Origin: an uncultured Methanobrevibacter sp.
Lineage (GTDB): Archaea > Methanobacteriota > Methanobacteria > Methanobacteriales > Methanobacteriaceae
Length of the DNA stretch: 64,000 nucleotides
Assembly (NCBI GenBank): GCA_900314635.1
Contig: OMVY01000009.1
Location: 50,132-114,131, forward strand
Reading direction: 5' to 3'
How positions within the stretch are numbered: the first letter of the stretch is position 1; every line of letters starts with the position of its first letter. Shown piece after piece: positions 1-64,000 of the stretch. The notes below the pieces were generated by a model that saw nothing but the letters and a program-made list of their open reading frames with translations, was not told where the DNA came from and did not search any database. Both the position numbers and the translations under genes were made by a program.

Positions 1-289
1 TCAGCTCCTCCGGATTGGTAGATAGGAAATCCCTGCCCTTTTCTGTAATTGAATAGTATCCGAATCTTTTAAGCTCCACCAGCTCGGCCTTTTTAAGGCG
101 CATGTTGGCTGTGCTTATTCTTGATGATATTACCGGCTCCTTGTTCGGCATCTTCTCATTCAAGTCTTCTTCACTCAATTCCAATGTGTCAACGACTTCG
201 TCTATGATTTCTTGAACCTTGTATTCTTCCTTGTTTTCGATTACTTTAAGCAAAGGCAGCAGCAATTCGTTAGTTTGAGGTAAAACCAT
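1..289 (-). CDS. mrr: Mrr-type restriction endonuclease N-terminal winged-helix domain, 5' part only (runs off the left edge; not in the ORF track)
   Basis: Manual translation from ATG 289 (GGAG upstream) gives MVLPQTNELLLPLLKVIENKEEYKVQEIIDEVVDTLELSEEDLNEKMPNKEPVISSRISTANMRLKKAELVELKRFGYYSITEKGRDFL, matching the Mrr_N pattern (LMLPLL..., LKKAGL, G.Y.ITE.G). 96 codons, open to the edge. The catalytic domain is not visible. Confidence 0.72.
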   Translation of the reverse strand, partial: MVLPQTNELLLPLLKVIENKEEYKVQEIIDEVVDTLELSEEDLNEKMPNKEPVISSRISTANMRLKKAELVELKRFGYYSITEKGRDFLSTNPEEL

Positions 290-354
290 GATATCTCTCC
301 TTATTTTTTTTCTTTTGATTAAATTAAATAGTGTTTGCTAATTCGCATTCTTGA

Positions 355-494
355 AAAATGGCATAGCTATTTTTTCTTCATAATAATAAAATTATGTAAA
401 ATGGCATAGCTATTTTTTCTTCATAATAATAAAATTATGTAAAATGGCATAGCTATTTTTTCTTCATAATAATAAATATTATGTAAAATAGCAT
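355..494. repeat. Tandem repeat, 3 copies of a 43-bp unit plus a partial copy
   Basis: AAAATGGCATAGCTATTTTTTCTTCATAATAATAAAATTATGT at 355, 398 and 441 (third copy has a 1-nt insertion). No spacers. Confidence 0.95.
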
Positions 495-962
495 TCGCCT
501 AATTTCATTAATTAAATATTGTGTAAAATAGTATTTATTTATTAATATTTTATTGCATTGGATTATTTGTAATAATTTTTTTAGCAATTCTCAAAATATC
601 GGCTTTAATTAATTTTTTAAAAAGTCTTTTTTTCCATTTTTTCCATTTTTTTAACTAAAAAGCTTGTTTTTTTAATGAAATTGTGTAATAATTTCATTTG
701 AAAAACTTATATTTTTTAAGATTTCAATCGAAATTGTATATTTTTTGTACATCATTTTTTTAAAAAAAGCGATTTTGTAATAATTTTTTAATTTTTTTAT
801 TTTTTATTATAATTAAAAAAATAAGTATTTTTTATAGTTATATTTGATTTTAAAAAAAATATTAACTTTATTTACTAAATAAATGTGTTATAATTTGTTT
901 TATTTATTTTTCAATAATATGCATACATATTTGTGGTTTGTAATTTTTTTATTTTTTTAATT

Positions 963-1004
963 TTGTAATAATTAAATACAAAACTTTATATAGAATTATT
1001 ACAA
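963..1004 (+). promoter_or_regulatory. BRE/TATA promoter of the XRE gene enclosed by a perfect 11-bp inverted repeat (putative operator)
   Basis: TTGTAATAATT (963-973), 20-bp spacer containing ACAAAAC-TTTATATA (TATA 985-992), AATTATTACAA (994-1004). Confidence 0.65.
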
Positions 1005-1122
1005 TATATTTTATTGTCAAGATAAATATGGGATTTAATATCCTTCTTTTATTATTAAAATTTGTGATTTGAAAGTTTTCGAATTATGATTATATTTAAT
1101 AGCCAAAAGCAGGAGATATTTT

Positions 1123-1464
1123 ATGAGTACTGTTGGATCACGCATAAAAGAACTTAGAGAGTCAAAAGCTTTATCCCAGTCAGATTTAGCCATTTATCTT
1201 GGAATATCTCAACCGCTTTTATCCCAGATAGAAGCTGGAAACAGAAATTTAAATTTAACATTGCTTGACAAGCTTTGTTCCTTATTCGGATGTACAAATT
1301 CTTATATTCTTGGGGAAGATGACCACTACAGCGACATTCGTTTTGCTTTCAGATCCAAGAATGCGGCTGTTGAAGATCTGGACTGCGTAGCTGCAATAAA
1401 TAAGATGATTCTCAATTTAAGGTTCTTGAATAAAATCAATGCGGAAAAGGATTTCAATCAATGA
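1123..1464 (+). CDS. XRE/Cro-C1 family HTH transcriptional regulator
   Basis: IKELRE...LSQSDLAIYLGISQPLLSQIEAGNR HTH signature; FAFR linker typical of XRE proteins partnered with ImmA/IrrE peptidases; GGAG RBS. Confidence 0.9.
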   Translation: MSTVGSRIKELRESKALSQSDLAIYLGISQPLLSQIEAGNRNLNLTLLDKLCSLFGCTNSYILGEDDHYSDIRFAFRSKNAAVEDLDCVAAINKMILNLRFLNKINAEKDFNQ

Positions 1465-1696
1465 TTGTTTTCTAATAACTTCTGATGCTTATGATTACAG
1501 GTGGAAGAAATCATTTTCTATGGAGGAGTTAATCTAGCAATATTTTTTTTGATTAAGGGGGAATCTTGATATTGCAGGGGTAATTTAGATTAATGGTGGT
1601 AAATGATAATCATTTGTAGGTTGGAAAAATTTAATCTAAATTAAATCTGGTTAATTGATGATTATTAATTTTGGGATTTTTCAATCGGTGAATTTC

Positions 1697-2668
1697 ATGA
1701 TAGACAGACTAAAATTAAATTCATTTGCAGTTGAACTAAGGCATGAGTGGGAAATAAACTCATTAAGTCCTGTTAATTTATTAAACACAGTCTTATCCAG
1801 GATGCCCAATCTTACAATCCTGTATTATCCCATGAGTGATAATACAAGTGGAATGTGTGTTAAAGACATATATGATTCCAGTCTGGATGCCAACATCCTA
1901 AATTTAAAAGATTTAAATGGCGATTCAAGTCCTGACCGTGAATTCTCAAATCTAAAAGATTCAGATTTGGATGAGGATTCAAGTACAGGTTCTTTTAATG
2001 GTTTGGATGAGGATTCAAGTACAGGTTCAGATTTGGATGAGGATTCAAGTACAGGTTCTTTTAATGGTTTGGATGAGGATTCAAGTACAGGTTCAGATTT
2101 TGAATCCAAGATCTCCTCAGACATGTTAATTGGAATCAATTCAAACATGTCCATCGGCAGACAGAATTTTACCCTGGCTCATGAATTATATCATTTGCTG
2201 TATGAGGAAAACAAGAATAATTTTGTTATCTGCGATTATTCAAGCGAGAGCGAATCAGAGATTGAAGCAAATATTTTCGCTTCATACTTGCTGATACCTT
2301 ATGAAGGCTTGAAAAGATATGTTAAAAATATGAATATAAGCAAATGGTCCTTGGATGATGTAATCGCAGCTGAGCAATACTATCAAATCAGTCACATGGC
2401 GTTGCTGTTCAGGCTTGTCGAACAGAATTTTATCACTGAAGAGGAAAGCTTGGAATTCCAGAATGTGAAAATTAGTCATGAAGCCCGCATAAGAGGATTT
2501 AATGATGATTTATACTATCCAAGTCCGGAAGATAGAAAGTATTTCTCTTTGGGAAATTATGTAAAATCCGTTGGAAAGGCATACTCATCCAATAAGATTT
2601 CCGTTGGTAAGAAGGACGAGCTTCTTCTAGATGGTTTTAGAGGAGATTTAACCTTTAAGAAAAAATAA
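1697..2668 (+). CDS. ImmA/IrrE (DUF955) family Zn metallopeptidase with acidic repeat insertion
   Basis: RQNFTLAHELYH (HExxH) and EIEANIFASYLLIP motifs. Start placed at ATG 1697 (GGTG upstream) rather than the track start at 1655. Confidence 0.9.
   Translation: MIDRLKLNSFAVELRHEWEINSLSPVNLLNTVLSRMPNLTILYYPMSDNTSGMCVKDIYDSSLDANILNLKDLNGDSSPDREFSNLKDSDLDEDSSTGSFNGLDEDSSTGSDLDEDSSTGSFNGLDEDSSTGSDFESKISSDMLIGINSNMSIGRQNFTLAHELYHLLYEENKNNFVICDYSSESESEIEANIFASYLLIPYEGLKRYVKNMNISKWSLDDVIAAEQYYQISHMALLFRLVEQNFITEEESLEFQNVKISHEARIRGFNDDLYYPSPEDRKYFSLGNYVKSVGKAYSSNKISVGKKDELLLDGFRGDLTFKKK
1960..2100 (+). repeat. In-frame 66-bp tandem duplication (SDLDEDSSTGSFNGLDEDSSTG x2), four LDEDSSTGS sub-units
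   Basis: Identical 66-bp units at 1960 and 2026, partial third unit at 2092. Confidence 0.95.
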
Positions 2669-2873
2669 TTTCTGCAATCAAATTCATTAATTTAAAGAAT
2701 GAATAGTTTCCAGTTTTGATTCAAGTTCATAATTTAATTATGTAAAGTAAAAAAACATATGTAGGTCATATGTGAAGGGGGTAATATGTATTGATAAATT
2801 AAGATTTTCATTAATGCTTTTAATTTAAATCTTATTTTATCAGTCTATAATAATATGTAAAGGGAGTGATTTT

Positions 2874-3398
2874 TTGAAGTCTATTTTTTATGATATAGAT
2901 TGTTTAGTTTCTTTTTTGTTAATTGGCCGTTTGGATGTGTTAAAAAACGTATTTGATAAGATTTACATGTCTAACAAGGTTTTTGAACTCTATACGAATC
3001 CAAGTATTTCAAGTGATATTCGAGACGGAATAAATGAACTGGTTCAAGAGGAATTCATTAAAATTGAAGAAATCCGCTTGAATACTGATGAATTCGATAT
3101 TTATTACTCTTTAATCAATGACGGTGAGACAGACCGTTACATAGGCAAAGGGGAGGCATCTACAATAGCTCTTGCTGTAAAGCACAAGGCCATTGTATTA
3201 TGCAATGACTGCAAGAATGTAGGATTTTATCTGGAAAAGTATTCTTTGAAGTCCTTGAATACCGCTGATATTATAAAAAGAGCTTATCAGAAGAAGATCA
3301 TAACTCGCGATGATGCCGAGGAAATATGGGGCCAGATGAAAAAACAGGGAGTTCTGCTTCCTGATGATTCATTCAAGCAATATTTGAAAGGATTATGA
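2874..3398 (+). CDS. PIN-domain protein (putative RNase toxin)
   Basis: N-terminal FYDIDC strand, IGKGEASTIALA and LCND motifs of PIN proteins that accompany XRE-ImmA pairs; TTG start with GGAGTG RBS. Confidence 0.8.
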   Translation: MKSIFYDIDCLVSFLLIGRLDVLKNVFDKIYMSNKVFELYTNPSISSDIRDGINELVQEEFIKIEEIRLNTDEFDIYYSLINDGETDRYIGKGEASTIALAVKHKAIVLCNDCKNVGFYLEKYSLKSLNTADIIKRAYQKKIITRDDAEEIWGQMKKQGVLLPDDSFKQYLKGL

Positions 3399-3761
3399 TA
3401 TTTTAAAAATATTTTGTCCGATTTTTTTTATTTTCATTATCTCAATAATAATGAATTTTATAACTTTTTTTATTTTTTTCTGATTAGTAAACTTCATTTC
3501 TTATTATGTTTTATTTTAAAATCAATCATTCTTTATTTTAGTTATTAAGGATTATAATTTTCTTATTATTTGATAATTTACTAATTATTTATTTTTAATA
3601 TATTTCAACTAATTTTAATTCTAATTTTTAAGTTTAAATCAATTTAAAGTAGATTTTTTAAATACAAATATTTAAATACATAATTGTAAAATATAGTTAT
3701 TGCATTGAATTAATTATTCGATTTTAAAATTATGCATATGATAATTTAGGGAGGTGTTATA

Positions 3762-4940
3762 GTGTTATGTCCAAAATGTAATACTGTGAACTCTGATAAT
3801 GAGAAATACTGTAGGAACTGCGGTTTTCAATTGAATGCTTCAAGAATCTGTCCTCAGTGCGGAAAAGTCAATCAGCATAATTCCAGATACTGTGATGAAT
3901 GCGGAGCTACTTTAAGCCCTGTAAACAGCTTTAAGAAGGATGTAACATCCGCAGGCAAGGAATCTTCATTTTTTAACAAGTATAAAACAGTGCTTATTGC
4001 TGCTTTGATTCTGGTTTTAGCTATTGGAGCCGTTACAGGAATCGCACTATATGGTGGAAATGACAATGGAGGAGATGACGAGCCTTTCTTCCCATTGGTC
4101 AATGGAAATAACAGTCAAATCGATGACAACACTCCTTTGAATGATAATGGCAGTGACTTGGATGACAATCAGACAGAGGATGTTAAAAATCTAACTGATG
4201 ATAAGAATCTGACTAATAAAAGCGATAATCAGGCAAAGAGTGAAAACAAGACCAATAAAACCGATCAGGTTAAATCTGATAACAAAACTGAACAAGTAAA
4301 AACAGATAATAAGACTGAACAAGTAAAAACAGATAATAAGACTGAACAAGTAAAAACAGATAATAAGACTGATGTTAAAATTGAAAATAAAACTAAGCCT
4401 GTTGTATCTGATAACAAAACTGAACAAGTAAAAACAGATAATAAAACTCAAACTGGACTGATTAACATGAATAATAAAACAAATGATTCAAATAAAAACC
4501 AGAATGAGGGTTCCAGTTTTAAAATCAAGATGAAAGATGTTCCTAATCTTGCAAAGGAAGTCGCAGACAGGAATTATGACTTCTCCAGCATTGATTACAA
4601 GGGCAATAGCTACAGCGAGTCCCAATGCATTTATATCTTCTCAAAATATGTTTTAAAGATCGATAGCGGCGATGACTCTGCAATAACAGTAAGGTCTATA
4701 AGCAAGGCTCCTAATCCAAATGCCGAGGATTTAAGTCAGGAAATCAGCAAGAAAGATTATATCAGCATGGCTGGAAGAATTGTTTCATTTATAGACAACA
4801 ACAATGCTGTTCCTAATTATGTCGGAATCTCAAGCATTGGCCCTAGGGACTTGTCTCCGGATAAATTGTTGTATCTATACTCCCAGATTGTTTTAAACTA
4901 TGGAGTGACTGGAGACCTTCCGGAATCTGTTGAAATTTAA
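3762..4940 (+). CDS. Double zinc-ribbon, single-TM, low-complexity linker, pseudomurein-binding-repeat protein
   Basis: CPKC..CRNC and CPQC..CDEC ribbons; hydrophobic span TVLIAALILVLAIGAVTGIALYG; C-terminal KKDYISMAGRIVSFIDNNNAVPNYV and LLYLYSQIV...LPESV resembling PMB repeats; GGAGGTG-N5-GTG start. Confidence 0.75.
   Translation: MLCPKCNTVNSDNEKYCRNCGFQLNASRICPQCGKVNQHNSRYCDECGATLSPVNSFKKDVTSAGKESSFFNKYKTVLIAALILVLAIGAVTGIALYGGNDNGGDDEPFFPLVNGNNSQIDDNTPLNDNGSDLDDNQTEDVKNLTDDKNLTNKSDNQAKSENKTNKTDQVKSDNKTEQVKTDNKTEQVKTDNKTEQVKTDNKTDVKIENKTKPVVSDNKTEQVKTDNKTQTGLINMNNKTNDSNKNQNEGSSFKIKMKDVPNLAKEVADRNYDFSSIDYKGNSYSESQCIYIFSKYVLKIDSGDDSAITVRSISKAPNPNAEDLSQEISKKDYISMAGRIVSFIDNNNAVPNYVGISSIGPRDLSPDKLLYLYSQIVLNYGVTGDLPESVEI
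4291..4371 (+). repeat. In-frame 27-bp tandem repeat x3 (EQVKTDNKT)
   Basis: AACAAGTAAAAACAGATAATAAGACTG at 4291, 4318 and 4345; degenerate copies flank it. Confidence 0.95.
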
Positions 4941-5420
4941 AATTTATTGATTATTTAAGTTTTCAACTTAATTTAATCAATCTATTTTTTTTATTTTTTA
5001 TAATAAATCATTATTTTATTTTTCTTATACTCTTTTTGGTTTCCATATCTAAAATCAAGGATTATATTTTACTATTTTTAACTATTTATTGATTTAATGA
5101 GTCTATTTTACTATTTAAAACTATTTAATCATATTTCAAAAAGAAATTTTTTGAAAATAATAAGTTTTAAAAAATAGAAAAAACTAATTAATAATTGTAT
5201 AAATTTTTCAAGTTTGAAATTTTTTTATCAATTTGGAATATTTTTCCTGATTGGTATTTTTTTTCAATTTGGAATATTTTCCGGATTTGGAATTTTTTCC
5301 TAATTGAAGATTATTTTGAGTTTTTAATTAAATTTCAATGATTTAAATTTTAATTGAATTATAGATTTACGATTAAGCAAATATTTAAAATAAATGATAA
5401 AACTTATTAAAGGTGATTAT

Positions 5421-6365
5421 GTGATAGGGCCATGGGTAGAAAAGTACAGACCTCAGACTTTGGATGATGTTGTGGGACAAAAGCATATTGTAAGCAGGCT
5501 GAACAAGTATGTGGAGCAGCAGAGCATGCCTAATTTAATGTTTACAGGTCCTGCAGGAGTAGGAAAGACCACATCAGCTCTTGCTCTTGTCAAATCAATG
5601 CTTGGAGACTATTGGAGGCAGAACTTCCTGGAGCTCAATGCTTCAGATGCAAGGGGAATCGATACTGTAAGGAATAACATCAAGCAGTTCTGCCGTTTGA
5701 AACCTGTAGGCGCTCCATTTAGAATAATCTTCCTGGATGAAGTAGATAACATGACAAAGGATGCTCAAAGCGCACTTAGACGTGAAATGGAAATGTATAC
5801 CAAAACAGCTTCATTCATACTCTCATGCAACTACTCCTCCAAGATTATCGATCCTATTCAATCAAGATGCGCGATTTTCAGATTCACTCCTATAAAGGGC
5901 GAGGAGATTGCCGAGAGACTAAAATTCATATCCGAAAGCGAGAACTGTGAATATACCGACGAAGCCATCGACCTCATTGTCAAATTCGGCGAGGGCGATA
6001 TGCGTAAATCCATCAACATGCTTCAGTCAGCAGCATCTGAAGGTTCAATTACTGAAGACCATGTCTATGATGTAGTATCAAAGGCAAAGCCTCATGAAAT
6101 CAAGAACATGGTTGATGCTGCATTGATGGGGGATTTCCTCAAAGCCCGTAATATCCTGAGGGAAGAGATGATCATGCAGGGAACCAGCGGAGAGGATATG
6201 GTGAATCAGATCTACCAGGAAGTCTCCGGACGCGTGATGGATGGAAAAATGGATGGTGATGTCTACATGGATTTGATTTCTGTAATAGCTGAAGCGGATT
6301 TCAGAATCCGTGAAGGAGCTAATCCTAGAATCCAGTTGGAAGCATTGCTGGCACAATTCTTATAG
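5421..6365 (+). CDS. rfcS: Replication factor C small subunit
   Basis: [29 protein letters not shown] and SRC motifs; AGGTG-N5-GTG at 5421; no intein. Confidence 0.97.
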
Positions 6366-6388
6366 CATTTAAATTAATGAGTGTAATT

Positions 6389-8011
6389 ATGTTATGGACA
6401 GAAAAGTACCGACCAAAGACCTTCAGCGAGGTTATTGGAAACGGCAAGGAGAAAAAGGAGATTCAAGCATGGCTTGATGGGTGGAAAAACGGCATTCCAC
6501 AGCCTGCTTTATTGCTCGTAGGTCCTCCGGGAACAGGAAAGACAACAATGGCTCATATAATAGCTAATGAATTCTCTGAATATGTTGAATTGAATGCCAG
6601 CGACAAGCGTTCCCAGGATGTGCTTTTAAACACAATAGGCGAATCCTCAGCAACTAGGTCCCTTTTCGGAGAAAACAGGAAGCTTCTGATTATGGACGAG
6701 GTTGACGGAATACATGGAACCAACGACCGTGGAGGAACAAGAGCTTTAAACAAGATCATCAAGGAAAGCAAGCAGCCTATTGTCATGATGGCAAATGATT
6801 TCTACAGCAAGAAGCTCACCACAATAAAAAAGAATTCCCATGTAATAAAAATGAGCAAGATACGCTCCAACTCATTGAATGCCTTTTTAAAGAAAGTTTT
6901 GAAGAGTGAAGGCATTGAAGCGGATCCCGAGCTTGTAAAGAAGCTGGCCAAACGTTCAAGCGGTGACATACGCTCTGCTTTGAATACCCTTCAGGCCATA
7001 GTTGAAAACGGGGAGGAGCTGAGCGAGGAATCCTTGAATGCAACCAGCCAGAAAGATAATACTGCAACCATATTCGATACTGTAACCCGTGTTTTAAAAA
7101 GCAAGGATCCTGTCAAGGTCAAAAGGACATTGTTTGAAAACAATGAAGAGCCTTCCCTTGTCATGGAATACATTGCTGAAAACATTCCAAGGGAATATGA
7201 AAGCAGAAAGGAAATCAAAAAGGCTTATGACATGATTTCAAAAGCGGACATATTCTTTGGAAGAACAAGGGCCACAAGAAACTACGGATTCTGGAGATAT
7301 GCTTCAGATTTCATGGGCACTGGAGTTGCAATGAGCAAGAGAGAGACCTACAAGAAGTTCACCAAGGTTCAAAGTCCCGGTTCATTCAGCCTTATGGGCC
7401 GATCCCGTGGAAAAAGGGCTCTTAGAGACAATATCGCAGCTAAGATGGAGGAGAAGATGCATGTCTCCCTGGAGATTGCATATACCATGTTCCCTTATTT
7501 CGAGATAATGTTTCAAGATGACGAGACAGCATGGGAGATTTCCGACTTCTTGGAACTTGATGATGATGAAATCAAGCGTTTCAGGAAGAAAAAGATACCT
7601 AAAAAGGTAGTCACAAAAATGGAGGCAATCAAAGCTGAAATGAGGGCTGAAGAGCTTGAAAAATGGCGTCAGGATGTTAAAGAGGGAATATTTGCTTATG
7701 CTTCTCAAAATGATGCAAGGGACATAATCGAAGAAGCGCCGGATGTTGAAGGTGGACTTGAGATTGATGGCCATTTCGAATCAGAAACTAATATTGAAGA
7801 TGAGATATTCATTGACGACAGCGATTCATATGAGATTTCTGATGATGAGCTGGATGAGATAGCTCAGGAAATAGGCATGGAAAAGCAGTCACGTTTAAAT
7901 CCAGTTAGCGAAGATGATTCTTCCAAATCCAAGACAAAGTCTCGAAAAAGAACAAGAGAACCTGTTGAAGAGCCTAGGGATAAAGGTCAGACTTCCTTGT
8001 TTAATTTCTAA
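6389..8011 (+). CDS. rfcL: Replication factor C large subunit with long acidic tail and C-terminal PIP box
   Basis: [21 protein letters not shown] and MDEVDG motifs; ends QTSLFNF (PCNA-interacting motif); directly downstream of rfcS. Track start is 6377. Confidence 0.96.
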
Positions 8012-8457
8012 TTCATATGATTTTTAGATAATGCAATTTCATAAAATCATAAGTAAATAAGTTGAACATGTGTTTTGGGTATGTCTAAATTAAATTTTTT
8101 TACAATTCTTAAAAATAATAATTTATTATTTTTTTACAATTCTTAATATTAATTAAGAATTTTCTTATTTTTCCAATACACAAGTTCTGTAGCTATTTTT
8201 TTTTTTTAATCATCATATGCGCTTTTTTAAATAGTTTTTATTCATTAATTACCAATAATCCTTTTTTGTAAAATTTTTTATTCTTTAAATTATTCCATTT
8301 GATAAATAGATAGATTTAAATATTTTAGTAACCTTAATATACTTTAATTGATATAATATTTATATCAATTATTATTTGATTTATACTGTTAATTTATCAA
8401 ATTAAATCTATCTAATTAAACTAACTAAATTAAATTTATAAAAAAGAGGTTTTTTTT

Positions 8458-9423
8458 ATGAAGGGAACATGGAGACTTAAATTGAGACTGTGGTTTGCCA
8501 TGCTTGTCATGTTCGGCCTGGTTTACTTTATTTTAATGCTTGCAGGTTCTTTACTGGGCTTTGGTGGAAGCATAAGCTTTTACTTTGTAATGGGTATTGT
8601 CGTACTGTTCATACAATACCTTGCAGGACCTAAGATTGTGGAAAAATCAATGGGCGTTCATTACTTGTCCGAAGGTGAAGCTCCTGAAATTCACAAGATT
8701 GTTGAAGAACTGGCTAGTGAAGCTGGAATACCTAAGCCTAAGGTAGGCATGTCCAATACTATGGTTCCTAATGCTTTCGCTTATGGAAGAAGCAAGCGCA
8801 GCGGCCATGTGTGCGTTACAAGGGGAATTCTCGGCCTGCTTGACAGGGAGGAGCTGAAAGCTGTTCTTGGTCATGAAATATCCCATATCAAGCATAATGA
8901 CATGGCAATTACAACCATTGTAAGTGCAATTCCATTGGTATGCTACTACTTGTCATTTTCATTAATGTTTTCAGGAGGAAGCAGGGATGATAATGGTGCA
9001 GGCATCTTGATTGGATTAGGTGCAATGATTGCTTATTTCCTTAGCCAGCTGATAGTGCTGTTCATATCCCGTGTGAGGGAATATTATGCTGATGCCGGAA
9101 GTGTTGAGCTTGGATGCAAGCCTGAAAAATTAGCTTCAGCATTGTATAAGCTTGTCTATGGAGCTGCTAAGATTCCACAGGATGAAATCAAGGATATTGA
9201 AGGATCCAAGGCATTTTTCCTAACTGACGTATCCAAAGCAGGCAGTCAGATAACTGAATTGTCACAGCTTGATTTGAATCATGATGGCGTCATTAGCGCT
9301 GAAGAGCTTCAACGCTTGAAAGACAATGACATACGTGTTGGAAGAGGAGGCAGTTTAATGGAATTACTGTCAACTCACCCTGACATGCTCAAGAGAATAA
9401 AAAGACTGGCTGATAACAGCTGA
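8458..9423 (+). CDS. htpX: HtpX family membrane Zn metalloprotease (M48)
   Basis: PNAFAYG, VLGHEISH, SRVREYYAD and STHP motifs; multiple TM spans. Confidence 0.93.
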   Translation: MKGTWRLKLRLWFAMLVMFGLVYFILMLAGSLLGFGGSISFYFVMGIVVLFIQYLAGPKIVEKSMGVHYLSEGEAPEIHKIVEELASEAGIPKPKVGMSNTMVPNAFAYGRSKRSGHVCVTRGILGLLDREELKAVLGHEISHIKHNDMAITTIVSAIPLVCYYLSFSLMFSGGSRDDNGAGILIGLGAMIAYFLSQLIVLFISRVREYYADAGSVELGCKPEKLASALYKLVYGAAKIPQDEIKDIEGSKAFFLTDVSKAGSQITELSQLDLNHDGVISAEELQRLKDNDIRVGRGGSLMELLSTHPDMLKRIKRLADNS

Positions 9424-9534
9424 TTTATTTTTATTCTTTTTACTCAATGGATATATTATTCATTGAAGTAATTTTTTCTTTTTTTTATCCAGTATAAATT
9501 GGGTAAATTATATTATTACTTATTTTTAAAATCC

Positions 9535-9552
9535 AAATACAAAACTTTATAT
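9535..9552 (+). promoter_or_regulatory. BRE/TATA element upstream of uvrA
   Basis: AAATACAAAACTTTATAT, identical to 974-991. A second TATA-like TTTATATA lies near 9658. Confidence 0.5.
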
Positions 9553-9750
9553 TTACATAAATACAATATAGTTTTATTATAATAAAACAATTATTTGGAT
9601 ATGATTTTATCATGGCATTTGAAGCTCAATACTTTTCAAATGCTCTATCTAAAATGATTTATATATTAGAATAAAAATAACAATATGATTATAAATTAAT
9701 AATTATTAAAATTATTAAAACCACAATTATTTTTATGTTTAGGTGAAAAA

Positions 9751-12654
9751 ATGGGAGAGACAGAGAGAAGAAACATAGTTTTAAAGGGTGGAAGAGAGCA
9801 CAACCTTCAAAACATCGACCTGACAATACCTCGTGACAAGTTTGTTGTCGTCACAGGACTAAGCGGCTCAGGCAAATCCACACTTGCTTTTGACACTATT
9901 TATGCTGAAGGACAGCGCAGATATGTGGAATCATTGTCCGCTTATGCAAGACAGTTTTTAGGGCAGATGAAAAAGCCGGAAGTCGATTATATAGAAGGTT
10001 TGTCCCCTGCTATTTCCATAGATCAGAAAACTACCAGGGTAAATCCCCGCTCAACAGTAGGTACCATTACCGAAATTTATGATTATCTCAGATTATTGTT
10101 TGCAAGAATAGGAATTCCCCACTGTCCTAACTGCGGAAAGGAGATCTCACACCAGACCGTGGGACAAATAGCCGATGCCATCATAGAAGAAGGGGAAGGT
10201 ATCAGGATACAAATCCTGTCCCCTATGGTCAAGGACAGAAAAGGTGAATTCAAGGACTTGCTGGATGATTTTAGAAAAAACGGTTTTGTAAGGGCTAGAA
10301 TCGACGGCGAGATAAGGGATCTTGACGAGGACATAAAGCTGGCAAAAACTTACAGGCACAACATAGACCTTATTGTCGACAGGCTTGTAATTCGCTCAGG
10401 CATAGATTTCAAGCGCAGACTGACAGATTCTCTTGAAACCGTAACAAGCTTTTCAGATGGAATTGTCACAATAATGTATTCCAAAAAGGATGAAGATGGC
10501 AAGACAGTTGAATATGAAAAGTCCTATTCAGAAGATTTTGCCTGCACAGACTGTGGAATAAGCTTCCAGGAACTGACTCCCCGCATGTTTTCATTCAATG
10601 CGCCTCAAGGAGCATGTCCGGCTTGTAATGGAATTGGAAGCAAGATGGAGATGAATCCGGATCTTGTGGTTCCAAACAAGGACCTGTCATTGAATGAAGG
10701 AGCCATCGTTCCATGGGCAAAATCAGACAACAAGAACAATTACTACTATCAGATGCTCCAGGCAGTAGCCCAGCATTTCAAATTCAGCATGGACACACCT
10801 TTCAAGGACTTGACAGAAGAGCAGCAGCACATACTCCTCTACGGCACAAACGAAAAGGTCTCATTCAACTTCAAGCGCAGAAACAGAAGCTATCGTGTCA
10901 ACCGCAAATTCGAGGGAGTCATTGCAAGGCTTGAGCGCCTCTTTGTCGAAACAAAGTCCAATTACAACCGAAAGTACATTTCTAAATTCATGAGCGACAG
11001 GAAATGTCCGGTCTGCGATGGTAAAAGATTAAAACCTGAAGTTCTAGCTGTTTCTGTAGGAGACAAGTCAATCATCGACGTATGTGACCTTTCAATCAAG
11101 GATTCATACAAGTTCTTCAACGAGTTGGAGCTCAACGACAGGCAGATGTATATTGGAAAGGAGATTCTCAAGGAAATCAAGGCAAGGCTTGGATTTCTAG
11201 TAAATGTCGGACTTGATTATATCAGCATGTCAAGGTCTTCAGGTACCTTGTCCGGTGGGGAAGCTCAAAGGATCAGGCTTGCAACCCAAATCGGAGCAGG
11301 CCTTGTCGGCGTTCTATATATTCTCGACGAACCGAGCATAGGGCTTCACCAAAGGGACAATAGAAAGCTTATCAGCACCTTGAAGCATTTAAGGGATATT
11401 GGAAATACTTTGATTGTCGTCGAGCATGATGAAGAAACAATGCTTTCAGCTGATTACATTGTTGATATCGGTCCTGGAGCCGGAGAGCATGGAGGAAAGA
11501 TCATTGCTCAGGGAAGCCCTGAGGATATCATGAATTCCGACGAGTCAATCACAGGCCGCTACTTGTCCAGAAAGGACTTCATTCCTGTAAAAGAGGAAAG
11601 GCGTCCTGGAAACGGCAAGTTCATAACAGTCAAGGGAGCAAGGGAGAACAATCTTAAAAACGTGGATGTGGATATTCCTTTAGGATTGTTTACATGTGTA
11701 ACCGGAGTAAGCGGTTCTGGAAAAAGCAGCCTCATTAATGAAGTTCTATACAAAGGTCTTTCAACCAAGATCAACAAGAAATACATGCACCCTGGAAAGC
11801 ATGATTCCATTGAAGGAATAGAAAACATTGACAAGATAATCAGAATAGACCAGACTCCGATAGGCAGAACTCCACGTTCAAACCCTGCAACTTATGTAGG
11901 GGTCTTCACACCTATCAGGGAATTGTTTGCAAGCACTCCTGAAGCTAAGGCTCGAGGATACAAGCCTGGAAGATTCAGTTTCAATGTAAAGGGAGGAAGA
12001 TGCGAGTCATGTTATGGAGATGGAATTGTCCAAATCGAGATGCACTTCCTATCTGATGTCTATGTTCCTTGTGAAGTATGTCATGGAAAGCGCTACAATG
12101 AAGATACTCTGGATATCCGCTACAAGGGAAAGAACATTTATGATGTATTGGAAATGACTGTGGAAGAAGCCTTGGAGTTCTTTGAAAACATTCCAAAAAT
12201 TTCCAGAAAGCTTCAGACATTATATGATGTGGGATTAAGCTATATCAAGCTAGGCCAGCCTGCAACAACTTTATCTGGTGGAGAAGCACAGAGAGTCAAG
12301 CTTGCAAAGGAGCTTTCAAAAACAAGCACTGGAAACACACTTTACCTTCTTGACGAGCCTACCACAGGTCTTCACTTTGATGATATAAAGAAGCTGCTTT
12401 CTGTTTTAAACCGTCTTACCGATGCTGGAAACACAGTTCTAGTCATCGAGCACAATCTTGATGTTATCAAAACAGCTGATTATATCATAGATCTAGGTCC
12501 TGAAGGTGGAGACGGCGGAGGAGAAATCATTGCTACAGGCACTCCGGAGGAGATTGCAGAATCTGGAACATATACTGGATTGTATTTAAAAGAAGTTCTG
12601 GAGGACAATATTACATCTCATGCCAAGGAACTAGTGGAAGATATGGCTAAATAG
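9751..12654 (+). CDS. uvrA: Excinuclease ABC subunit A
   Basis: Two ABC ATPase modules (GLSGSGKS and GVSGSGKS; LSGGEAQR twice), Zn-finger Cys pairs; AGGTG-N5-ATG. Confidence 0.99.
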
Positions 12655-12700
12655 ATTATATCTATTTAGTTTTCTTTTAAAATCAGTTTTTTTATTAATT
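12647..12700 (+). terminator. Hairpin plus T-tract after uvrA
   Basis: CTAAATAGA-TTATA-TCTATTTAG overlapping the stop codon, followed by T-rich runs. Confidence 0.5.
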
Positions 12701-12974
12701 AATTTTTTTTTATTCTTTTTTTCTAAAATTAATTTTTTTTAATTAAATTAATTTTTTATTCTTTTTTTATTAAATTAATTTTTTATTCTTTTTTTATTAA
12801 ATTAATTTTTTAAACTTATTTTTTTAAAAAAAAGATTTAATTCATTTTTCTTTCATAAAATTAATTTTAAATTTTATTTATTTTATAAATAATTTTATGA
12901 ATTTTATTTATTTTATTACTAATTTTTATAAATTTTATTCGTTATATTCAATTTTTAAAGTATTATAAAAATAG

Positions 12975-14666
12975 CTATTTTTTAAGAGAATTATATCTCA
13001 TTTCAGCCATTTTTCTAACGTAATCTGTTGAATCATTAACTGCGATTTCCTTTAACACGCTTTGGCTTGTGATCTTTTTAACAGCAGCTTCTCTGACTTT
13101 TGCATCATTGTCATTCTGTGCAAGCTCTGCAAGCAGTCCTTGATTTCGTATTCTGGCTATTGCTTCTGTACGTGAATCTGCAAACTCTCCATTCAAAGAA
13201 ATATCCTCGAGCAATTCCTCGCTTTTAATTTTTGATATTGAGGAAAGTCTTATTTTCTCATCATTATCTCTTTTGGCAAGTTCAGCTAAAAGGTCTTCAG
13301 ATTTGATTTTTAGTGAAGCTGATTGCCTTGAACTAATGTGTTTTGATTCATCAATTATCTTCATTAGTGTTTCATCATCATCTATCTCGCGAATGGAGAG
13401 GTTTCTTATCTCCTCATCCCTTGCAATTGTGGCAATTTTTCCAAGGGTATCTTTGATATCTTCATTTTCAGACTTTGAAATGATATTATTTAAAGCGTTT
13501 TTAGCTACGATTAAATCACTATCTGATATGGCAACATATGCTAAATCTTCAAGGGAATTGATATATTTAACAGCTTCGCTTCTAACAAAGCTATCTTCAT
13601 CATGCTGAGATATATCAGCCAATATTTTTTCATCATTTATGCCTTTTATGGCTTCTATTCTAACGAACTTATCATCATCTGATTTAGCTATTTCAGATAG
13701 TATTGCCTCGTTTTCAATTTTTTTCACAGCTTCAAGGCGTGAGGATGAATCTGATGATTCAGTTGCAATCTTATTTAAAGCATCCTCATCATCTAATCTG
13801 CTTATTGCCTTAAGCCTTACAAGCTCGTTTTCTTCATTAAAAGCTATTTCCTTGAATAAATCCTCATCATCAAGCTTGTCTAGTGATTTGCTTCTGATAT
13901 ACTTGTCATAGGCATTATCTTCATCAAAAGCTATCCAGGATAATATTTCTTGATCATTAAATCCTTCCTTAGTGATGATTTTATTAATGATTTCCTTGTC
14001 ATCGGTATTTTTCAACAATTCCGCCAGAACTTCGTTGTTTTCAATTTTTTCAGTGGATTTCAATCGTATTTTCTTGTCATTTGCATTTATTGCAATATCA
14101 AGGAGGATGACTTCATCGCTTATCTCATCAAGTGCCCGGTTTCTGTTGGCGCTCTTCCTGTCGAATTTAGCTATTTCGGCAAATACATTTTCCTCTCTTC
14201 CCAGCTGGTCGTATGCTATTCTCCTTGCATCGCTGTATTTTGCAGTCAGAATCACTTCCTCCAGGATATCAGGGTCGCTGATTCTTGATGCCACAACTGT
14301 TCGGACAAACCTGTCCTTTATGTTTATCATATCTTCCAGGACGTCCTGTGATTTAATCTCCATAACTGCGGCAACTCGGTTGTTTCGATTCTTATGTGAG
14401 ATTGCAATCTCCTTTAATGTTTCATCACTGATTTTCTCTTCTTCGGTTCTCTTGTCTTTTTTAAGGCGTTTTTCCTTGTTGTTTTTAAGTTCCTCTTCGC
14501 TTATAGTCTTATAAATCGGGCTGAAATCTATGGAATCCTTGCTAGATGATCTTTTAAAAAGTCCTTTTCTCTCATTTTGATCTTCAAATCTGCTGTTGGA
14601 TTTTTTAATTTCTTCCTTTTTTTCATTTTTAGAATCATCCTTTTTTAAAAAATCAAATAATCCCAT
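12975..14666 (-). CDS. HEAT/PBS-lyase-like repeat alpha-solenoid protein
   Basis: About 15 or more repeats of the type D..VR.EAVKKI.DE.IL..IA; AGGTG-N5-ATG. Confidence 0.8.
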   Translation of the reverse strand: MGLFDFLKKDDSKNEKKEEIKKSNSRFEDQNERKGLFKRSSSKDSIDFSPIYKTISEEELKNNKEKRLKKDKRTEEEKISDETLKEIAISHKNRNNRVAAVMEIKSQDVLEDMINIKDRFVRTVVASRISDPDILEEVILTAKYSDARRIAYDQLGREENVFAEIAKFDRKSANRNRALDEISDEVILLDIAINANDKKIRLKSTEKIENNEVLAELLKNTDDKEIINKIITKEGFNDQEILSWIAFDEDNAYDKYIRSKSLDKLDDEDLFKEIAFNEENELVRLKAISRLDDEDALNKIATESSDSSSRLEAVKKIENEAILSEIAKSDDDKFVRIEAIKGINDEKILADISQHDEDSFVRSEAVKYINSLEDLAYVAISDSDLIVAKNALNNIISKSENEDIKDTLGKIATIARDEEIRNLSIREIDDDETLMKIIDESKHISSRQSASLKIKSEDLLAELAKRDNDEKIRLSSISKIKSEELLEDISLNGEFADSRTEAIARIRNQGLLAELAQNDNDAKVREAAVKKITSQSVLKEIAVNDSTDYVRKMAEMRYNSLKK

Positions 14667-14704
14667 AGTTTCACCTAGTTTCTTCTTTTAATGCTATTTT
14701 TAAA

Positions 14705-15565
14705 TTATTCCATGTACTTGAATCTTTTTTCCAGTAAAACCACAATAGCTATGCCTATTAATGCAAGAAGGAGACATATTATCCAAGAGCCTGTAAGGCT
14801 GCTTGAAATCTTGTCAACAGGCAGTCTTAATGTTCCAATCATTATTCCAATCAGGAATGCCATTGTAACTGACTCGTGATTTTCAAGCAGGTAGTTCAAT
14901 ATCTTGGAGAATCCGAGAATTCCAATAACGGCACCTAGGAGGAATGTAATGATGTCTGCAAAGTTTAGAGCATTCAGGGTACCGAGCATGTACTGGTATT
15001 GTCCTAGAAGCAGCAGAAGGAATGAGCCTGAAATTCCAGGCAGGATCATTGCGCAGATGGCGATTAATCCGGATATGAATATTACAGGCAGTGAATGGTT
15101 GGCTGCAATTGGATTCAAGCCGACGAATATGTATGAAAGAACTATTCCTATTGCTGTAACGATTAATATTTTGATGTTGATTTCATCCAGTTGTGTGTAT
15201 AGGATATATGATGATGCAAGAATCAGTCCCAGGAAGAATGAGAATGTGTATGCTGTCTGCTCTTCAAGCAGATAGCTGATTACATGTGCAAGGGTTAGCA
15301 CTGCAAGTCCAATACCCAATATCAGGGGTATGAATAGTTCAAAATCTATTTCTTCGAACAGTTTTTCTTTAAATCCAGTGAAATCCCCTTTCAGCAATGG
15401 TTTTATGAAAGTGAAGTTTATGCTGCTTATCGCATGCACCAGACGTTCATATATTCCTGTAATTAATGCAATTGTTCCTCCGGAAACTCCTGGAACAATA
15501 TCCGCAGATCCCATGAAAAGACCTTTGAGAAAAATTGTGATCGCTTCTTTAATGTCAAAATCCAT
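14705..15565 (-). CDS. DUF368 family membrane protein (PopT-like polyprenyl-phosphate translocase family)
   Basis: GLFMGSADIVPGVSGGTIALITGIYERL and second AMILPGISGS half-repeat typical of DUF368. Confidence 0.88.
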   Translation of the reverse strand: MDFDIKEAITIFLKGLFMGSADIVPGVSGGTIALITGIYERLVHAISSINFTFIKPLLKGDFTGFKEKLFEEIDFELFIPLILGIGLAVLTLAHVISYLLEEQTAYTFSFFLGLILASSYILYTQLDEINIKILIVTAIGIVLSYIFVGLNPIAANHSLPVIFISGLIAICAMILPGISGSFLLLLLGQYQYMLGTLNALNFADIITFLLGAVIGILGFSKILNYLLENHESVTMAFLIGIMIGTLRLPVDKISSSLTGSWIICLLLALIGIAIVVLLEKRFKYME

Positions 15566-15677
15566 TTTTCATCACTTTAGATTATTTTTAAAAAGTAAAT
15601 ATTAATAAAATTATGTATATTTGAATTTAAATAATTAACTAATATTTAATTTTAAATATTTTATTATTCGCTTAAGG

Positions 15678-15808
15678 ATTATTACTTGTTTAGGTTTATT
15701 ACTTGCTTAGAGTTTATTACTTGCTTAGAGTTTATTACTTGCTTAGAGTTTATTACTTGTTTAGGTTTATTACTTGTTTAGGTTTATTACTTGTTTAGGT
15801 TTATTACC
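15678..15808. repeat. Minisatellite, 7 copies of 17/18-bp units
   Basis: TTTATTACTTGTTTAGG (x4) and TTTATTACTTGCTTAGAG (x3) in order A-B-B-B-A-A-A; no spacers. Confidence 0.95.
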
Positions 15809-16251
15809 AGATTAAGCTGGATTTTTTCATTTCTTTTAAATAAACAGTATCTTGGTTTAAAATAGATTATTTTTACTTTAAAAGCTTTGAATAGCTTGTT
15901 TTTAAGATTACAAACATTTTTTCCAATATTTTTTAATATAAAAAGGGCTTTAAAATTCAATTTTATTATCCAAACTGCTTATAAGGGCTTTTTTAGTCTA
16001 TCTGCCACTTCTTATTTGAAATTTGATTTGTTTGATATTCCAATGCCTTATTTTTATTTGAAGTGTAAAAAATATATGATATTTATTTTAAAGTCCTTTA
16101 ATTTGTTTTTAAATCTTTTAAAACATTCTAAGACTGTTTATTTCTAAAAAATAAAGACTAAAAAAGCTTAAACATTTAAATATAATGAATTACATAAATT
16201 TCACTACACACGATAGTTGAATATTAGGTTATTTTCGAAGGAGGTGTAAAT

Positions 16252-18915
16252 ATATCGTTAAAGATAAGATTTACTCTGATAGCCTTGATGTTGATTTTGG
16301 TAATTAACATAGGCGCAATATCAGCGAATGAAATAACTGACATTAATAGCTTAAAGAGCGATATTGAAGACTCTTTAAGTGTTACAGATTACATTGATGA
16401 AGAGACAGATTCATCTGATCAATCATTAGGCGCTGGGGATTCCAGTGCTGATTCCTATGACAGCGGTTCTTCTGATATTGAAGAATCAGATTTGTCTAGT
16501 TCCGACAGTTCTATTGTTGCTGAAGAAGAGGAAGAGGAAGCAGATGTTAGGAATGCAAGTTCCATTTCCGTTTCCAGCAATTCTGTAGTTAGAGGAAACT
16601 CATATGCAATAACCTTGCTTGATTCAAATAATGCAGCAGCATCAGGCAAACTGGTGCAGTTCACATTATCCGGCAAGACTTATAATGCAACAACAGATTC
16701 TAATGGAAAGGCAAGTCTGCCTGTAAGCCTGGCTGCAGGAACTTATCCGCTTGAAATATATTTTGCAGGAGATGATGCTCTGAATGGTTCAACAAGAACC
16801 ATTGACCTTAAAGTCACTGCAAATACTCCAAGCATTACTGTTGGAAGTACTACAGTAATCAGGGGAAAATACTTGTATGTCTATCTAAAGGATAATAATG
16901 GCAAGGCAATGGCAAACCAAAAGGTTACCATTAAAATAAACGGCAAGACTTATGAAAAGACTACAAATTCCAATGGAAGAGCAGCCTTGAAGATTAAATT
17001 AACAGGCAGCAAATATTCCACTAAAGTTTATTTCTACAAGAGCGGAATATATTCAGCCGCCAGCAAGTCTTTCACTCTCACGATTTCAGACAACAAGCCT
17101 AAAATCACTGTGGCAAATGCCACTGTAATAAGAGGCAAATACTTGTATGTCTATTTGAAAGACAAATCAGGCGCTGTAATGGCCAGCAAGAAGGTCACAA
17201 TAAGAATCAACGGCAAAAATTATGTCAAGACCACAAATTCCAATGGAAGAGCAGCCTTGAAGATTAAACTGACAGGCAGCAAGTACGCTGCAAAAGTTTA
17301 CTTCTATAAATCAGGGGTCTACTCATATTCAAGCAAGTCTTTTACTTTGAATATTGCAAACAACAAGCCTTCATTCACTATAGCGAATTCCACTGTAGTC
17401 AAAGGCAATTACCTCTATGTTTATCTAAAGGATAAAGCAGGCTCTGTAATGGCTAATCAAAAAGTTGCTGTCAAATTAAACGGCAAGACTTATGCCATGA
17501 CTACAAATTCAAATGGAAGAATTGCATTGAAGGTTACTTTGGCTGCTAAGAAATACACAACCAATCTTAATTTCTATAAAACTGGTGTATACTCAGCATC
17601 CAGCAAATCATTCACATTGAATGTGGTAAATGACAACAGCAAAAACTCTGTTGCAAATATTATGGCTGCAGCCACCAAGGTGCGCAATTATGTGAATTCA
17701 TATAAAAGATTGCCTGAAACCGTAACTGTTGGTTCATACAAGATTTCCATTGAGGAATTCTCATATCTCATGAGCGAATCCATAGTCGGCCTCAACAAGG
17801 GAAGCATAAGCAGTGTTAAAATTTTGGAAGGCATTCAGGATGTTGAATCCGGCGGAGACTCTATGAACGCCAAGATTTACAAGGAACAGTATGTGGATTT
17901 GGCAAATCGTGCAATGACTTACATCCAGAACAACAAAGTGCCTGCAAGATATGCTGCTGCTTATTCAAGTTCCAATTCAAAAATAGGCAATGCAGGATTT
18001 GACTTGTATATATATTGTTTTGCAAAGATACTGGTATTCTATGATGATAATAAATATCTGCCTAACTACTGCACTTTTGAAAGCAGTGTGTTTGGAAGCA
18101 GTTCAGATAGCAGCGAGTCAGTTCTTTCAAATGTGATAGACAGCAGCAGACTGCGCAATTTCACTATAGCATTAACAGGATTAGACAGCTCAATTCTCTC
18201 AAATATGGCAATCAATCTGACTTTGGATGCTCCGACAGGTTCCGGCAATAAGATAACTAAAAAGACTGTTATTCTTGACTCTGACAATATCTACAGCACA
18301 TCCAAAGACTTGAAACTGCTTAATGACATAAAAACAATACTCGAGTCAAAAGGATACGAGGTCATAGTCAATACTACAATAGGTCCGAACACACACAATA
18401 TGGATGTGCAGAATAGAAAAAACGTATGTGTATTCAGCATATATGGTGGAATAGATGCAGGAATGTTTGTTGATAAAGGTGCTGTCTATTTCCAGAATTA
18501 CTTAAAACGGAATAACAACCAGATTGTCTTAGGTTTCCTGGCTCCTCCGATTACAAGAAATCTTGCTACTGAAACCTGGCTTGAAAGGGCTCACGATGAT
18601 GACTACAGTGCGCCTATATTCACAGGTCTTGCAAATCCAGGGACTTATATAAATACAAATGTAGGTGCGGACTATGTATATGGTTCCACTGCAAGCGAAC
18701 TGGCTTCAAATTTCCTTAATTTTGCAGTAAACGGCTTCAGTGTTGGATTGGATGGAACCATTCCTTCAGCTCAAAAGACTTATAAGCTGACTACAAATGC
18801 AAATGGGCAGGTTACTATTCCAAATCTTGTTGCTGGAGTATACAATATAAGCTACTCTTATATTGATAATTTAGGAAACAGGGTTGTGCAGAACAAGCAG
18901 TTCACTTTAAGTTAA
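16252..18915 (+). CDS. Adhesin-like protein 1: signal peptide, acidic stalk, Ig-like repeats, pseudomurein-binding repeats, unnamed 'RAHDD' domain
   Basis: Three 270-bp Ig-like repeats (matching points 16963, 17233, 17503); PMB-like KRLPETV..., YVDLANRAMTYI and YCFAKILVFY...LPNY. Start proposed at ATA 16252 (GGAGGTG-N5); track start is 16285. Confidence 0.85.
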   Translation: MSLKIRFTLIALMLILVINIGAISANEITDINSLKSDIEDSLSVTDYIDEETDSSDQSLGAGDSSADSYDSGSSDIEESDLSSSDSSIVAEEEEEEADVRNASSISVSSNSVVRGNSYAITLLDSNNAAASGKLVQFTLSGKTYNATTDSNGKASLPVSLAAGTYPLEIYFAGDDALNGSTRTIDLKVTANTPSITVGSTTVIRGKYLYVYLKDNNGKAMANQKVTIKINGKTYEKTTNSNGRAALKIKLTGSKYSTKVYFYKSGIYSAASKSFTLTISDNKPKITVANATVIRGKYLYVYLKDKSGAVMASKKVTIRINGKNYVKTTNSNGRAALKIKLTGSKYAAKVYFYKSGVYSYSSKSFTLNIANNKPSFTIANSTVVKGNYLYVYLKDKAGSVMANQKVAVKLNGKTYAMTTNSNGRIALKVTLAAKKYTTNLNFYKTGVYSASSKSFTLNVVNDNSKNSVANIMAAATKVRNYVNSYKRLPETVTVGSYKISIEEFSYLMSESIVGLNKGSISSVKILEGIQDVESGGDSMNAKIYKEQYVDLANRAMTYIQNNKVPARYAAAYSSSNSKIGNAGFDLYIYCFAKILVFYDDNKYLPNYCTFESSVFGSSSDSSESVLSNVIDSSRLRNFTIALTGLDSSILSNMAINLTLDAPTGSGNKITKKTVILDSDNIYSTSKDLKLLNDIKTILESKGYEVIVNTTIGPNTHNMDVQNRKNVCVFSIYGGIDAGMFVDKGAVYFQNYLKRNNNQIVLGFLAPPITRNLATETWLERAHDDDYSAPIFTGLANPGTYINTNVGADYVYGSTASELASNFLNFAVNGFSVGLDGTIPSAQKTYKLTTNANGQVTIPNLVAGVYNISYSYIDNLGNRVVQNKQFTLS

Positions 18916-18923
18916 ATAAATAG

Positions 18924-18960
18924 ATTATCTTAATTTTTTAAGATAATTCTTTTTTTTATT
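18924..18960 (+). terminator. Hairpin plus T-tract after ALP1
   Basis: ATTATCTTAA-TTTT-TTAAGATAAT followed by T runs. Confidence 0.55.
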
Positions 18961-19320
18961 TTTTTAAAACTTACTATTTTTACATTATTTTATATTTTTT
19001 TATGAAATTTTTTATTTTTTATTAAAAATTTTTATTTATTTTTTAAAACTAATTTTTTATCTATTTGATTATTTTTCATAAAATTTTTATTTATTTTTTT
19101 AAAACTAATTTTTTATCTAATTAATTATTTTTTCATAAAATTTTTATTTTTTCTTAAAAATCTTTATTTTTCTTAAAACTCGCTTATTTTACCTTATTTT
19201 GTCCTAATATCAATCAATTTTAATGTTTTATTGAATAAAAGGGATGCATAGGATAAATCTGCTTTTAACGAATATCACAATAATGATTTTAAAAAATGTT
19301 TGGTCTTGAGAGGTCAAAAA

Positions 19321-19444
19321 CATTATAAGCAGATTTCCAATCTCTGTTTTTAAAAAGCAAAAAGTAAAAAAAGTCTCATTTTGTGCTTATTTTTGAATTT
19401 TAAGCCTTAAAATTCATTAACCTTTATATATGTTGAAAAATAAA
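19321..19444 (+). promoter_or_regulatory. Duplicated upstream/promoter block, copy 1 (ALP2)
   Basis: 124-bp block nearly identical to 22106-22229, containing CATTAACC-TTTATATA (TATA 19423-19430). Confidence 0.8.
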
Positions 19445-19580
19445 ATTGTATATGTAAATATTTTAAAAATCTATAACAATTTAGTTTTTTTTTAAGCTAT
19501 TAGTTATGAAAAAATTTTTTAAATATTTGTTTATTGTAAAATTTTAAATTTTAGTCAATTGTATAAATGGAGGTGTTAAA

Positions 19581-21785
19581 ATTACGAAGAGAATGACAAT
19601 ACTCGTATTGTTATTGGTATTTGCAATATTAAGTATTTCTTCAGTATCGGCGAATGATGTCGAGAATAATCTTGCAATTGATGAAAATAGTTTAACTTCC
19701 AGTGATGAGGTTTCATTGGAGGATTCTTATAATCTGGAATCAGATTCTCAGGATTCTGATATCTTAGAAACTGAAGTTGCTAGTGAGCAATTCAGTGATG
19801 ATGAAATTGATGACGGTGACGGTTCTGGAGATGGAGGTGCAGATTCTCCTGGTGACGGTTCTGGTGATGGAGGTGCAGATTCTTCTATAGATAATCCGGA
19901 TGAGAATACAGAATTAAATAGCACTGATTTGACTGTTGTCGACTCCAATGTGATATATGGCCAGAATCTTGAGGTTGTCTTAAGTTCCAATGACAATTCT
20001 TTAGCCGATCAAAACATAACTTTTGAAATCAATGGCACAAATCATACAGCTCTTACGGATTCAAGTGGGAAAGCAGCTTGTGAAATATCATTGGTGCCAG
20101 GTGCATATGACATAACCGTCTATTATCTTGGAAATGATCAATATGCCCCATCCAGCAAAGCATTCACAATAAATGTCTTGAAAATTACTCCAGTATTTAC
20201 AGTATCAGCTACTGAAGTAATGAAAGGATATTATCTTTATGTTTATCTTAAGGATGCTAAGGGCAATCCTATAAATGGCGTTAATGTAACAATAGACATT
20301 GGAGGCAATAAGTACTCTATCACAACCTCTAATGGAAAAGCAGGCCTTAAAATTAAATTGGATCCAAAAAAATATGCTGTGAAATTGGCTTATGCTGGCG
20401 ATGAGATTCATGCTCCTGCAAGCAAATCATTTAATTTGAATGTGGTGAAAAATCAGCCTTACTTCAAGTATAATTCCAAGATTTCCACACTCAATTATTT
20501 AACAGTATATTTGAAGGACGGCGCCTACAAGCCAATTGCAAACAAGAAGATCACAATCAAGATAGGTAGCACTAAATACACTAGAACTACTGATTCCAAT
20601 GGAAGAGCACGTGTTTATGTTAAGAAGCTCCCAGGAAAGTACAAGGTAAAGCTTTACTATAAAGGAAATGCGATTTACTCAGCTGTTTCAAAATCATATA
20701 CCCTCAAGGTAGTAAAGAAAGCTACAGCATTCACTGTTAAAAACACTACTGTTGTAAAAGGAAAATATCTCTATGTCTACCTTAAGGATGCAAATGGTAA
20801 AGCCCTCAAGAATAAAAAAGTCACTATTCGTCTTAACGGCAGGAAATATGTGAAAACCACTAATTCTAATGGCAGGGTTTCATTAAAAGTCAGCTTAAAA
20901 GCAGGCAGTTATAAAGTAAAATTATACTATTCAGGCAGCAAGTATTACAAGGCAAAAAGCAAAAGCCTTACCATGAAAGTTGTTAAATCAACTTCAGTTT
21001 ACAAGTCTGCAAATGGATGCATATGGCTTTGGAACAGTTTGAAGAATGAAGTGAATTTCAAGACCCTTAAAAACAATGGAATCAAGAATATCTTTATAAG
21101 CTATGTTGCTGTTGAATCCTCTGATTTCGATGCATGGCTGAATGAAGCAAACAGCTATGGCATGAAAGTACATATATGGATGCAGGCGTTCTATGACAAG
21201 AAATGGATCAATCCAATACTAAGCGATGGATCTGTAAATAATACATTATTAAACAAAATCGCTAAGAATGCAGAATCATATGCAAAGATAAAAGGCGTTT
21301 CAGGTGTTCACTTGGATTATATCAGATTCCCTGGTACCGCATATAAATATAAAAACGGTGAAAAAGCTGTTAGCGAATTGGCCAGGAAAGTATCAGAATC
21401 TGTAAAGCAAGTAAATTCAAGTATAGTAGTATCCTGTTCTGTGATGGGTGAAAGTCTCTACAGCAATTCATATTATTACGGACAGAATCTCACCAAGCTA
21501 TCCCAATATGTTGATGTAATTGTTCCTATGCTTTACAAGGGAAATTATGGTCAGAGCAGTTCCTGGATTAAAACTCAGACTGCAAGCTATGTCAAAGCCG
21601 TCGGTTCAAATGCTAAGATATGGGTAGGACTTCAATCCTACAAAAGTGATGATGATTTGACTAAATTGTCCATATCTGCATTAAGCCAAGATGCGGCTAA
21701 TGCAATAAAAGGCGGAGCTAATGGAATTGCCTTATTCAGGTATGGATTGACTAATTTCATTAACATGACCAGAATAATTGCATAA
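19581..21785 (+). CDS. Adhesin-like protein 2: Ig-like repeats plus C-terminal putative glycoside hydrolase TIM barrel (DUF4015/GHL10-like)
   Basis: Signal peptide; acidic region with 36-bp duplication (19815 and 19851); Lys/Tyr-rich Ig-like repeats; GMKVHIWMQAF, GVHLDYIRFPG and DVIVPMLY motifs. Start proposed at ATT 19581; track start is 19593. Confidence 0.85.
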   Translation: MTKRMTILVLLLVFAILSISSVSANDVENNLAIDENSLTSSDEVSLEDSYNLESDSQDSDILETEVASEQFSDDEIDDGDGSGDGGADSPGDGSGDGGADSSIDNPDENTELNSTDLTVVDSNVIYGQNLEVVLSSNDNSLADQNITFEINGTNHTALTDSSGKAACEISLVPGAYDITVYYLGNDQYAPSSKAFTINVLKITPVFTVSATEVMKGYYLYVYLKDAKGNPINGVNVTIDIGGNKYSITTSNGKAGLKIKLDPKKYAVKLAYAGDEIHAPASKSFNLNVVKNQPYFKYNSKISTLNYLTVYLKDGAYKPIANKKITIKIGSTKYTRTTDSNGRARVYVKKLPGKYKVKLYYKGNAIYSAVSKSYTLKVVKKATAFTVKNTTVVKGKYLYVYLKDANGKALKNKKVTIRLNGRKYVKTTNSNGRVSLKVSLKAGSYKVKLYYSGSKYYKAKSKSLTMKVVKSTSVYKSANGCIWLWNSLKNEVNFKTLKNNGIKNIFISYVAVESSDFDAWLNEANSYGMKVHIWMQAFYDKKWINPILSDGSVNNTLLNKIAKNAESYAKIKGVSGVHLDYIRFPGTAYKYKNGEKAVSELARKVSESVKQVNSSIVVSCSVMGESLYSNSYYYGQNLTKLSQYVDVIVPMLYKGNYGQSSSWIKTQTASYVKAVGSNAKIWVGLQSYKSDDDLTKLSISALSQDAANAIKGGANGIALFRYGLTNFINMTRIIA

Positions 21786-21796
21786 AATTTTTTTCA

Positions 21797-21830
21797 AGTA
21801 GCTATTAGCTACTATTTCTTTTTTTATTTT
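21797..21830 (+). terminator. Hairpin plus T-tract after ALP2
   Basis: AGTAGCT-ATT-AGCTACT followed by T runs. Confidence 0.55.
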
Positions 21831-22105
21831 TTTATAATGCTATATTGAATAATTTAATTTTTTTCTTGATCTTTTTATAAATTTTTATTGAACTCTTTGA
21901 TTTTTTCAATATTTTTTCAATGATTTTTTTATTTTTCATTAATTTGCTTATTTTGCTTCAAAAATAGATTATTTTTATTTATTTTTGCTATAAATCATTT
22001 TATTTCATTATTTTATTGAATAAATAAATGATATGGTATAGCTTTATTTTATATGAATGCTTTTTAAATAATATTTAAAAAAGTTGAATATTGATTAATT
22101 TTATA

Positions 22106-22229
22106 CATTATAAACAATTTTCCAATCTTTATTTAAAAAAAGCAAAAAGTTAAAAGAGTCTCATTTTGTGCTTATTTTTTAATTTTAAGCCCTAAACTTC
22201 ATTAACCTTTATATATGTTGAAAAATAAA
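22106..22229 (+). promoter_or_regulatory. Duplicated upstream/promoter block, copy 2 (ALP3)
   Basis: Colinear copy of 19321-19444; TATA at 22208-22215. Confidence 0.8.
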
Positions 22230-22327
22230 TTTAAATATAAGAATATTTTCTAAATTAAAGACTTATTATGATTAACACTTTTAATTTTTTTAAAATATTT
22301 GTCAATTGTATGAATGGAGGTGTTAAG

Positions 22328-24520
22328 ATTAGGAAGAGAATGACAATACTCGTATTGTTGTTGATATTCACAATATTAAGTATTTCTTCGGTATCGGCAA
22401 ATGATGCTGATAATAATATTGCAATTGATGAAAACAATTTTAATTATTCCGCTAATTTGAATTCCTTGGAAAATTCATTAGATTCTCAATCAAGCTCAAA
22501 TGATTGCTATTTTGGACAAAGCAGTGATGGTTCATCAGAACATGCTGATAATGGGGATGGAATGGGTGAGGAATTCTTAGAAACTGATTCTGACAGTGAA
22601 ACCGATGATGGGGATTTGGATCCTTCTTCGGATAATTTAGATAATGATGCTGAATTAAAGCAAAGCCAGTTGACCCTTGTCAATTCCACTATCGAGTATG
22701 GCAAGAACCTGGAACTGATTTTAAGTTCAAATGATGTTGCATTAGCTGGTGAAAATCTAATTTTGGAAATTAACGGCACTAATCATACTCTTATAAGCGA
22801 TTCAACAGGAAAAGCAGTCTATAAGATATCCTTATTGCCTGGAAGTTATGAATTTTTTGTTTATTACCTGGGAAATGATATATATGCTCCTTTTAATAAG
22901 ACATTCACATTGAATGTTTTAAATATTGCTTCAAGCTTTACAGTATCTAGTGTCAAGGTAATGAATGGTTATTATCTCTATGTTTATCTAAAAGATGCAA
23001 ATGGCAATCCAATCAATGGAGAGAATATAACACTTGATATGGGTTCCAGTAAATATACTGCCAAGACTTCCAATGGAAAAGCAGGTTTTAAAATCAAACT
23101 GGATCCTAAGAAATACTCTGCAAAGTTGTCATATGTTGGAAACAGCATTTATTCTCCTTCAAGCAATGCATTTACCTTGAATGTGGTGAAAAATCAACCT
23201 AGCTTTAAATACGGCACAAAGGTTCAGAGACTGAATTACCTGTATGTATATTTAAGGGATGGTGCTGGAAAAGCCATCTCTGGAAAAAAGGTCACTATTA
23301 AAATAGGAAGCAAGAAGTATTCCAAGACTACTAATTCAAAGGGCAGAGTCTCATTGAAAATTTCAAAACCTTGCGGAAAGTATGTCGTCAAATTAAGTTA
23401 TGGCGGAAACAGCATATATTCCAAAGCCTACAAGAAATATACTCTTAAAGTCATTAAAAACAAGGCCTATTTCGAGGCGGGCTCTTCTATTTCCACACTC
23501 AGCTATTTCAAGGCTTATCTTAAGAACAATGCAGGAAAAGCCATTAAAAATAAGAAAGTTACCATTAAAGTAGGGAGCAAAAAATACACTCGCACTACAA
23601 ATTCCAATGGCAGGATAACTTATTATATCAAGGCTCCTGGGACTTACAAGATAAGACTGTATTATGATGGAAACAACTACTATGCCTATACATATAAATA
23701 TGTCAAGCTCAAGGTGTCAAAGAAGGCAACAAAGGTTTATCCAAAAACTAAAACAGTCATTAAAGGAGGCTACTTGAAAGTTTACGTCAAAGATTCCTCA
23801 AACAATGCTCTCAAAGACCAGAAGGTTTCAATCACTGTAAATGGTAAGACCTATGATGAAATCACCAATTCCAAAGGTCTGGCTAGTTTAAAGATTTCCT
23901 TGAAAAAGGGTTCCTATAATGTGACTATCAAATATGCGGGAAATAAGTATTATAAATCATCCAGTAATACTTTTAATATGGAAGTGATTCTAGGTTCAGG
24001 ACTCAAGATTTCTAAAAAGACAATTGTTCTGGATTCAGATCTTATTTACAACACAGCCAGGGATTTGAAGTTGTTGAATGATATGGCATCTCTCCTTAGG
24101 GCTAAAGGCTATAAGGTCATAGTCAATTCAAAAATAGGACCTAACTCACACAATAATGATGTCATGAATTATGAAGATGTGTGTGTATTCAGTATTTATG
24201 GAGGTGTGGATAGCGGAATGTTTGTAGATAAAGCTTCAAACTGGTTCCAATACTATTTAAATCATAATGATAATCAAATAGCATTAGGTTTTCTTTCTCC
24301 ACCTGTAACTAAGGATCTAGCTACTTTGGATTGGCTTGAAAGGGCACATGATGATGATTACAGTCCGAAGAATTTCACTGGTTTGGCAAATCCAGGACTT
24401 TATATTAATGAAGAAGTTGGAGCAAACTATGTTTACGGATCCAATGCTGCCCAGTTGGTAAATAATTTCCTAAATTATGCTGTAAATGGTAAAAGCATAG
24501 GCATAAGCGGAGCTAGTTAA
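22328..24520 (+). CDS. Adhesin-like protein 3: N-terminus paralogous to ALP2, C-terminal 'RAHDD' domain paralogous to ALP1
   Basis: Shares MTILVLLL...SISSVSAND and YYLYVYLKDA.GNPING with ALP2; shares the 159-aa domain (24014-24490) with ALP1. Start proposed at ATT 22328; track start is 22268. Confidence 0.85.
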   Translation: MRKRMTILVLLLIFTILSISSVSANDADNNIAIDENNFNYSANLNSLENSLDSQSSSNDCYFGQSSDGSSEHADNGDGMGEEFLETDSDSETDDGDLDPSSDNLDNDAELKQSQLTLVNSTIEYGKNLELILSSNDVALAGENLILEINGTNHTLISDSTGKAVYKISLLPGSYEFFVYYLGNDIYAPFNKTFTLNVLNIASSFTVSSVKVMNGYYLYVYLKDANGNPINGENITLDMGSSKYTAKTSNGKAGFKIKLDPKKYSAKLSYVGNSIYSPSSNAFTLNVVKNQPSFKYGTKVQRLNYLYVYLRDGAGKAISGKKVTIKIGSKKYSKTTNSKGRVSLKISKPCGKYVVKLSYGGNSIYSKAYKKYTLKVIKNKAYFEAGSSISTLSYFKAYLKNNAGKAIKNKKVTIKVGSKKYTRTTNSNGRITYYIKAPGTYKIRLYYDGNNYYAYTYKYVKLKVSKKATKVYPKTKTVIKGGYLKVYVKDSSNNALKDQKVSITVNGKTYDEITNSKGLASLKISLKKGSYNVTIKYAGNKYYKSSSNTFNMEVILGSGLKISKKTIVLDSDLIYNTARDLKLLNDMASLLRAKGYKVIVNSKIGPNSHNNDVMNYEDVCVFSIYGGVDSGMFVDKASNWFQYYLNHNDNQIALGFLSPPVTKDLATLDWLERAHDDDYSPKNFTGLANPGLYINEEVGANYVYGSNAAQLVNNFLNYAVNGKSIGISGAS

Positions 24521-24821
24521 TTTAAAAATTATATTATTTTTAGATAATTTTTATTCTTTTTTTTATTTTGTTTTTTACTTTTTTCAATTTTTTTTTATTT
24601 GAGTTTTTTTTTTTAAATTGGTTTATATTTCCTTTTTTAATTTAGTTTTATTTTCAATTTTTTTAATTGCTTTTTTTTAACTAACTAATAAATATTAATA
24701 TTAGAAATATCAAATATTTAATTAATATTATTAGAACCAAAGTTTTAAAATAATAAATATTTATTTGTTTCAATAATTAATAAAAATAAAATTAATTCTA
24801 TTATGATTCGGAGACTAAATC

Positions 24822-25001
24822 ATGTTTTATAGTACAATAATGAAAATTGATTCAATTGACAGGTTAAGAGATATAAGGGATGCATTATTGGTAGAACAAG
24901 GAATTAATCCTACTAGAAATGGAGAACAAGCTCTACGTGTTGTAGTGGAAAGAATTGATGAGATCCAAGATACTTTGGATAAACGTTCTGATAATTTTTA
25001 A
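24822..25001 (+). CDS. 59-aa protein, possible ribbon-helix-helix DNA-binding protein (below the ORF-track length cutoff)
   Basis: MFYSTIMKIDSIDRLRDIRDALLVEQGINPTRNGEQALRVVVERIDEIQDTLDKRSDNF; GGAG RBS; purine-rich coding-like island inside AT-rich DNA. Confidence 0.55.
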   Translation: MFYSTIMKIDSIDRLRDIRDALLVEQGINPTRNGEQALRVVVERIDEIQDTLDKRSDNF

Positions 25002-25041
25002 CTACAGTTTTTTTTTAATCTAAATTAGCTTAGGTTTTATT

Positions 25042-25335
25042 ATGATAAAGGTAATTAATAGTCGTCGACGGTTGTTAAACCATAAAACTTCTTATAAAGC
25101 TCCTCATGTTCGCAGTAGGCAGTTTTCTCAAAAAACTCGTGAAGAAAGGGTTAAATTGAATCAGGAGAAGAAAAGAGCCAAGCTGGATAAGATTAAAGCT
25201 AAAAACAAACCTAAAAAGAAAAGACCTCAAAAAGTAAACATGCCTTATAGATTTAAGTATTATAATTTTAAGGATTATAATTATCGAAATGATATTTATC
25301 AATTAGAACATTTGGAAAAAATTGATGAAGATTAA
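25042..25335 (+). CDS. Small, highly basic hypothetical protein
   Basis: 97 aa, K/R-rich; AGGT RBS 6 nt upstream; 40 bp after the 59-aa ORF. Confidence 0.5.
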   Translation: MIKVINSRRRLLNHKTSYKAPHVRSRQFSQKTREERVKLNQEKKRAKLDKIKAKNKPKKKRPQKVNMPYRFKYYNFKDYNYRNDIYQLEHLEKIDED

Positions 25336-25538
25336 TTTTTTACTTTTTTTATTTTTTAATTTATTGAATTTTTCATATTTCTGATTTTTTATTTTTTATT
25401 TTTTGATTTTTTGAATATTGATTTTTTTCATTTTTCTGATTTTTTAATTTTTTAATTTTTAATTTTTTGAATATTGATTTTTTTCATTTTTTTGTTTTTG
25501 CATTATGAAATTTTTTGATAAATTTTTGTAAAATTTAT

Positions 25539-25562
25539 TTCGTTATACTACTGTATAACGAA
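25539..25562. promoter_or_regulatory. Perfect 10-bp inverted repeat (operator or hairpin)
   Basis: TTCGTTATAC-TACT-GTATAACGAA. Confidence 0.45.
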
Positions 25563-26308
25563 CTATTAAAAAAATTCTGAAATTTAATGCTCTAAATTGG
25601 CATAAATTAATTAATACATATATATGTACTCAATCCTTTTTACTAATTTAAAACATTTTTATATTTTTTTAGATTTTTCCATTTTTACACTTGAAATATA
25701 ACTTTAATACAAAAATTTATATTAGTATTAAAAATTTTTTAAAAAAGATTTTTTGATCTGAAATTTATTTTATAATTTATGAATTATTTGTATATGTGTA
25801 AACTATTTTATCTTATGCTAATTATTTGTATAATTCTGAATTGTTTTATTCTTTACGAATAACTAACTCTTTTCTCTAAAAATTATTAATTTTGTTAAAT
25901 TAATTTTATATAATACAAACTATTTGAATATATATGAATATTTTCATATTATACAAACTATTTTTAACAATACTTACTAAATTACACAAAATTTCTTAAT
26001 TTTATAGCATTCGTTAAAATTATTACTTTTATTAAAATAAGTAATACTTTTTTAGTAATACTTTTTATTAAAATTTTAATACAATCGTATTATTACTTTT
26101 TATTAATTTTTTAATACTTTATTGTTAATAAAATTAACTTAATTTTATTGTATTACTTTTTATCATTTTTTTAATATTTTGAAAAGTATTACTAAAAATC
26201 AATAAAGTAATATAAAGTAATAATAAATAAGAAAAAAATATTAATATATTATTGCGGCTGCTAATATTTGCAAATTTGATAATTTTAATAAACAGATTAT
26301 GAAAAAAT

Positions 26309-29300
26309 TTATTTAAATTCTATTTTATCATTATTATTTATAAGTATCTCTTTACCAATCATAGCATCAACAACTGATGTAATCTTGTTTGATGTCTTTT
26401 TAGAGGTTGATTTAAAGCCTAAAGTCCTTGAAACTTGTTTTGCTAACTCTTTAACTTTTAAGGATTTTTTAAAGCTTAAAACTAAATCAATAGCTTTTTC
26501 AACTTCTAAATCAGAAATAAAATCCATATTGGGTTTTTCTCTTCTTCTAACTATGATTTGATCATAATCAGTAAATAAGAAGTCTTCTTCATTAATTATG
26601 TATCCTTTATTTTCATTGAATTTAATTGAATCCATAATTGTGCTTTTGAATTTAGTTCCTGCTCTTGACAGTCCGCAGCTTTCTCTTAACCGTCTAATAA
26701 CCATGTCTGCATGAATCGGACCCTCGATTGAAACTATGGTTTTAACTGTTTCATTTAATTTTTCAGTTTCATCATAGATTTCTGTTGCGTTTTTAATAGC
26801 TATGTCCTGAATTTCAACATAATCTTTTATATAATCTTCAATAGTTCCATCAGGAGTTAAACGTGTGTTATCCACCTTGCTTAATACATTAGCTTCCTCG
26901 ATTCTTGCAATTTCTCTTTCTTTATACTCCTGTCCGACATTATTTATTATGCTTTCCAATTCATCCTCATCCATTTCAGAGGATTTCTGAGAATTATCTG
27001 TGCTGATTTCCTCTAATTGGCCATTGGCAGTAATGTTGCTGAAATCATCATCAGAGTAATCTTTCATGCTTGGTTCATAGTTTATGTTTTCATTTGCAGA
27101 TGAGGAATTCACTGGTATGATCACATCGGTTTGGGAATCGCTGTAAAGTTCTGAGGAGTCAGGGTAAACTTCTGCATCTGGGATGTAAGTATCTTCACTA
27201 TATATTTCTGAATTATTATCTTCATAGAATGAATCCCCTGCTCTGTATTCATTATGTGCAGGTTCTATTGGAATAAATTCCTCTTGTGAGTAATCATCTG
27301 AAGTAAATATTGTGTCCTCTTTTGAATAATAATCTGGATTATGATTGTCTTGTTCTAATTTATCATATGAATCAACATTTTGGGTGTTATCCACTTTAAA
27401 GTACTCTTCATCATATAATTCCGGATTAAGTGAATTTATTTCCTTTTCCACATTAGAGAAGTCACTTATTGTTTTCATAATGGATTTTCTTTCCACAGGT
27501 TGATCATCTTCATAATCCTGAGGAATTTCCATATAATCTGGAATTTCTTCACCGTTGTCATTTACCCTGTCAATAACATATATCTTCTCTCTTTCAGTAG
27601 GATTCTCGATTTCCTTCATAGCATAATCATAGTATTGCATTCCATGTTTAATAGAAGTTAAAGTACCCATCAATCCGGTTTTATTGGAGTTGTTTTGCTG
27701 AGGCATTGCATTCTTCTTCAAGGCATTTTCAATACCTACAGCACTGTAATAGTAGTCATCAGATTCTGCCGGGGTTTGTGAATCCTGTTTATTTTGAGCT
27801 TGATTATTTGAATTATTTGAAGAGTCGTCATTTTTTCCATCATCTTCATCGGAAATCCCATATGTACTTTTATCATTTTCAGAATCTAGACTATTTTCCT
27901 CATCGGATTCATGTTTGTTGTTTGACTGATCCTGTTTGGCTTTTTCTTTTTCCCTTATCTCAGCACTAATCGGGATGATTGGTTCATCTTCATCATAATA
28001 TTCATCATCAATGGAAAAATCATCATTTTCAATATTTCTAGTTTTTTCAAAAGATTCTTCATTTATATCGTGATGAGAAGTTGGATTTTGTTTTTTGTTT
28101 TTTCTTCTTGGAGTGGTTAATATGCCTTTCATAAGTTCAGAATCCTTATCATTTGTGTTTTGATTTTCATTTTCTTCATTGTCAATGTTACTTAATAACT
28201 GATTTAATTCTTCATCGGAAATTATATTCTTTTCATCCTCTGACTCTTCGCTTAAGTCCTTGTTTTTATTTACTAATTTTTTATCCTTCTCAATTGTGCT
28301 ATCAATTTGAGAAAGGATAACTTCTGTTTCATTTTGATTGTTTTCTGCAGATTTTTTATTTTCTTTTAAAGAATTGTCAATTATCTCTTCTTTACTAATT
28401 GATTTATTAATATTTTTATTTTCTTTTAAAGAATTCTCAATTATCTCTTCTTTGCTAATTGATTTATTAATATTTTTATTTTCTTTTAAAGAATTGTCAA
28501 TTATTTTTTCTTTGTTTTTTGATTTATTAATATTTTTATTTTCTTTCAGTTTCTTATTTTCATTGTTTTTTGCCTTTTTATTTGCTTTTCTTCCTTGGGG
28601 ATTGATAGCTTCATCATTATCAATATCATTTTTCTCTCTAGGCCTGTTTAAATTCTCCTTATCTTTTGTAACTTTATTTCTATTTGGCCTAAAAATTTGA
28701 TAAACTCTATTTGCAACATTTTTAGTGCTGGATTTATTGTTTTTGTTTTCATTATAAATGAAACCATCATCAACATTTTTTAAATTGGAATCTACATCAT
28801 CTTTTTGTCTTGTTTTTTCATCTTTTTCTTTTTTATCCATTTTTGCTGGTGTATTTTTCTTATCCAAGTTATCATTGTCTTTTATATCTTCCGGGAAGTT
28901 TTTTAAGAATTTGTTTATTAAAGCATCTCTGGTTTCATCAGTTTTATCAAAGTTTTTGTTATCATTGGATGTTTCATCGATTAAAAACTCTGAATCTTCT
29001 GAATCTGCATTGTTGAAGTTATCTGCTCTGCTTTGACTGTAATCTTCAACCTTTTCCCTAATGCTGTCATCATCTAAAACTGTGTTGTATTCTTCGTTGT
29101 TTTCGGTTTCTTCTATTTCGGTTTCATTTTCATTTGATGTGTTGTAGTCTTCTTCATAGTTTTCATATTCACCAATATCATCATCAATTTCATTTTCTAA
29201 ACCAAAATCATTATTTAATTCATTTTCAGTTTCTTCTATGATTCCATCATCATTATCTTCTTCTGTGTCATTTTCTAAAGTTTCAGGGAAATCTTCATTT

Positions 29301-32300
29301 TCTGATGTTACGCTTAAATCATCTTCTTCTGTGTCATTTTCTAAACTTTCACTAAAATCTCCATCTTCTATGTCGATTTCTGTTTTTTCACTGAGATTTT
29401 CATCATCATGCACAGGGTCTATGATGATTGATTGAACCTTGTTAATTGGAATGGACTCTACTTCCCTGATTTTTGATTTTATCTCGCTTATCTTTGAGTT
29501 TATTTTTGTGGATTCAATATAATCAATCAGTTTTGATTGGGCAAGATCGCTGTTTCTATACCAGTCAGTAGACCAAAGGTGGTAGATATTCCAACCCAAT
29601 CCGGTTAAAACCTGTTCTCTAAGTCTGTCCCTGTCTCTAGCCACTTTTGATGAAGCGTAGTTCCTGCCGTCGCATTCGATTCCTAAAATATATTTTCCTG
29701 GATTTTCCTCATCGATAATAGCAAGATCCACTCTGAATCCAGCACATCCTATCTTTTCATCTACAGCATATCCATTTGAAACAAGGAAATCATAAATGGC
29801 ATCTTCAAATGGTGTATCTCCATAATCATCATTGTTTTCACTGTATTGGTTCAATTGAAGGTTTTCAGCATATTCCAAAAAGCTTTTCAATGATTTGACT
29901 CCAAATGGAGGATTTGCAGTCAGGTGGATGTCATGAGCTCTGAAATTAGAAAAGACTACGCATTTTTCCCTTGCTCTTGTAACAAGCACGTTCAAACGTC
30001 TCTCTCCTCCATCCTGGTTTAAAGGACCGAAGTTCAGTGACATTTTGCCTTCAGTATCGAATCCATATCCTATGCTTATCAGGATAACATCCCTTTCATC
30101 ACCTTGAATTGTCTCAAGGTTTTTAACGAAGAATCTTTCATTTTTCTTGTCTGAAAACAATGGTTCGAATTCTGGATGGGCCTTTCGCTCTATTTCAAGC
30201 TCTTCAAGAATGGCATTCTTCTGAGCTACTGAAAATGTTCCAACTCCAATGCTTTTCTTATCTCCCCATTTGTTGAAATGCCTGAATATCTCTCTAACCA
30301 CATCCTTGGCTTCCTTGTAGTTTGCAGAACTGTTTCCTCTGTCATATGCAGTATTTGGGTTGTAATGGAATTTAAGACCTAATTCTGGGTCGTTATGGGA
30401 AGGTGAAGGATATACAAGCAGCTCATTGTCATAGAACTCTCTGTTTGAAATGTTGATAAGAGATTCATGACGGCTTCTGTAGTGCCATTTAAGCATTTTA
30501 ACAGGGAATGACAACTTGCACAAATGAAGAATGCTCTCCATATCCAGTGCAGTAGCCACCTCTTCTCCGCTTTCATAATCTGTCATCTGATCAAAGAAGC
30601 TTGTAGGAGGCAATTGCTGAGTATCTCCCATTACAACAGCTGTTTTTCCTCTCATGAATGCTCCTAATGCATCCTCAGGTTTGACCTGACTTGCTTCGTC
30701 GAAAATTACCACATCAAACTGCAGTTTAGGGTTAGTCGGGTCAAGGTATTGTGCAATTGAAAGAGGGCTCATCATGAAGACAGGCTTGATTTTCTTAATG
30801 GTTCCTCCAGCCTTTTCAAGGAGAGTCCTGACAGGCAGATGTCCGCTTTTTCTTGTAAACTCCCCTGCCAGTATTTTAGCTTCCTCATCATCTGTATTGC
30901 CGTAGATTTTCGGAATCTGGCTGTTGAGCTTGTTGAATATTCTTTTCCTATTCAAGTTGATGATCTTTCTATCGAGATCCTTGAAGTCATGGATTCTGTT
31001 TTCATGCAATTCACCGATGAATGTGGATAAGACTTCATTTTGAGAGAATACTATATTGAGCAGGCTGTCTGCAAAATTACCGAGCACTAAAGGCTTGACA
31101 TCGTCTTTTTTAATGTTTCTTTTTTCAATGGTTTTTATGAAAATGGATGCTTGAGTATGCAGGCATGCCTTTTTGGTATTTGAATATTGTGACCATAAAT
31201 GCAGGCTTGAAAGCTGGCCTTTCCATTTGTTCAATTGCTTTTCCCACATTTCAAATGGAACTTCATTTGATTCCTTCTTAAATATCAGCTTGCTTCTTGG
31301 ATTCAGTTTGGATTCAAGTCTTGTGAGATTGTCATAGAAGATATCTCCCTTTTCAATGTAATCCTCAATTCCTGAGTTGATATTTACATGGAAAAGATCA
31401 TTGGAAAGCAGCTTGATTGTTGCCTCGCCGAATGTTCCGTTTGAAACGAGGTATGTGAACTTGTTCATCCAGCTGTTTACCTTCTGCAGTTCCTTGATAT
31501 TGGCTTTCTTGCTCCATAATGCTCCAAAATACCTGTATCCAAGTTCTTCATTATCTTGAAGGCTTTGTCTCACCTTGATGTTCTTTCGAACTTCAAGAAG
31601 ATCCTTAATGACTTGCCTGTCATCTGGAACAGGGCCCTTGTATAAACTCTCCAATTCCTCCTTATGGGTATTTCCACCAAACAGACGGAATTTCTTATGG
31701 GAATCCTTTTCAAGATCCCTTATTATGACGTCCAGATCTGCAATCAATAAGTAGTCTGTGAACTTGTCAAAGAGATGGGCTGTCTTTTGATATTCATTAA
31801 GCAGTTTGATAAGTGTCAAGGCTCGTTCTGGATTGTTGTACCATTCTCTGTTTAATAGTATTGAACTGTCAATCAAATTAACTGCATTGCTGTTCAATAT
31901 CTCCAGAGCTGTGATTGAATCGCGATATTCCTCTAATGTGTCAGGTACTTTTATTCCGTAAACTTCATTTACAACAGACATCTCGTATCTGAACTCATTC
32001 AATGAATCGAGGCTGTCGCGGATAAGCATTTCAATTTCCCTCAAATCCGCTGGAAGCAGGCTTTTTGGATTGCAATAACTCCAAGGATTATTTTTGGATA
32101 TTGTTCCATAAAGCTCGGCCAGATTCTCCAATGACAGTATGATGTCATCCAAGTCCTTTTCGCTAATTTCTTCAGGATTGTCGAACCTGACTAGAGGCAG
32201 CATTCTATTCTGCTTTTTAAAATAGCTTTCTGAAGACTCCTTCATTCCATATAGCTCGAAAGGAGTAAGTTTTACATTGGCAACAGGTTTGTGAATGACT

Positions 32301-33562
32301 TCTGCATAAGCATCAAGCTGGCTGCGCAATGTTTCAAGCTTTCTCAGTGTTTGATCAAGCTTTAAATCTCGTGAAGGCCTTACATTGGTGGCCTTTTGAA
32401 GATTTTTCAAGAATTTCTTGCGTCTTGTTTTATTGCTGTGGAGCTCAAGCACGAATTTTCCTAGCCCTACGCTGTCCAGTCTGCTTTTTACAACCTCAAG
32501 AGCAGCCATTTTTTCACTGACAAAGAGAACGGTCTTTCCTTCAGCTATTAACTCTGCTATCAGGTTTACAATGGTTTGTGACTTTCCTGTGCCTGGAGGA
32601 CCTTCTACAACTAAATTATGTCCTGCCTTCACGTTTTCTATAACTGCAATCTGTGATGAATCAGCATCCAGAACCTGATACATGGTTTTATAGTGAAGCT
32701 TCTCATCTACTTCATCTTCTTCAAAGGTATCATCGTAAACATTCTTTTTAGGATTGAAAATAGCTTGAATAAGTTCATTTGTTGTTAAATCTACATTATC
32801 CGCCCAGCTTTCAGGGTTTAAATCGTTATACATGATGAACTTGGTGAATGAAAAGAATCCGAGGGATACCTTTTCGGTGTTGATTTCCCAATTCTTTATA
32901 GGGGCAATGGCCTTCTTCACGCTGTCAAAGTAGATGTCTGTTGCTTCCAAAGCTGATGTCTGTTCGAATTTTGGAAGTTCTATGCCGTTTTCAAGAAGCT
33001 TTGCATGGAGGGATATGTTGTTTTGAATGTCCTCTCCTGTCCATGATAATGAGAAATTCTTTCCTACTGATTTTCTCTCGATTTCCACAGGTATGAGTAT
33101 CAAAGGAGCCAGATTTTTTTGTTTCGGCTTTTTCCTGTCGATCCATTCGATAAATCCTGCAGCAATGTATAATATATTATAACCCTGTTCTTGAACCATG
33201 GTTTTTGCTTGCTGGTCGATATAACGCAGTCTTTTTTCCAATTCAGGCTTTGAGAGATCGGTTTTCAGGTTCTTCTTGTCTTCAGGGGTGAGGAATCCTA
33301 ATTTATCTTCAATCATGTTCAGTGCTTTTGATCCTTCTTTGGATTCCCTGCCGGATAAGAAATGCATTCTTTTATTTTCTAAAACAAGGGTTTTATACAC
33401 ATCTCGAGGTCTTTGATTAGTAAATGAAAGGGTTCGATTTCTCTCCTTGAAATTAAGAAGAGGGTTTCTTAAACTTAAATCTAAAAGCTCTTTTCTTAGA
33501 TTTTTAAACTCCCTCTCGATGTTTATGTTTTCCTTTTTTGTAGGTGATTTATTAAACTGCAT
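26309..33562 (-). CDS. DUF4011 / superfamily-1 helicase / Vsr-like (MTES_1575-type) nuclease / DUF3320 protein (Hhe-type defence helicase-nuclease) with a roughly 880-aa acidic insertion
   Basis: LLDLSLRNPLLNF (DUF4011), GPPGTGKSQT, VIFDEASQ, GDTQQLPP, WHYRSR, IQGDERD, RRLNVLVTRAR, GIECDG and ARDRDRLR..VL..LGW..HLWSTDW motifs; C-terminal winged helices (EGPIH...). Confidence 0.88.
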   Translation of the reverse strand: MQFNKSPTKKENINIEREFKNLRKELLDLSLRNPLLNFKERNRTLSFTNQRPRDVYKTLVLENKRMHFLSGRESKEGSKALNMIEDKLGFLTPEDKKNLKTDLSKPELEKRLRYIDQQAKTMVQEQGYNILYIAAGFIEWIDRKKPKQKNLAPLILIPVEIERKSVGKNFSLSWTGEDIQNNISLHAKLLENGIELPKFEQTSALEATDIYFDSVKKAIAPIKNWEINTEKVSLGFFSFTKFIMYNDLNPESWADNVDLTTNELIQAIFNPKKNVYDDTFEEDEVDEKLHYKTMYQVLDADSSQIAVIENVKAGHNLVVEGPPGTGKSQTIVNLIAELIAEGKTVLFVSEKMAALEVVKSRLDSVGLGKFVLELHSNKTRRKKFLKNLQKATNVRPSRDLKLDQTLRKLETLRSQLDAYAEVIHKPVANVKLTPFELYGMKESSESYFKKQNRMLPLVRFDNPEEISEKDLDDIILSLENLAELYGTISKNNPWSYCNPKSLLPADLREIEMLIRDSLDSLNEFRYEMSVVNEVYGIKVPDTLEEYRDSITALEILNSNAVNLIDSSILLNREWYNNPERALTLIKLLNEYQKTAHLFDKFTDYLLIADLDVIIRDLEKDSHKKFRLFGGNTHKEELESLYKGPVPDDRQVIKDLLEVRKNIKVRQSLQDNEELGYRYFGALWSKKANIKELQKVNSWMNKFTYLVSNGTFGEATIKLLSNDLFHVNINSGIEDYIEKGDIFYDNLTRLESKLNPRSKLIFKKESNEVPFEMWEKQLNKWKGQLSSLHLWSQYSNTKKACLHTQASIFIKTIEKRNIKKDDVKPLVLGNFADSLLNIVFSQNEVLSTFIGELHENRIHDFKDLDRKIINLNRKRIFNKLNSQIPKIYGNTDDEEAKILAGEFTRKSGHLPVRTLLEKAGGTIKKIKPVFMMSPLSIAQYLDPTNPKLQFDVVIFDEASQVKPEDALGAFMRGKTAVVMGDTQQLPPTSFFDQMTDYESGEEVATALDMESILHLCKLSFPVKMLKWHYRSRHESLINISNREFYDNELLVYPSPSHNDPELGLKFHYNPNTAYDRGNSSANYKEAKDVVREIFRHFNKWGDKKSIGVGTFSVAQKNAILEELEIERKAHPEFEPLFSDKKNERFFVKNLETIQGDERDVILISIGYGFDTEGKMSLNFGPLNQDGGERRLNVLVTRAREKCVVFSNFRAHDIHLTANPPFGVKSLKSFLEYAENLQLNQYSENNDDYGDTPFEDAIYDFLVSNGYAVDEKIGCAGFRVDLAIIDEENPGKYILGIECDGRNYASSKVARDRDRLREQVLTGLGWNIYHLWSTDWYRNSDLAQSKLIDYIESTKINSKISEIKSKIREVESIPINKVQSIIIDPVHDDENLSEKTEIDIEDGDFSESLENDTEEDDLSVTSENEDFPETLENDTEEDNDDGIIEETENELNNDFGLENEIDDDIGEYENYEEDYNTSNENETEIEETENNEEYNTVLDDDSIREKVEDYSQSRADNFNNADSEDSEFLIDETSNDNKNFDKTDETRDALINKFLKNFPEDIKDNDNLDKKNTPAKMDKKEKDEKTRQKDDVDSNLKNVDDGFIYNENKNNKSSTKNVANRVYQIFRPNRNKVTKDKENLNRPREKNDIDNDEAINPQGRKANKKAKNNENKKLKENKNINKSKNKEKIIDNSLKENKNINKSISKEEIIENSLKENKNINKSISKEEIIDNSLKENKKSAENNQNETEVILSQIDSTIEKDKKLVNKNKDLSEESEDEKNIISDEELNQLLSNIDNEENENQNTNDKDSELMKGILTTPRRKNKKQNPTSHHDINEESFEKTRNIENDDFSIDDEYYDEDEPIIPISAEIREKEKAKQDQSNNKHESDEENSLDSENDKSTYGISDEDDGKNDDSSNNSNNQAQNKQDSQTPAESDDYYYSAVGIENALKKNAMPQQNNSNKTGLMGTLTSIKHGMQYYDYAMKEIENPTEREKIYVIDRVNDNGEEIPDYMEIPQDYEDDQPVERKSIMKTISDFSNVEKEINSLNPELYDEEYFKVDNTQNVDSYDKLEQDNHNPDYYSKEDTIFTSDDYSQEEFIPIEPAHNEYRAGDSFYEDNNSEIYSEDTYIPDAEVYPDSSELYSDSQTDVIIPVNSSSANENINYEPSMKDYSDDDFSNITANGQLEEISTDNSQKSSEMDEDELESIINNVGQEYKEREIARIEEANVLSKVDNTRLTPDGTIEDYIKDYVEIQDIAIKNATEIYDETEKLNETVKTIVSIEGPIHADMVIRRLRESCGLSRAGTKFKSTIMDSIKFNENKGYIINEEDFLFTDYDQIIVRRREKPNMDFISDLEVEKAIDLVLSFKKSLKVKELAKQVSRTLGFKSTSKKTSNKITSVVDAMIGKEILINNNDKIEFK
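28352..28547 (-). repeat. In-frame 60-bp tandem repeat (about 3.3 copies, SLKENKNINKSISKEEIIDN) inside the Hhe insertion
   Basis: Period-60 repeats visible on lines 28321-28501. Confidence 0.9.
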
Positions 33563-34092
33563 TATTATCCCTGAAACATGAAATTTAAGAATTAGAAGTT
33601 CAAATACGGTGTTAAATCATTTATTTTCCAATTTTAAAGTATATTATTAAATATTTTTAAATTTGGATAAAATTTTGATACAATATTATTTATTATAATA
33701 TTAATTAATAAAGTTTTCCAAAACCTAAATTTTCTCTTTAAATAGCTAAAATTCACATAAACAAAAATTATTTTTTCAAGTATTTTTTTAAAAATTTTTT
33801 AACTTTTTCATTATTTTTTTAGCTATTGATTTTGGTTGATTTTATTGGTGTTTTTGAGTGGTTTTTTTTAATTATTTTGGGTATTTATTTATAAGTTTAT
33901 TGGTGTTTTTGAGTGGTTTTTTAATTTTTTTTAATCATTGTTTTAGGTTTAAAATTTAGTGGTGTTGAGTTAATTTTATTTTTTTTGTGGCTAATTTGGG
34001 TATGGATTTAATAGAAAAATATATATAATTTGATAAAAACTCCTGGTTTGGAATTCTATATCAAATTAAAAAAATAAAAAATTAGAATAAAA

Positions 34093-35139
34093 TTATTCTA
34101 AATCATTAATAGCTGCTACGATGAGTTCAATTGTTGATTCGATATCATCAAAGCTTGCTACGCTAACAGGTGTGTGAATGTATCTTGTAGGAACTGATAA
34201 TACTCCTGTTGGAATTCCCTCTTTTGCAAGGTGTATTGATGTTCCGTCGGTAGTTCCGCCGTCACTTACTTCAAGCTGGTAAGGGATTTCATATTTGTCT
34301 CCTGCATTTACCAGCATGTCCCTGATTACTTTAGGGGTCATGATTCCTCTGCCGCTTGCATCAATCAATACGACAGCAGGTCCTTTTCCTAAGACACATG
34401 GAGCTTCTTCCGGCTTGATTCCAGGGTGGTCTCCTGATAATGTGGTGTCAAGTGCAAATGCATAATCAGGATCTATTTTAAAAGCGGATACGCGTGCTCC
34501 CTTTAATCCTACTTCTTCCTGCACGGTTCCAACACCTACTACGGTAGCCTTGGAATCTACTCTTTTCAAGACTTCCATCATTACGTAACAGCCGATACGG
34601 TTATCCAAAGCCTTGCCCATAATGCGGTTGTTAGGGAAGCTTGCAAACCATGATTTAAAAGTGATTGCATCTCCAATGCTTACCATGGATTCGGCTTCTT
34701 CCTTGTCTTTTGCTCCTATGTCTATAAACATGTCGTCTGCAGGGATTACTTTCTTTCTCTCTTCAGGTTTGGTTACATGAGGTGGTTTTGAACCGATTAC
34801 ACCAGTAATCTCGCCATCTGCAGTATGGATTGTCACGCTTTGGTTCATGAGCATCTGGTCGTTTATTCCTCCGATAGTGGAAAATTTAATGAATCCTTTC
34901 TCATCAATGAATCTAACCATCAATCCTATTTCATCCATATGGGATGCAAGCATTACAGTAGGTCCTTTTTTAGAAGAACCCTTTTTAGTAGCGAATACAT
35001 TTCCCATGTGGTCAACTTCGATATCATCCGCTACGTCCTTTAATTCTCTTTTAATGATTTCTGCAATTTTCTCTTCATGGCTTGATATGCCTGGAGTCAT
35101 ACAGAGTTCTTCCATTAATTTAATTTTATCATCTGCCAT
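34093..35139 (-). CDS. M42 family metallopeptidase (TET/FrvX-like aminopeptidase)
   Basis: ASHMDEIG, KALDNRIGC, QEEVGLKGA, GGTTD and RYIHT motifs; AGGTG-N5-ATG. Confidence 0.93.
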   Translation of the reverse strand: MADDKIKLMEELCMTPGISSHEEKIAEIIKRELKDVADDIEVDHMGNVFATKKGSSKKGPTVMLASHMDEIGLMVRFIDEKGFIKFSTIGGINDQMLMNQSVTIHTADGEITGVIGSKPPHVTKPEERKKVIPADDMFIDIGAKDKEEAESMVSIGDAITFKSWFASFPNNRIMGKALDNRIGCYVMMEVLKRVDSKATVVGVGTVQEEVGLKGARVSAFKIDPDYAFALDTTLSGDHPGIKPEEAPCVLGKGPAVVLIDASGRGIMTPKVIRDMLVNAGDKYEIPYQLEVSDGGTTDGTSIHLAKEGIPTGVLSVPTRYIHTPVSVASFDDIESTIELIVAAINDLE

Positions 35140-35478
35140 TTTTTCACCTATGATATAATAATTAGTTTAAAAGTTTATATAATTTTCTTTTTGCTCTCTT
35201 TATAAACTTTTACTCTAATAGTTTTTATAATTTTTAAAAGGGGGTTTTATTTTTTTATTTATATATAATTTAAATAATCCTGATTATTAACAATGTTTTA
35301 AAATCTACCAATTTTGTTTAATACTAATGCTTATTAATAAGTATTTACATATATTTAATTATTATTAATAATCTATTAATATATTAAATTAATAATTGCT
35401 AGTAAATAATTTATTATGCAATTTTTTATAGTGATTTAGTTGGTTATTTAATAATTCAAGATTAAAATAAGTGAAATA

Positions 35479-36777
35479 ATGAAAGCGGCAGTTATTGGAT
35501 TGGGTGTAGAAGGAAAAAAGGCTTTAAACTCTCTTTTGAAATATGGATGGGATGTTTATGCCAGCGACTTGAATGTCAATATCAATATTGATGACCTGCC
35601 TATTTCACTTGGAAGTGCAGATGTTTCTCCTTCAGAGTCCAGAATAAGTTTTGCAAATGACAATCTTTCCATCGATCTTGGCTTTAACAAAAGGGAGGAA
35701 ATCGAATCCTGCGATGCAATTGCTTTAAGTCCGAGCATATGGGGCTCTGCTGTTAGCGAGGAATTCAAAAAAACAGGCAAGCTATTATGTGATGTTAAAA
35801 ACAAGCACCGCTCTATTTTTACTATTGGGGTTACAGGAACTAATGGAAAGACAACCACCACTTCCATGATAAGAGAGATATTGGAAAATGCAGGCTTGAA
35901 TGTTTTAACAGGAGGCAATGGAGGCGGAGGTTTCGATGGATATTACGATCTCATGCTTGATGCAAATGAAAACGACTATGATGTGCTTCTTATTGAAGTG
36001 TGTGACATGACTGTTGGTTTCTGTGATTACTGCTTCGACTTTGATATTGTGGCCCTTACAAATATGGGCAATGACCATATGGATGTCCATGGATCCATGG
36101 AGGGATACAGAGACTCTTTAAAGGATTTCTTTAAATGTAAGACAGTATTTCTCAATGACAACCAGATTTACAAGGATGAATTCGAAGATGTTGCAGAGCA
36201 TATGGTTGAATGCAGTCCGTCAGATTATGATTTAAAGCTTTTCGGCATATTCAACAAGAGAAATGCAGGCATTGCTGAAAATATCTGCAGGCATGTTGGC
36301 GAAAATTTCTTTAAAATCGATGAATCTATTATCCAAAGCACATTGGAAGATTTCACTCCTGTCAAAGGCCGTCTTGAAGTATTAAAATTGAATGATTGCA
36401 ATATCTACATAGGAAAAACAGACAATTCTGATGCATTTAAGACAGTTTTAAATGAAGTTGATTTTAAAACATTGTTTATTGGAACTCCAAGGCATGATGA
36501 AAGCCACAGATTTGAAATCCTTGATGAAGTAGTCAAATCAAAAGCCGAAGTTGTTGTTTTATTCCCAGGTCTTGAAGATACTTTAGACCAAGCGGTTTAC
36601 AGATTGCATGGTCTTGATTACTCAGGACGCATAGAACTTGCTAATAATCTTGATGAGATAATAGGATACGTGGCTGAATTTTCACATGAGCCTAATTTGT
36701 TTATTGGCGGAAATGGCCAGGAAAACATAATTAAAATAAGAGATAGGCTAGAGGAAATATGTAAAAACTGCAATTAA
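35479..36777 (+). CDS. Mur ligase family protein (MurD-like; pseudomurein peptide ligase)
   Basis: Rossmann-like AVIGLGVEG, P-loop GVTGTNGKTTT, LTNMGNDHMDVH and GRLEV motifs. Confidence 0.88.
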   Translation: MKAAVIGLGVEGKKALNSLLKYGWDVYASDLNVNINIDDLPISLGSADVSPSESRISFANDNLSIDLGFNKREEIESCDAIALSPSIWGSAVSEEFKKTGKLLCDVKNKHRSIFTIGVTGTNGKTTTTSMIREILENAGLNVLTGGNGGGGFDGYYDLMLDANENDYDVLLIEVCDMTVGFCDYCFDFDIVALTNMGNDHMDVHGSMEGYRDSLKDFFKCKTVFLNDNQIYKDEFEDVAEHMVECSPSDYDLKLFGIFNKRNAGIAENICRHVGENFFKIDESIIQSTLEDFTPVKGRLEVLKLNDCNIYIGKTDNSDAFKTVLNEVDFKTLFIGTPRHDESHRFEILDEVVKSKAEVVVLFPGLEDTLDQAVYRLHGLDYSGRIELANNLDEIIGYVAEFSHEPNLFIGGNGQENIIKIRDRLEEICKNCN

Positions 36778-36896
36778 ATAATCTATTAAATTACATAGGA
36801 AAATATTAAAAATGCAATTATATTAAAAATAATCAAATATCTTATCTGCGGATTATTTGATTAGTCATCATTATAAAAAAATAAATTTCAATCTAT

Positions 36897-36975
36897 AAAA
36901 TAATATTCAATCCATAAAATAATATTCAATTCAGAAAAATAATATTCATAAAATAATAATATTCAATTCAGAAAA
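36897..36975. repeat. Degenerate tandem repeat of AAAATAATATTCAAT (about 4 copies)
   Basis: Copies near 36897, 36916, 36936 and 36954, directly upstream of the VanW-like gene. Confidence 0.7.
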
Positions 36976-37006
36976 ATAAATAAATACGGTAAAGGAAGTG
37001 TTTTAG

Positions 37007-38251
37007 ATTAGTTCAAGAAGTTTAAGAGAAAGAAAATCATTTAAAATATTTATTGCATTGCTTGTAATAATTATAATTCTCATCCCTGTTACCCAGTCTA
37101 ACAACAACAGCGTTTCCTATGATGATATTTCAAAAATATCAAAATTTGATAACGGATCTACTGTTTATGCTGGAGATCAGGTAATAGATAAGAATAATGT
37201 TAATAAGTATCCTACTGTTTCAAATCTGGGATATTTGTTCGGTCAAATTGGCTCAGGGGATTTAATAACCTCATTTTTCTCAGTTGCCACTGGAGCTGTT
37301 CCTATTCCAGCAACAGATATAGTAGTTGGAAATGTGACAGATGGTGGAGTTGTTGAAGACTTTGATGGTCCGGGCCATATTGAAATTACAAATAATACGA
37401 TAAAGGTCATAGCTCCGGACGATTTGATTTATGGTTATCTTACTCCATATTATCAGGCAGTAAAGACTTCAACTGGTGTTGACATAGTAAATAATAAAAC
37501 AAATGAAACTGTCAGGCACATCAATGGAGATGACATCAATAATGATACATTGGATAGTGACAGAGTAAACACAGACCAGTTCCTCTATTGGTACAATAGA
37601 GCCGCTGAGGGTTCAACATACACAATGGAATACGGTCTTGCAGGTTTCTCAGACAATCGTTCCATGATTACTCCTGAGGAGCTAAAAGAGCAATTCCCAG
37701 ATGCTTACAATTATGCAATACATTATCCTAATGACTGTGCGGTTATAATATATCAAAACAACATTGAAGAAAAGCTTGTAAGCAGCACTTACACTTATCT
37801 TGATTCCCACCCTCAATATAATGATGCAAACAGGGAATATAATGCCAAGCAATTCGTAACTGCATGGAACGGCACTGTCATTCCTTCAGATGCTTATGGC
37901 TGTGGTAGGGAGGATGTTGGATTCAGCGCAGTTCCAGAATCAGAAGCAGAGTCCGGAATGGCAACACATGGAGTATGCCCTCCTGCAAGATCATTAAGGG
38001 AAGCTGTAATGGCTTTAGGCTTTTCATTACCTATAGGTATGGATAGCGGTCGTGATGCTGTGTTATACGGATACAGTCCTTCTACTGGAATAAAAATCCA
38101 CAATACACTTGATTACCCAATGAAAATCATCATGTGGACAGAAGGTTCAGGTGCAGGAATGGAGATTCATACTGAAATTTATGAATTAATTCCAAAAAGC
38201 GCGGTAAACAGCACAAATTCAACTAACTCAACTAGCAATACAACTTATTAA
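37007..38251 (+). CDS. Membrane-anchored secreted protein with C-terminal VanW-like domain (putative Cys transpeptidase)
   Basis: N-terminal TM anchor; WNGTVIP, HGVCPP..L..AVMALG, GRDA and HNTLDYPMKI align with VanW NGTVILP / GGVCQ..LY.A.L.AG / GRDA / NNTDYPI. Start proposed at ATT 37007, immediately after an in-frame TAG; track start is 37058. Confidence 0.72.
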   Translation: MSSRSLRERKSFKIFIALLVIIIILIPVTQSNNNSVSYDDISKISKFDNGSTVYAGDQVIDKNNVNKYPTVSNLGYLFGQIGSGDLITSFFSVATGAVPIPATDIVVGNVTDGGVVEDFDGPGHIEITNNTIKVIAPDDLIYGYLTPYYQAVKTSTGVDIVNNKTNETVRHINGDDINNDTLDSDRVNTDQFLYWYNRAAEGSTYTMEYGLAGFSDNRSMITPEELKEQFPDAYNYAIHYPNDCAVIIYQNNIEEKLVSSTYTYLDSHPQYNDANREYNAKQFVTAWNGTVIPSDAYGCGREDVGFSAVPESEAESGMATHGVCPPARSLREAVMALGFSLPIGMDSGRDAVLYGYSPSTGIKIHNTLDYPMKIIMWTEGSGAGMEIHTEIYELIPKSAVNSTNSTNSTSNTTY

Positions 38252-38310
38252 TTAATTCAATCATCGAATTAATTATTAGTTTTAAATCAATAATTAATTA
38301 AAGGATCAAT

Positions 38311-38967
38311 ATGTTAAAAGTTTCAGCAATAATTACTGCGGCAGGAAAAAACTCCAGAATGAGAAAAGATCAAATGGAGAGAAACATTCCGCTGCAGAAT
38401 AAATTAACACTTCCTTTTAATTCAAGCACAATAATAGAAACTACAATCGCAAATGTCTTGAATACTGACAATATCGATGAATGTATTGTGGTTCTTGGAC
38501 ATTTCAGTGATGAAATATTGCCTTTAATTAATAAAATTGATGATTCTAGACTTAAAATCATTGAAAATGACCCAGTTGATGTGGGTCTTTCTGTTTCTTT
38601 ATTGAATGGATTATCCTGTATAAATTCAGATATTGCCCTTTGTGTTACAGGCGACCAGCCTACAGTTAGCACTAAAACATTCAATTCAATTCTTGATTGC
38701 ATTTTAAAGTTTGAAAATCCCAAAAACACTATTTCTATTTTAAGACGCTTGAAAACTGGAAAGCTTGATACCGCTGAAGGTTTGGGAATGCCTTTTGCTG
38801 CAAGCAGGCTGGAATTGATTGATTATTTGAAGGGCAAGGATGACAATCTGAATCCTATCTTGAGAGAAATGTTTTCTGACGGCTTTGATTTTTATGGAAT
38901 CGAAGAAGATAATCCTCTTGAACTGATTAATATCAATACCTATTCTGAATATGAAAGCATTCTATAA
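38311..38967 (+). CDS. MobA/NTP_transf_3-like nucleotidyltransferase
   Basis: IITAAGKNSRM, VVLGH, GDQP and NINTYSEY motifs. Confidence 0.85.
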   Translation: MLKVSAIITAAGKNSRMRKDQMERNIPLQNKLTLPFNSSTIIETTIANVLNTDNIDECIVVLGHFSDEILPLINKIDDSRLKIIENDPVDVGLSVSLLNGLSCINSDIALCVTGDQPTVSTKTFNSILDCILKFENPKNTISILRRLKTGKLDTAEGLGMPFAASRLELIDYLKGKDDNLNPILREMFSDGFDFYGIEEDNPLELININTYSEYESIL

Positions 38968-39242
38968 AAATAGTTGCTAAGCATTTTTTAATTATTCTGC
39001 TCTTTTTAATTTGATTATTATATCATTTTTAAGCTTTTTTTTAGTAATTCTGCTTCTTTATATAGAGATTATATTTTTAAAAATAGCTATTTTTCAAATT
39101 AGTTAATATAATAAAATTTTAATTTGTTTTTTTCTTTAAATAAAATAAAAATAGCGGTTTTTCTAAAATTAGTTAATATGATAAAATTTTACTTGTTTTT
39201 TCTTTAATAAAATAAAAATAAAAAAAGAAAGGAATAAATTGA

Positions 39243-39992
39243 TTATTCCAAGTTTAAAATAATAGGGGCATGTTTAGAACTTTTAATATTATCTAGGATA
39301 TCTGATGATTTTACATTGTCTTTCAATGACTTGGATACAAAGAAGTAATCTACACGAGATCCTTCATTTGCTTCTTTTGCATCATTGTTCTTCCATGAAG
39401 AGTATTTCACATCATCATTGAATAATCTGTAGGCATCGCTGAAGCCTAAATCGATTATCTTGTCTATAACTTCTCTCTCTTCCTCTGTAAAGCTGACTTT
39501 AGTGTCCTTGTCGAAAATGTCTTTTTCTTCATGAGCGATATTGAAGTCACCTGCAATTATCATATTTTCATCTTTGTTTTGAGAGATGAAGTCAATCAAG
39601 CTGTTGTAGTAATCGAGTTTCTCAAGCATGTTTGCTTTCTTGCCTGTTCCAGCAGGAGCATAAATGTGAATTAAGGTAAAATCTTCAAATTCAAGAACTG
39701 ATGCTCTTCCTAATGCATCATCTGCTTCATTAAAGAATCTTTTAACAACCCTAGGAATTTTCTTGCAAAAAGTGGCAAGTCCTCCGGTTCTTTCGCTTTC
39801 ACCCTTGAGGAAATAGTAGTTGTATCCGCTTTCATCCAGGAATTTCTTATCCATTTTTTCAAAGCTTGCCTTGGTTTCCTGGAATAATATTATGTCCGGA
39901 TTCTCTTTCAAGATAGGGTCAATGTCCTTGTTTTTTATACGTGTTCTTAAACCATTTGCATTCCATGAAATAATTTTTGTTTGATTCATCAT
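39243..39992 (-). CDS. xth: Exodeoxyribonuclease III / AP endonuclease family protein with atypical catalytic residues
   Basis: SWNANG, LFQETK, AGDFNIAH and RVDYFFVS motifs; C-terminal SKH instead of SDH. Confidence 0.9.
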   Translation of the reverse strand: MMNQTKIISWNANGLRTRIKNKDIDPILKENPDIILFQETKASFEKMDKKFLDESGYNYYFLKGESERTGGLATFCKKIPRVVKRFFNEADDALGRASVLEFEDFTLIHIYAPAGTGKKANMLEKLDYYNSLIDFISQNKDENMIIAGDFNIAHEEKDIFDKDTKVSFTEEEREVIDKIIDLGFSDAYRLFNDDVKYSSWKNNDAKEANEGSRVDYFFVSKSLKDNVKSSDILDNIKSSKHAPIILNLE

Positions 39993-40398
39993 TTCTCTTC
40001 CTATATGTTCTAAACTAAGCTGATTAAATAATTTGATAAAACCTTTTATTTAAACCATTTTATTATTTATCATTCAAGTATTATAAACGTTTTTGATATT
40101 TTGGATTTAAAATCGAATTTTAGCCATCATCATTTCTTGATAATTATTTTTCTTATTTTCGCATAGTTATGAATATATATTCATTTAATGGATAATTTTT
40201 TTTAATTAGAGAGTTTTAATGTTTTTTTATTTGATAAAAATTGGTATAATTAGTTTATTTAATTAAAAAATTGATATTTGTGATTTAATTTAAGAAAAAG
40301 ATTATTTAATTTTGTAAAATTTTAAATAATATAAAAAATATATGGAAATATAAGTATGTTATATTTTTTTAATTTAAAAGTTTTAGTTAGGTGTAATC

Positions 40399-41076
40399 AT
40401 GGCTTATGAAGCAAGCGATAATAGCAGATATTCAGAAATTATAAAGGAAAAATTAGGTTTGGAAAGAGAGCCTGTAGCAGTTAAATTTGTCAAAACAGAG
40501 GAGGACATTCCTCAGGGTATTGAAAAGGTGGCAAAAAAAGCAAGACATTGTGAATTTGTCACTCGCGCAGCAGCTGGAGAAACTTTTTATGCAAGTGCTG
40601 AAGAGCAGGCATGCAAGGGAGGATCTTCTGCAATGGGACTTGAGCCTAGACCTCCTAAAGTCGAATCAGGTGAATTCTATTATGGTCTTGGCAGGTTTGA
40701 TTCTGTTGAGACAAGTAAAAAAGTAGTGGACTCTCTTCCAAAAGTGGATGAAGAGAACTTCGCACTTTTATATGCTCCTTTGAAGGATGCTGATTTTGTT
40801 CCTGACACTCTTATTATTATAGCAAAACCTATTGCTGGAATGAAAACCGCTCAAGCTATTGTTTATAATACCGGCGAGAGAGCTCAAGCTAACTTTGCAG
40901 GCATACAATCATTATGTGCCGATGCCGTAGCTGGAACATACACCACAGGCAAGCCTAATGCTACCTTTGGATGCGACGGTTCAAGAGGCTATGCAGGCAT
41001 TAAGGATGATGAAATAATTTATGCATTAGCCAAGGACAATATAGAACCTTTTATCAGTGCTTTTGAAAATTTATAA
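40399..41076 (+). CDS. DUF169 family protein
   Basis: LGLEREPVAVKF, RHCE, CKGG..AMG, QSLCAD and GCDGSR motifs; AGGTG-N5-ATG. Confidence 0.85.
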   Translation: MAYEASDNSRYSEIIKEKLGLEREPVAVKFVKTEEDIPQGIEKVAKKARHCEFVTRAAAGETFYASAEEQACKGGSSAMGLEPRPPKVESGEFYYGLGRFDSVETSKKVVDSLPKVDEENFALLYAPLKDADFVPDTLIIIAKPIAGMKTAQAIVYNTGERAQANFAGIQSLCADAVAGTYTTGKPNATFGCDGSRGYAGIKDDEIIYALAKDNIEPFISAFENL

Positions 41077-41080
41077 TAAA

Positions 41081-41120
41081 TTAAGGTAAAACCTTAACTT
41101 ATTTTTTTCTTTTTTTAATC
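41081..41120 (+). terminator. Hairpin plus T-tract after the DUF169 gene
   Basis: TTAAGGT-AAA-ACCTTAA followed by T runs. Confidence 0.6.
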
Positions 41121-41206
41121 TATTTTTTATTTCAGTTAAAAAACTGTTTTTAAGATATGGATGGTTTTTTTACTATTTTTTAAGATTGAATAGTTTTTTA
41201 CTATTT

Positions 41207-42565
41207 TTATGGAATTGTAATATTATTAAATTCGTTTTTGTGCTTGTTGCAGAATGTTCTAAAATCGCATGCACTGCATGTTCTCTTTTCAGCTTCCGCA
41301 TTCCATGCATGCTTTATTGGAATTCCATTGCTTTCCTTGAGGATTGACTCTTCGATTTTCTCAACAACGCTGTCGAATTCACTCAATGCATTTTCAATCC
41401 TTTCGGAATCCTTGGATATCGGTATTATCCTTATAGACCTGTCTATTTTAAACTTGTCAGAGAGGTCATTTAAAATATGGTATTCAGATTCAGGATTCCA
41501 GTCAAAGAGAATCTCCTCATCCTTCTTGCTTATGGAGACATCTGTGTTATTGTTTTCCAAATCTGTTTTGATAGCCATCAAATCCTCATTGGATGGAACA
41601 AGCTCATTCAAATAAAAGATTATTCCAGCTACTACATGCTTGTTGTCATTCTGTTGGTTTCTAAGCCATGCATAGGTCAGTATCTGCTGTTCATGGTGTT
41701 TCCAGTTTTTTGAATCAAGGCTCGGCCTTTTCATGCCTTTGTAGTCTGTGATGATTTCAAAACTATCCTGCTGCTTTATCTCATTATCGAATCCATTCAT
41801 GTTTTCAATGAATTCTGAATTATTGAACAAGTACTCGTATATCATGTTTGACTTGAAAAAATCATAATAGCTATCCAGATTTGATTGAGGACTTATTTCA
41901 AGTTTGGATTGCTGTGTTTTTTTCTCGTGACTGTTCTTTCTGTTTTTAAAATAGCTTATATCAAGATAGCTCAATACATCCAGAACTCCATTAATGGTGT
42001 AGCTGTCTGATCTTTTTTCAAAATCATCAAGATCTGGCATATCGCGTATCCCTTTAATCATCATTTCAGTATTGCTTATCAATGGAAAGAGATGAGGGCC
42101 CCATATATTTATTGCAGCCTCTGCTCTTGCACTGTAAAGCATTTTTCGAGGATTGTATTCATCCATTCTTTCCTCATCGATATTTATTGATGAATCATAA
42201 TAGTTTCGAGGAGCCACCAATCCTCTGGTTTTAAGCCTGTTTTCAATCATTTCCTCAATAGGCCTGATGTCAGTCATCCAGTTCCATGGAAATTTCAATG
42301 ATTTCTGATTTTTATATGGGCTGTCATCTGGAATGTCTTGAGGGTCAATGATGCTGTTTTCATCTAAGTATTCCCATTTGAGATAGGATTCCTCCATGAC
42401 TCCATGGATGAACTCTCCAAACCACAATTGAATTGGTGTTGATGGTGGAAGTGTTCCCCTGTTTTGGTATCTGTATTGCAGATTGCATGTTAAAAAGGAA
42501 AGCAAATCTCCAGTCAGGCTGTATTCTGGAACGATATACTCTTTGGATTTAGTAGATAATTTCAT
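41207..42565 (-). CDS. PD-(D/E)XK nuclease of the AddB/Cas4-like Fe-S 'staple' type
   Basis: YSLTGDLLSFLTC, FGEFIH, GVLDVL, TDYKG and QILTYAW motifs; C-terminal CSACDFRTFC (1+3 Cys arrangement). Confidence 0.82.
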   Translation of the reverse strand: MKLSTKSKEYIVPEYSLTGDLLSFLTCNLQYRYQNRGTLPPSTPIQLWFGEFIHGVMEESYLKWEYLDENSIIDPQDIPDDSPYKNQKSLKFPWNWMTDIRPIEEMIENRLKTRGLVAPRNYYDSSINIDEERMDEYNPRKMLYSARAEAAINIWGPHLFPLISNTEMMIKGIRDMPDLDDFEKRSDSYTINGVLDVLSYLDISYFKNRKNSHEKKTQQSKLEISPQSNLDSYYDFFKSNMIYEYLFNNSEFIENMNGFDNEIKQQDSFEIITDYKGMKRPSLDSKNWKHHEQQILTYAWLRNQQNDNKHVVAGIIFYLNELVPSNEDLMAIKTDLENNNTDVSISKKDEEILFDWNPESEYHILNDLSDKFKIDRSIRIIPISKDSERIENALSEFDSVVEKIEESILKESNGIPIKHAWNAEAEKRTCSACDFRTFCNKHKNEFNNITIP

Positions 42566-42655
42566 AATATCCCTTGAAAAATTTAAATATTTGAATTAAT
42601 TGTTACCAATTTTTATAAAAATATTTTACATATGTTTACTTAAAATAATGATCGA

Positions 42656-45316
42656 TTAAATTAAATAGATTTCATTAAAACCTATGAATTCTTCATCTCT
42701 ATTCCATCCTAATGCAATGTTTGGAATATACATCTGTTTTTCCTTAGACTTATATCCATCTAGTGATGGAATTAAACCAACTAGGAGTAAAACATCTTGT
42801 GCCCTTGAGAATGCAACGAAGTATAATCTGGTTAAATCATCAAATGCCCTGTCTCTTGGATCTCTTGTATTTTTTCCAAGGGGACTGAGATTTCTTATCT
42901 TGTCTTCCACTACTGAGAATTGATTTACTTTCTTTGGGAATCTCAAATGGGCTTCATTGGCTGTGTTTTTAGTGAATTTGGACCCGACATCGACAATGGT
43001 TAGCGGGAATTCCAATCCCTTTGACTGGTGGATGGACATAATATTCAATCGATTTTGTGGAAATGTTTCAAATAGGTTCTCATCCAGTTTCACATTTCCA
43101 GATGCTATAGGTATGAATATATTCCATAGTGCTTCACTGATTGATTCAAATTCACTCTCCTCGCTTGAAAAATCAATATTTGCAGAATATTTATTGAAAA
43201 ATCCATTCTGAGTGATGGTCTGGGCAATTGTTTCCAGATAGACTATTCCTTCAATGTCATCCTGGAAGAACTTGATGCTTTCATCATTTTCATTATCCTT
43301 GCTCTTTTTTCCAGGCTTCTTATCATATTCTATCCATGTAACCAGCTTATATGTAAGTTCTATAAGGCTTGCCTGCTTCGGCCAGTTTTCCCTGTTGAAA
43401 GGCTGTCTTGATTGCCAGTGCTCTACGAATTCCTCCAGATTTACTGGAGATACAGGATCAGGATAGGTTTTGATGAACGCTTGTGCTGTTTTTCTCCATC
43501 TTGTAAGATATTTTACAGCGGTTTTAGGCATTTTAGTATTAAGATTCTGGACTCTGCTTTGAGGGTCTATGCATTCAAGTATCAAACCGCATAGGATTGC
43601 CACAGGCTCTATTGTATGCAATGCCTGTCCTCTAGGATTGAATACTTCAATCTGTGGATTTTTGGACTTTTCCAGTCTTTTTCTTAACAAATAAGTGAAA
43701 GTGTGATTTTCTTTTTTGGTCATTTCCTGAGGAGAATATGTTAAAAACGCTATATCATTTATTGAACCTGACTCCTCGTCCAGTTTCAGTTTGATTCTTT
43801 TTGAATTGTTTTTAGATTGCCTTAATCTTTTTTCCATCTGAGGGTTTTTAGAACCTATGATCTTCATGTTTTGAGGATTGCTTAGGTTTTTGATGCCGTC
43901 CCTTGTCATTATTCTCTTTACATTGTATTTAACTTCCTTTCCCTTGGCAAGGTCCTGGATAAGGCGTGACAAGTCCATAGCCAGTTGTTGTTGATTTTTT
44001 CTGAACATCCCCAATACAGGAATGCTTTTTTCATCAGATGCGATTCCATTATCTTCTGTGGGTTTTTCTCTTTTTTCGTCCTTGTTTTCAGGATGAACTA
44101 TCTTCGGTTTTTCTTTTACTCTGGCGGATTGGTATTTATCATCTATTTCAGCATATTCATTGCACAAGTCAATAATGCTTTTAGTTGAGCGGTAATTTGT
44201 TTTCAAATTGATTTCCTCGACATCAATTCCGATTTCAGATTTAGCCCGCTCTTTGAATTGTGTGAAGAGGTCAACTGTCGCCCCTCTGAATCTGTACAAT
44301 GACTGGTCGTCATCTCCTACTACTGTAATGCTTCCGCCATTTGATATTGCTGCTTTAGCTATTTCAAAGTAAATGCTCTCCTGAAGCAGGTTGGTGTCTT
44401 GATATTCGTCTACAAGGATGATTTTCATGTCTTTGAGGAATATATCAAGCTTTCCTGATTTCAATCTTGAGAAGAACTCGTTTTCAAGCATGGTGAAGTC
44501 GTAGATATTTCTATCCTTCAATGCATTGATGTATTCGGTGATGATGTTCAAGGTCTTTTTCCTTCCCAGAAATAGAGGATCGTTCTTGTCCTTGTCTATC
44601 TCCCCTTCCAATTCGCCAATGTCCACTCTGTTGTAATAGATGACATCTTTAATCTTCAGCAGAATATCCGCCATTATTGAGATGTTGGATACCTTTGGAA
44701 TTTTTTCCTGGTTTGATTGTATGCCTGTTATTTCTGCAAGATATTCCTGAAGGGCTTCATTCTGGAACCGGTCATCCTTTAGAAGGCCTGCATTTATCAT
44801 AGCTGAATGCGCTGCTGCTTCTTCTATCAGAACAGGCTGATTTGTGCCTGCATCCCTATGGATTCTAAGCAGCTCTTCTGCCACGCTGTCTATTGTTCCT
44901 GTTACTATTTGATTCAAATCAAGCTTTTGAACCTTTTTTGTAAACTTCAATACATAACTGCTGTCGCTGAAAGGGGAGTCTTCGCTGAATTCATCATTGA
45001 ATGACTTTTCCATATATGTTGAGACAATTTCCTTTTTAATTTCGCTTCCCCAGCTTAAAATACGTGACATCAGTTCCTTGGCCGCTTTTTTTGTAAATGT
45101 GGTGGCAAGTATCTCACTTGGTGCGATGTCATCTACAAAAATAAATTTCAATATTTTCAAAACCATTACTGTTGTCTTTCCGGAACCAGGTCCTGCAACT
45201 ATGAAAAGTGACTGGTCCGCTCTGGAAGAAATAGCTGAATTCTGGTCTTGGTTGGATGAGATGTCCCTTTCCAATGTCTTGACTACAATTTCCTTGAATT
45301 CTTCATAGCTTATCAT
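42656..45316 (-). CDS. UvrD/REP-family superfamily-1 helicase
   Basis: AGPGSGKT, TFTKKAA, VDEYQD, GDDDQSLYRFRG, NYRS, IHQSKGLEFP and RLYFVAFSRA motifs. Confidence 0.92.
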   Translation of the reverse strand: MISYEEFKEIVVKTLERDISSNQDQNSAISSRADQSLFIVAGPGSGKTTVMVLKILKFIFVDDIAPSEILATTFTKKAAKELMSRILSWGSEIKKEIVSTYMEKSFNDEFSEDSPFSDSSYVLKFTKKVQKLDLNQIVTGTIDSVAEELLRIHRDAGTNQPVLIEEAAAHSAMINAGLLKDDRFQNEALQEYLAEITGIQSNQEKIPKVSNISIMADILLKIKDVIYYNRVDIGELEGEIDKDKNDPLFLGRKKTLNIITEYINALKDRNIYDFTMLENEFFSRLKSGKLDIFLKDMKIILVDEYQDTNLLQESIYFEIAKAAISNGGSITVVGDDDQSLYRFRGATVDLFTQFKERAKSEIGIDVEEINLKTNYRSTKSIIDLCNEYAEIDDKYQSARVKEKPKIVHPENKDEKREKPTEDNGIASDEKSIPVLGMFRKNQQQLAMDLSRLIQDLAKGKEVKYNVKRIMTRDGIKNLSNPQNMKIIGSKNPQMEKRLRQSKNNSKRIKLKLDEESGSINDIAFLTYSPQEMTKKENHTFTYLLRKRLEKSKNPQIEVFNPRGQALHTIEPVAILCGLILECIDPQSRVQNLNTKMPKTAVKYLTRWRKTAQAFIKTYPDPVSPVNLEEFVEHWQSRQPFNRENWPKQASLIELTYKLVTWIEYDKKPGKKSKDNENDESIKFFQDDIEGIVYLETIAQTITQNGFFNKYSANIDFSSEESEFESISEALWNIFIPIASGNVKLDENLFETFPQNRLNIMSIHQSKGLEFPLTIVDVGSKFTKNTANEAHLRFPKKVNQFSVVEDKIRNLSPLGKNTRDPRDRAFDDLTRLYFVAFSRAQDVLLLVGLIPSLDGYKSKEKQMYIPNIALGWNRDEEFIGFNEIYLI

Positions 45317-45756
45317 ATTTTTCCCTTTGCATATTTTTGATTTTAACCCCGATGCATATTAGTGAAAGATTATTTTTAATAAATATTTATTTTAAAAATC
45401 ATTTTTGAATATAATGTCAAAAATTTTTTGTTTCATATAATCATTAGTTTTTTATTATAAATATATTTTAACATAGAGAGCATTTGAAAAGTAATATTTT
45501 TTACTATTTTTTAAAAATAGTAAACGATAACTTTTATAATGATAAATAAGTAAATATATTATTGTTAAAAAAAATTTATATCTTTATTTGATTTTTAAAT
45601 CATTTATAAATAGAATTTATAGCTTTTAAAAAATTAATTTTTTTAATTTTTATCGCTATATCTTTGAGTGGATTTTTTTCCTTTCACTCCATTGTTGGGG
45701 GAGTGAATTGATTAATTAATTTAATTATGAATTTATAATTTATATTTTTTTTAAGA

Positions 45757-48594
45757 ATGATTATTATGTTCGTTAGAGCAAAAGATGATGAAAAGAAGCC
45801 GAAAATTGATTTGTTCAAGAATGATATCCGCTTCCGCCATCATATTGAATATGTGGAGACCATTCCCGAAAAGGAAGCTGAATACCGTCATGTCGATGGC
45901 CTTGAAGATAAGATTCAGGATTATCTTGACAAGAATGGCATAAGGCTTTACCAGCATCAAGCGCTCTCCATTGAAAAAGTCAGAGAAGGCAAAAACATAA
46001 TAATCACAACTCCAACAGCCAGTGGAAAGACTCTGGCATTCAATCTGCCTGTTTTTGAAGAGCTCATAAAGGACAACGACGCATGCGCCATGTATATCTA
46101 CCCTGCCAAGGCATTGTCATATGATCAATTGGATGTACTGCGCAGACTTGAGGATGAGTTGGATGTTGAAGTGAATCCCAATGCCTATGATGGAGACACT
46201 CCAAAGCCAAAGAGGCGGAGGATACGAAACGAATCAAGGATTATCATCACAAATCCCTATCAGATTCATCACATCCTCTCATGGCATCATCAATGGGAAA
46301 GATTCTACTCAAACCTGAAATTCATCATAATCGATGAGGCTCATTACTACAAGGGCATATTCGGATCAAACATAGCTCTTCTGATTAGAAGGCTTAAAAG
46401 AATCGCCAACTACTACGGCTCCAATCCGAAGTTCATCCTATCTTCAGCTACCCTTGCAAACCCTTTGGAGCTTGCAAACAAACTTACCGGGGAAGAATTT
46501 GAGCTGGTCGACAACGATACTTCTCCTAGCGGCGAGAAGGATTTCATACTCTACAATCCTTACAAGGATGTAAGCGGCCTTATCGGTACAAAGGATTTTG
46601 ATTCACCTTCCGTTCACAGGGTCACCGAGCAGATACTTCTTTACTTGATATTGAAAGATATCCAGACTCTCTGCTTTACATCATCCCGTAAGATGGCCGA
46701 GCTGATTGCATTGTGGACCAAGAAGGACATGGATTCAATTAAAAGACAGTATGTTGAGAGAATCAGCGCATACAGGGCAGGCTATCTTGCAGAAGAGCGC
46801 CGTGAAATTGAAAACGGCCTTAAATCCAAGAAATACCTTGGAGTAACCACTACTTCCGCTTTGGAACTGGGAATAAACATTGGAACCCTCGATGCTGTTA
46901 TAATATCTGGTTTTCCAGGTTCAATGATATCCACTTGGCAGCAGGCTGGAAGAGCTGGAAGGGGAGCTCAGAAATCCCTTGTCATTCTTGTAGCATTTGA
47001 AAACCAGCTTGACCAGTATTTTATGAACAATCCCGAGTTCTTCTTCGACAAGCCTCATGAAAATGCGGTCATTGACTTGAACAATGAGAAGCTAATCAGG
47101 AATCATCTCATATGTGCATCAAACGAGCTTCCAATAACTGAAGATGAGGCTAAATATTTCTTTAATGCCGATGATGAGTTGCTGGATGGCATTGTAAGAA
47201 GCAGAGACCTTAGAAGAAGCAACGGCATGTATCTCTATCCATATACAGACAGTCCATCATTCAGATACTCTCTAGACCAGATATCAAACGAGATATTCAC
47301 AGTGATGAACGGAGACAAGGTTCTTGAGAGAATTGAGCGTTCTCAAATGTACAGAGAGGCTCATGAAGGAGCTGTACTAATCAACAAGGGCGAGACATAC
47401 ATTGTTACTAATGTTAACTTCGATACCCATATCATTGATGTGGTTAAAAGGTCTGTGAATGCCCATACAATGGCTTTGAAGCGAACAAAAACCAAGATCA
47501 TCAAGAAGATCAAAAAGGAGAGAATAGGTGATTTCACCCTTCATTTCGGAGAGATTGAAGTGGAGGAGAACTATTACGCATATAAAAGGATGGAATTCTC
47601 CAAGACAATCGGAACTTATCCTCTAGACCTGCCTCCTTTGAAGTTCAAGACAAAAGGATTGTGGTTTACAATTCCAGATAGCGTAAAGCAGTATCTGGAA
47701 GACCATTATGATGACGATGATGTTTTCCCTGGAGGACTTCATGGTGCTGAGCATGCTTTGATAGGTCTTTTCTCACTCCATGTGATGTGTGACAGATTTG
47801 ATATAGGCGGGCTTTCAACAAATTATCACGAAGACACCCAGGAAGCAAGCATCTTTATTTATGATGCATTTGAAGGAGGAATAGGCATTTGTGAAAAGGC
47901 TGTTGAAGTCTTCAAGGACCTGACCGAATCCACAAGGCAGCTGCTTAAGACCTGTCAGTGTGAAAATGGATGTCCGTCCTGCATCTACTCTCCAAAGTGT
48001 GGAAATGACAACAAGCCTCTTCACAAGAAGGCTACAGAATATGTTTTGGATTACATGCATGAAGAAATGAACAAGCTGTCTCCAGAGGAGTTGAATGATT
48101 TAAAACGCAAACAGCTTCCTAATCCTTATGATGATTATGAAAATGAGGATTTATCCGCTTTGTATTCTGAAATATTCAAGGAAGATAAGTATTATGAGAT
48201 GGAGTCTTCAAAAGAGGATTATTCCAAGCTGGAGAGGGAATTGAACAGTTCTGGAATAGTTGATTATGCTGATATTGACAGCAAGCTGAATGATGAGAAT
48301 GATTCTCTTCCTGAGTTCAGCGAAGAGGAGCTGCTGATACGATCAGAGTATGAAGATGCCTTGGAAGAGTTCAATAAGGGAAACTACAGTTCTGCCAAGG
48401 ATATTTTAAATGATATTCTAATCAAAACTGACAAGATCAATGCAGATGCTTATTATCTTATAGGAAAAATTCTTTATGTTCAGGGAGATAAGAAAGGAGC
48501 TGTTTCATTTGTTAAAAAAGCCATTTCACTTGAAGGAGCTTATGAAGAAGCAAACGATCTGTTAATTGAAATTAAAAAAGATTTGAAGTCTTAA
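45757..48594 (+). CDS. mrfA: DEAH-box helicase with DUF1998 (MrfA/Hrq1/SftH family) plus acidic linker and C-terminal TPR
   Basis: PTASGKT, IIDEAH, SAT, QQAGRAGR, HGAEHALI and CQCENGCPSC motifs; TPR-like last ~80 aa. True start may be ATG 45766. Confidence 0.88.
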   Translation: MIIMFVRAKDDEKKPKIDLFKNDIRFRHHIEYVETIPEKEAEYRHVDGLEDKIQDYLDKNGIRLYQHQALSIEKVREGKNIIITTPTASGKTLAFNLPVFEELIKDNDACAMYIYPAKALSYDQLDVLRRLEDELDVEVNPNAYDGDTPKPKRRRIRNESRIIITNPYQIHHILSWHHQWERFYSNLKFIIIDEAHYYKGIFGSNIALLIRRLKRIANYYGSNPKFILSSATLANPLELANKLTGEEFELVDNDTSPSGEKDFILYNPYKDVSGLIGTKDFDSPSVHRVTEQILLYLILKDIQTLCFTSSRKMAELIALWTKKDMDSIKRQYVERISAYRAGYLAEERREIENGLKSKKYLGVTTTSALELGINIGTLDAVIISGFPGSMISTWQQAGRAGRGAQKSLVILVAFENQLDQYFMNNPEFFFDKPHENAVIDLNNEKLIRNHLICASNELPITEDEAKYFFNADDELLDGIVRSRDLRRSNGMYLYPYTDSPSFRYSLDQISNEIFTVMNGDKVLERIERSQMYREAHEGAVLINKGETYIVTNVNFDTHIIDVVKRSVNAHTMALKRTKTKIIKKIKKERIGDFTLHFGEIEVEENYYAYKRMEFSKTIGTYPLDLPPLKFKTKGLWFTIPDSVKQYLEDHYDDDDVFPGGLHGAEHALIGLFSLHVMCDRFDIGGLSTNYHEDTQEASIFIYDAFEGGIGICEKAVEVFKDLTESTRQLLKTCQCENGCPSCIYSPKCGNDNKPLHKKATEYVLDYMHEEMNKLSPEELNDLKRKQLPNPYDDYENEDLSALYSEIFKEDKYYEMESSKEDYSKLERELNSSGIVDYADIDSKLNDENDSLPEFSEEELLIRSEYEDALEEFNKGNYSSAKDILNDILIKTDKINADAYYLIGKILYVQGDKKGAVSFVKKAISLEGAYEEANDLLIEIKKDLKS

Positions 48595-48643
48595 ATAGTG
48601 TTTATTAAAAAAATCATATTAGTTATAGATAATAGGTGATAAT

Positions 48644-48952
48644 ATGGAATTAACTGATGATATGCGAAAGGAGATGAAAGAGGAAATTCCTTGTGAAATC
48701 AATAGGATTTTAGAAAAATATGAACTGCCTTACAGGATGGATCAGGTATCCATTATGAATTCCTCTAATAAGATTAGCTTTATAGGAAACGTTAGAGTGC
48801 ATGATCCTTCCAAAGTCAAGCCCGTTCAAACTGAAGTGGAATCCTATCTGAAAAAGTTTGGAGATATTGCTATCAATACAAGAAAGGTTGTTCCATGCTG
48901 CGAGCTACCTTATACTTATATCAATTTTCATATAACTTATGCCAAGGACTGA
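48644..48952 (+). CDS. Hypothetical 102-aa protein inside the mrfA-mrfB cluster
   Basis: AGGTG-N5-ATG; 49 bp after mrfA and 61 bp before mrfB; contains a CCELPY motif. Confidence 0.75.
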   Translation: MELTDDMRKEMKEEIPCEINRILEKYELPYRMDQVSIMNSSNKISFIGNVRVHDPSKVKPVQTEVESYLKKFGDIAINTRKVVPCCELPYTYINFHITYAKD

Positions 48953-49013
48953 GTGATCTGTAACTCATATCAGTTATTGAATATTAATGAATAATTAGTT
49001 TTAAATATTATCT

Positions 49014-50084
49014 GTGATTATCATGGTGTCTCGAAGAGAAGAACATGAAAACTATCTTAAAAAGATCCTGTCAGAGTCCATAACATCTGAAAATCCTTCT
49101 GAAGAAGCTTTTAAACGTTTTTATAAGGATTCTCCTGTCTATTTCAATCAGTTGAAAAACGGACTTGTCAACAAGTATGAAGGCTGTGAATTGCTGGATA
49201 TAGAAGGCAGCGAAATCTGTGAGAACAGGTATGGTGAATGTCTTAAAATAATCTACAAGGAAAAAATGGATTTTTCCCTTGGTGGTGAAGAAGACTACAA
49301 GAAAGAGCTTCTAAGTGATTTGAAGATTCTTCCAGGTGTTGGAGTAAAGAAGGAAAAGCGATTGAAAGAGGAGGGCTATAAAAATTTATATGACCTTTTA
49401 AGTCATGATTCCTACTCTTCAAATGCTCAAAAGGCTATAGAGAAAATCGAAACCCAGTGCTTCATCAAGGAATTCGACATTTTAAAGGAGCTTGGCAGAT
49501 ATTCAAATGCCTCATCCAATCTAACCCTAAAATCCTTGAATAATCTGGATCCATTCAATCTGAAGTTCATGGATATAGAAACATTGGGGCTCTCCAATGT
49601 TCCTCTCATATTGATATGTGTTGCTGAAATCAAGGGCAGCTACATAGAATCCAGCCAGTATCTTTTAAGAGACATCAATGAAGAGCCTGCAGTCATTGAA
49701 GGATATCTTTCCCATATCGATGATGCAAGCGTTCATGTGAGCTACAATGGCGTCAACTTCGATATTCCATACATAAAAAACCGCGCACACAGATTCAGGA
49801 TGGACTGCAATCTCAATCAGATTCATTTTGACTTGATGTATCCCGCACGCAACTTGTGGAAGGATGTGCTTCCAAACTGCAAGTTGACTACCATTGAAGA
49901 GCATATTTTCAATATAAAGAGGGATGACGATGTGCCTGGTGCCTATGTTCCCGGATATTATCAAACATATCTTGAAAAGAAAAACATCGGTCCTTTGATT
50001 CCAATCATTGAGCATAACAGAAATGATGTAATTTCCCTTGCAAGCTTTCTGATGAAAATTTATGAAGAATCATTTTCCAATTGA
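49014..50084 (+). CDS. mrfB: RNase H-like DEDD exonuclease (MrfB/YprB family) with HhH motif
   Basis: FMDIETLGL, SYNGVNFDIPY, HFDLMYPAR, CKLTTIE and EHNRNDV motifs; HhH LPGVGVKKEKRL. Likely start is ATG 49023. Confidence 0.85.
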   Translation: MIIMVSRREEHENYLKKILSESITSENPSEEAFKRFYKDSPVYFNQLKNGLVNKYEGCELLDIEGSEICENRYGECLKIIYKEKMDFSLGGEEDYKKELLSDLKILPGVGVKKEKRLKEEGYKNLYDLLSHDSYSSNAQKAIEKIETQCFIKEFDILKELGRYSNASSNLTLKSLNNLDPFNLKFMDIETLGLSNVPLILICVAEIKGSYIESSQYLLRDINEEPAVIEGYLSHIDDASVHVSYNGVNFDIPYIKNRAHRFRMDCNLNQIHFDLMYPARNLWKDVLPNCKLTTIEEHIFNIKRDDDVPGAYVPGYYQTYLEKKNIGPLIPIIEHNRNDVISLASFLMKIYEESFSN

Positions 50085-50696
50085 TTTTTCAAGCAATTTT
50101 TGTATACAATTATTTAATTTTGTATATAAAGTTATTTAAAGATTGTTTTTTGTTTTAAATAGTTAAAACTTATTTAATTTAAGTTTAGGTTTAAAATTTT
50201 AATTAATATATCATTATATTGATAAATTATTATTTATCTTTAAAATAAGTTAATTTTAAACATTACATTTATAAATAATGAGTTATATATTAAAATATGA
50301 AAATTCCTTCATAGGTAAGACTCTGTTTTATTTAAAGAATAAAAATTAAGATATTATTTAAAAACTTTTTATCCCATATAATAAAAAATATACTTAATTT
50401 TTATCTTTATTTTTTTAATCTCTTTTTTACTCTATTTTTTAAAACTTTTTTTATCTTTATTTACTCTTTTTTAAACTTTTTTTTTTAAATGTTTAATTTT
50501 TTTATTTTGGATAAATAATAAATAAAATAAGGAAAATAATTATGTATAATAAACAATATTAGAAAAATAATCGTATTTAATAATTAAAATAGAAAATTAT
50601 GCTCATGATATATTAGGAATTGCAACTATGCATAATTGTTAAAAAATCTGCATGTAGATTCGGTTATTTTAAACTTATTTTTCCAAGGAGATTAAA

Positions 50697-51116
50697 ATGT
50701 TTGAAGAAGAGCAAGACAATAAAATTTACAACCTTATCATAACCCAGGGAATCGATCCTGAAAATGAATACAAGGAATTTACAGCTAAATTATTCTCAAA
50801 ACCAGAGTTTTTATGGACTGAAACAGTTGCAAGAGATTATTCTGCATTTTCTGAAAAATTCTTTGAAAAAGTGGACCTCATTGTTATTCTATCCGGCCTT
50901 TACAATGAAAACAAGGAAATGATAGAAGACCTGATTCAAGTTTCTGAGAACTTCGACATTCCAATTCTTCTTGTACGTCCTTATGGAATGGAAATTGTTC
51001 CTGAAGATATTGAAGAAAAAGCGAAGGCTGTCATTGGGTGGAATGCCAACTGCATTATAGATACTATCAAAGATATTGTAAATGGCACTTATGACGAAGA
51101 AGATGACTTTATTTAA
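50697..51116 (+). CDS. MTH538/DUF1863 TIR-like domain protein, apparently lacking the catalytic Glu
   Basis: YNLII, IVILSGLY, PILLVRPYG and VIGWNANCIIDTI match the MTH538-like TIR pattern; GGAG RBS. Confidence 0.72.
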   Translation: MFEEEQDNKIYNLIITQGIDPENEYKEFTAKLFSKPEFLWTETVARDYSAFSEKFFEKVDLIVILSGLYNENKEMIEDLIQVSENFDIPILLVRPYGMEIVPEDIEEKAKAVIGWNANCIIDTIKDIVNGTYDEEDDFI

Positions 51117-51328
51117 TTTCTTTATACTTTTTTTCTTTTTTTTTTAAAAACTTTAGGCTAGATGGCGTTGAGATTAATCGTAGAATCATATGATTATTTT
51201 TGGAATTGTGGTAATAGAGATTAATCTGTAAAATAAGGTATATTAGAATATTACCCTTTTTAAAATCCAATATTTAAATTAAAAATATTAAAAAAAAAAT
51301 AAAAATAAAAATAAAAGCATTATAAAAG

Positions 51329-51412
51329 TGCAGGGGACGGGAATCGAACCCGCGAAGGGACTAACCCGCTGGGTTTTGAGCCCAGTGCCTTTGACCGCTC
51401 GACCACCCCTGC
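51329..51412 (-). tRNA. tRNA-Leu(CAA), intronless, CCA not encoded
   Basis: GCAGGGG/CCCCTGC acceptor stem; anticodon arm CTGGG-CTCAAAA-CCCAG; long variable arm; GGTTCGATTCCC T-arm; discriminator A. Confidence 0.96.
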
Positions 51413-51583
51413 TGATTAAAAAAAGTAAAAAAAATATACAATTTATTATTATATTCTCTTTAGATTTAAATGTTACGAATTCGGTTTTTTATTGTTCTGC
51501 TCTAATTCTTATTCCTTTAATCTTTGATTTTTATTGTATAGAATTTGATTAATTCAATGAATTATATCAGAAACTGATAAAAT

Positions 51584-52951
51584 CTATTGTGTTGAATTTG
51601 ATTTAATTCCAACAAATGAAGCAAATACTGATAGTATGCATAATATTATACAAATCATACAGGTCAACTGACAGCTTTGAACCAGCAATGGATAGTAGGG
51701 TTCTATTATCGCAACATCACCCATAATGAATGCAAATACAAGTGTCAGTATTCCCATGCTCATCGCCTGGCCTACAGTACGCATGGTTGCAACAGCTGCT
51801 GATGCAACTGATGTGTCTTTTGGTGGAACGGAACTCATGATGACATTTGTATTCGGTGGTGAGAACAATCCAAAACCAATTCCGTAGATTATCATTGAAA
51901 CTATCAGGAAATTCATTGAAGTATCTCCATTCAAGAAGGAGAAAAGGAATAGTGAAATAGTACCAAGGGCCATTCCAAGAGCTGCTAATATTTGCGGAAC
52001 GAACTTGTCTGACAGTCTTCCTGCAATCGGCGCCAGAACCACCTGGCATAATGGGGCTACAAGCAGGATTATTCCTGCAGTTTGTGAATCCAATCCCTTG
52101 ATGTACTGCAGGTGATAGTTGAGAATTGTTGTGACAGCATAAGTCGCTAGATATGCACATAATGATGCAAAATTAGCTGATAGGAACTCCTTGTTTTTAA
52201 AGAATCGGATGTCGAATACCGGATGTTTCTCTCTCAGCTCTATCAGTGCGAATATTGCGAGTATCACTATTGCAAGGAGGGTTAGAAATATTCCCAATCC
52301 TGTGTTTAGAATAGTGAATCCATACATGAAAAGCACCATTCCAATTCCATATGTGATTGATCCCTTCACATCCAGGGGAACATTCTCAAATGATGTCCAT
52401 TCCTCTTTGATTTTTGTTGAAAGTAAAAATAGAATGACAAATAGGAAAGGCACTCCAAACAGGACTACTGACCTCCATCCAAGGTTATGGTCCAGTATTC
52501 CGCCAATAACTGGGGATAAGGACAATCCTATGTAAACTCCTGTGATATTTATTCCTAGAGCTTTTCCTCGCTCATTTGCAGGAAATGCAGAGACGATCAT
52601 CGCCATTGAAGTGACATTGATGAATGCAAGTGAGATTCCTAAAACAAGTCTGCATGCTAGAAACTGCTCCTGAGTTGTTACGCATACATTGATGATTGAA
52701 ATTATGATAAACAGGAGGATGCATATTCTTGTAACTTTTTTAAGTCCATATTTAGCTGAAATCTGGCCTGCTGGAACAGAAAGGACAGCCACAACAAGCA
52801 AGAAGATTATGGTGACCCAGTTCTGCATGATGTTGCTCATTCCATATTCCGCAGCTATGCTTGGAATAACAATTGTAACAGCATTAACTGCAAAAACTGT
52901 AAAGAATGACAGCACTGTGCATATTAATAAAAGCAGATTTTTTGATTCCAT
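51584..52951 (-). CDS. MFS transporter, DHA2 (14-TM) drug/H+ antiporter type
   Basis: GQISAKYG, ERGKALG, GRLSDK and SPPNTNVIM motifs. Start at ATG 52951 is more likely than the track start at 53002. Confidence 0.92.
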   Translation of the reverse strand: MESKNLLLLICTVLSFFTVFAVNAVTIVIPSIAAEYGMSNIMQNWVTIIFLLVVAVLSVPAGQISAKYGLKKVTRICILLFIIISIINVCVTTQEQFLACRLVLGISLAFINVTSMAMIVSAFPANERGKALGINITGVYIGLSLSPVIGGILDHNLGWRSVVLFGVPFLFVILFLLSTKIKEEWTSFENVPLDVKGSITYGIGMVLFMYGFTILNTGLGIFLTLLAIVILAIFALIELREKHPVFDIRFFKNKEFLSANFASLCAYLATYAVTTILNYHLQYIKGLDSQTAGIILLVAPLCQVVLAPIAGRLSDKFVPQILAALGMALGTISLFLFSFLNGDTSMNFLIVSMIIYGIGFGLFSPPNTNVIMSSVPPKDTSVASAAVATMRTVGQAMSMGILTLVFAFIMGDVAIIEPYYPLLVQSCQLTCMICIILCILSVFASFVGIKSNSTQ

Positions 52952-53166
52952 AATTATTAAAAGGAAATTAAAATTATATATATTTTTCGCTAGACTAATC
53001 AAAAATCTGTTATTTTATAAAAAATCCGTTATTTTCTAAAAAATTAATTATTATTAAAAAATTAGTTATTTTCAAAAAAATCATTTATTTTCTAGATTAA
53101 AATTCTATTTCAATAATTTAATTTATATTTTAAAATTATAAATTTTTAAAAAAAGAATTGAAATGA

Positions 53167-53250
53167 TGCAGGGGACGGGAATCGAACCCGCGAAGGGACT
53201 AACCCGCTAGGCCCTGAACCTAGTGCCTTTGACCGCTCGACCACCCCTGC
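53167..53250 (-). tRNA. tRNA-Leu(CAG), intronless, CCA not encoded
   Basis: Same body as the CAA gene; anticodon arm CTAGG-TTCAGGG-CCTAG. Confidence 0.96.
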
Positions 53251-53534
53251 ATGTAAATAAAAAACAAGAGTAAAAACTACATTATATAATAACATTCTCA
53301 TTAGATTTAAATCTTTCTGTAATTTATTTTTTTATCTGTTTCAAAACATTGCTATAATTTCGATTTTATCTATTGTTGGATGTAATATGTGCATGGGAAC
53401 ATATAAACTAATTAAAAAAAATATTAGGTTTAAAATATTAAACTGAAGCTTTGATTAGATTTATTAAATTTTTAAAAATAGTCAAATTATTTAGTTTAAA
53501 ATTAATTAAATAATAGCTTTTTTGCTTGTTTAAA

Positions 53535-53582
53535 ATTAAAAAAAAAGAAAAAATAATAATCAAGAGAGCACTCTTGATTATT
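53535..53582 (-). terminator. Intrinsic terminator of the DUF4013 gene
   Basis: 12-bp stem AATAATCAAGAG-AGCA-CTCTTGATTATT followed on the minus strand by a T-tract. Confidence 0.75.
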
Positions 53583-53611
53583 GGATATGTAAATTGTTAG
53601 TTGGTATTTAT

Positions 53612-54328
53612 CTATTTATCTGAGTATAATAAACCAATTGCTCTGTTTCGGAAGAAGAACATGTAAGCGCTGACAACTGCAGCGATGATTAGGGTTAATA
53701 TGTCACCAATTGTTCCATGTCCACTAAACAAGCCTGTAATAATGTTTAAAATAGCTCCAATAACAAAAATTACGATAAGAATGACCAGTATTTTTACAAT
53801 GCCCACACTCATGATGTCGTTAATTGCTTCCTTAACGTTTAATGCATATCCAAGGCTTTCGGTTTCTGCTAATCTGCATGCTCCCATGAATAAGGCTAAT
53901 CCGAAAACGATAAAGAGTATTATGCCTACGATTAATCCAAGAGTATCATTGATTGCACCTAAGATGGCCATAATGATAATTGGTATGATCAAGTATACAA
54001 TACTCATGATAATATATTTGCAACCATTGATTACCTGTCTTGCAATATCAATTGAAGGAGCGTCATCGCTTCTTTCAATACCTAATTTCACAACATCCAG
54101 ACCATATCCTTCAACTAGAAGACAAATCAGAAGAACAAGAACAATTCCAATGATTCCAACAATTCCTACAGTTGCAACTGAATCAAAAGATGCTCCAACA
54201 GCTACTCCTCCAATAGTGAGTAACAATATTAAAAAGATAACAAACATAATTCCGATATAAATTCCAAGTTCTTTCATGTGGTTTAACGGATAATTGATTG
54301 CATCCATAATTATTTCCATAATTTCCAT
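53612..54328 (-). CDS. DUF4013 family membrane protein
   Basis: DAINYP, GYGLDVVKLGI and RAIGLLY motifs; multiple TM spans. Confidence 0.82.
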   Translation of the reverse strand: MEIMEIIMDAINYPLNHMKELGIYIGIMFVIFLILLLTIGGVAVGASFDSVATVGIVGIIGIVLVLLICLLVEGYGLDVVKLGIERSDDAPSIDIARQVINGCKYIIMSIVYLIIPIIIMAILGAINDTLGLIVGIILFIVFGLALFMGACRLAETESLGYALNVKEAINDIMSVGIVKILVILIVIFVIGAILNIITGLFSGHGTIGDILTLIIAAVVSAYMFFFRNRAIGLLYSDK

Positions 54329-54650
54329 AATTATACCTCATTTTATATTCATAACTCATTAAAGTAAAATTGAGTTAATAATAAATTTATTTTTAATAAT
54401 ATTTAAGTCTAATGCATTATTTGGTGCTTTTTCGCTTATTTTTCATTTTTTAAAATGAATTTTATTTAATTTTTCAATTATTAAATATTTATAAGAATTA
54501 AGATAATTACAAGTTATTTTTTTAATTCTTTTCTTAATTTAATAATTAATATTGCTTTTTTTCATTAATACTCTTCACTTTTAAAAGTAATATTTTTTAT
54601 TTAATTTAATATTTTGAACATGTTTTTCTAAAAATTTTGATTACTAATCC

Positions 54651-54750
54651 AGAAAAAGTAGATTAAATTTAAGATTTTGTGAATTTAAGAAAAAGTAGAT
54701 TAAATTTAAGATTTTGTGAATTTAAGAAAAAGTAGTTTAATTTAAGATTT
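54651..54750. repeat. Tandem 37-bp repeat (2 identical copies plus 1 degenerate)
   Basis: AGAAAAAGTAGATTAAATTTAAGATTTTGTGAATTTA at 54651 and 54688, partial at 54725; no spacers. Confidence 0.9.
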
Positions 54751-54847
54751 CATAAAATTAAGAAAAATAAGAAAAATTTGAGAATTTAAAAAAAGAAATA
54801 AACTAAAAATTAGAATAAGAAATAAAGATCTTCCTTAGATTTATCCT

Positions 54848-55538
54848 CTAAATTGGAACTCCAAGCAGTATCAATATGAATATAAATTCATCTGTTAATA
54901 AATGGCTGAGATAAGGGATAAGCAGGTTCTTGGTTTTAACATATCCATAAAATTCAAATATGGAACCGAAACCTGTATGAAAAGTGCAAATATTAACATG
55001 ATTGGATTGTATGCATGGAGGGATGCAAACATGACCATTATCAAAGCAACTGATACCAATATAGATAATTTACGATTGTTTGTGTATTTGTAAAGCAGTC
55101 TGAGGAAAAACATGAATGGAATGAATTTGATAAATTCCTCTCCCATAATTGAAAATAATGATGAAATCAGTGTCATTGAGGTCATGGCTTCTGTATCCAC
55201 GGTTCCGGGGCTGACTATTCCAAACATTTCGAGTATTTTGCCCACGACTACAGCATATATTATATATCCGACGAAAAGCGCCACTGCAAGAGCAATGTCT
55301 CGACGGGAAGGCTTTCTAAATATCTCCTTGTAATCCCATTTTAAAAAATACAATACCGGCACGATCAATATGATGCATTGTGCTATTGCAATGGGAATTA
55401 TATCAGATATTAATAAAAAACGATTATGAATGCGACAAATAAAACAATCTATCCCCATTTTGGAATATATGGGGGATTCTTGTAAAATGGAAAATCATAA
55501 TCTTCGTCTTCGAATTTGAATCTGTCTGTTTCTGTCAT
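54848..55538 (-). pseudogene. CAAX/CPBP (Abi) intramembrane protease pseudogene
   Basis: Starts MTETDRFKFEDEDYDFPFYKNPPYIPKWG, then TAG at 55449-55451; -1 frameshifts near 55421 and 54972; core GEEFIKF and FASLHAY motifs; restored tail QGFGSIFEFYGYVKTKNLLIPYLSHLLTD. 691 nt + 2 = 231 codons. Confidence 0.85.
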
Positions 55539-55712
55539 ATTATTGAATTTTGTACTAGATTATTTATACGTTTTTGTAAAAAATGAATCTCATATGAAAA
55601 ACAATTAAAAATTATAAAATAATAAGTTTTTGACTTATATTAAGAATTATGATTATGAAAATATATAAGGTATTAAATTCATAATTCATATTAGAAAATA
55701 GAAGGGAAAAAA

Positions 55713-56582
55713 ATGGTCGAGTCATTAATTTTATATTTATTTGTTCTTGTTTTAATAGTATTAATATATCTTGGAGTTATAAAAGCAGCGAATATAATCT
55801 ATAGCTATCTGAGAAAGCACAGGGAGAACAGGCTTTTCAACCCAAGCGAATATTTGCCTGAAGAGGAGATACATACATTAAGGCAGGTATTCTTCCTGAT
55901 TGTCATCGCAATGTCATTTACAATCATCATTTACACATTAATTGCTTTGAGCATACGTAGTTTCTCAAACTATTTTGTATTTATTGACATTTTATTGTCC
56001 TTATTTGTCTGTATGATAATTAAAAAGGAGACAGCTTTTGAAAAATTTGTTTTCTTAAGCTTGATTCCTTATGCATCAACAGTGTTTTCACTTTTAGATG
56101 TAATGATGATTGATCCGTCTACTAAAGTGCTTATAAATCCTATGATGTACTATGTCTCAATGGTTTTCATAGTTTTCCACTTGATAGGATTCGCTTATGT
56201 GATAAAAGTATATATTTCCAAATTCAATCAATATACTGAATCAAATGGATTGGGGATAAGCATCTTATTATTAATTGGAATTGTATTCTTTAGTTTCATT
56301 CTCACTCCATTAACAGAAGGAGTTGACTTGCTGGATGCTTTGGTCATGGTTTCAAATGCATTTACCAGTAATGGATATGCAGTGCTGGGTACCAGTTCAT
56401 TAGGTAAGATAAACAGTGTGATTCTGGTATGGGGAGGATATATCCTCTCTGGAGTAGGTACTGCAACATTGGCAACAGCTCTTATTTCCAAACATTTCCA
56501 AAATAAATTTGGGGACATGAATGAGAAAATGGATCAATTACAGAAGAGCATTGATGCATTGAATGATGGTAAAAAGGAATAG
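55713..56582 (+). CDS. Membrane protein with C-terminal two-TM ion-channel-like pore domain
   Basis: EGVDLLDALVMVSNAFTSNGYAVLG...LGKINSVILVWGG resembles Ion_trans_2 (pore helix, filter, inner helix); C-terminal coiled coil. Confidence 0.65.
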   Translation: MVESLILYLFVLVLIVLIYLGVIKAANIIYSYLRKHRENRLFNPSEYLPEEEIHTLRQVFFLIVIAMSFTIIIYTLIALSIRSFSNYFVFIDILLSLFVCMIIKKETAFEKFVFLSLIPYASTVFSLLDVMMIDPSTKVLINPMMYYVSMVFIVFHLIGFAYVIKVYISKFNQYTESNGLGISILLLIGIVFFSFILTPLTEGVDLLDALVMVSNAFTSNGYAVLGTSSLGKINSVILVWGGYILSGVGTATLATALISKHFQNKFGDMNEKMDQLQKSIDALNDGKKE

Positions 56583-56811
56583 CTTGTTTGTTATAATGAA
56601 TATCCTTTTTGTTTCATCTTTATTTAATTGGTGATGATTGGCTTCATCCGTATTTAGTTTGATGGGAATTTCATTAAAAATATTTAATTTTTTTTTAATT
56701 TATAATATTATTTGAACTCTTTCAAAATAGGTGCAAATGCTTTTTTTCTAATTTAAACATTTTTTTCACAACTTCCATATTTTTAGGCTGATTTTTCTAA
56801 TATTTATATGA

Positions 56812-57000
56812 TTATTTCAATGCATAGGTCATGACATCATTGCTTTGGTCTTGGAACTTATTTTATCAGCAATTGTGGGTATTTTTGTACCATTGGGAAT
56901 CGCTACATATATCAGCCTTGCATTATCTGCATTAATTGGAGCATATGTGTTCTTCATATCCAATAGAGCAATCGGTTTGATGTATTCTGACAACGAATAA
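56812..57000 (+). pseudogene. 3' remnant of a DUF4013 paralogue (not in the ORF track)
   Basis: Translates ...IGHDIIALVLELILSAIVGIFVPLGIATYISLALSALIGAYVFFISNRAIGLMYSDNE*, versus the intact gene's SAYMFFFRNRAIGLLYSDK*; no start codon with RBS; in-frame TGA at 56809. Confidence 0.75.
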
Positions 57001-57074
57001 TTATAAAAAGTATTATCACTTTTTTTCATGATTATACTGCCATGCTCAGATTAGCGGTAGAAAATAATTTGAAA

Positions 57075-59846
57075 CTATTCAATTTCCACCTTGGATATGC
57101 CGTTTTCCTTTTTGACTTTGATAATACTGTCTGCGGCATTCTCAAGTTCTGAGTCATGGGTAACGATAATCATCTGAGGAAGCACTGACATGCCTCTTAA
57201 AAGACCTATCAGCTCCTGTCTTCTTTGAGAGTCAAGGTGAATGGTAGGTTCATCGAGAAGGATAGTCTCTATGCTTCCCTTTGACATTGCCTGTGTGATT
57301 CCAAGACGCAATGCAAGTGCAACAGCTATTTTTTCTCCGCCGCTTATCATATCCAGCTTGGCCTCTCCTTCAGGACCATACAATGTAATATTGTACTCGT
57401 TGTCAAGAATCAGATTGGAATAATTGAAGTTGAACTCTTCAAAGAATTTTTTGGTATACATTTCTATAACAGGTTTTGAACGTGCTCTCAATATTCCTTG
57501 AATGCCGTCCTTGCTGTATAGGCCGCGAATTTCCTTTAATAATGCAATATGTTTCTCAAGAGTGTCATGCTCCTCTTTGATTTTCAGATTGGTCTCGAGA
57601 GCCTTGTTCAGATATTCGATTCTCTCATTTATCTGGGACAGTTTTCCATTGACTTGTCCAAGGATAGCACTGTTGGTGGAAATATCCTCGTTGATTCTTG
57701 ACTCCAGCACCTTGATTTCATTATATCTTTCCTCATTGTATTGTGATGAGTCAATATTTTTTTGAATTTCCTCTATCTGGGATTTTTTAATCTCGATTTC
57801 CTTGTTTTTATCATCCAGTTTCTGGATAGTCACATCCTTGCGTTTAACTGAACCAATCAATTGATTGTATCTTTGATCCTTTATTTTAAGCTCTTCAATT
57901 TTTGAATCGAGATCTTCTTTTGAAATATCCATTGAAAGATAGGAATCCTGGGAGATATCATTTTTAACCCTTTCTTCCTCGAGGGATATTTTACCTGCCA
58001 GCTTATAAAGCTCGTCCTTTACTTCATGCTCTTTAGCAAGAGTCTTTAAGGCACCTTGAGCTTGAATGTAGCTGTTGTAATTGGATTCCAGATTTTTGCG
58101 TTTGTCGTTTTGTGTTTTTATATCATCTGTCAAACCAGCTAAAACCTGATTTTTCTCATCCAAATCCGCCAGTTTCTTATCCAGATCTGCAATTTTATTG
58201 ATGTTTGCAGCTAAGCTGCCTGCAATATGTCTGTTTCCATAAATACTTCTTTCAATATTTTCCAGGTCTCTGACCTTGACTTTCAGTATTGAATTAGTTT
58301 CATCAAGCTTTTTGATTTCGCTGTCCAATTCATTGATTCTTGAAGAATTGTCTTTGATTGTGTTTTCATAGGATGAAATCAATTCCTCTTTTTTCTCAGG
58401 GCTTATGTCTGATTTGCAGACAGGGCATTGATTATCCACCTCTTTTATCTCGGCAAGAGGCTTTTCAGTAGATTTTATCTCTGTTTTCAAGCTTACAGAT
58501 TCGTTTTCAAGTTTTTTTACCCTTTCAAGATTTGAATCCAAGTCGGTTCTTGCTTGGATCCTGATTTTGTCCACAGTGTTTTTCAGTTTGTCGAAGTCTT
58601 CATCGCTTTCGATGGATGAGAAATCCTCTTCCAATTCGAAATCCTTTAAAACATCGTTGATGTCCATGCTGAATTTCCTTAAAGCTTCCCTTGACTGGTT
58701 AACTTCCAATTCCAGTTTGGACTTTTCCTGGGCGGTATTGTTCAATATCTTTATGTCTGATTCAGCAGATAATTTCCTAGCTTCCAAATCCTTTATGACG
58801 ACTTCAAGAGCCATATACTCATCAAATTTCTGCTTTTCTTCAGAAATTATGCCTTCAAATTTTTTAATGTCATCTATAATTTGATTCTGCTGTTTCTTCT
58901 GCTCTTTTAAGTCATTAAGTGTATCCAGAGCTTCTTTGAAATCAATATAAATCGGAAGCATCTGTGAATATTTTTTCAGTTGATTCATCTGATTTTCCAT
59001 GGCGGTAAGCTCGCTAAGCTCCTTATGAAGTTCTTCCTTGTCTTTACTTAGATTTTCCAGATTGGTTTTTTCATTGGCGAGGTTGATTTTCAAATTTTCA
59101 TAAGAAGTCTTTAAAGTTTCCATTTCTGCTTTTAGAGTGTCGTTCTCTTCTTTTCGAGAAATTAGAATATTTCTTTTTCCAGCTTCCTCCCTGGCTTTGC
59201 CTAATAATTCATCATGCTCCTGCATGTTGTTTTTGAGTTCATAGTCAAGCTCGCTTTGGGAATGCATCCTGCCTTTGAGCTCTGCCATTCTGTTTTCATA
59301 CTCATTTGTTAATATAGGGCTGTTTCTCCATGCCTTTTCTAGCTCTTCAAGCTTCAAGAGCTTGCCTATCAATTGCTTTCTCTCGCCAGGAGTCTTGCTG
59401 ATGAGGTCTGCAATTTCTCCCTGTCTTACATAGATCGCATTGAGGAAGAGATCTGCATCCATTTCGAGAATGTTCTGTATTTCCTTGTTTACCTGGCTGT
59501 CTCCTTCTACAATTGGAGTAAAATCAAATGAGCTTCTGCTCTGCCTTTCCAGCCTTGCAATTGATTTTCTGCTTCTTCTTCCCCGGGTAACTCTGTATTC
59601 ATTTCCTCCGGATATGAAGCTTAATCTCACAGTCATTGGTACATTTTCAATATCTTTGTTTGTTCTAACAAGGTCATCGATTTTGTCTCCGGTATATTTT
59701 TTGTATAATGCAAAACTTATGGCTTCAAAGATAGTTGATTTTCCAGCTCCGTTTTCACCAATTATCAAGCTTATGCCTGAATTGAAATCAATTGAAGTCT
59801 TTTTATGTGATTTGAAGTTCTCAAGTTCCAGTTTAGTAAATATCAT
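57075..59846 (-). CDS. rad50: Rad50 ATPase
   Basis: GENGAGKS, zinc hook CPVC, ISGGEK, ILLDEPT and IIVTH motifs; long coiled coils. Confidence 0.95.
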   Translation of the reverse strand: MIFTKLELENFKSHKKTSIDFNSGISLIIGENGAGKSTIFEAISFALYKKYTGDKIDDLVRTNKDIENVPMTVRLSFISGGNEYRVTRGRRSRKSIARLERQSRSSFDFTPIVEGDSQVNKEIQNILEMDADLFLNAIYVRQGEIADLISKTPGERKQLIGKLLKLEELEKAWRNSPILTNEYENRMAELKGRMHSQSELDYELKNNMQEHDELLGKAREEAGKRNILISRKEENDTLKAEMETLKTSYENLKINLANEKTNLENLSKDKEELHKELSELTAMENQMNQLKKYSQMLPIYIDFKEALDTLNDLKEQKKQQNQIIDDIKKFEGIISEEKQKFDEYMALEVVIKDLEARKLSAESDIKILNNTAQEKSKLELEVNQSREALRKFSMDINDVLKDFELEEDFSSIESDEDFDKLKNTVDKIRIQARTDLDSNLERVKKLENESVSLKTEIKSTEKPLAEIKEVDNQCPVCKSDISPEKKEELISSYENTIKDNSSRINELDSEIKKLDETNSILKVKVRDLENIERSIYGNRHIAGSLAANINKIADLDKKLADLDEKNQVLAGLTDDIKTQNDKRKNLESNYNSYIQAQGALKTLAKEHEVKDELYKLAGKISLEEERVKNDISQDSYLSMDISKEDLDSKIEELKIKDQRYNQLIGSVKRKDVTIQKLDDKNKEIEIKKSQIEEIQKNIDSSQYNEERYNEIKVLESRINEDISTNSAILGQVNGKLSQINERIEYLNKALETNLKIKEEHDTLEKHIALLKEIRGLYSKDGIQGILRARSKPVIEMYTKKFFEEFNFNYSNLILDNEYNITLYGPEGEAKLDMISGGEKIAVALALRLGITQAMSKGSIETILLDEPTIHLDSQRRQELIGLLRGMSVLPQMIIVTHDSELENAADSIIKVKKENGISKVEIE

Positions 59847-59858
59847 TATATCGCCCCT

Positions 59859-61190
59859 TTAGAAATTATCCAGACTAACGAATTTAGGTTTGTCTTCTTT
59901 CTCATCAGTGGAATTCTCCATAGCTTTTGAATCTATTTTTTCTCCAGATTCATCATTATCTGAATTTATATTTGATTCTCTGTTATTTGAATCGATATTT
60001 CCATCTGATTCTCCACTATTTTCCTCTTTTTCAATATCAGAGCTGTTTATCTTAAGACCGTAGTAATCTTCATAAAATTTATCTGAAATATGTTTGGATT
60101 CCTCTTCATTGCCTTTAGAAAGATTATCCAGCAAATCAACCGCCAGGTTGTTTATCTCCTTGCTGTTGTGTCTCTTATCTAGTTCCTGATATAAAAGGCC
60201 TCTTGGATCAAGTGTTTCCATATCGCCGTCAATAATTATGTCATGTTTGTCTGGATTGAAAGTATATCTGATGGTTAAAGCATATTCTTTCAGAGTATCA
60301 TTAATGATGTCATAAACATCAGAGCTATTGAAATCGCCGTTTTCCACTATGAGTTCAAGAACAGGCTTCTTTTCCATATTCATGATACGGTTTTTGATGA
60401 TGTCTAGCTTTTCATTCAATTGATTATAATCGATATATTCCCTAATATATTCTCTTTGCAAGTCAATTCTAACCCTTTCAATTTCAGGAGGATCCTGTGA
60501 TAGATTCACAATACAGAAACCCTTTCCGTTTTTTCGGGCGTCCTCAAGTTCATTGGCTCTCCAAACCTCTCCAGATCCAGGATAGACGAGCTTTCCCTTT
60601 CCAAAATCATCGACTATGTAGTTGTGAAGATGTCCTAGTGCATAATAGTCGAAGTTCTTAGGAATATCTTCGAGCTCCAGTTCATAGTTTTGATTGAAGT
60701 ACTTGTCTATTCCCTGATGAAGCACTAAAATGGATTTCAGATGCCTGTCAGCCTCTTTTTCAAGCTTTTTTAATTCTTCTCGATATGAATTCATTTTAGT
60801 TTTAGGGGTAAAGCGCAATCCGCAGATCAATACTCCTCCATGAAGGTAACATGGTTTATTCGGACTGATAAGCTTCAATCCCAGTTCCTTGAATAAGACC
60901 TGTGGGGGCAGTGAGCCAGCTTTCATTACTGAGTCATGGTTTCCTGCTATTGCATAAACAGGAATTCCCGCTTCCTTAAGTTTGAAAAATCCTTTTTGAA
61001 ATTCAAAAAGTGTTCTAGTTGTCGGTTTGTTTGTTTCAAAAAGGTCTCCGCTATGAATTACAAAATCGACATTGCTTTCAATAATCTTGTCCACTGTTTT
61101 GTGGAAAGCTTCGTAAAAGTCTTCTTCTCGCTCGATAAGGCCGTACTGCCTGTATCCTAAATGTGTGTCTGCTAAATGAGCAAAACGCAT
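59859..61190 (-). CDS. mre11: Mre11 nuclease
   Basis: DTHLG, GDLF, GNHD, HQG and LGHLH phosphoesterase motifs. Start at ATG 61190 (the track's GTG 61199 is part of the RBS). Confidence 0.95.
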   Translation of the reverse strand: MRFAHLADTHLGYRQYGLIEREEDFYEAFHKTVDKIIESNVDFVIHSGDLFETNKPTTRTLFEFQKGFFKLKEAGIPVYAIAGNHDSVMKAGSLPPQVLFKELGLKLISPNKPCYLHGGVLICGLRFTPKTKMNSYREELKKLEKEADRHLKSILVLHQGIDKYFNQNYELELEDIPKNFDYYALGHLHNYIVDDFGKGKLVYPGSGEVWRANELEDARKNGKGFCIVNLSQDPPEIERVRIDLQREYIREYIDYNQLNEKLDIIKNRIMNMEKKPVLELIVENGDFNSSDVYDIINDTLKEYALTIRYTFNPDKHDIIIDGDMETLDPRGLLYQELDKRHNSKEINNLAVDLLDNLSKGNEEESKHISDKFYEDYYGLKINSSDIEKEENSGESDGNIDSNNRESNINSDNDESGEKIDSKAMENSTDEKEDKPKFVSLDNF

Positions 61191-61331
61191 ACATATCACC
61201 TCTAAAAATTTTAATTATTTTTAAATTTAAGTAATTTCTTTAACTTATGAATATAATTTTTATCGTTAAATTTTATTTTTTTATGAATTCAGGGATTACT
61301 GAATTATAAATTCTAATTATCTTTTAACGAA

Positions 61332-62840
61332 TCAGTAATCTCCGCCAAGACTATATAGGTCTTTTCTCTCCTTTTCAATCTCTTCCTGCAATTCCTCTTC
61401 ATAATTCATCCACTGTTCGATGATATCCAGGTCTCCTCCTCTCTGTCTGCCCTTGAATTCATCAATCTTTACAAGTGTTGGAACCTTGGTCATGAGTCCT
61501 AGAACCAGAGCTTCTCCGATATTCAATGAAGGCAGCTGCTGGACCAGGTCTTCGCTCAGGCTTTCGCTTGCGGTTTGAACATGCTTCTGGTCCTTAGGCT
61601 CAACAAGCCTTAAAATGATCATGTTGTTTGCCTGGGCGAGTGTTTCTCCATCTACTGATTTTGGACTCTGGCTGACAAGACATAATCCGAGTCCGAATTT
61701 ACGTCCTTCTCTTGCAATTCTGGTAATCCAATACTTTGAGTTAGGATTTCTGCTTTGAGGGGCAAGGATATGGGCTTCTTCGACTATGAAGAAGATAGGG
61801 ATTCTAAGTTCATTTTTGTCATGGTTTCTGATGAACTTCTTTCTGCTGTACAAGGCATGTCTTAAAACATGTGCTACTAGTACTTCTGCTGTGTTTTCAT
61901 CAACCTGTCCAAGGTCGAGGACATTAGCCTTTCCAGGCTTTATCTGGCTCAATATGTTTCCTATATTGGTATTGAAGAGCTTGTCATACTTTATCATCAA
62001 ATCTGTGATCTTGTTCATTACTGCAAGTATGTCGTTTTTAGTGCCTTTGTTCAGGTCTTCGTCTTTGTATTTGCTATCAAGAATGTCGTACATGATTTCT
62101 AGAAAATCATTTGTATCAACTTTTCCCTCGCTTATTTTTTCCTTTGCTTTTGTAAATGCCTTTCTGAAGTATCTCTCCTGAATATGTGCGCTGGATTTGA
62201 TGTTGGCCAGGTCCTTTATCTCGTTGAATTCCATGTAATGAGGGTTTACAATAGGCTGGATGACATTGACATCGCCATTGGAGAATTCTGCATCTGAATA
62301 TTCTGAATGCATGTCGAATACAAGCATTGTTCCCTTGTATCTGAGAAGTTCGTCGATTATCACAGATACTGTGTTTGATTTTCCTGCACCGGTCATTGCA
62401 AGAATAGCAAGGTGTCTTGACACCATCTTGTTGATGTCCACTCCCACTTCTATGTCTTCCTGGGATATCAGATGTCCAAGCTTCAGGGAATTCTTCATTT
62501 CAAAAATATCATTTAAAATATCCTTTGAAGCCTTGTAGATGGGAGTTCCAGGAGGGGCAGGAGTTCTAGGAAGATTAAGGTCGTCATCTATGTCTCCAAG
62601 GATTGTAACCTTTCCTCGGATATAATAATCGTCTCCTTCTATTTCCCTTATTTTGGCTATGGTGTCTGGGTCATATATTTCCATATTCAGTGAAGGGCTT
62701 CCACGAACCATTGTTTCAATCATTCCAAGTATCTTTCGTCCGTCATATTCCAAAGTAACATATTCCCCCACCTTTGGCATTTCTTTGGAAATGAAACTAA
62801 CTGATACAAGTGAGGTTTCTCCTATACATCTTCCAATCAT
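61332..62840 (-). CDS. herA: HerA bipolar helicase/translocase
   Basis: N-terminal HAS barrel, RHLAILAMTGAGKS, VEEAH, IAREGRKFG and SQSP motifs. Confidence 0.96.
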   Translation of the reverse strand: MIGRCIGETSLVSVSFISKEMPKVGEYVTLEYDGRKILGMIETMVRGSPSLNMEIYDPDTIAKIREIEGDDYYIRGKVTILGDIDDDLNLPRTPAPPGTPIYKASKDILNDIFEMKNSLKLGHLISQEDIEVGVDINKMVSRHLAILAMTGAGKSNTVSVIIDELLRYKGTMLVFDMHSEYSDAEFSNGDVNVIQPIVNPHYMEFNEIKDLANIKSSAHIQERYFRKAFTKAKEKISEGKVDTNDFLEIMYDILDSKYKDEDLNKGTKNDILAVMNKITDLMIKYDKLFNTNIGNILSQIKPGKANVLDLGQVDENTAEVLVAHVLRHALYSRKKFIRNHDKNELRIPIFFIVEEAHILAPQSRNPNSKYWITRIAREGRKFGLGLCLVSQSPKSVDGETLAQANNMIILRLVEPKDQKHVQTASESLSEDLVQQLPSLNIGEALVLGLMTKVPTLVKIDEFKGRQRGGDLDIIEQWMNYEEELQEEIEKERKDLYSLGGDY

Positions 62841-63100
62841 AATTATTCCTCATAAGTGTTATGTTTGTTTAAATTGATTTGTTAATTAAATATCTTGATA
62901 GTTTTTAATTTTAATTTATTTTAATTGATTGTTTTTTTAAGTATTTTTTATAGAAAATTTCTTGCTAAAAAACGATATTTCCTAATTTTTTAAAATTATA
63001 TTTTTTTTTATTGTAGAAATGAATATTCTTTTTTCTGTGAAAGTTATGTTTTTTTATGCAGAAAAGAATATTCCTTTGTGCTGAAATTATATTTTTTTAA

Positions 63101-64000
63101 TCATAGCATTTCCCTTCCCGTCTTTTCAACAAGGCCTACGATTTTTGAGAGCTGGGAAATATCCGAGTTTTTAATTACAACATCGTGATGTGCTTTTTTA
63201 AGCAGAAATGGATATCCTTCAACTGAATCCTTTTTCAAGTCAGATAGAATCTGTCTGATTTCATTTTCATTTGCACGATATGGAAGCTCTATTTTGATGA
63301 TGTTCTTGTAGTCATCAAGTCTTGCAAAGAAAACAGTGAATTGCAGTGTCCTGAAGAATTCATCCTCTACTGGAAATTCGTGCTTGACTTTTGAAGAGAC
63401 GCTTCTGTAATATGGTTGTGAAAATCCCTGTGTCTTTATGGCCTTGTCAAACAATGCGATATCGGGAATGTTGACATGGAATATCTCATTTGTGGATGAA
63501 GTTTTTGATATGGCTACAATCTTCTTTTTATTCTTGAGAAGATAGCTTAATGCAATCAGCTTTTCAATATTCTCCAAAAAGCTCATCAAGGCATCCTCAT
63601 CAAGATTCTCATCTTCAAACAAATCTGAGAATTCATCTTTGAACTTGAAGGATTGGATATTTCCTTCATCGTTTTCAATATCTGCTCTTACAGCTTCCTG
63701 CACCTTGCTTATAATCTTATCTCTTTGGCTTTTGCTCAATTTGTTTGCGCTTGGTGACGGCCTTATCAAATCTCCCATGAGTGACCCGTCATCGAGATAA
63801 TAGTCGATTTCATACTTGTTCAATGCCCTGATTGCATTTTTAATCTCGAATATGGCCATCTTGTTTCTAAGCCTGTCATCCACAAAGGACTGGTGGGGAA
63901 TGGTGTCTATTTCAACGGTTTCTATGGTTTCAAGCTTTCCATCATAAATCAGTGACTCAGCGGCTACTGCATAGAAGTTGAAGCTCAGGTATTTCTTCTT
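63101..64000 (-). CDS. nurA: NurA nuclease, 5' end beyond the window
   Basis: Frame is open to position 64000 (KKKYLSFNFYAVAAESLIY...); LDDGSL, AISKTS and GYPFLLKKAHHDV motifs; adjacent to herA. Confidence 0.92.
   Translation of the reverse strand, partial: KKKYLSFNFYAVAAESLIYDGKLETIETVEIDTIPHQSFVDDRLRNKMAIFEIKNAIRALNKYEIDYYLDDGSLMGDLIRPSPSANKLSKSQRDKIISKVQEAVRADIENDEGNIQSFKFKDEFSDLFEDENLDEDALMSFLENIEKLIALSYLLKNKKKIVAISKTSSTNEIFHVNIPDIALFDKAIKTQGFSQPYYRSVSSKVKHEFPVEDEFFRTLQFTVFFARLDDYKNIIKIELPYRANENEIRQILSDLKKDSVEGYPFLLKKAHHDVVIKNSDISQLSKIVGLVEKTGREML

Follow-up and report, generated by a model that had tools for sequence, protein, structure and literature searches.

Probable ATA and ATT start codons behind strong ribosome-binding sites in envelope-protein genes of an uncultured Methanobrevibacter

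Within the window, the whole 64,000-nucleotide stretch of DNA from an uncultured Methanobrevibacter sp. that we analysed, three genes for adhesin-like proteins (ALP1, ALP2 and ALP3) and one pseudomurein gene (PmurA) appear to be initiated at codons that gene callers do not consider. We think it likely that ATA 16252 (ALP1) and ATT 37007 (PmurA) are genuine start codons and that ATT 19581 (ALP2) and ATT 22328 (ALP3) very probably are, in a design in which a weak start, placed by a strong Shine-Dalgarno (SD) sequence, has been selected. Beyond the window, about one third of the adhesin-like genes of this genome, together with PmurA, most likely start at ATA, ATT or ATC (ATH) behind strong ribosome-binding sites, as judged from sequence comparison. 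The mechanism, near-cognate initiation with a strong SD, is known; the variant here is that it serves a class of genes in an archaeal genus.

Start regions of the four genes

A first-pass annotation had pointed out SD sequences followed by in-frame ATA or ATT codons at all four genes, and on re-reading every one of its coordinates was correct; all features given below lie on the plus strand. ALP1 (16252–18915, 887 codons plus stop) encodes an adhesin-like protein in which Ig-like repeats occur together with a pseudomurein-binding repeat. Its 8-nt SD, AGGAGGTG (16239–16246), ends 5 nt ahead of the ATA start codon (16252–16254). From the in-frame TAG at 16225 up to TTG 16285 there is no ATG, GTG or TTG, and TTG 16285 itself falls within the h-region of the signal peptide predicted from the ATA-started translation, (M)SLKIRFTLIALMLILVINIGAISA/NE (16252–16326; slashes mark the cleavage site). 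A homologue with 81% identity, a strain-level variant, has an identical start region.

ALP2 (19581–21785, 734 codons plus stop), whose adhesin-like product combines Ig-like repeats with a glycosyl-hydrolase-like DUF4015 domain, and ALP3 (22328–24520, 730 codons plus stop), likewise adhesin-like, both have the SD GGAGGTG (19569–19575 and 22316–22322) 5 nt ahead of an ATT that is the probable start (19581–19583 and 22328–22330). Translation from these codons would give the N-termini (M)TKRMTILVLLLVFAILSISSVSA/ND and (M)RKRMTILVLLLIFTILSISSVSA/ND, respectively. All three proteins combine a signal peptide with the Pfam domains Big_3_5, Big_1 and MG4, to which ALP1 adds PMBR and ALP2 DUF4015. In ALP2 and ALP3 the start is ambiguous, with ATT likely and not forced, because an in-frame ATG four codons downstream spares the hydrophobic core. 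This ATG lies 17 nt past the SD in both genes (19593–19595 in ALP2, 22340 in ALP3), and ALP3 has further in-frame ATGs at 22310, overlapping the SD, and at 22268, without an SD. Two paralogues of ALP2 (C17:118352 and C19:247925) carry ATC-TCT-AGA-AAA in the equivalent position and have no downstream Met. Strain variants of ALP2 and ALP3 have identical start regions, which demonstrates conservation but does not discriminate between ATT and the downstream ATG.

The ALP2 leader also contains an out-of-frame uORF of nine codons (ATG GAG GTG ... GAA TGA, 19567–19596), the stop of which overlaps ATG 19593 as ATGA, and the same arrangement is found in ALP3 (22314–22343). ATGA stop/start overlaps are known to support termination-reinitiation, and the ALP2 uORF is a possible reinitiation route that would compete with the ATT start; the ALP2 leader has no SD upstream of the uORF ATG. 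We considered an ATG abutting the SD as a uORF signal of general use and set the idea aside: genome-wide, AT precedes GGAGGTG at about 18% of all sites, little above expectation, and ATGGAGGTG is atypical for canonical starts.

In PmurA (37007–38251, 414 codons plus stop), an SD-like GGAAGTG (36994–37000) precedes the ATT start codon (37007–37009), which is directly 3′ of an in-frame TAG (37004–37006). The predicted protein begins with a transmembrane (TM) anchor, (M)SSRSLRERKSFKIFIALLVIIIILIPV, which probably stays on the protein uncleaved, and the next canonical codon, TTG 37058, is located inside the TM helix. The gene had been called VanW-like, a label that has to be dropped: the Pfam search returned no VanW match and no family at E≤0.001, with a chance OPT match only (E=0.056), and NCBIfam instead identifies the product as PmurA of the Mfer335 family (NF053640, 453.8 bits; cut-off 400). 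Upstream lies the pseudomurein peptide ligase pMurD2 (35479–36777; NF053647, 600.5 bits, cut-off 550) and downstream the nucleotidyl-transferase-like PmurB of the Mfer334 family (38311–38967; NF053639, 323 bits, cut-off 260), a gene order that corresponds to pseudomurein gene cluster 1; this cluster and the membrane domain of the PmurA family have been described (PMC10117817).

Starting at ATH adds a basic n-region to each of the four proteins (SLKIRF, TKR, RKR and SSRSLRERK), matching the earlier description. Routine mis-annotation, which had also been suspected, is evident at all four N-termini, as public gene calls truncate or misplace them by starting ALP1 at ATG 16288 (875 aa, MLILVIN...), ALP2 at ATG 19593, ALP3 at ATG 22268 (750 aa) and PmurA at TTG 37058. 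The curated NCBIfam model of PmurA also begins at the truncated position.

Genome-wide spacing and the genes that use ATH starts

Seven canonical starts in the window (3762, 5421, 9751, 14666, 35139, 40399 and 48644) had been reported to sit 5 nt past GGTG, which we confirmed, and across the genome ATG peaks at the same offset, with 273 sites versus 12 at +4. We then considered GGTG sites that lie at the 5′ end of an ORF of 150 codons or more and lack a canonical start at +3 to +9. ATH occupies offset 5 at 14 of 29 such sites; in the same frame, offsets 2, 8 and 11 carry it at 3/30, 3/32 and 2/29 (8/91 in total; 48% versus ~9%, Fisher p=1.2e-5). At AGGTG sites, ATH is found in 8/12 cases at offset 5 and in 0/21 at offsets 4, 6 and 7. 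Ahead of the first canonical start, SDs of 5 nt or longer precede 19 of 1867 ATH codons versus 33 of 11844 other codons, a 3.7-fold difference (p=2.8e-5). Other near-cognates of ATG do not share this position: ACG, AAG and CTG were not found at GGTG+5 and AGG was found once, which argues against simple decay by loss of the start codon.

SDs of at least 7 nt at a spacing of 5 nt are followed by ATH in five cases, all five signal-peptide-like, by a canonical codon in 41 cases, six of them signal-peptide-like, and by any other codon in none (p=3e-4); GGAGGTG is rare among canonical starts (9/389), and the association of ATH with long SDs is partly circular because ATH candidates were selected by the presence of an SD. 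The anti-SD was taken from motif statistics and from PMC10783764, as the assembly, a draft of 36 contigs with 34% G+C, does not include the 16S 3′ end. The initiator tRNA has the standard CAU anticodon, and no initiator tRNA with an anticodon matching ATH is present among the 36 tRNAs in the assembly, an absence that is not absolute because the assembly yields just these 36.

By a crude hydrophobicity rule for signal peptides, the genome contains 27 signal-peptide ALP-type genes, of which 8–11 start at ATH (8 unambiguous, 3 ambiguous) and 16 at ATG or TTG. ATH starts are thus found in 8–11/27 ALP-type genes and in about 1% of the remaining genes (p=1.5e-5), a comparison in which the ALP cases are not fully independent because they are paralogous; the ATH cases include at least eight unrelated signal-peptide sequences. 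TTG is also over-represented in ALPs, with 5 of 16 canonical starts (p=0.02). Read from ATH, these genes give signal peptides of textbook form with a basic n-region, and in ALP1, PmurA and at least seven other genes the next canonical codon lies within the h-region or TM helix. The proposal that non-AUG initiation is systematic in secreted wall proteins therefore survives as a strong enrichment but not as a rule, since 16 of the 27 ALPs use ATG or TTG and a few cytoplasmic proteins use ATH. One of the latter is prephenate dehydratase, where ATT is the sole possible in-frame start. We considered this gene as an independent housekeeping example and rejected it as species-specific: its relatives carry a GGAG-N6-ATG whose start lies two codons upstream of this position, and the ATT start could be a recent change.

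Conservation and alternative readings

Searches of 30 relatives for full-length orthologues of ALP1, ALP2 and ALP3 returned only C-terminal or repeat matches, and ALP 5′ ends were recovered across the genus by a genus-wide pattern search. In the ALP1 family, GGAGGTG-TAAAT-ATA-TCG is invariant in 8/8 species, including SD, spacer and ATA-TCG, while codons 3 (L/K/I) and 6 (R/K/D/H) vary; two of the orthologues, those of genome G014 (minus strand, near position 1,483,830) and genome G010, lack any in-frame ATG, GTG or TTG ahead of the cleavage site. A second signal-peptide family shows GGGAGGTG-TATAA-ATA in four species, an ALP family with GAGGTG-N5-ATT-TCN was found in four species, and G014 encodes an additional signal-peptide protein with GGAGGTG-N5-ATA. 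The start column of PmurA orthologues contains ATT in 13 genomes, ATG in two (G009, G010), TTG in one (G017) and GTG in one (G001). Its SD-like element is GGAAGTG or GGGAGTG in 17/19 species of the genus, with a spacer of 6 nt here, ending in TAG, and of 5 nt in 12 other species. Independent assemblies and metagenomes show the same ATH codons, with 159–383 members per cluster. Conservation in orthologues, which had been named as a check, is accordingly found for ATA in ALP1 (eight species) and for ATT in PmurA (13), but not for ALP2 and ALP3, for which the genus-wide pattern search found no orthologues sharing the 5′ end. Loci with GGAGGTG-TTAGG-ATA, considered as orthologues of ALP2 and ALP3, were rejected; they encode an unrelated small cytoplasmic protein.

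If translation began at the next canonical codon (16288 or 16285, 19593, 22340 and 37058), the ATH codons would be incidental isoleucine-type triplets of the leader. Public gene callers pick these or nearby codons, and in ALP2 and ALP3 the ATG keeps the full hydrophobic core and is the point at which the nine-codon uORF stops in its ATGA overlap. We nevertheless regard downstream initiation as very unlikely: the canonical codons are 17–51 nt from the sole SD and have none of their own, their use would cut in half the h-region of ALP1 and the TM helix of PmurA, and the ALP1 signal peptides of G014 and G010 offer no canonical codon at all. In PmurA orthologues, moreover, a canonical ATG, GTG or TTG falls in the very alignment column that holds ATT here, and this reading gives no reason for the surplus of ATH at +5 across the genome. 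Still less credible is that these are pseudogenes or assembly errors with a lost start codon. A single change in the third position turns ATG into ATH, and the assembly is a draft, but the ORFs are intact over 400–1000 codons, the same ATH codons are seen in independent assemblies, in metagenomes and in up to 13 species, and there is no enrichment of other codons that differ from ATG by one step.

A more serious possibility, although to our minds a clearly less probable one than selection, is that the ATH codons are real starts without any adaptive throttle, having arisen by near-neutral, AT-biased mutation in weakly expressed, fast-evolving and often duplicated surface genes, where a strong SD makes them tolerable. 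The low G+C content fits this account, as do the rapid divergence of the ALPs as a multigene family lacking full-length orthologues, the excess of TTG among them, which relaxed selection on start-codon quality would produce, and the restriction of the prephenate dehydratase ATT to this species when relatives have ATG. Against it, the ATA of ALP1 and the ATT of PmurA have been kept in eight and 13 species without interchange among ATA, ATT and ATC, and SD and spacer are invariant while the spacer of ATG-started pheA varies freely in the same species. PmurA, furthermore, is a core cell-wall gene and not dispensable, and exceptionally long SDs accompany the ATH starts. The invariance of the 5′ cassette across species could, for its part, reflect a regulatory element and not a constraint on the start codon.

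Proposed mechanism, precedents and significance

We favour genuine, selected weak starts, which would work as follows. Ordinary initiator Met-tRNA, with its CAU anticodon, would decode ATH despite a mismatch in the third position. The 30S subunit would be placed by an SD duplex in which GGTG ends exactly 5 nt upstream, as at the ATG starts of this genome, and the unusually long SD (GAGGTG to AGGAGGTG) may compensate for the weak codon. This type of start appears to occur throughout Methanobrevibacter and to be concentrated among Sec-exported ALPs and membrane-anchored envelope proteins. By analogy with bacterial precedents, initiation would be slower or conditional, the possible translational throttle of the first-pass annotation; as the signal peptide is cleaved, the effect can fall on expression only, and the combination of weak start and strong SD may have been selected to limit or tune the output of large envelope proteins. 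We regard as speculative, and on balance improbable, the further idea that weak starts (AUA/AUU/AUC and UUG) combine with extended SDs and an invariant 5-nt spacer to set envelope genes (ALPs and PmurA) apart as a translational class of their own. Output would then be set class-wide by start-codon stringency (e.g. aIF1 activity or growth state), as an archaeal counterpart of IF3-dependent infC control and not as scattered weak codons that are merely tolerated.

In E. coli, infC, which encodes IF3, and pcnB both have AUU start codons behind an SD; in each the start codon limits expression and escapes gene finders, and infC is autoregulated. The pcnB case is cited in PMC13009471. The likeness lies in the use of near-cognate AUU behind an SD; these are single regulatory genes of a bacterium, proofread by IF3, whereas here a whole class of exported proteins is concerned in an archaeon (aIF1/aIF1A/aIF2), and no autoregulatory logic like that of infC is evident. 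Closest to GGAGGTG-N5-ATH are S. aureus cvfC1 (AUU), ccpN (AUA) and infC (AUA), which have extended start-proximal SDs and ~10% of the expression from AUG (PMC13009471), with codon and SD conserved across the genus in both systems. The staphylococcal genes encode small cytoplasmic regulators of a bacterium, in contrast to the surface proteins described here, and their starts were established with Ribo-Ret and reporters. The evidence for Methanobrevibacter is of a sequence and comparative kind; literature searches found no Ribo-seq, toeprint or N-terminal proteomics for Methanobrevibacter. Among archaea, a 'rare ATT start codon' was inferred for the Asgard tubulin gene atubA (PMC13394414), again where an annotated N-terminus was too short and was restored by an ATT further upstream, plausibly spaced from a ribosome-binding site, but for one gene and without statistics, class association or analysis of orthologue conservation. 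Sulfolobus aIF1 is cited as discriminating against non-canonical starts in vitro (in PMC6237735). Our comparison shows, to the extent that starts can be read from genomes, that archaeal initiation (aIF1/aIF1A/aIF2) would accept AUH with a strong, exactly spaced SD, and that such predicted starts have been retained for long in evolution, including in a core cell-wall gene.

Start codons in Prodigal-type and reference pipelines are limited to ATG, GTG and TTG. Gene callers in this genus consequently halve signal peptides or add spurious N-terminal extensions on a large fraction of the surface proteins. The ALPs of M. ruminantium M1, large secreted proteins with Ig-like repeats and weak homology to Big_1 (PMC2812497), have the same architecture, to which ALP1 here adds PMBR. 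Non-canonical start codons are unmentioned in the genome papers PMC2812497, PMC3746419 and PMC4987999, and our literature searches turned up no specific report of ATT or ATA starts in this genus or in methanogens. The signal peptides of the M. ruminantium M1 ALPs were predicted from annotated ORFs. Inventories of the surface proteins of rumen and gut methanogens, from which vaccine and host-interaction targets are chosen, depend on SignalP applied to such ORFs (PMC2812497) and are therefore probably incomplete or mis-delimited. The bias towards envelope proteins, in turn, provides a testable hypothesis on translational control of the methanogen cell surface.

Start sites of three adhesin-like genes and PmurA

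Re-reading the window (C10:50132-114131 of a 2.29-Mb draft genome with 34% G+C) confirmed the positions given by the first-pass annotation for four genes thought to start at ATA or ATT, and all seven canonical starts that it cited (7/7) lie 5 nt past GGTG. In the adhesin-like protein gene ALP1 (16252-18915, +), the Shine-Dalgarno (SD) sequence AGGAGGTG (16239-46) is followed after 5 nt by ATA 16252, and the next canonical codons, TTG 16285 and ATG 16288, fall within the hydrophobic core (h-region) of the signal peptide. ALP2 (19581-21785, +) and ALP3 (22328-24520, +) each carry GGAGGTG (19569-75 and 22316-22), a 5-nt spacer and ATT (19581 and 22328), with the next canonical ATG at 19593 and 22340, respectively; ALP3 has further in-frame ATGs at 22268 and 22310. 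In the fourth gene, PmurA (37007-38251, +), GGAAGTG (36994-37000) is separated from ATT 37007 by 6 nt, the last three an in-frame TAG, and the next canonical codon, TTG 37058, is within the transmembrane helix. Judged from sequence, the ATA of ALP1 and the ATT of PmurA are very probably the start codons.

For ALP2 and ALP3 the ATT is a likely start, to be weighed against initiation at the ATG four codons downstream, which would leave a usable, though uncharged, signal peptide. Ribosomes could reach this ATG through an out-of-frame 9-codon uORF (ATG GAG GTG ... TGA; 19567-19596, MEVLKLRRE*, and 22314-22343, MEVLRLGRE*), whose TGA overlaps it as ATGA in both genes. Two observations speak against reinitiation of this kind: no SD precedes the uORF ATG, and the paralogues C17:118352 and C19:247925 have ATC-TCT-AGA-AAA at the equivalent position, with no downstream Met.

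ALP1-3 are Ig-like-repeat proteins with Big_1, Big_3_5 and MG4 domains, to which ALP1 adds a pseudomurein-binding repeat and ALP2 a DUF4015 hydrolase-like domain, and match the Methanobrevibacter adhesin-like proteins of PMC2812497. The fourth gene had been labelled VanW-like, an identity ruled out as it has no Pfam VanW match; it is instead the NCBIfam equivalog PmurA (Mfer335 family; 453.8 bits, cut-off 400), flanked by pMurD2 and PmurB/Mfer334 in pseudomurein gene cluster 1. Mfer335 of this cluster is reported to occur only in pseudomurein-containing methanogens and to have a membrane domain near its N-terminus (PMC10117817). An AT-rich unit of 19-20 bp (AAAATAATATTCAATTCAGA), repeated in tandem about five times (36875-36979), fills the pMurD2-PmurA intergenic region and stops just 5' of the PmurA SD; the repeats may act as a promoter or regulatory array, or represent a variable-number repeat.

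Conservation of the start region

In 18 other genomes of the genus the PmurA alignment begins at residue 1, and 12 of these carry an identical GGAAGTG-TAAGT-ATT. Elsewhere the ATT column holds ATG (G009 and G010), TTG (G017) or GTG (G001), while in G014 and G018 the start is an in-frame ATG close by; outside the genus, an ATG start overlaps the 3' end of the preceding gene. A genus-wide search for GGAGGTG-N5-ATH (ATH being ATT, ATA or ATC) recovered the ALP1 5' end in seven other species, with GGAGGTG-TAAAT-ATA-TCG invariant, codons 3 (L/K/I) and 6 (R/K/D/H) variable, and the sequence 5' of the SD diverged. The G014 orthologue reads (M)SIKIDFTLIIALLCLILVISVGAVSA|TE and has no in-frame ATG, GTG or TTG across 41 codons, so that its secreted product can start only at ATA. 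Both the PmurA ATT and the ALP1 ATA are thus conserved among orthologues, which for these two genes runs counter to the refuting outcome named in the first-pass annotation. In the same species, the SD-start spacer varies freely at ATG-started pheA but is fixed at PmurA and ALP1.

Comparable arrangements are GGGAGGTG-TATAA-ATA on another signal-peptide protein (four species), GAGGTG-N5-ATT-TCN on an ALP subfamily (four species), a second signal-peptide protein with GGAGGTG-N5-ATA in G014, and GGAGGTG-TTAGG-ATA on a small cytoplasmic protein in nine species; in one of the nine, an in-frame TGA two codons 5' of the SD excludes any canonical start.

An 18-nt 5' cassette, (G/A)AATGGAGGTGTTA(A/G)(A/G)AT(T/A), is common to ALP2 and ALP3 (19563-19583, 22310-22330). 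It is also present on a family of small cytoplasmic proteins (ETNNIRYFYRNIVKSGKKYRIKYNNKDYGEF; L129-L137) that is unrelated to them and conserved in nine other species; the likeness reaches well past the SD core. The 15-mer GGAGGTG-ATAAA-ATA occurs in three species (G033, G034:C135 and G005:C161), and at G033:C6:1006-1125 (L151) it opens a 27-codon hydrophobic ORF (ISLLEEGALYVFIGILLILIGLFFKIL*), possibly encoding a small membrane peptide that starts at ATA.

Probable ATH starts across the genome

Genome-wide, ATG opening ORFs of 100 codons or more is commonest 5 nt past GGTG (273 sites, vs 12 at +4 and 86 at +6). We then considered SD sites at the 5' end of long ORFs with no canonical start at +3 to +9 and no in-frame canonical codon upstream. 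After AGGTG, ATT, ATA or ATC stood at offset 5 in 8/12 sites (ORFs of 199-1019 codons), and at offsets 4, 6 and 7, where ORFs are short, in 0/21. For GGTG with ORFs of 150 codons or more, ATH occupied 14/29 sites at offset 5, compared to 3/30 (offset 2), 3/32 (offset 8) and 2/29 (offset 11) in the same frame (p=1.2e-5). Among codons located before the first canonical start, SDs of 5 nt or longer were 3.7 times as frequent at ATH as at all other codons (p=2.8e-5). Because the other one-step ATG neighbours ACG, AAG and CTG were absent at offset 5 of GGTG sites genome-wide, and AGG occurred once, the excess is specific to the third codon position, as is expected of near-cognate initiation, unlike random start loss.

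BLAST defined 29 ALP-type ORFs in the source genome, 27 with a signal peptide. The start with the best SD support was unambiguously ATH in eight (ALP1-3, C17:118352, C19:247925, C28:35687, C36:13064 and C36:6211), ATH followed one or two codons on by ATG, hence ambiguous, in three, ATG in 11 and TTG in five. ATH candidates make up ~1% of genes outside the family, a ~12-fold ALP enrichment (p=1.5e-5). TTG is likewise over-represented among canonical-start ALP genes (5/16 vs 34/345 genome-wide, p=0.02), so that 13-16 of 27 ALP genes have non-ATG starts, vs ~15% elsewhere. Most TTG-started ALP genes have long SDs. The usual SD of the genome is only aGGTGat; GGAGGTG precedes 9/389 canonical starts vs 4/14 listed ATH envelope genes, and SDs of 7 nt or longer at spacing 5 precede five ATH codons (5/5 signal-peptide-like), 41 canonical codons (6/41) and no others (p=3e-4).

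The proposal of systematic non-AUG starts in secreted wall proteins therefore stands as an enrichment and falls as a rule, since 16/27 ALPs use ATG or TTG and ATH is also a candidate start in a few genes for non-exported proteins, among them prephenate dehydratase and a zinc-ribbon protein. The prephenate dehydratase ATT precedes the conserved LGPxGTF motif. In this gene (C14:7266-8084, outside the window), ATT is the sole in-frame start (GGTGATAAA-ATT-AAA-CCC-GTA-GCA) and a GTG within the SD is out of frame; 16 congeners have GGAG-N6-ATG two codons further 5' (L021-L049).

Gene calls, mechanism and meaning

Exact-sequence look-ups bore out the suspicion of routine mis-annotation, with misplaced public starts for ALP1, ALP3 and PmurA, and probably for ALP2. 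ALP2 is called from ATG 19593, ALP3 from ATG 22268 (24 spurious residues, no SD), PmurA from TTG 37058 within the helix, and every ALP1 homologue from ATG 16288 (MLILVIN...); for the C36 ALP the calls disagree and use two different internal codons. The NCBIfam PmurA model, NF053640, begins at query residue 17, exactly the TTG 37058 picked by gene callers, so the sequences of this genus behind it may have been truncated at the N-terminus.

ARAGORN detected 36 tRNAs in the 36 contigs, only two of them CAU. The initiator tRNA is standard (CAU, A1:U72, three G:C pairs in the anticodon stem), and none of the 36 tRNAs from this draft assembly has an ATH-matching initiator anticodon. The 16S rRNA 3' end (GGATCACCTCC) is absent from all 36 contigs; the draft lacks the rRNA operons and some of the tRNAs. 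The simplest mechanism would be near-cognate initiation at ATH by Met-tRNAi, positioned by the SD, the third-position mismatch being offset by a long SD and a fixed 5-nt spacer. The same design is known from E. coli infC and pcnB. It is shared by S. aureus cvfC1, ccpN and infC, where AUU/AUA output is ~10% of that of AUG (PMC13009471), experimentally there and from sequence here. The searchable literature yielded a single archaeal near-cognate start, the inferred ATT of an Asgard tubulin gene (PMC13394414), and according to work cited in PMC6237735, aIF1 disfavours non-canonical starts in vitro.

As PmurA is a pseudomurein cluster member, the conserved ATT start in the genus extends beyond variable adhesins to a core wall-biosynthesis gene. 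Since cleavage removes the signal peptide, the start codon can act only through initiation rate. The surplus of ATH and TTG starts among ALPs would fit either of two views: selection keeps the output of large envelope proteins low or tunable, or selection on start quality is relaxed. That codon, SD and spacer have all been retained over long periods speaks for constraint.

Follow-up and report, generated by a model that had tools for sequence, protein, structure and literature searches.

Pseudomurein is cross-linked by removal of a terminal residue and formation of a Glu-to-Lys link, in methanogens that lack any PBP-type enzyme (PMC2812497, PMC10117817). The question of which protein could carry out this step is raised by a three-gene locus of a bovine-rumen Methanobrevibacter, whose middle product had been read, in a preliminary description of the sequence, as a VanW-like pseudomurein transpeptidase encoded beside a stem-peptide ligase. 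The locus was analyzed within a window of 64,000 nucleotides (contig OMVY01000009.1, positions 50,132 to 114,131), and all coordinates given here refer to that window.

Identity and organization of the locus

Three co-oriented genes had been described at the locus, and both the open reading frame calls on the plus strand and the Pfam and NCBIfam matches confirm them (Table 1). NCBIfam names their products pMurD2, PmurA and PmurB, and each protein scores above the cut-off of its family. The first protein matches NF053647 with 600.5 bits (cut-off 550, protein residues 1-424 covered) and Pfam Mur_ligase_M (E 2.7e-20), and contains the P-loop GVTGTNGKTTT. PmurA matches NF053640 with 452.7 bits (cut-off 400), its residues 2-379 falling on profile positions 2-378 of 378, while PmurB matches NF053639 with 323 bits (cut-off 260) and Pfam NTP_transf_3 with an E-value of 6.8e-14. 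Because all three proteins pass the NCBIfam cut-offs of named pseudomurein families, the module is not an undescribed system, for which it was initially put forward as a candidate. It is the conserved pMurD2-PmurA-PmurB operon for pseudomurein synthesis, a known locus described before as pseudomurein gene cluster 1 (Subedi 2021) or cluster B (Lupo 2025) (PMC10117817, PMC11915815, PMC12996149). Gene order is identical to that of M. ruminantium MRU_RS05610/05605/05600, and the middle protein lies between pMurD2 and PmurB as it does in M. ruminantium and M. fervidus, showing no structural difference from the Mfer335/PmurA family. In the cytoplasm, pMurD2 would serve as a stem-peptide ligase and PmurB as a nucleotidyltransferase on the UDP-Glu starter; the PmurB ortholog of M. 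ruminantium is reported to be active (PMC12996149).

Transcript contigs from four rumen metatranscriptome runs start at 35383-35423, 56-96 nt upstream of the pMurD2 ATG, and span 35383-39089, crossing both intergenic gaps. The promoter is presumed to lie in 35383-35478 or just upstream, and the neighboring gene at 34093-35139 is on the opposite strand. The AT-rich spacer between pMurD2 and pmurA is crossed by transcript contigs in three of the four runs and is length-polymorphic among them. A Shine-Dalgarno-like sequence, AAGGAAGTG, lies ahead of pmurA at 36992-37000, and both the sequence and its spacing are kept in relatives.

Table 1 Features of the pMurD2-PmurA-PmurB locus in window coordinates
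Feature	Coordinates	Strand	Description
Leader of the transcribed unit	35383..35478	+	Starts of rumen metatranscriptome contigs
pMurD2	35479-36777	+	Pseudomurein stem-peptide ligase, Mur ligase family, 432 aa
AT-rich spacer pMurD2/pmurA	36778..37006	+	19-25 nt direct repeats (AATAATATTCAATYCA...)
pmurA (Mfer335 family)	37007..38251	+	414 aa, read from a conserved non-canonical ATT
Predicted N-terminal membrane anchor/signal segment	37037..37093	+	Residues 11-29, preceded by 4 Lys/Arg
Predicted N-terminal extracytoplasmic region	37094..37801	+	Residues 30-265
Divergent VanW-like domain	37802..38194	+	Residues 266-396 of the 414-aa PmurA (249-379, TTG numbering)
Invariant motif	37967..37999	+	H321-G-V-C324-P-P-A-R328-S-L-R331, with HG-x-CP-x-x-R-x-x-R invariant in 84 sequences
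Asn/Ser/Thr-rich C-terminal tail	38195..38248	+	NSTNSTNSTSNTTY; disordered, sequon-rich
pmurB (Mfer334 family)	38311-38967	+	MobA/MurU-like nucleotidyltransferase, 218 aa

Translation start and predicted topology of PmurA

Gene callers miss the ATT codon at 37007 and begin pmurA at TTG 37058, which yields a protein of 397 aa. The corresponding codon is ATT in 16 related species and ATG, GTG or TTG in others, and each of three independently assembled genomes of the same species has ATT as well. In alignment, the N-termini of PmurA homologs match the upstream-extended reading. Judged by this conservation, translation of pmurA begins at ATT 37007. Residues 11-29 of the extended protein form its sole strongly hydrophobic 19-residue window (Kyte-Doolittle 2.7), with positive charge on the N-terminal side, and a start at TTG 37058 would halve this segment. 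The protein also carries 13 N-x-S/T sequons against 5.3 expected. The membrane anchoring first ascribed to the middle protein is thus borne out, although only when the gene is read from ATT 37007. Since the restored N-terminus corresponds to a membrane anchor, the remainder of PmurA is predicted to lie outside the cell, with one N-terminal anchor and approximately 385 residues displayed beyond the membrane in the predicted orientation. Lupo et al. reported neither a signal peptide nor a transmembrane segment for the PmurA orthologous group (PMC11915815), for which mis-called starts might account.

The putative N-terminal extracytoplasmic region has two invariant residues, D216 and R218 of FSDxR, and a single motif resembling an NHL blade; NHL-repeat proteins match PmurA profile positions 90-137. 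No similarity was found between this region and the PG_binding_4 region of VanW proteins. The C-terminal tail, with pLDDT below 50 at residues 385-397 and four sequons, is variable or absent in homologs.

An outside-facing PmurA, if the prediction holds, would be evidence against the published proposal of a cytoplasmic kinase or NTPase that would initiate the stem peptide by phosphorylating glutamate, upstream of PmurB. That proposal draws on the adjacency of pmurA to the gene for PmurB, whose substrate is the Glu starter, on a kinase step that has no assigned enzyme (PMC10117817), and on the conversion of ATP to ADP and AMP by recombinant M. ruminantium PMurA (Cha et al., PMC12996149). Glu-phosphate was, however, undetected with recombinant PMurA (PMC12996149), and the ATP-grasp protein of cluster 2 offers an alternative kinase candidate (PMC10117817). 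PmurA contains no P-loop or Walker A motif, and no NTPase or kinase family was matched in Pfam or NCBIfam at E ≤ 1 by PmurA or at E ≤ 10 by 75 members. With the conserved K/R-rich and hydrophobic N-terminus and the sequon-rich body both predicting an outside location, we consider a cytoplasmic kinase very improbable.

A divergent VanW-like domain

When the PmurA family profile was compared with VanW profiles by hhalign, the last ~125 residues of PmurA were collinear with VanW positions 9-137 of 159, and the HGVC cysteine fell on the cysteine of GG(V/I)CQ. The probabilities obtained were 86% (P 5e-6), 69% in a second comparison (E 4.3e-5) and 74% against a third VanW alignment (E 2.8e-5), all below the 95% usually held safe. 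The observed score of 39.9 lies about 10 SD above 200 column-shuffled nulls (mean 12.9, SD 2.7, maximum 23), and no profile among 400 shuffled or block-shuffled ones attained it. Diversifying the VanW profile also strengthened the signal, with P falling from 0.011 to 5e-6. The similarity to VanW originally noticed over the C-terminal ~105 aa (37829-38140) is accordingly real and beyond chance, and it is contained in the hhalign span of 37802-38194, over which the whole domain aligns.

Pfam itself makes no VanW call. The window protein has no match to Pfam VanW (PF04294) at E ≤ 1; among 75 PmurA members, none reached the gathering score of 27 bits, and four matched at E ≤ 10 (best E 0.014). The best score, 14.8 bits, is that of member P0074 (E 0.02), the match inspected in detail, which covers profile positions 1-32 only. 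VanW and PDR_CDR were the only families to recur among the weak Pfam matches of members, and the latter we take to be a membrane-segment similarity. On the profile-profile comparisons, the C-terminal domain of PmurA is supported as a remote VanW homolog.

Two independent and confident AlphaFold predictions, one of PmurA (AlphaFold2, pLDDT 90, pTM 0.81) and one of a true VanW protein (pLDDT 88.7), have a common order of elements: strand-helix-strand-strand-[insert]-helix(Cys)-strand-strand-strand. Compared at the level of three-state secondary structure, they agree at 67%, against 35% for shifted nulls. A Foldseek search of the PmurA model against the PDB and BFVD returned no match; because the true VanW model likewise matched nothing, this null result is uninformative rather than negative. 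No VanW structure was found in either database.

Invariant motif and remodeled putative active site

The motif HG-x-CP-x-x-R-x-x-R (HGVCPPARSLR in the window) is invariant in 84 of 84 family members, including the 27%-identical P0134, and the residues C324, H321, R328, R331, N366, N279, D216 and R218 are each invariant across the 84 sequences. Cys324, encoded at 37976-37978 (C307 in TTG numbering), occupies the N-terminal end of a helix that spans residues 307-318 (TTG numbering) in the AlphaFold2 model. The cysteine singled out in the preliminary description as the counterpart of the VanW catalytic cysteine therefore proves both aligned with it and conserved throughout the family; the protein's other two cysteines lack such conservation.

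The rest of the VanW catalytic machinery has no such counterpart. The catalytic His of VanW (H136 of P0310) lies in a nine-residue segment that has no equivalent in PmurA, and the invariant Asp (D157, before FKN) aligns with a Gly (T-G-I-K-I-x-N), the Asn that follows being invariant in both families. Because the His segment is absent and the Asp is replaced by Gly, the VanW triad has not been inherited by PmurA, whose active site, as far as alignment can tell, is remodeled rather than standard. The invariant His of PmurA is a different one, three residues ahead of the Cys, and a replacement dyad or triad could conceivably be built from H321 and D216.

The loss of the triad His and Asp would also suit a PmurA in which the VanW-like domain is non-catalytic, or its resemblance a matter of chance or convergence, the protein acting as a scaffold, wall-binding or sensing subunit of the export and assembly machinery with a structural Cys. 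Sub-threshold Pfam VanW scores and hhalign probabilities of 69-86%, which are not decisive, point the same way, as does the true VanW protein L009 of Rhodococcus, in which Ser replaces Cys; the VanW fold thus tolerates loss of the thiol. Against this stand the invariance of HG-x-CP-x-x-R-x-x-R amid 27-60% identity, typical of an active site, and the position of a lone, putatively extracytoplasmic Cys at a helix N-terminus with no conserved disulfide partner. The shuffled nulls and the secondary-structure match further weigh against chance, and we regard a non-catalytic role as improbable.

Distribution and gene neighborhood

HMMER, run exhaustively against 1.84 billion proteins, returned 79 clusters, consisting of PmurA members or fragments and a few NHL-repeat proteins. 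The best 80 of 189 genomic loci all belong to Methanobacteriales, apart from one mislabeled bin. A phyletic profile covering Methanobacteriales and Methanopyrus had been anticipated; the former part holds for these best 80 loci, while none is from Methanopyrales by name, and presence there is taken from the literature, where the family is described as occurring in all pseudomurein methanogens and nowhere else (PMC10117817). The expected synteny with Mur ligases was also recovered: a Mur ligase gene adjoins pmurA upstream in 43 of 64 loci, and PmurB is encoded directly 3' of it in 68 of 70. The most distant homolog, P0134, is adjacent to neither Mur nor PmurB genes.

Comparison with known wall enzymes

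PmurA is collinear with the VanW L,D-transpeptidases (PF04294; C. difficile Ldt4/Ldt5, YoaR-like and VanW-B proteins) over the entire domain. Both have their Cys at the N-terminal end of the central helix and share a conserved Asn, Pro, Ala and Asn (N279, P293, A351 and N366), together with a membrane-anchored extracytoplasmic architecture, predicted in the case of PmurA, and a context of wall-peptide metabolism (PMC11348318). PmurA differs in the deletion of the catalytic His loop and of a β-hairpin, in the change from GGG-x-CQ to HG-x-CP, in an N-terminal partner domain that is not PG_binding_4, and in its archaeal host; in place of an L,D bond, its putative substrate is a pseudomurein stem of all-L configuration. 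No connection between VanW and pseudomurein was found in the literature searched.

The YkuD L,D-transpeptidases employ a thiol nucleophile that forms a thioacyl-enzyme, as proposed for PmurA, but their fold differs. Their local motif, (S/T)-H-G-C-x-(R/N), resembles the (S/T)-H-G-V-C-P-P-A-R of PmurA. No Pfam scan of PmurA or its members matched YkuD, and the similarity of the motifs probably reflects convergence or coincidence. Two further groups of Cys enzymes, the transglutaminase-like proteins and the phage endoisopeptidases PeiW and PeiP, have pseudomurein isopeptide bonds as their actual or suggested extracellular targets (PMC2812497, PMC11915815, PMC4592898). Their fold family is unrelated, and the transglutaminase-like proteins are encoded by many paralogs unclustered with synthesis genes, whereas pmurA is clustered and universal among pseudomurein methanogens.

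Proposed function of PmurA

We propose, at a little short of an even chance, that PmurA is an ATT-started, membrane-anchored operon protein whose C-terminal VanW-like domain acts on pseudomurein stems through Cys324, by a mechanism that would lead to cross-linking. Cys324, assisted by H321 and possibly D216, would attack a donor pseudomurein stem at the peptide bond preceding its terminal residue, so that a thioacyl-enzyme forms and that residue leaves. Resolution of this intermediate by the Lys amino group of a neighboring stem would yield the cross-link, while resolution by water would turn PmurA into a carboxypeptidase. The Glu-rich stem may have its free carboxylates held by Arg328 and Arg331, which follow the Cys by one and two helical turns. 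Precedent is provided by Ldt4 and Ldt5, whose VanW domains are membrane-anchored, Cys-dependent transpeptidases; L,D-transpeptidase activity was found in only three of the seven VanW proteins tested from outside C. difficile, and Cys-to-Ala mutants retained carboxypeptidase activity (PMC11348318). PmurA is plausibly a thiol acyl-transferase on pseudomurein stems, a new assignment for a known locus. The data establish which genes these are, how the operon is arranged, where pmurA starts, the sequence features from which the topology is predicted, remote homology to VanW and the conserved residues; catalysis, substrate and a preference for cross-linking over trimming are what we infer here.

The same homology, predicted outside-facing placement and conserved Cys would also fit a VanW-like thiol enzyme that acts on pseudomurein as a carboxypeptidase removing the terminal residue, an endopeptidase opening cross-links as the cell grows or a catalyst that joins proteins or other polymers to the wall, with cross-linking left to exported transglutaminases. 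VanW and YkuD enzymes exhibit carboxypeptidase, endopeptidase and protein-anchoring activities, several VanW proteins lack L,D-transpeptidase activity (PMC11348318, PMC12729407), and the remodeled PmurA active site would suit an altered reaction. Exported transglutaminases, themselves untested candidates, are favored in the literature for the Glu-Lys bond (PMC2812497, PMC11915815). Many of these transglutaminases are adhesin-like, however, and their genes show no clustering with pseudomurein genes (PMC10117817, PMC11915815), and a universal gene inside a precursor-synthesis operon is more in keeping with a core synthetic step than with accessory remodeling (PMC10117817). We judge such a division of labor rather unlikely, yet worth serious consideration. 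In the bacterial dcw cluster, ftsI, which encodes the membrane-anchored extracytoplasmic transpeptidase PBP3, is located among the mur ligase genes, an analogy that argues against a non-cross-linking PmurA. FtsI and PmurA share no homology, and PBPs, which use Ser, are absent from pseudomurein archaea (PMC10117817).

That PmurA is itself the pseudomurein cross-linker is possible, albeit on the doubtful side. What is new for the PmurA family is the VanW-like C-terminal domain, the ATT start and the predicted outside-facing body, and PmurA now stands as a testable candidate for the missing cross-linking enzyme of the archaeal wall.

Locus organisation and gene identities

The window is AT-rich (G+C 27–44%), and at 35479–38967 it carries three plus-strand open reading frames (ORFs) flanked on both sides by genes that run the opposite way. 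The organisation of the three genes is operon-like, in agreement with the three co-oriented genes noted in the preliminary description, and all three products were identified by NCBIfam models. The middle protein, PmurA, gave no Pfam match at E ≤ 1. Gene order is identical in M. ruminantium, in which MRU_RS05610/05605/05600 encode PMurD2, PMurA and PMurB, respectively. On these family identities, the three genes belong to the already described pseudomurein gene cluster 1 (Subedi 2021, PMC10117817), equivalent to cluster B of Lupo 2025 (PMC11915815), and not to an undescribed system, for which they had initially been a candidate. The locus itself is known; what appears to be new is the link to VanW, together with the outside location predicted for PmurA and the functional hypothesis that follows from these.

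Coordinates, strands and annotations of features in the window
Feature	Position	Strand	Annotation
Giant ORF, 2417 aa	26309–33562	−	DUF4011, AAA_11/AAA_12 (SF1 helicase), MTES_1575 restriction-endonuclease-like, DUF3320
M42 aminopeptidase	34093–35139	opposite to module	Flanking gene
ORF1, 432 aa	35479–36777	+	NCBIfam pMurD2, 600.5 bits (cut-off 550); Pfam Mur_ligase_M
Middle ORF	37007–38251	+	NCBIfam Mfer335 family protein PmurA, 452.7 bits (cut-off 400)
ORF3, 218 aa	38311–38967	+	NCBIfam PmurB/Mfer334, 323 bits (cut-off 260); Pfam NTP_transf_3
Exodeoxyribonuclease III	39243–39992	opposite to module	Flanking gene
PD-(D/E)XK nuclease	41207–42565	−	
UvrD/AddA-like helicase	42656–45316	−	
DEAH helicase	45757–48594	+	'Helicase/secretion neighbourhood' type
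RNase_H_2/PolB-exonuclease-like protein	49014–50084	+	

The locus is present in bovine rumen metatranscriptomes. Contigs from four runs start at 35383–35423 and stop at 38997–39089; three of these runs have contigs that span the pMurD2–pmurA gap, and several have contigs that span the pmurA–pmurB gap. These extents are consistent with a single transcription unit of ~3.6 kb, the contigs indicating presence only, with DNA carry-over possible. The spacer between pMurD2 and pmurA (36778–37006) is AT-rich, contains direct repeats of 19–25 nt (AATAATATTCAATYCAGAAAAATAA, three copies) and may have a regulatory or promoter function. Its length is polymorphic among the metatranscriptome contigs, with 19 nt absent at 36887 in one run and an additional A after 36977 in three runs.

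Start codon and topology of PmurA

The mechanically called pmurA ORF begins at TTG 37058, mid-way through a hydrophobic run. Homologues share the N-terminus M-(S)SRSL-x-KRKSF-KIFIALxVII, and exactly the same sequence is encoded in the window from ATT 37007, which is directly preceded by an in-frame TAG (region 37004–37060). ATT occupies the homologous position behind a conserved AAGGAAGTG Shine–Dalgarno sequence in 16 species-level relatives within Methanobrevibacter and recurs in three independent assemblies of the species from which the window comes, with ATG, GTG or TTG found there in other relatives. Given the conserved ATT and the matching N-termini, pmurA therefore extends over 37007–38251 and encodes 414 residues. 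In the 397-aa database entries, gene callers chose the internal TTG and cut off the membrane anchor, and the mis-called start has stripped the anchor from many entries. This loss might explain why neither a signal peptide nor a transmembrane segment was predicted for the PmurA group by Lupo et al. (PMC11915815).

Read from ATT 37007, PmurA has four Lys/Arg among its first 12 residues, a sole strongly hydrophobic segment at residues 11–29, 13 N-x-S/T sequons (5.3 expected) and a C-terminal tail rich in N, S and T. This combination characterises extracytoplasmic proteins that are anchored in the membrane with the N-terminus inside (or are secreted), and an outside location is predicted; the membrane anchor previously ascribed to the middle protein is thereby retained. 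Subedi et al. (PMC10117817), who found Mfer335 relatives in pseudomurein methanogens only, also reported a membrane insertion segment and suggested a role in phosphoryl transfer. Glutamate phosphorylation was predicted by Cha et al. 2026 (PMC12996149), who named the protein PMurA, observed ATP hydrolysis but not Glu-phosphate, and left it among "unknown proteins". A cytoplasmic glutamate kinase is an unlikely identity for PmurA: besides the missing Glu-phosphate, a search for Walker A or NTPase motifs gave no match, and the predicted topology does not fit a cytoplasmic kinase.

Distribution and conserved residues of the PmurA family

A word-indexed search identified 163 PmurA relatives, and scanning GTDB with one genome for each species gave 189, the best 80 of which all belong to Methanobacteriales except for one bin. 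The exception, a "Bacteroidaceae bacterium" MAG contig (L054, CAVDAS010000079.1), carries a typical Methanobrevibacter pmurA–pmurB pair and is most likely binning contamination. PmurB directly follows PmurA in 68 of 70 loci, and a Mur ligase directly precedes it in 43 of 64; the distance upstream to pMurD2 is ~3.2 kb in Methanobacterium. When 1.84 billion representative proteins were searched exhaustively with a HMMER profile, just 79 clusters emerged, comprising PmurA family members, fragments and a few NHL-repeat proteins, with no VanW among them and no bridge to VanW. Residues ~100–140 of PmurA (window 37300–37420; GG..E.F.GPG.I...N..I.V) gave weak multi-repeat matches to the NHL-repeat proteins P0182, P0186, P0190 and P0195, and this stretch may represent a single NHL-blade-like motif.

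In all 84 sequences compared, with identities as low as 27%, the following residues are invariant (414-residue numbering): G50, G96, P122, D216, R218, R276, N279, W287, N288, H321, G322, C324, P325, R328, R331, P342, G344 and N366. The most conserved block is HG-x-CP-x-x-R-x-x-R, which reads HGVCPPARSLR in the window (DNA 37967–37999). The remotest full-length homologue, P0134 (loci L092/L093, 5001–6179; 27% identity), keeps HGCCPPAR. Its gene does not adjoin Mur ligase or PmurB genes; it is flanked on one side by a TP_methylase gene and on the other by a radical-SAM MoaA-like gene, beyond which comes alanyl-tRNA synthetase. The Methanobrevibacter MAG RGIG2528 has a pMurD2–pmurA pair on each of two contigs (L015 and L018; 61% and 60% identity to the window PmurA), which points either to a mixture of two strains in the bin or to duplication of the locus.

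Relationship of the C-terminal domain to VanW

A VanW-B sequence served only as a probe for retrieving the annotated gene, which lies on a vanB plasmid of E. faecium (L001; Pfam VanW E 2e-37). Alongside this gene, the VanW material took in ten plasmid-borne VanW genes of diverse kinds and two homologue sets. Against a narrow VanW-B-type profile, PmurA gave only a weak hhalign match (probability 3.8%, P 0.011), and single-profile HMMER comparisons gave P around 2e-4 in both directions. Against 205 diverse VanW domains, the probability rose to 86% (P 5e-6, score 39.4–39.9), with 107 columns aligned over VanW positions 9–137 of 159 and the PmurA Cys placed on the VanW Cys. Full-length alignments of the two families (A1 versus A3) gave 69% (E 4.3e-5), and a third VanW alignment (A4) gave 74% (E 2.8e-5). 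The signal was convincing only once the profile had been broadened with plasmid-borne and YoaR-type sequences. Control scores were lower throughout: 11.2 for the reversed profile, a mean of 12.9 (SD 2.7, maximum 23) for 200 column shuffles and a maximum of 30.5 for 200 block shuffles. Residues conserved in both families are N279, P293, C324, A351 and N366, each paired with the same amino acid in VanW.

In Pfam and NCBIfam scans, the window PmurA had no VanW match; among 75 family members (10 more relatives were also scanned), four gave sub-threshold partial Pfam VanW matches (best E 0.014), and the one inspected, in P0074, covered the first motif only. The N-terminal region of PmurA gave no match to VanW. 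Unlike in VanW proteins, the region ahead of the VanW-like domain is not PG_binding_4, and the N-terminal two thirds showed no similarity to the PG_binding_4 region preceding VanW domains. An upstream extension of the A1-versus-A3 alignment was disregarded owing to low confidence. At the level of sequence profiles, these comparisons show the C-terminal domain of PmurA to be a remote homologue of VanW, as the first reading of this region had suggested. A search of the literature found no link of VanW with pseudomurein.

Predicted structure and active site

AlphaFold2 modelling of PmurA from a 75-sequence alignment gave a pLDDT of 90 and a pTM of 0.81, with Cys324 at the N-terminus of a 12-residue helix. 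Foldseek found no match for this model in PDB or BFVD. A model of a true VanW protein (P0310, pLDDT 88.7) likewise had none in PDB, VanW being a fold without solved relatives (PMC11348318), and the blank PmurA search is therefore silent on VanW likeness. Along the hhalign alignment, the two models have matching DSSP assignments at 67% of 123 positions, against a mean of 35% and a maximum of 56% when the register is shifted. Both models follow the same order of strand, helix, strand, strand, insert, helix from the Cys and three strands; however, PmurA lacks the helix-plus-hairpin insert of VanW and most of the loop after its Cys helix.

A Cys-His-Asp triad has been proposed for VanW (PMC11348318), and His and Asp are invariant in the VanW alignments made here. 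In PmurA, by contrast, a 9-residue gap takes in the position of the His, and Gly stands opposite the Asp. A non-catalytic role for PmurA is possible because these two residues are absent. Invariant residues of PmurA's own are a His that precedes the Cys by three positions, two Arg at +4 and +7 on the Cys helix and, in the N-terminal region, one Asp and one Arg. Among annotated VanW proteins, one on Rhodococcus oxybenzonivorans plasmid pRB29 (L009, 385–2103) carries Ser where the catalytic Cys would be (GGGISQF) and is either a natural Ser variant or inactive. LDTs of the VanW type are sensitive to meropenem.

Proposed function of PmurA

Cross-linking of pseudomurein depends on the loss of a terminal residue and formation of a Glu-to-Lys link (PMC2812497, PMC10117817), and pseudomurein methanogens are devoid of PBP-like enzymes (PMC2812497, PMC10117817). 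Transglutaminases "probably" perform this step (PMC2812497, PMC11915815), and their candidate genes are unclustered. We propose that the stem peptides of pseudomurein would be the extracellular substrate of PmurA and that Cys324 would form a thioacyl intermediate with them, the terminal residue being lost and the acyl group then passed to a Lys amino group. Because this cross-linking chemistry is that of LDT-type Cys enzymes, and the universal, operon-locked position of pmurA suggests a core step, a transpeptidase role is favoured; a trimming or remodelling role is the main rival. That PmurA is the cross-linker itself, an archaeal all-L-specific VanW offshoot with a rebuilt Cys-His(-Asp) centre, is a tentative proposal that may well prove wrong. 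The original interpretation as a VanW-like transpeptidase is partly borne out: its VanW relation and anchor hold and the Cys is invariant, but the locus was already known and the His and Asp of the VanW triad are missing.

Other features of the window

The 2417-aa ORF is interrupted by an acidic, Asn/Lys-rich low-complexity insert of ~900 residues with KENKNINKS repeats. Downstream of the module, the run of DNA-processing genes from 41207 may constitute a repair or defence island. The region 19593–24520 encodes two large proteins (730 aa and 750 aa) with Big_3_5, Big_1 and CarboxypepD_reg Ig-like repeats, one of them also having a DUF4015 glycosyl-hydrolase-like domain; their repeat build resembles that of Methanobrevibacter adhesin-like surface proteins.

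Implications

No enzyme has so far been shown to cross-link pseudomurein. As an outward-facing VanW-type protein with an invariant Cys, PmurA would shift from the start of the pathway to its final step. If the proposal is correct, the last cross-linking step of an archaeal wall would use a domain akin to a bacterial murein one. The cytoplasmic Mur ligases and MraY are already related between pseudomurein and murein synthesis, and this shared ancestry would then reach extracellular assembly, while the VanW superfamily would come to include archaeal members and L,L-peptide chemistry. PmurA would also represent a surface-exposed, thiol-dependent target confined to Methanobacteriales and Methanopyrales, with a bearing on the inhibition of rumen methane producers for methane mitigation.
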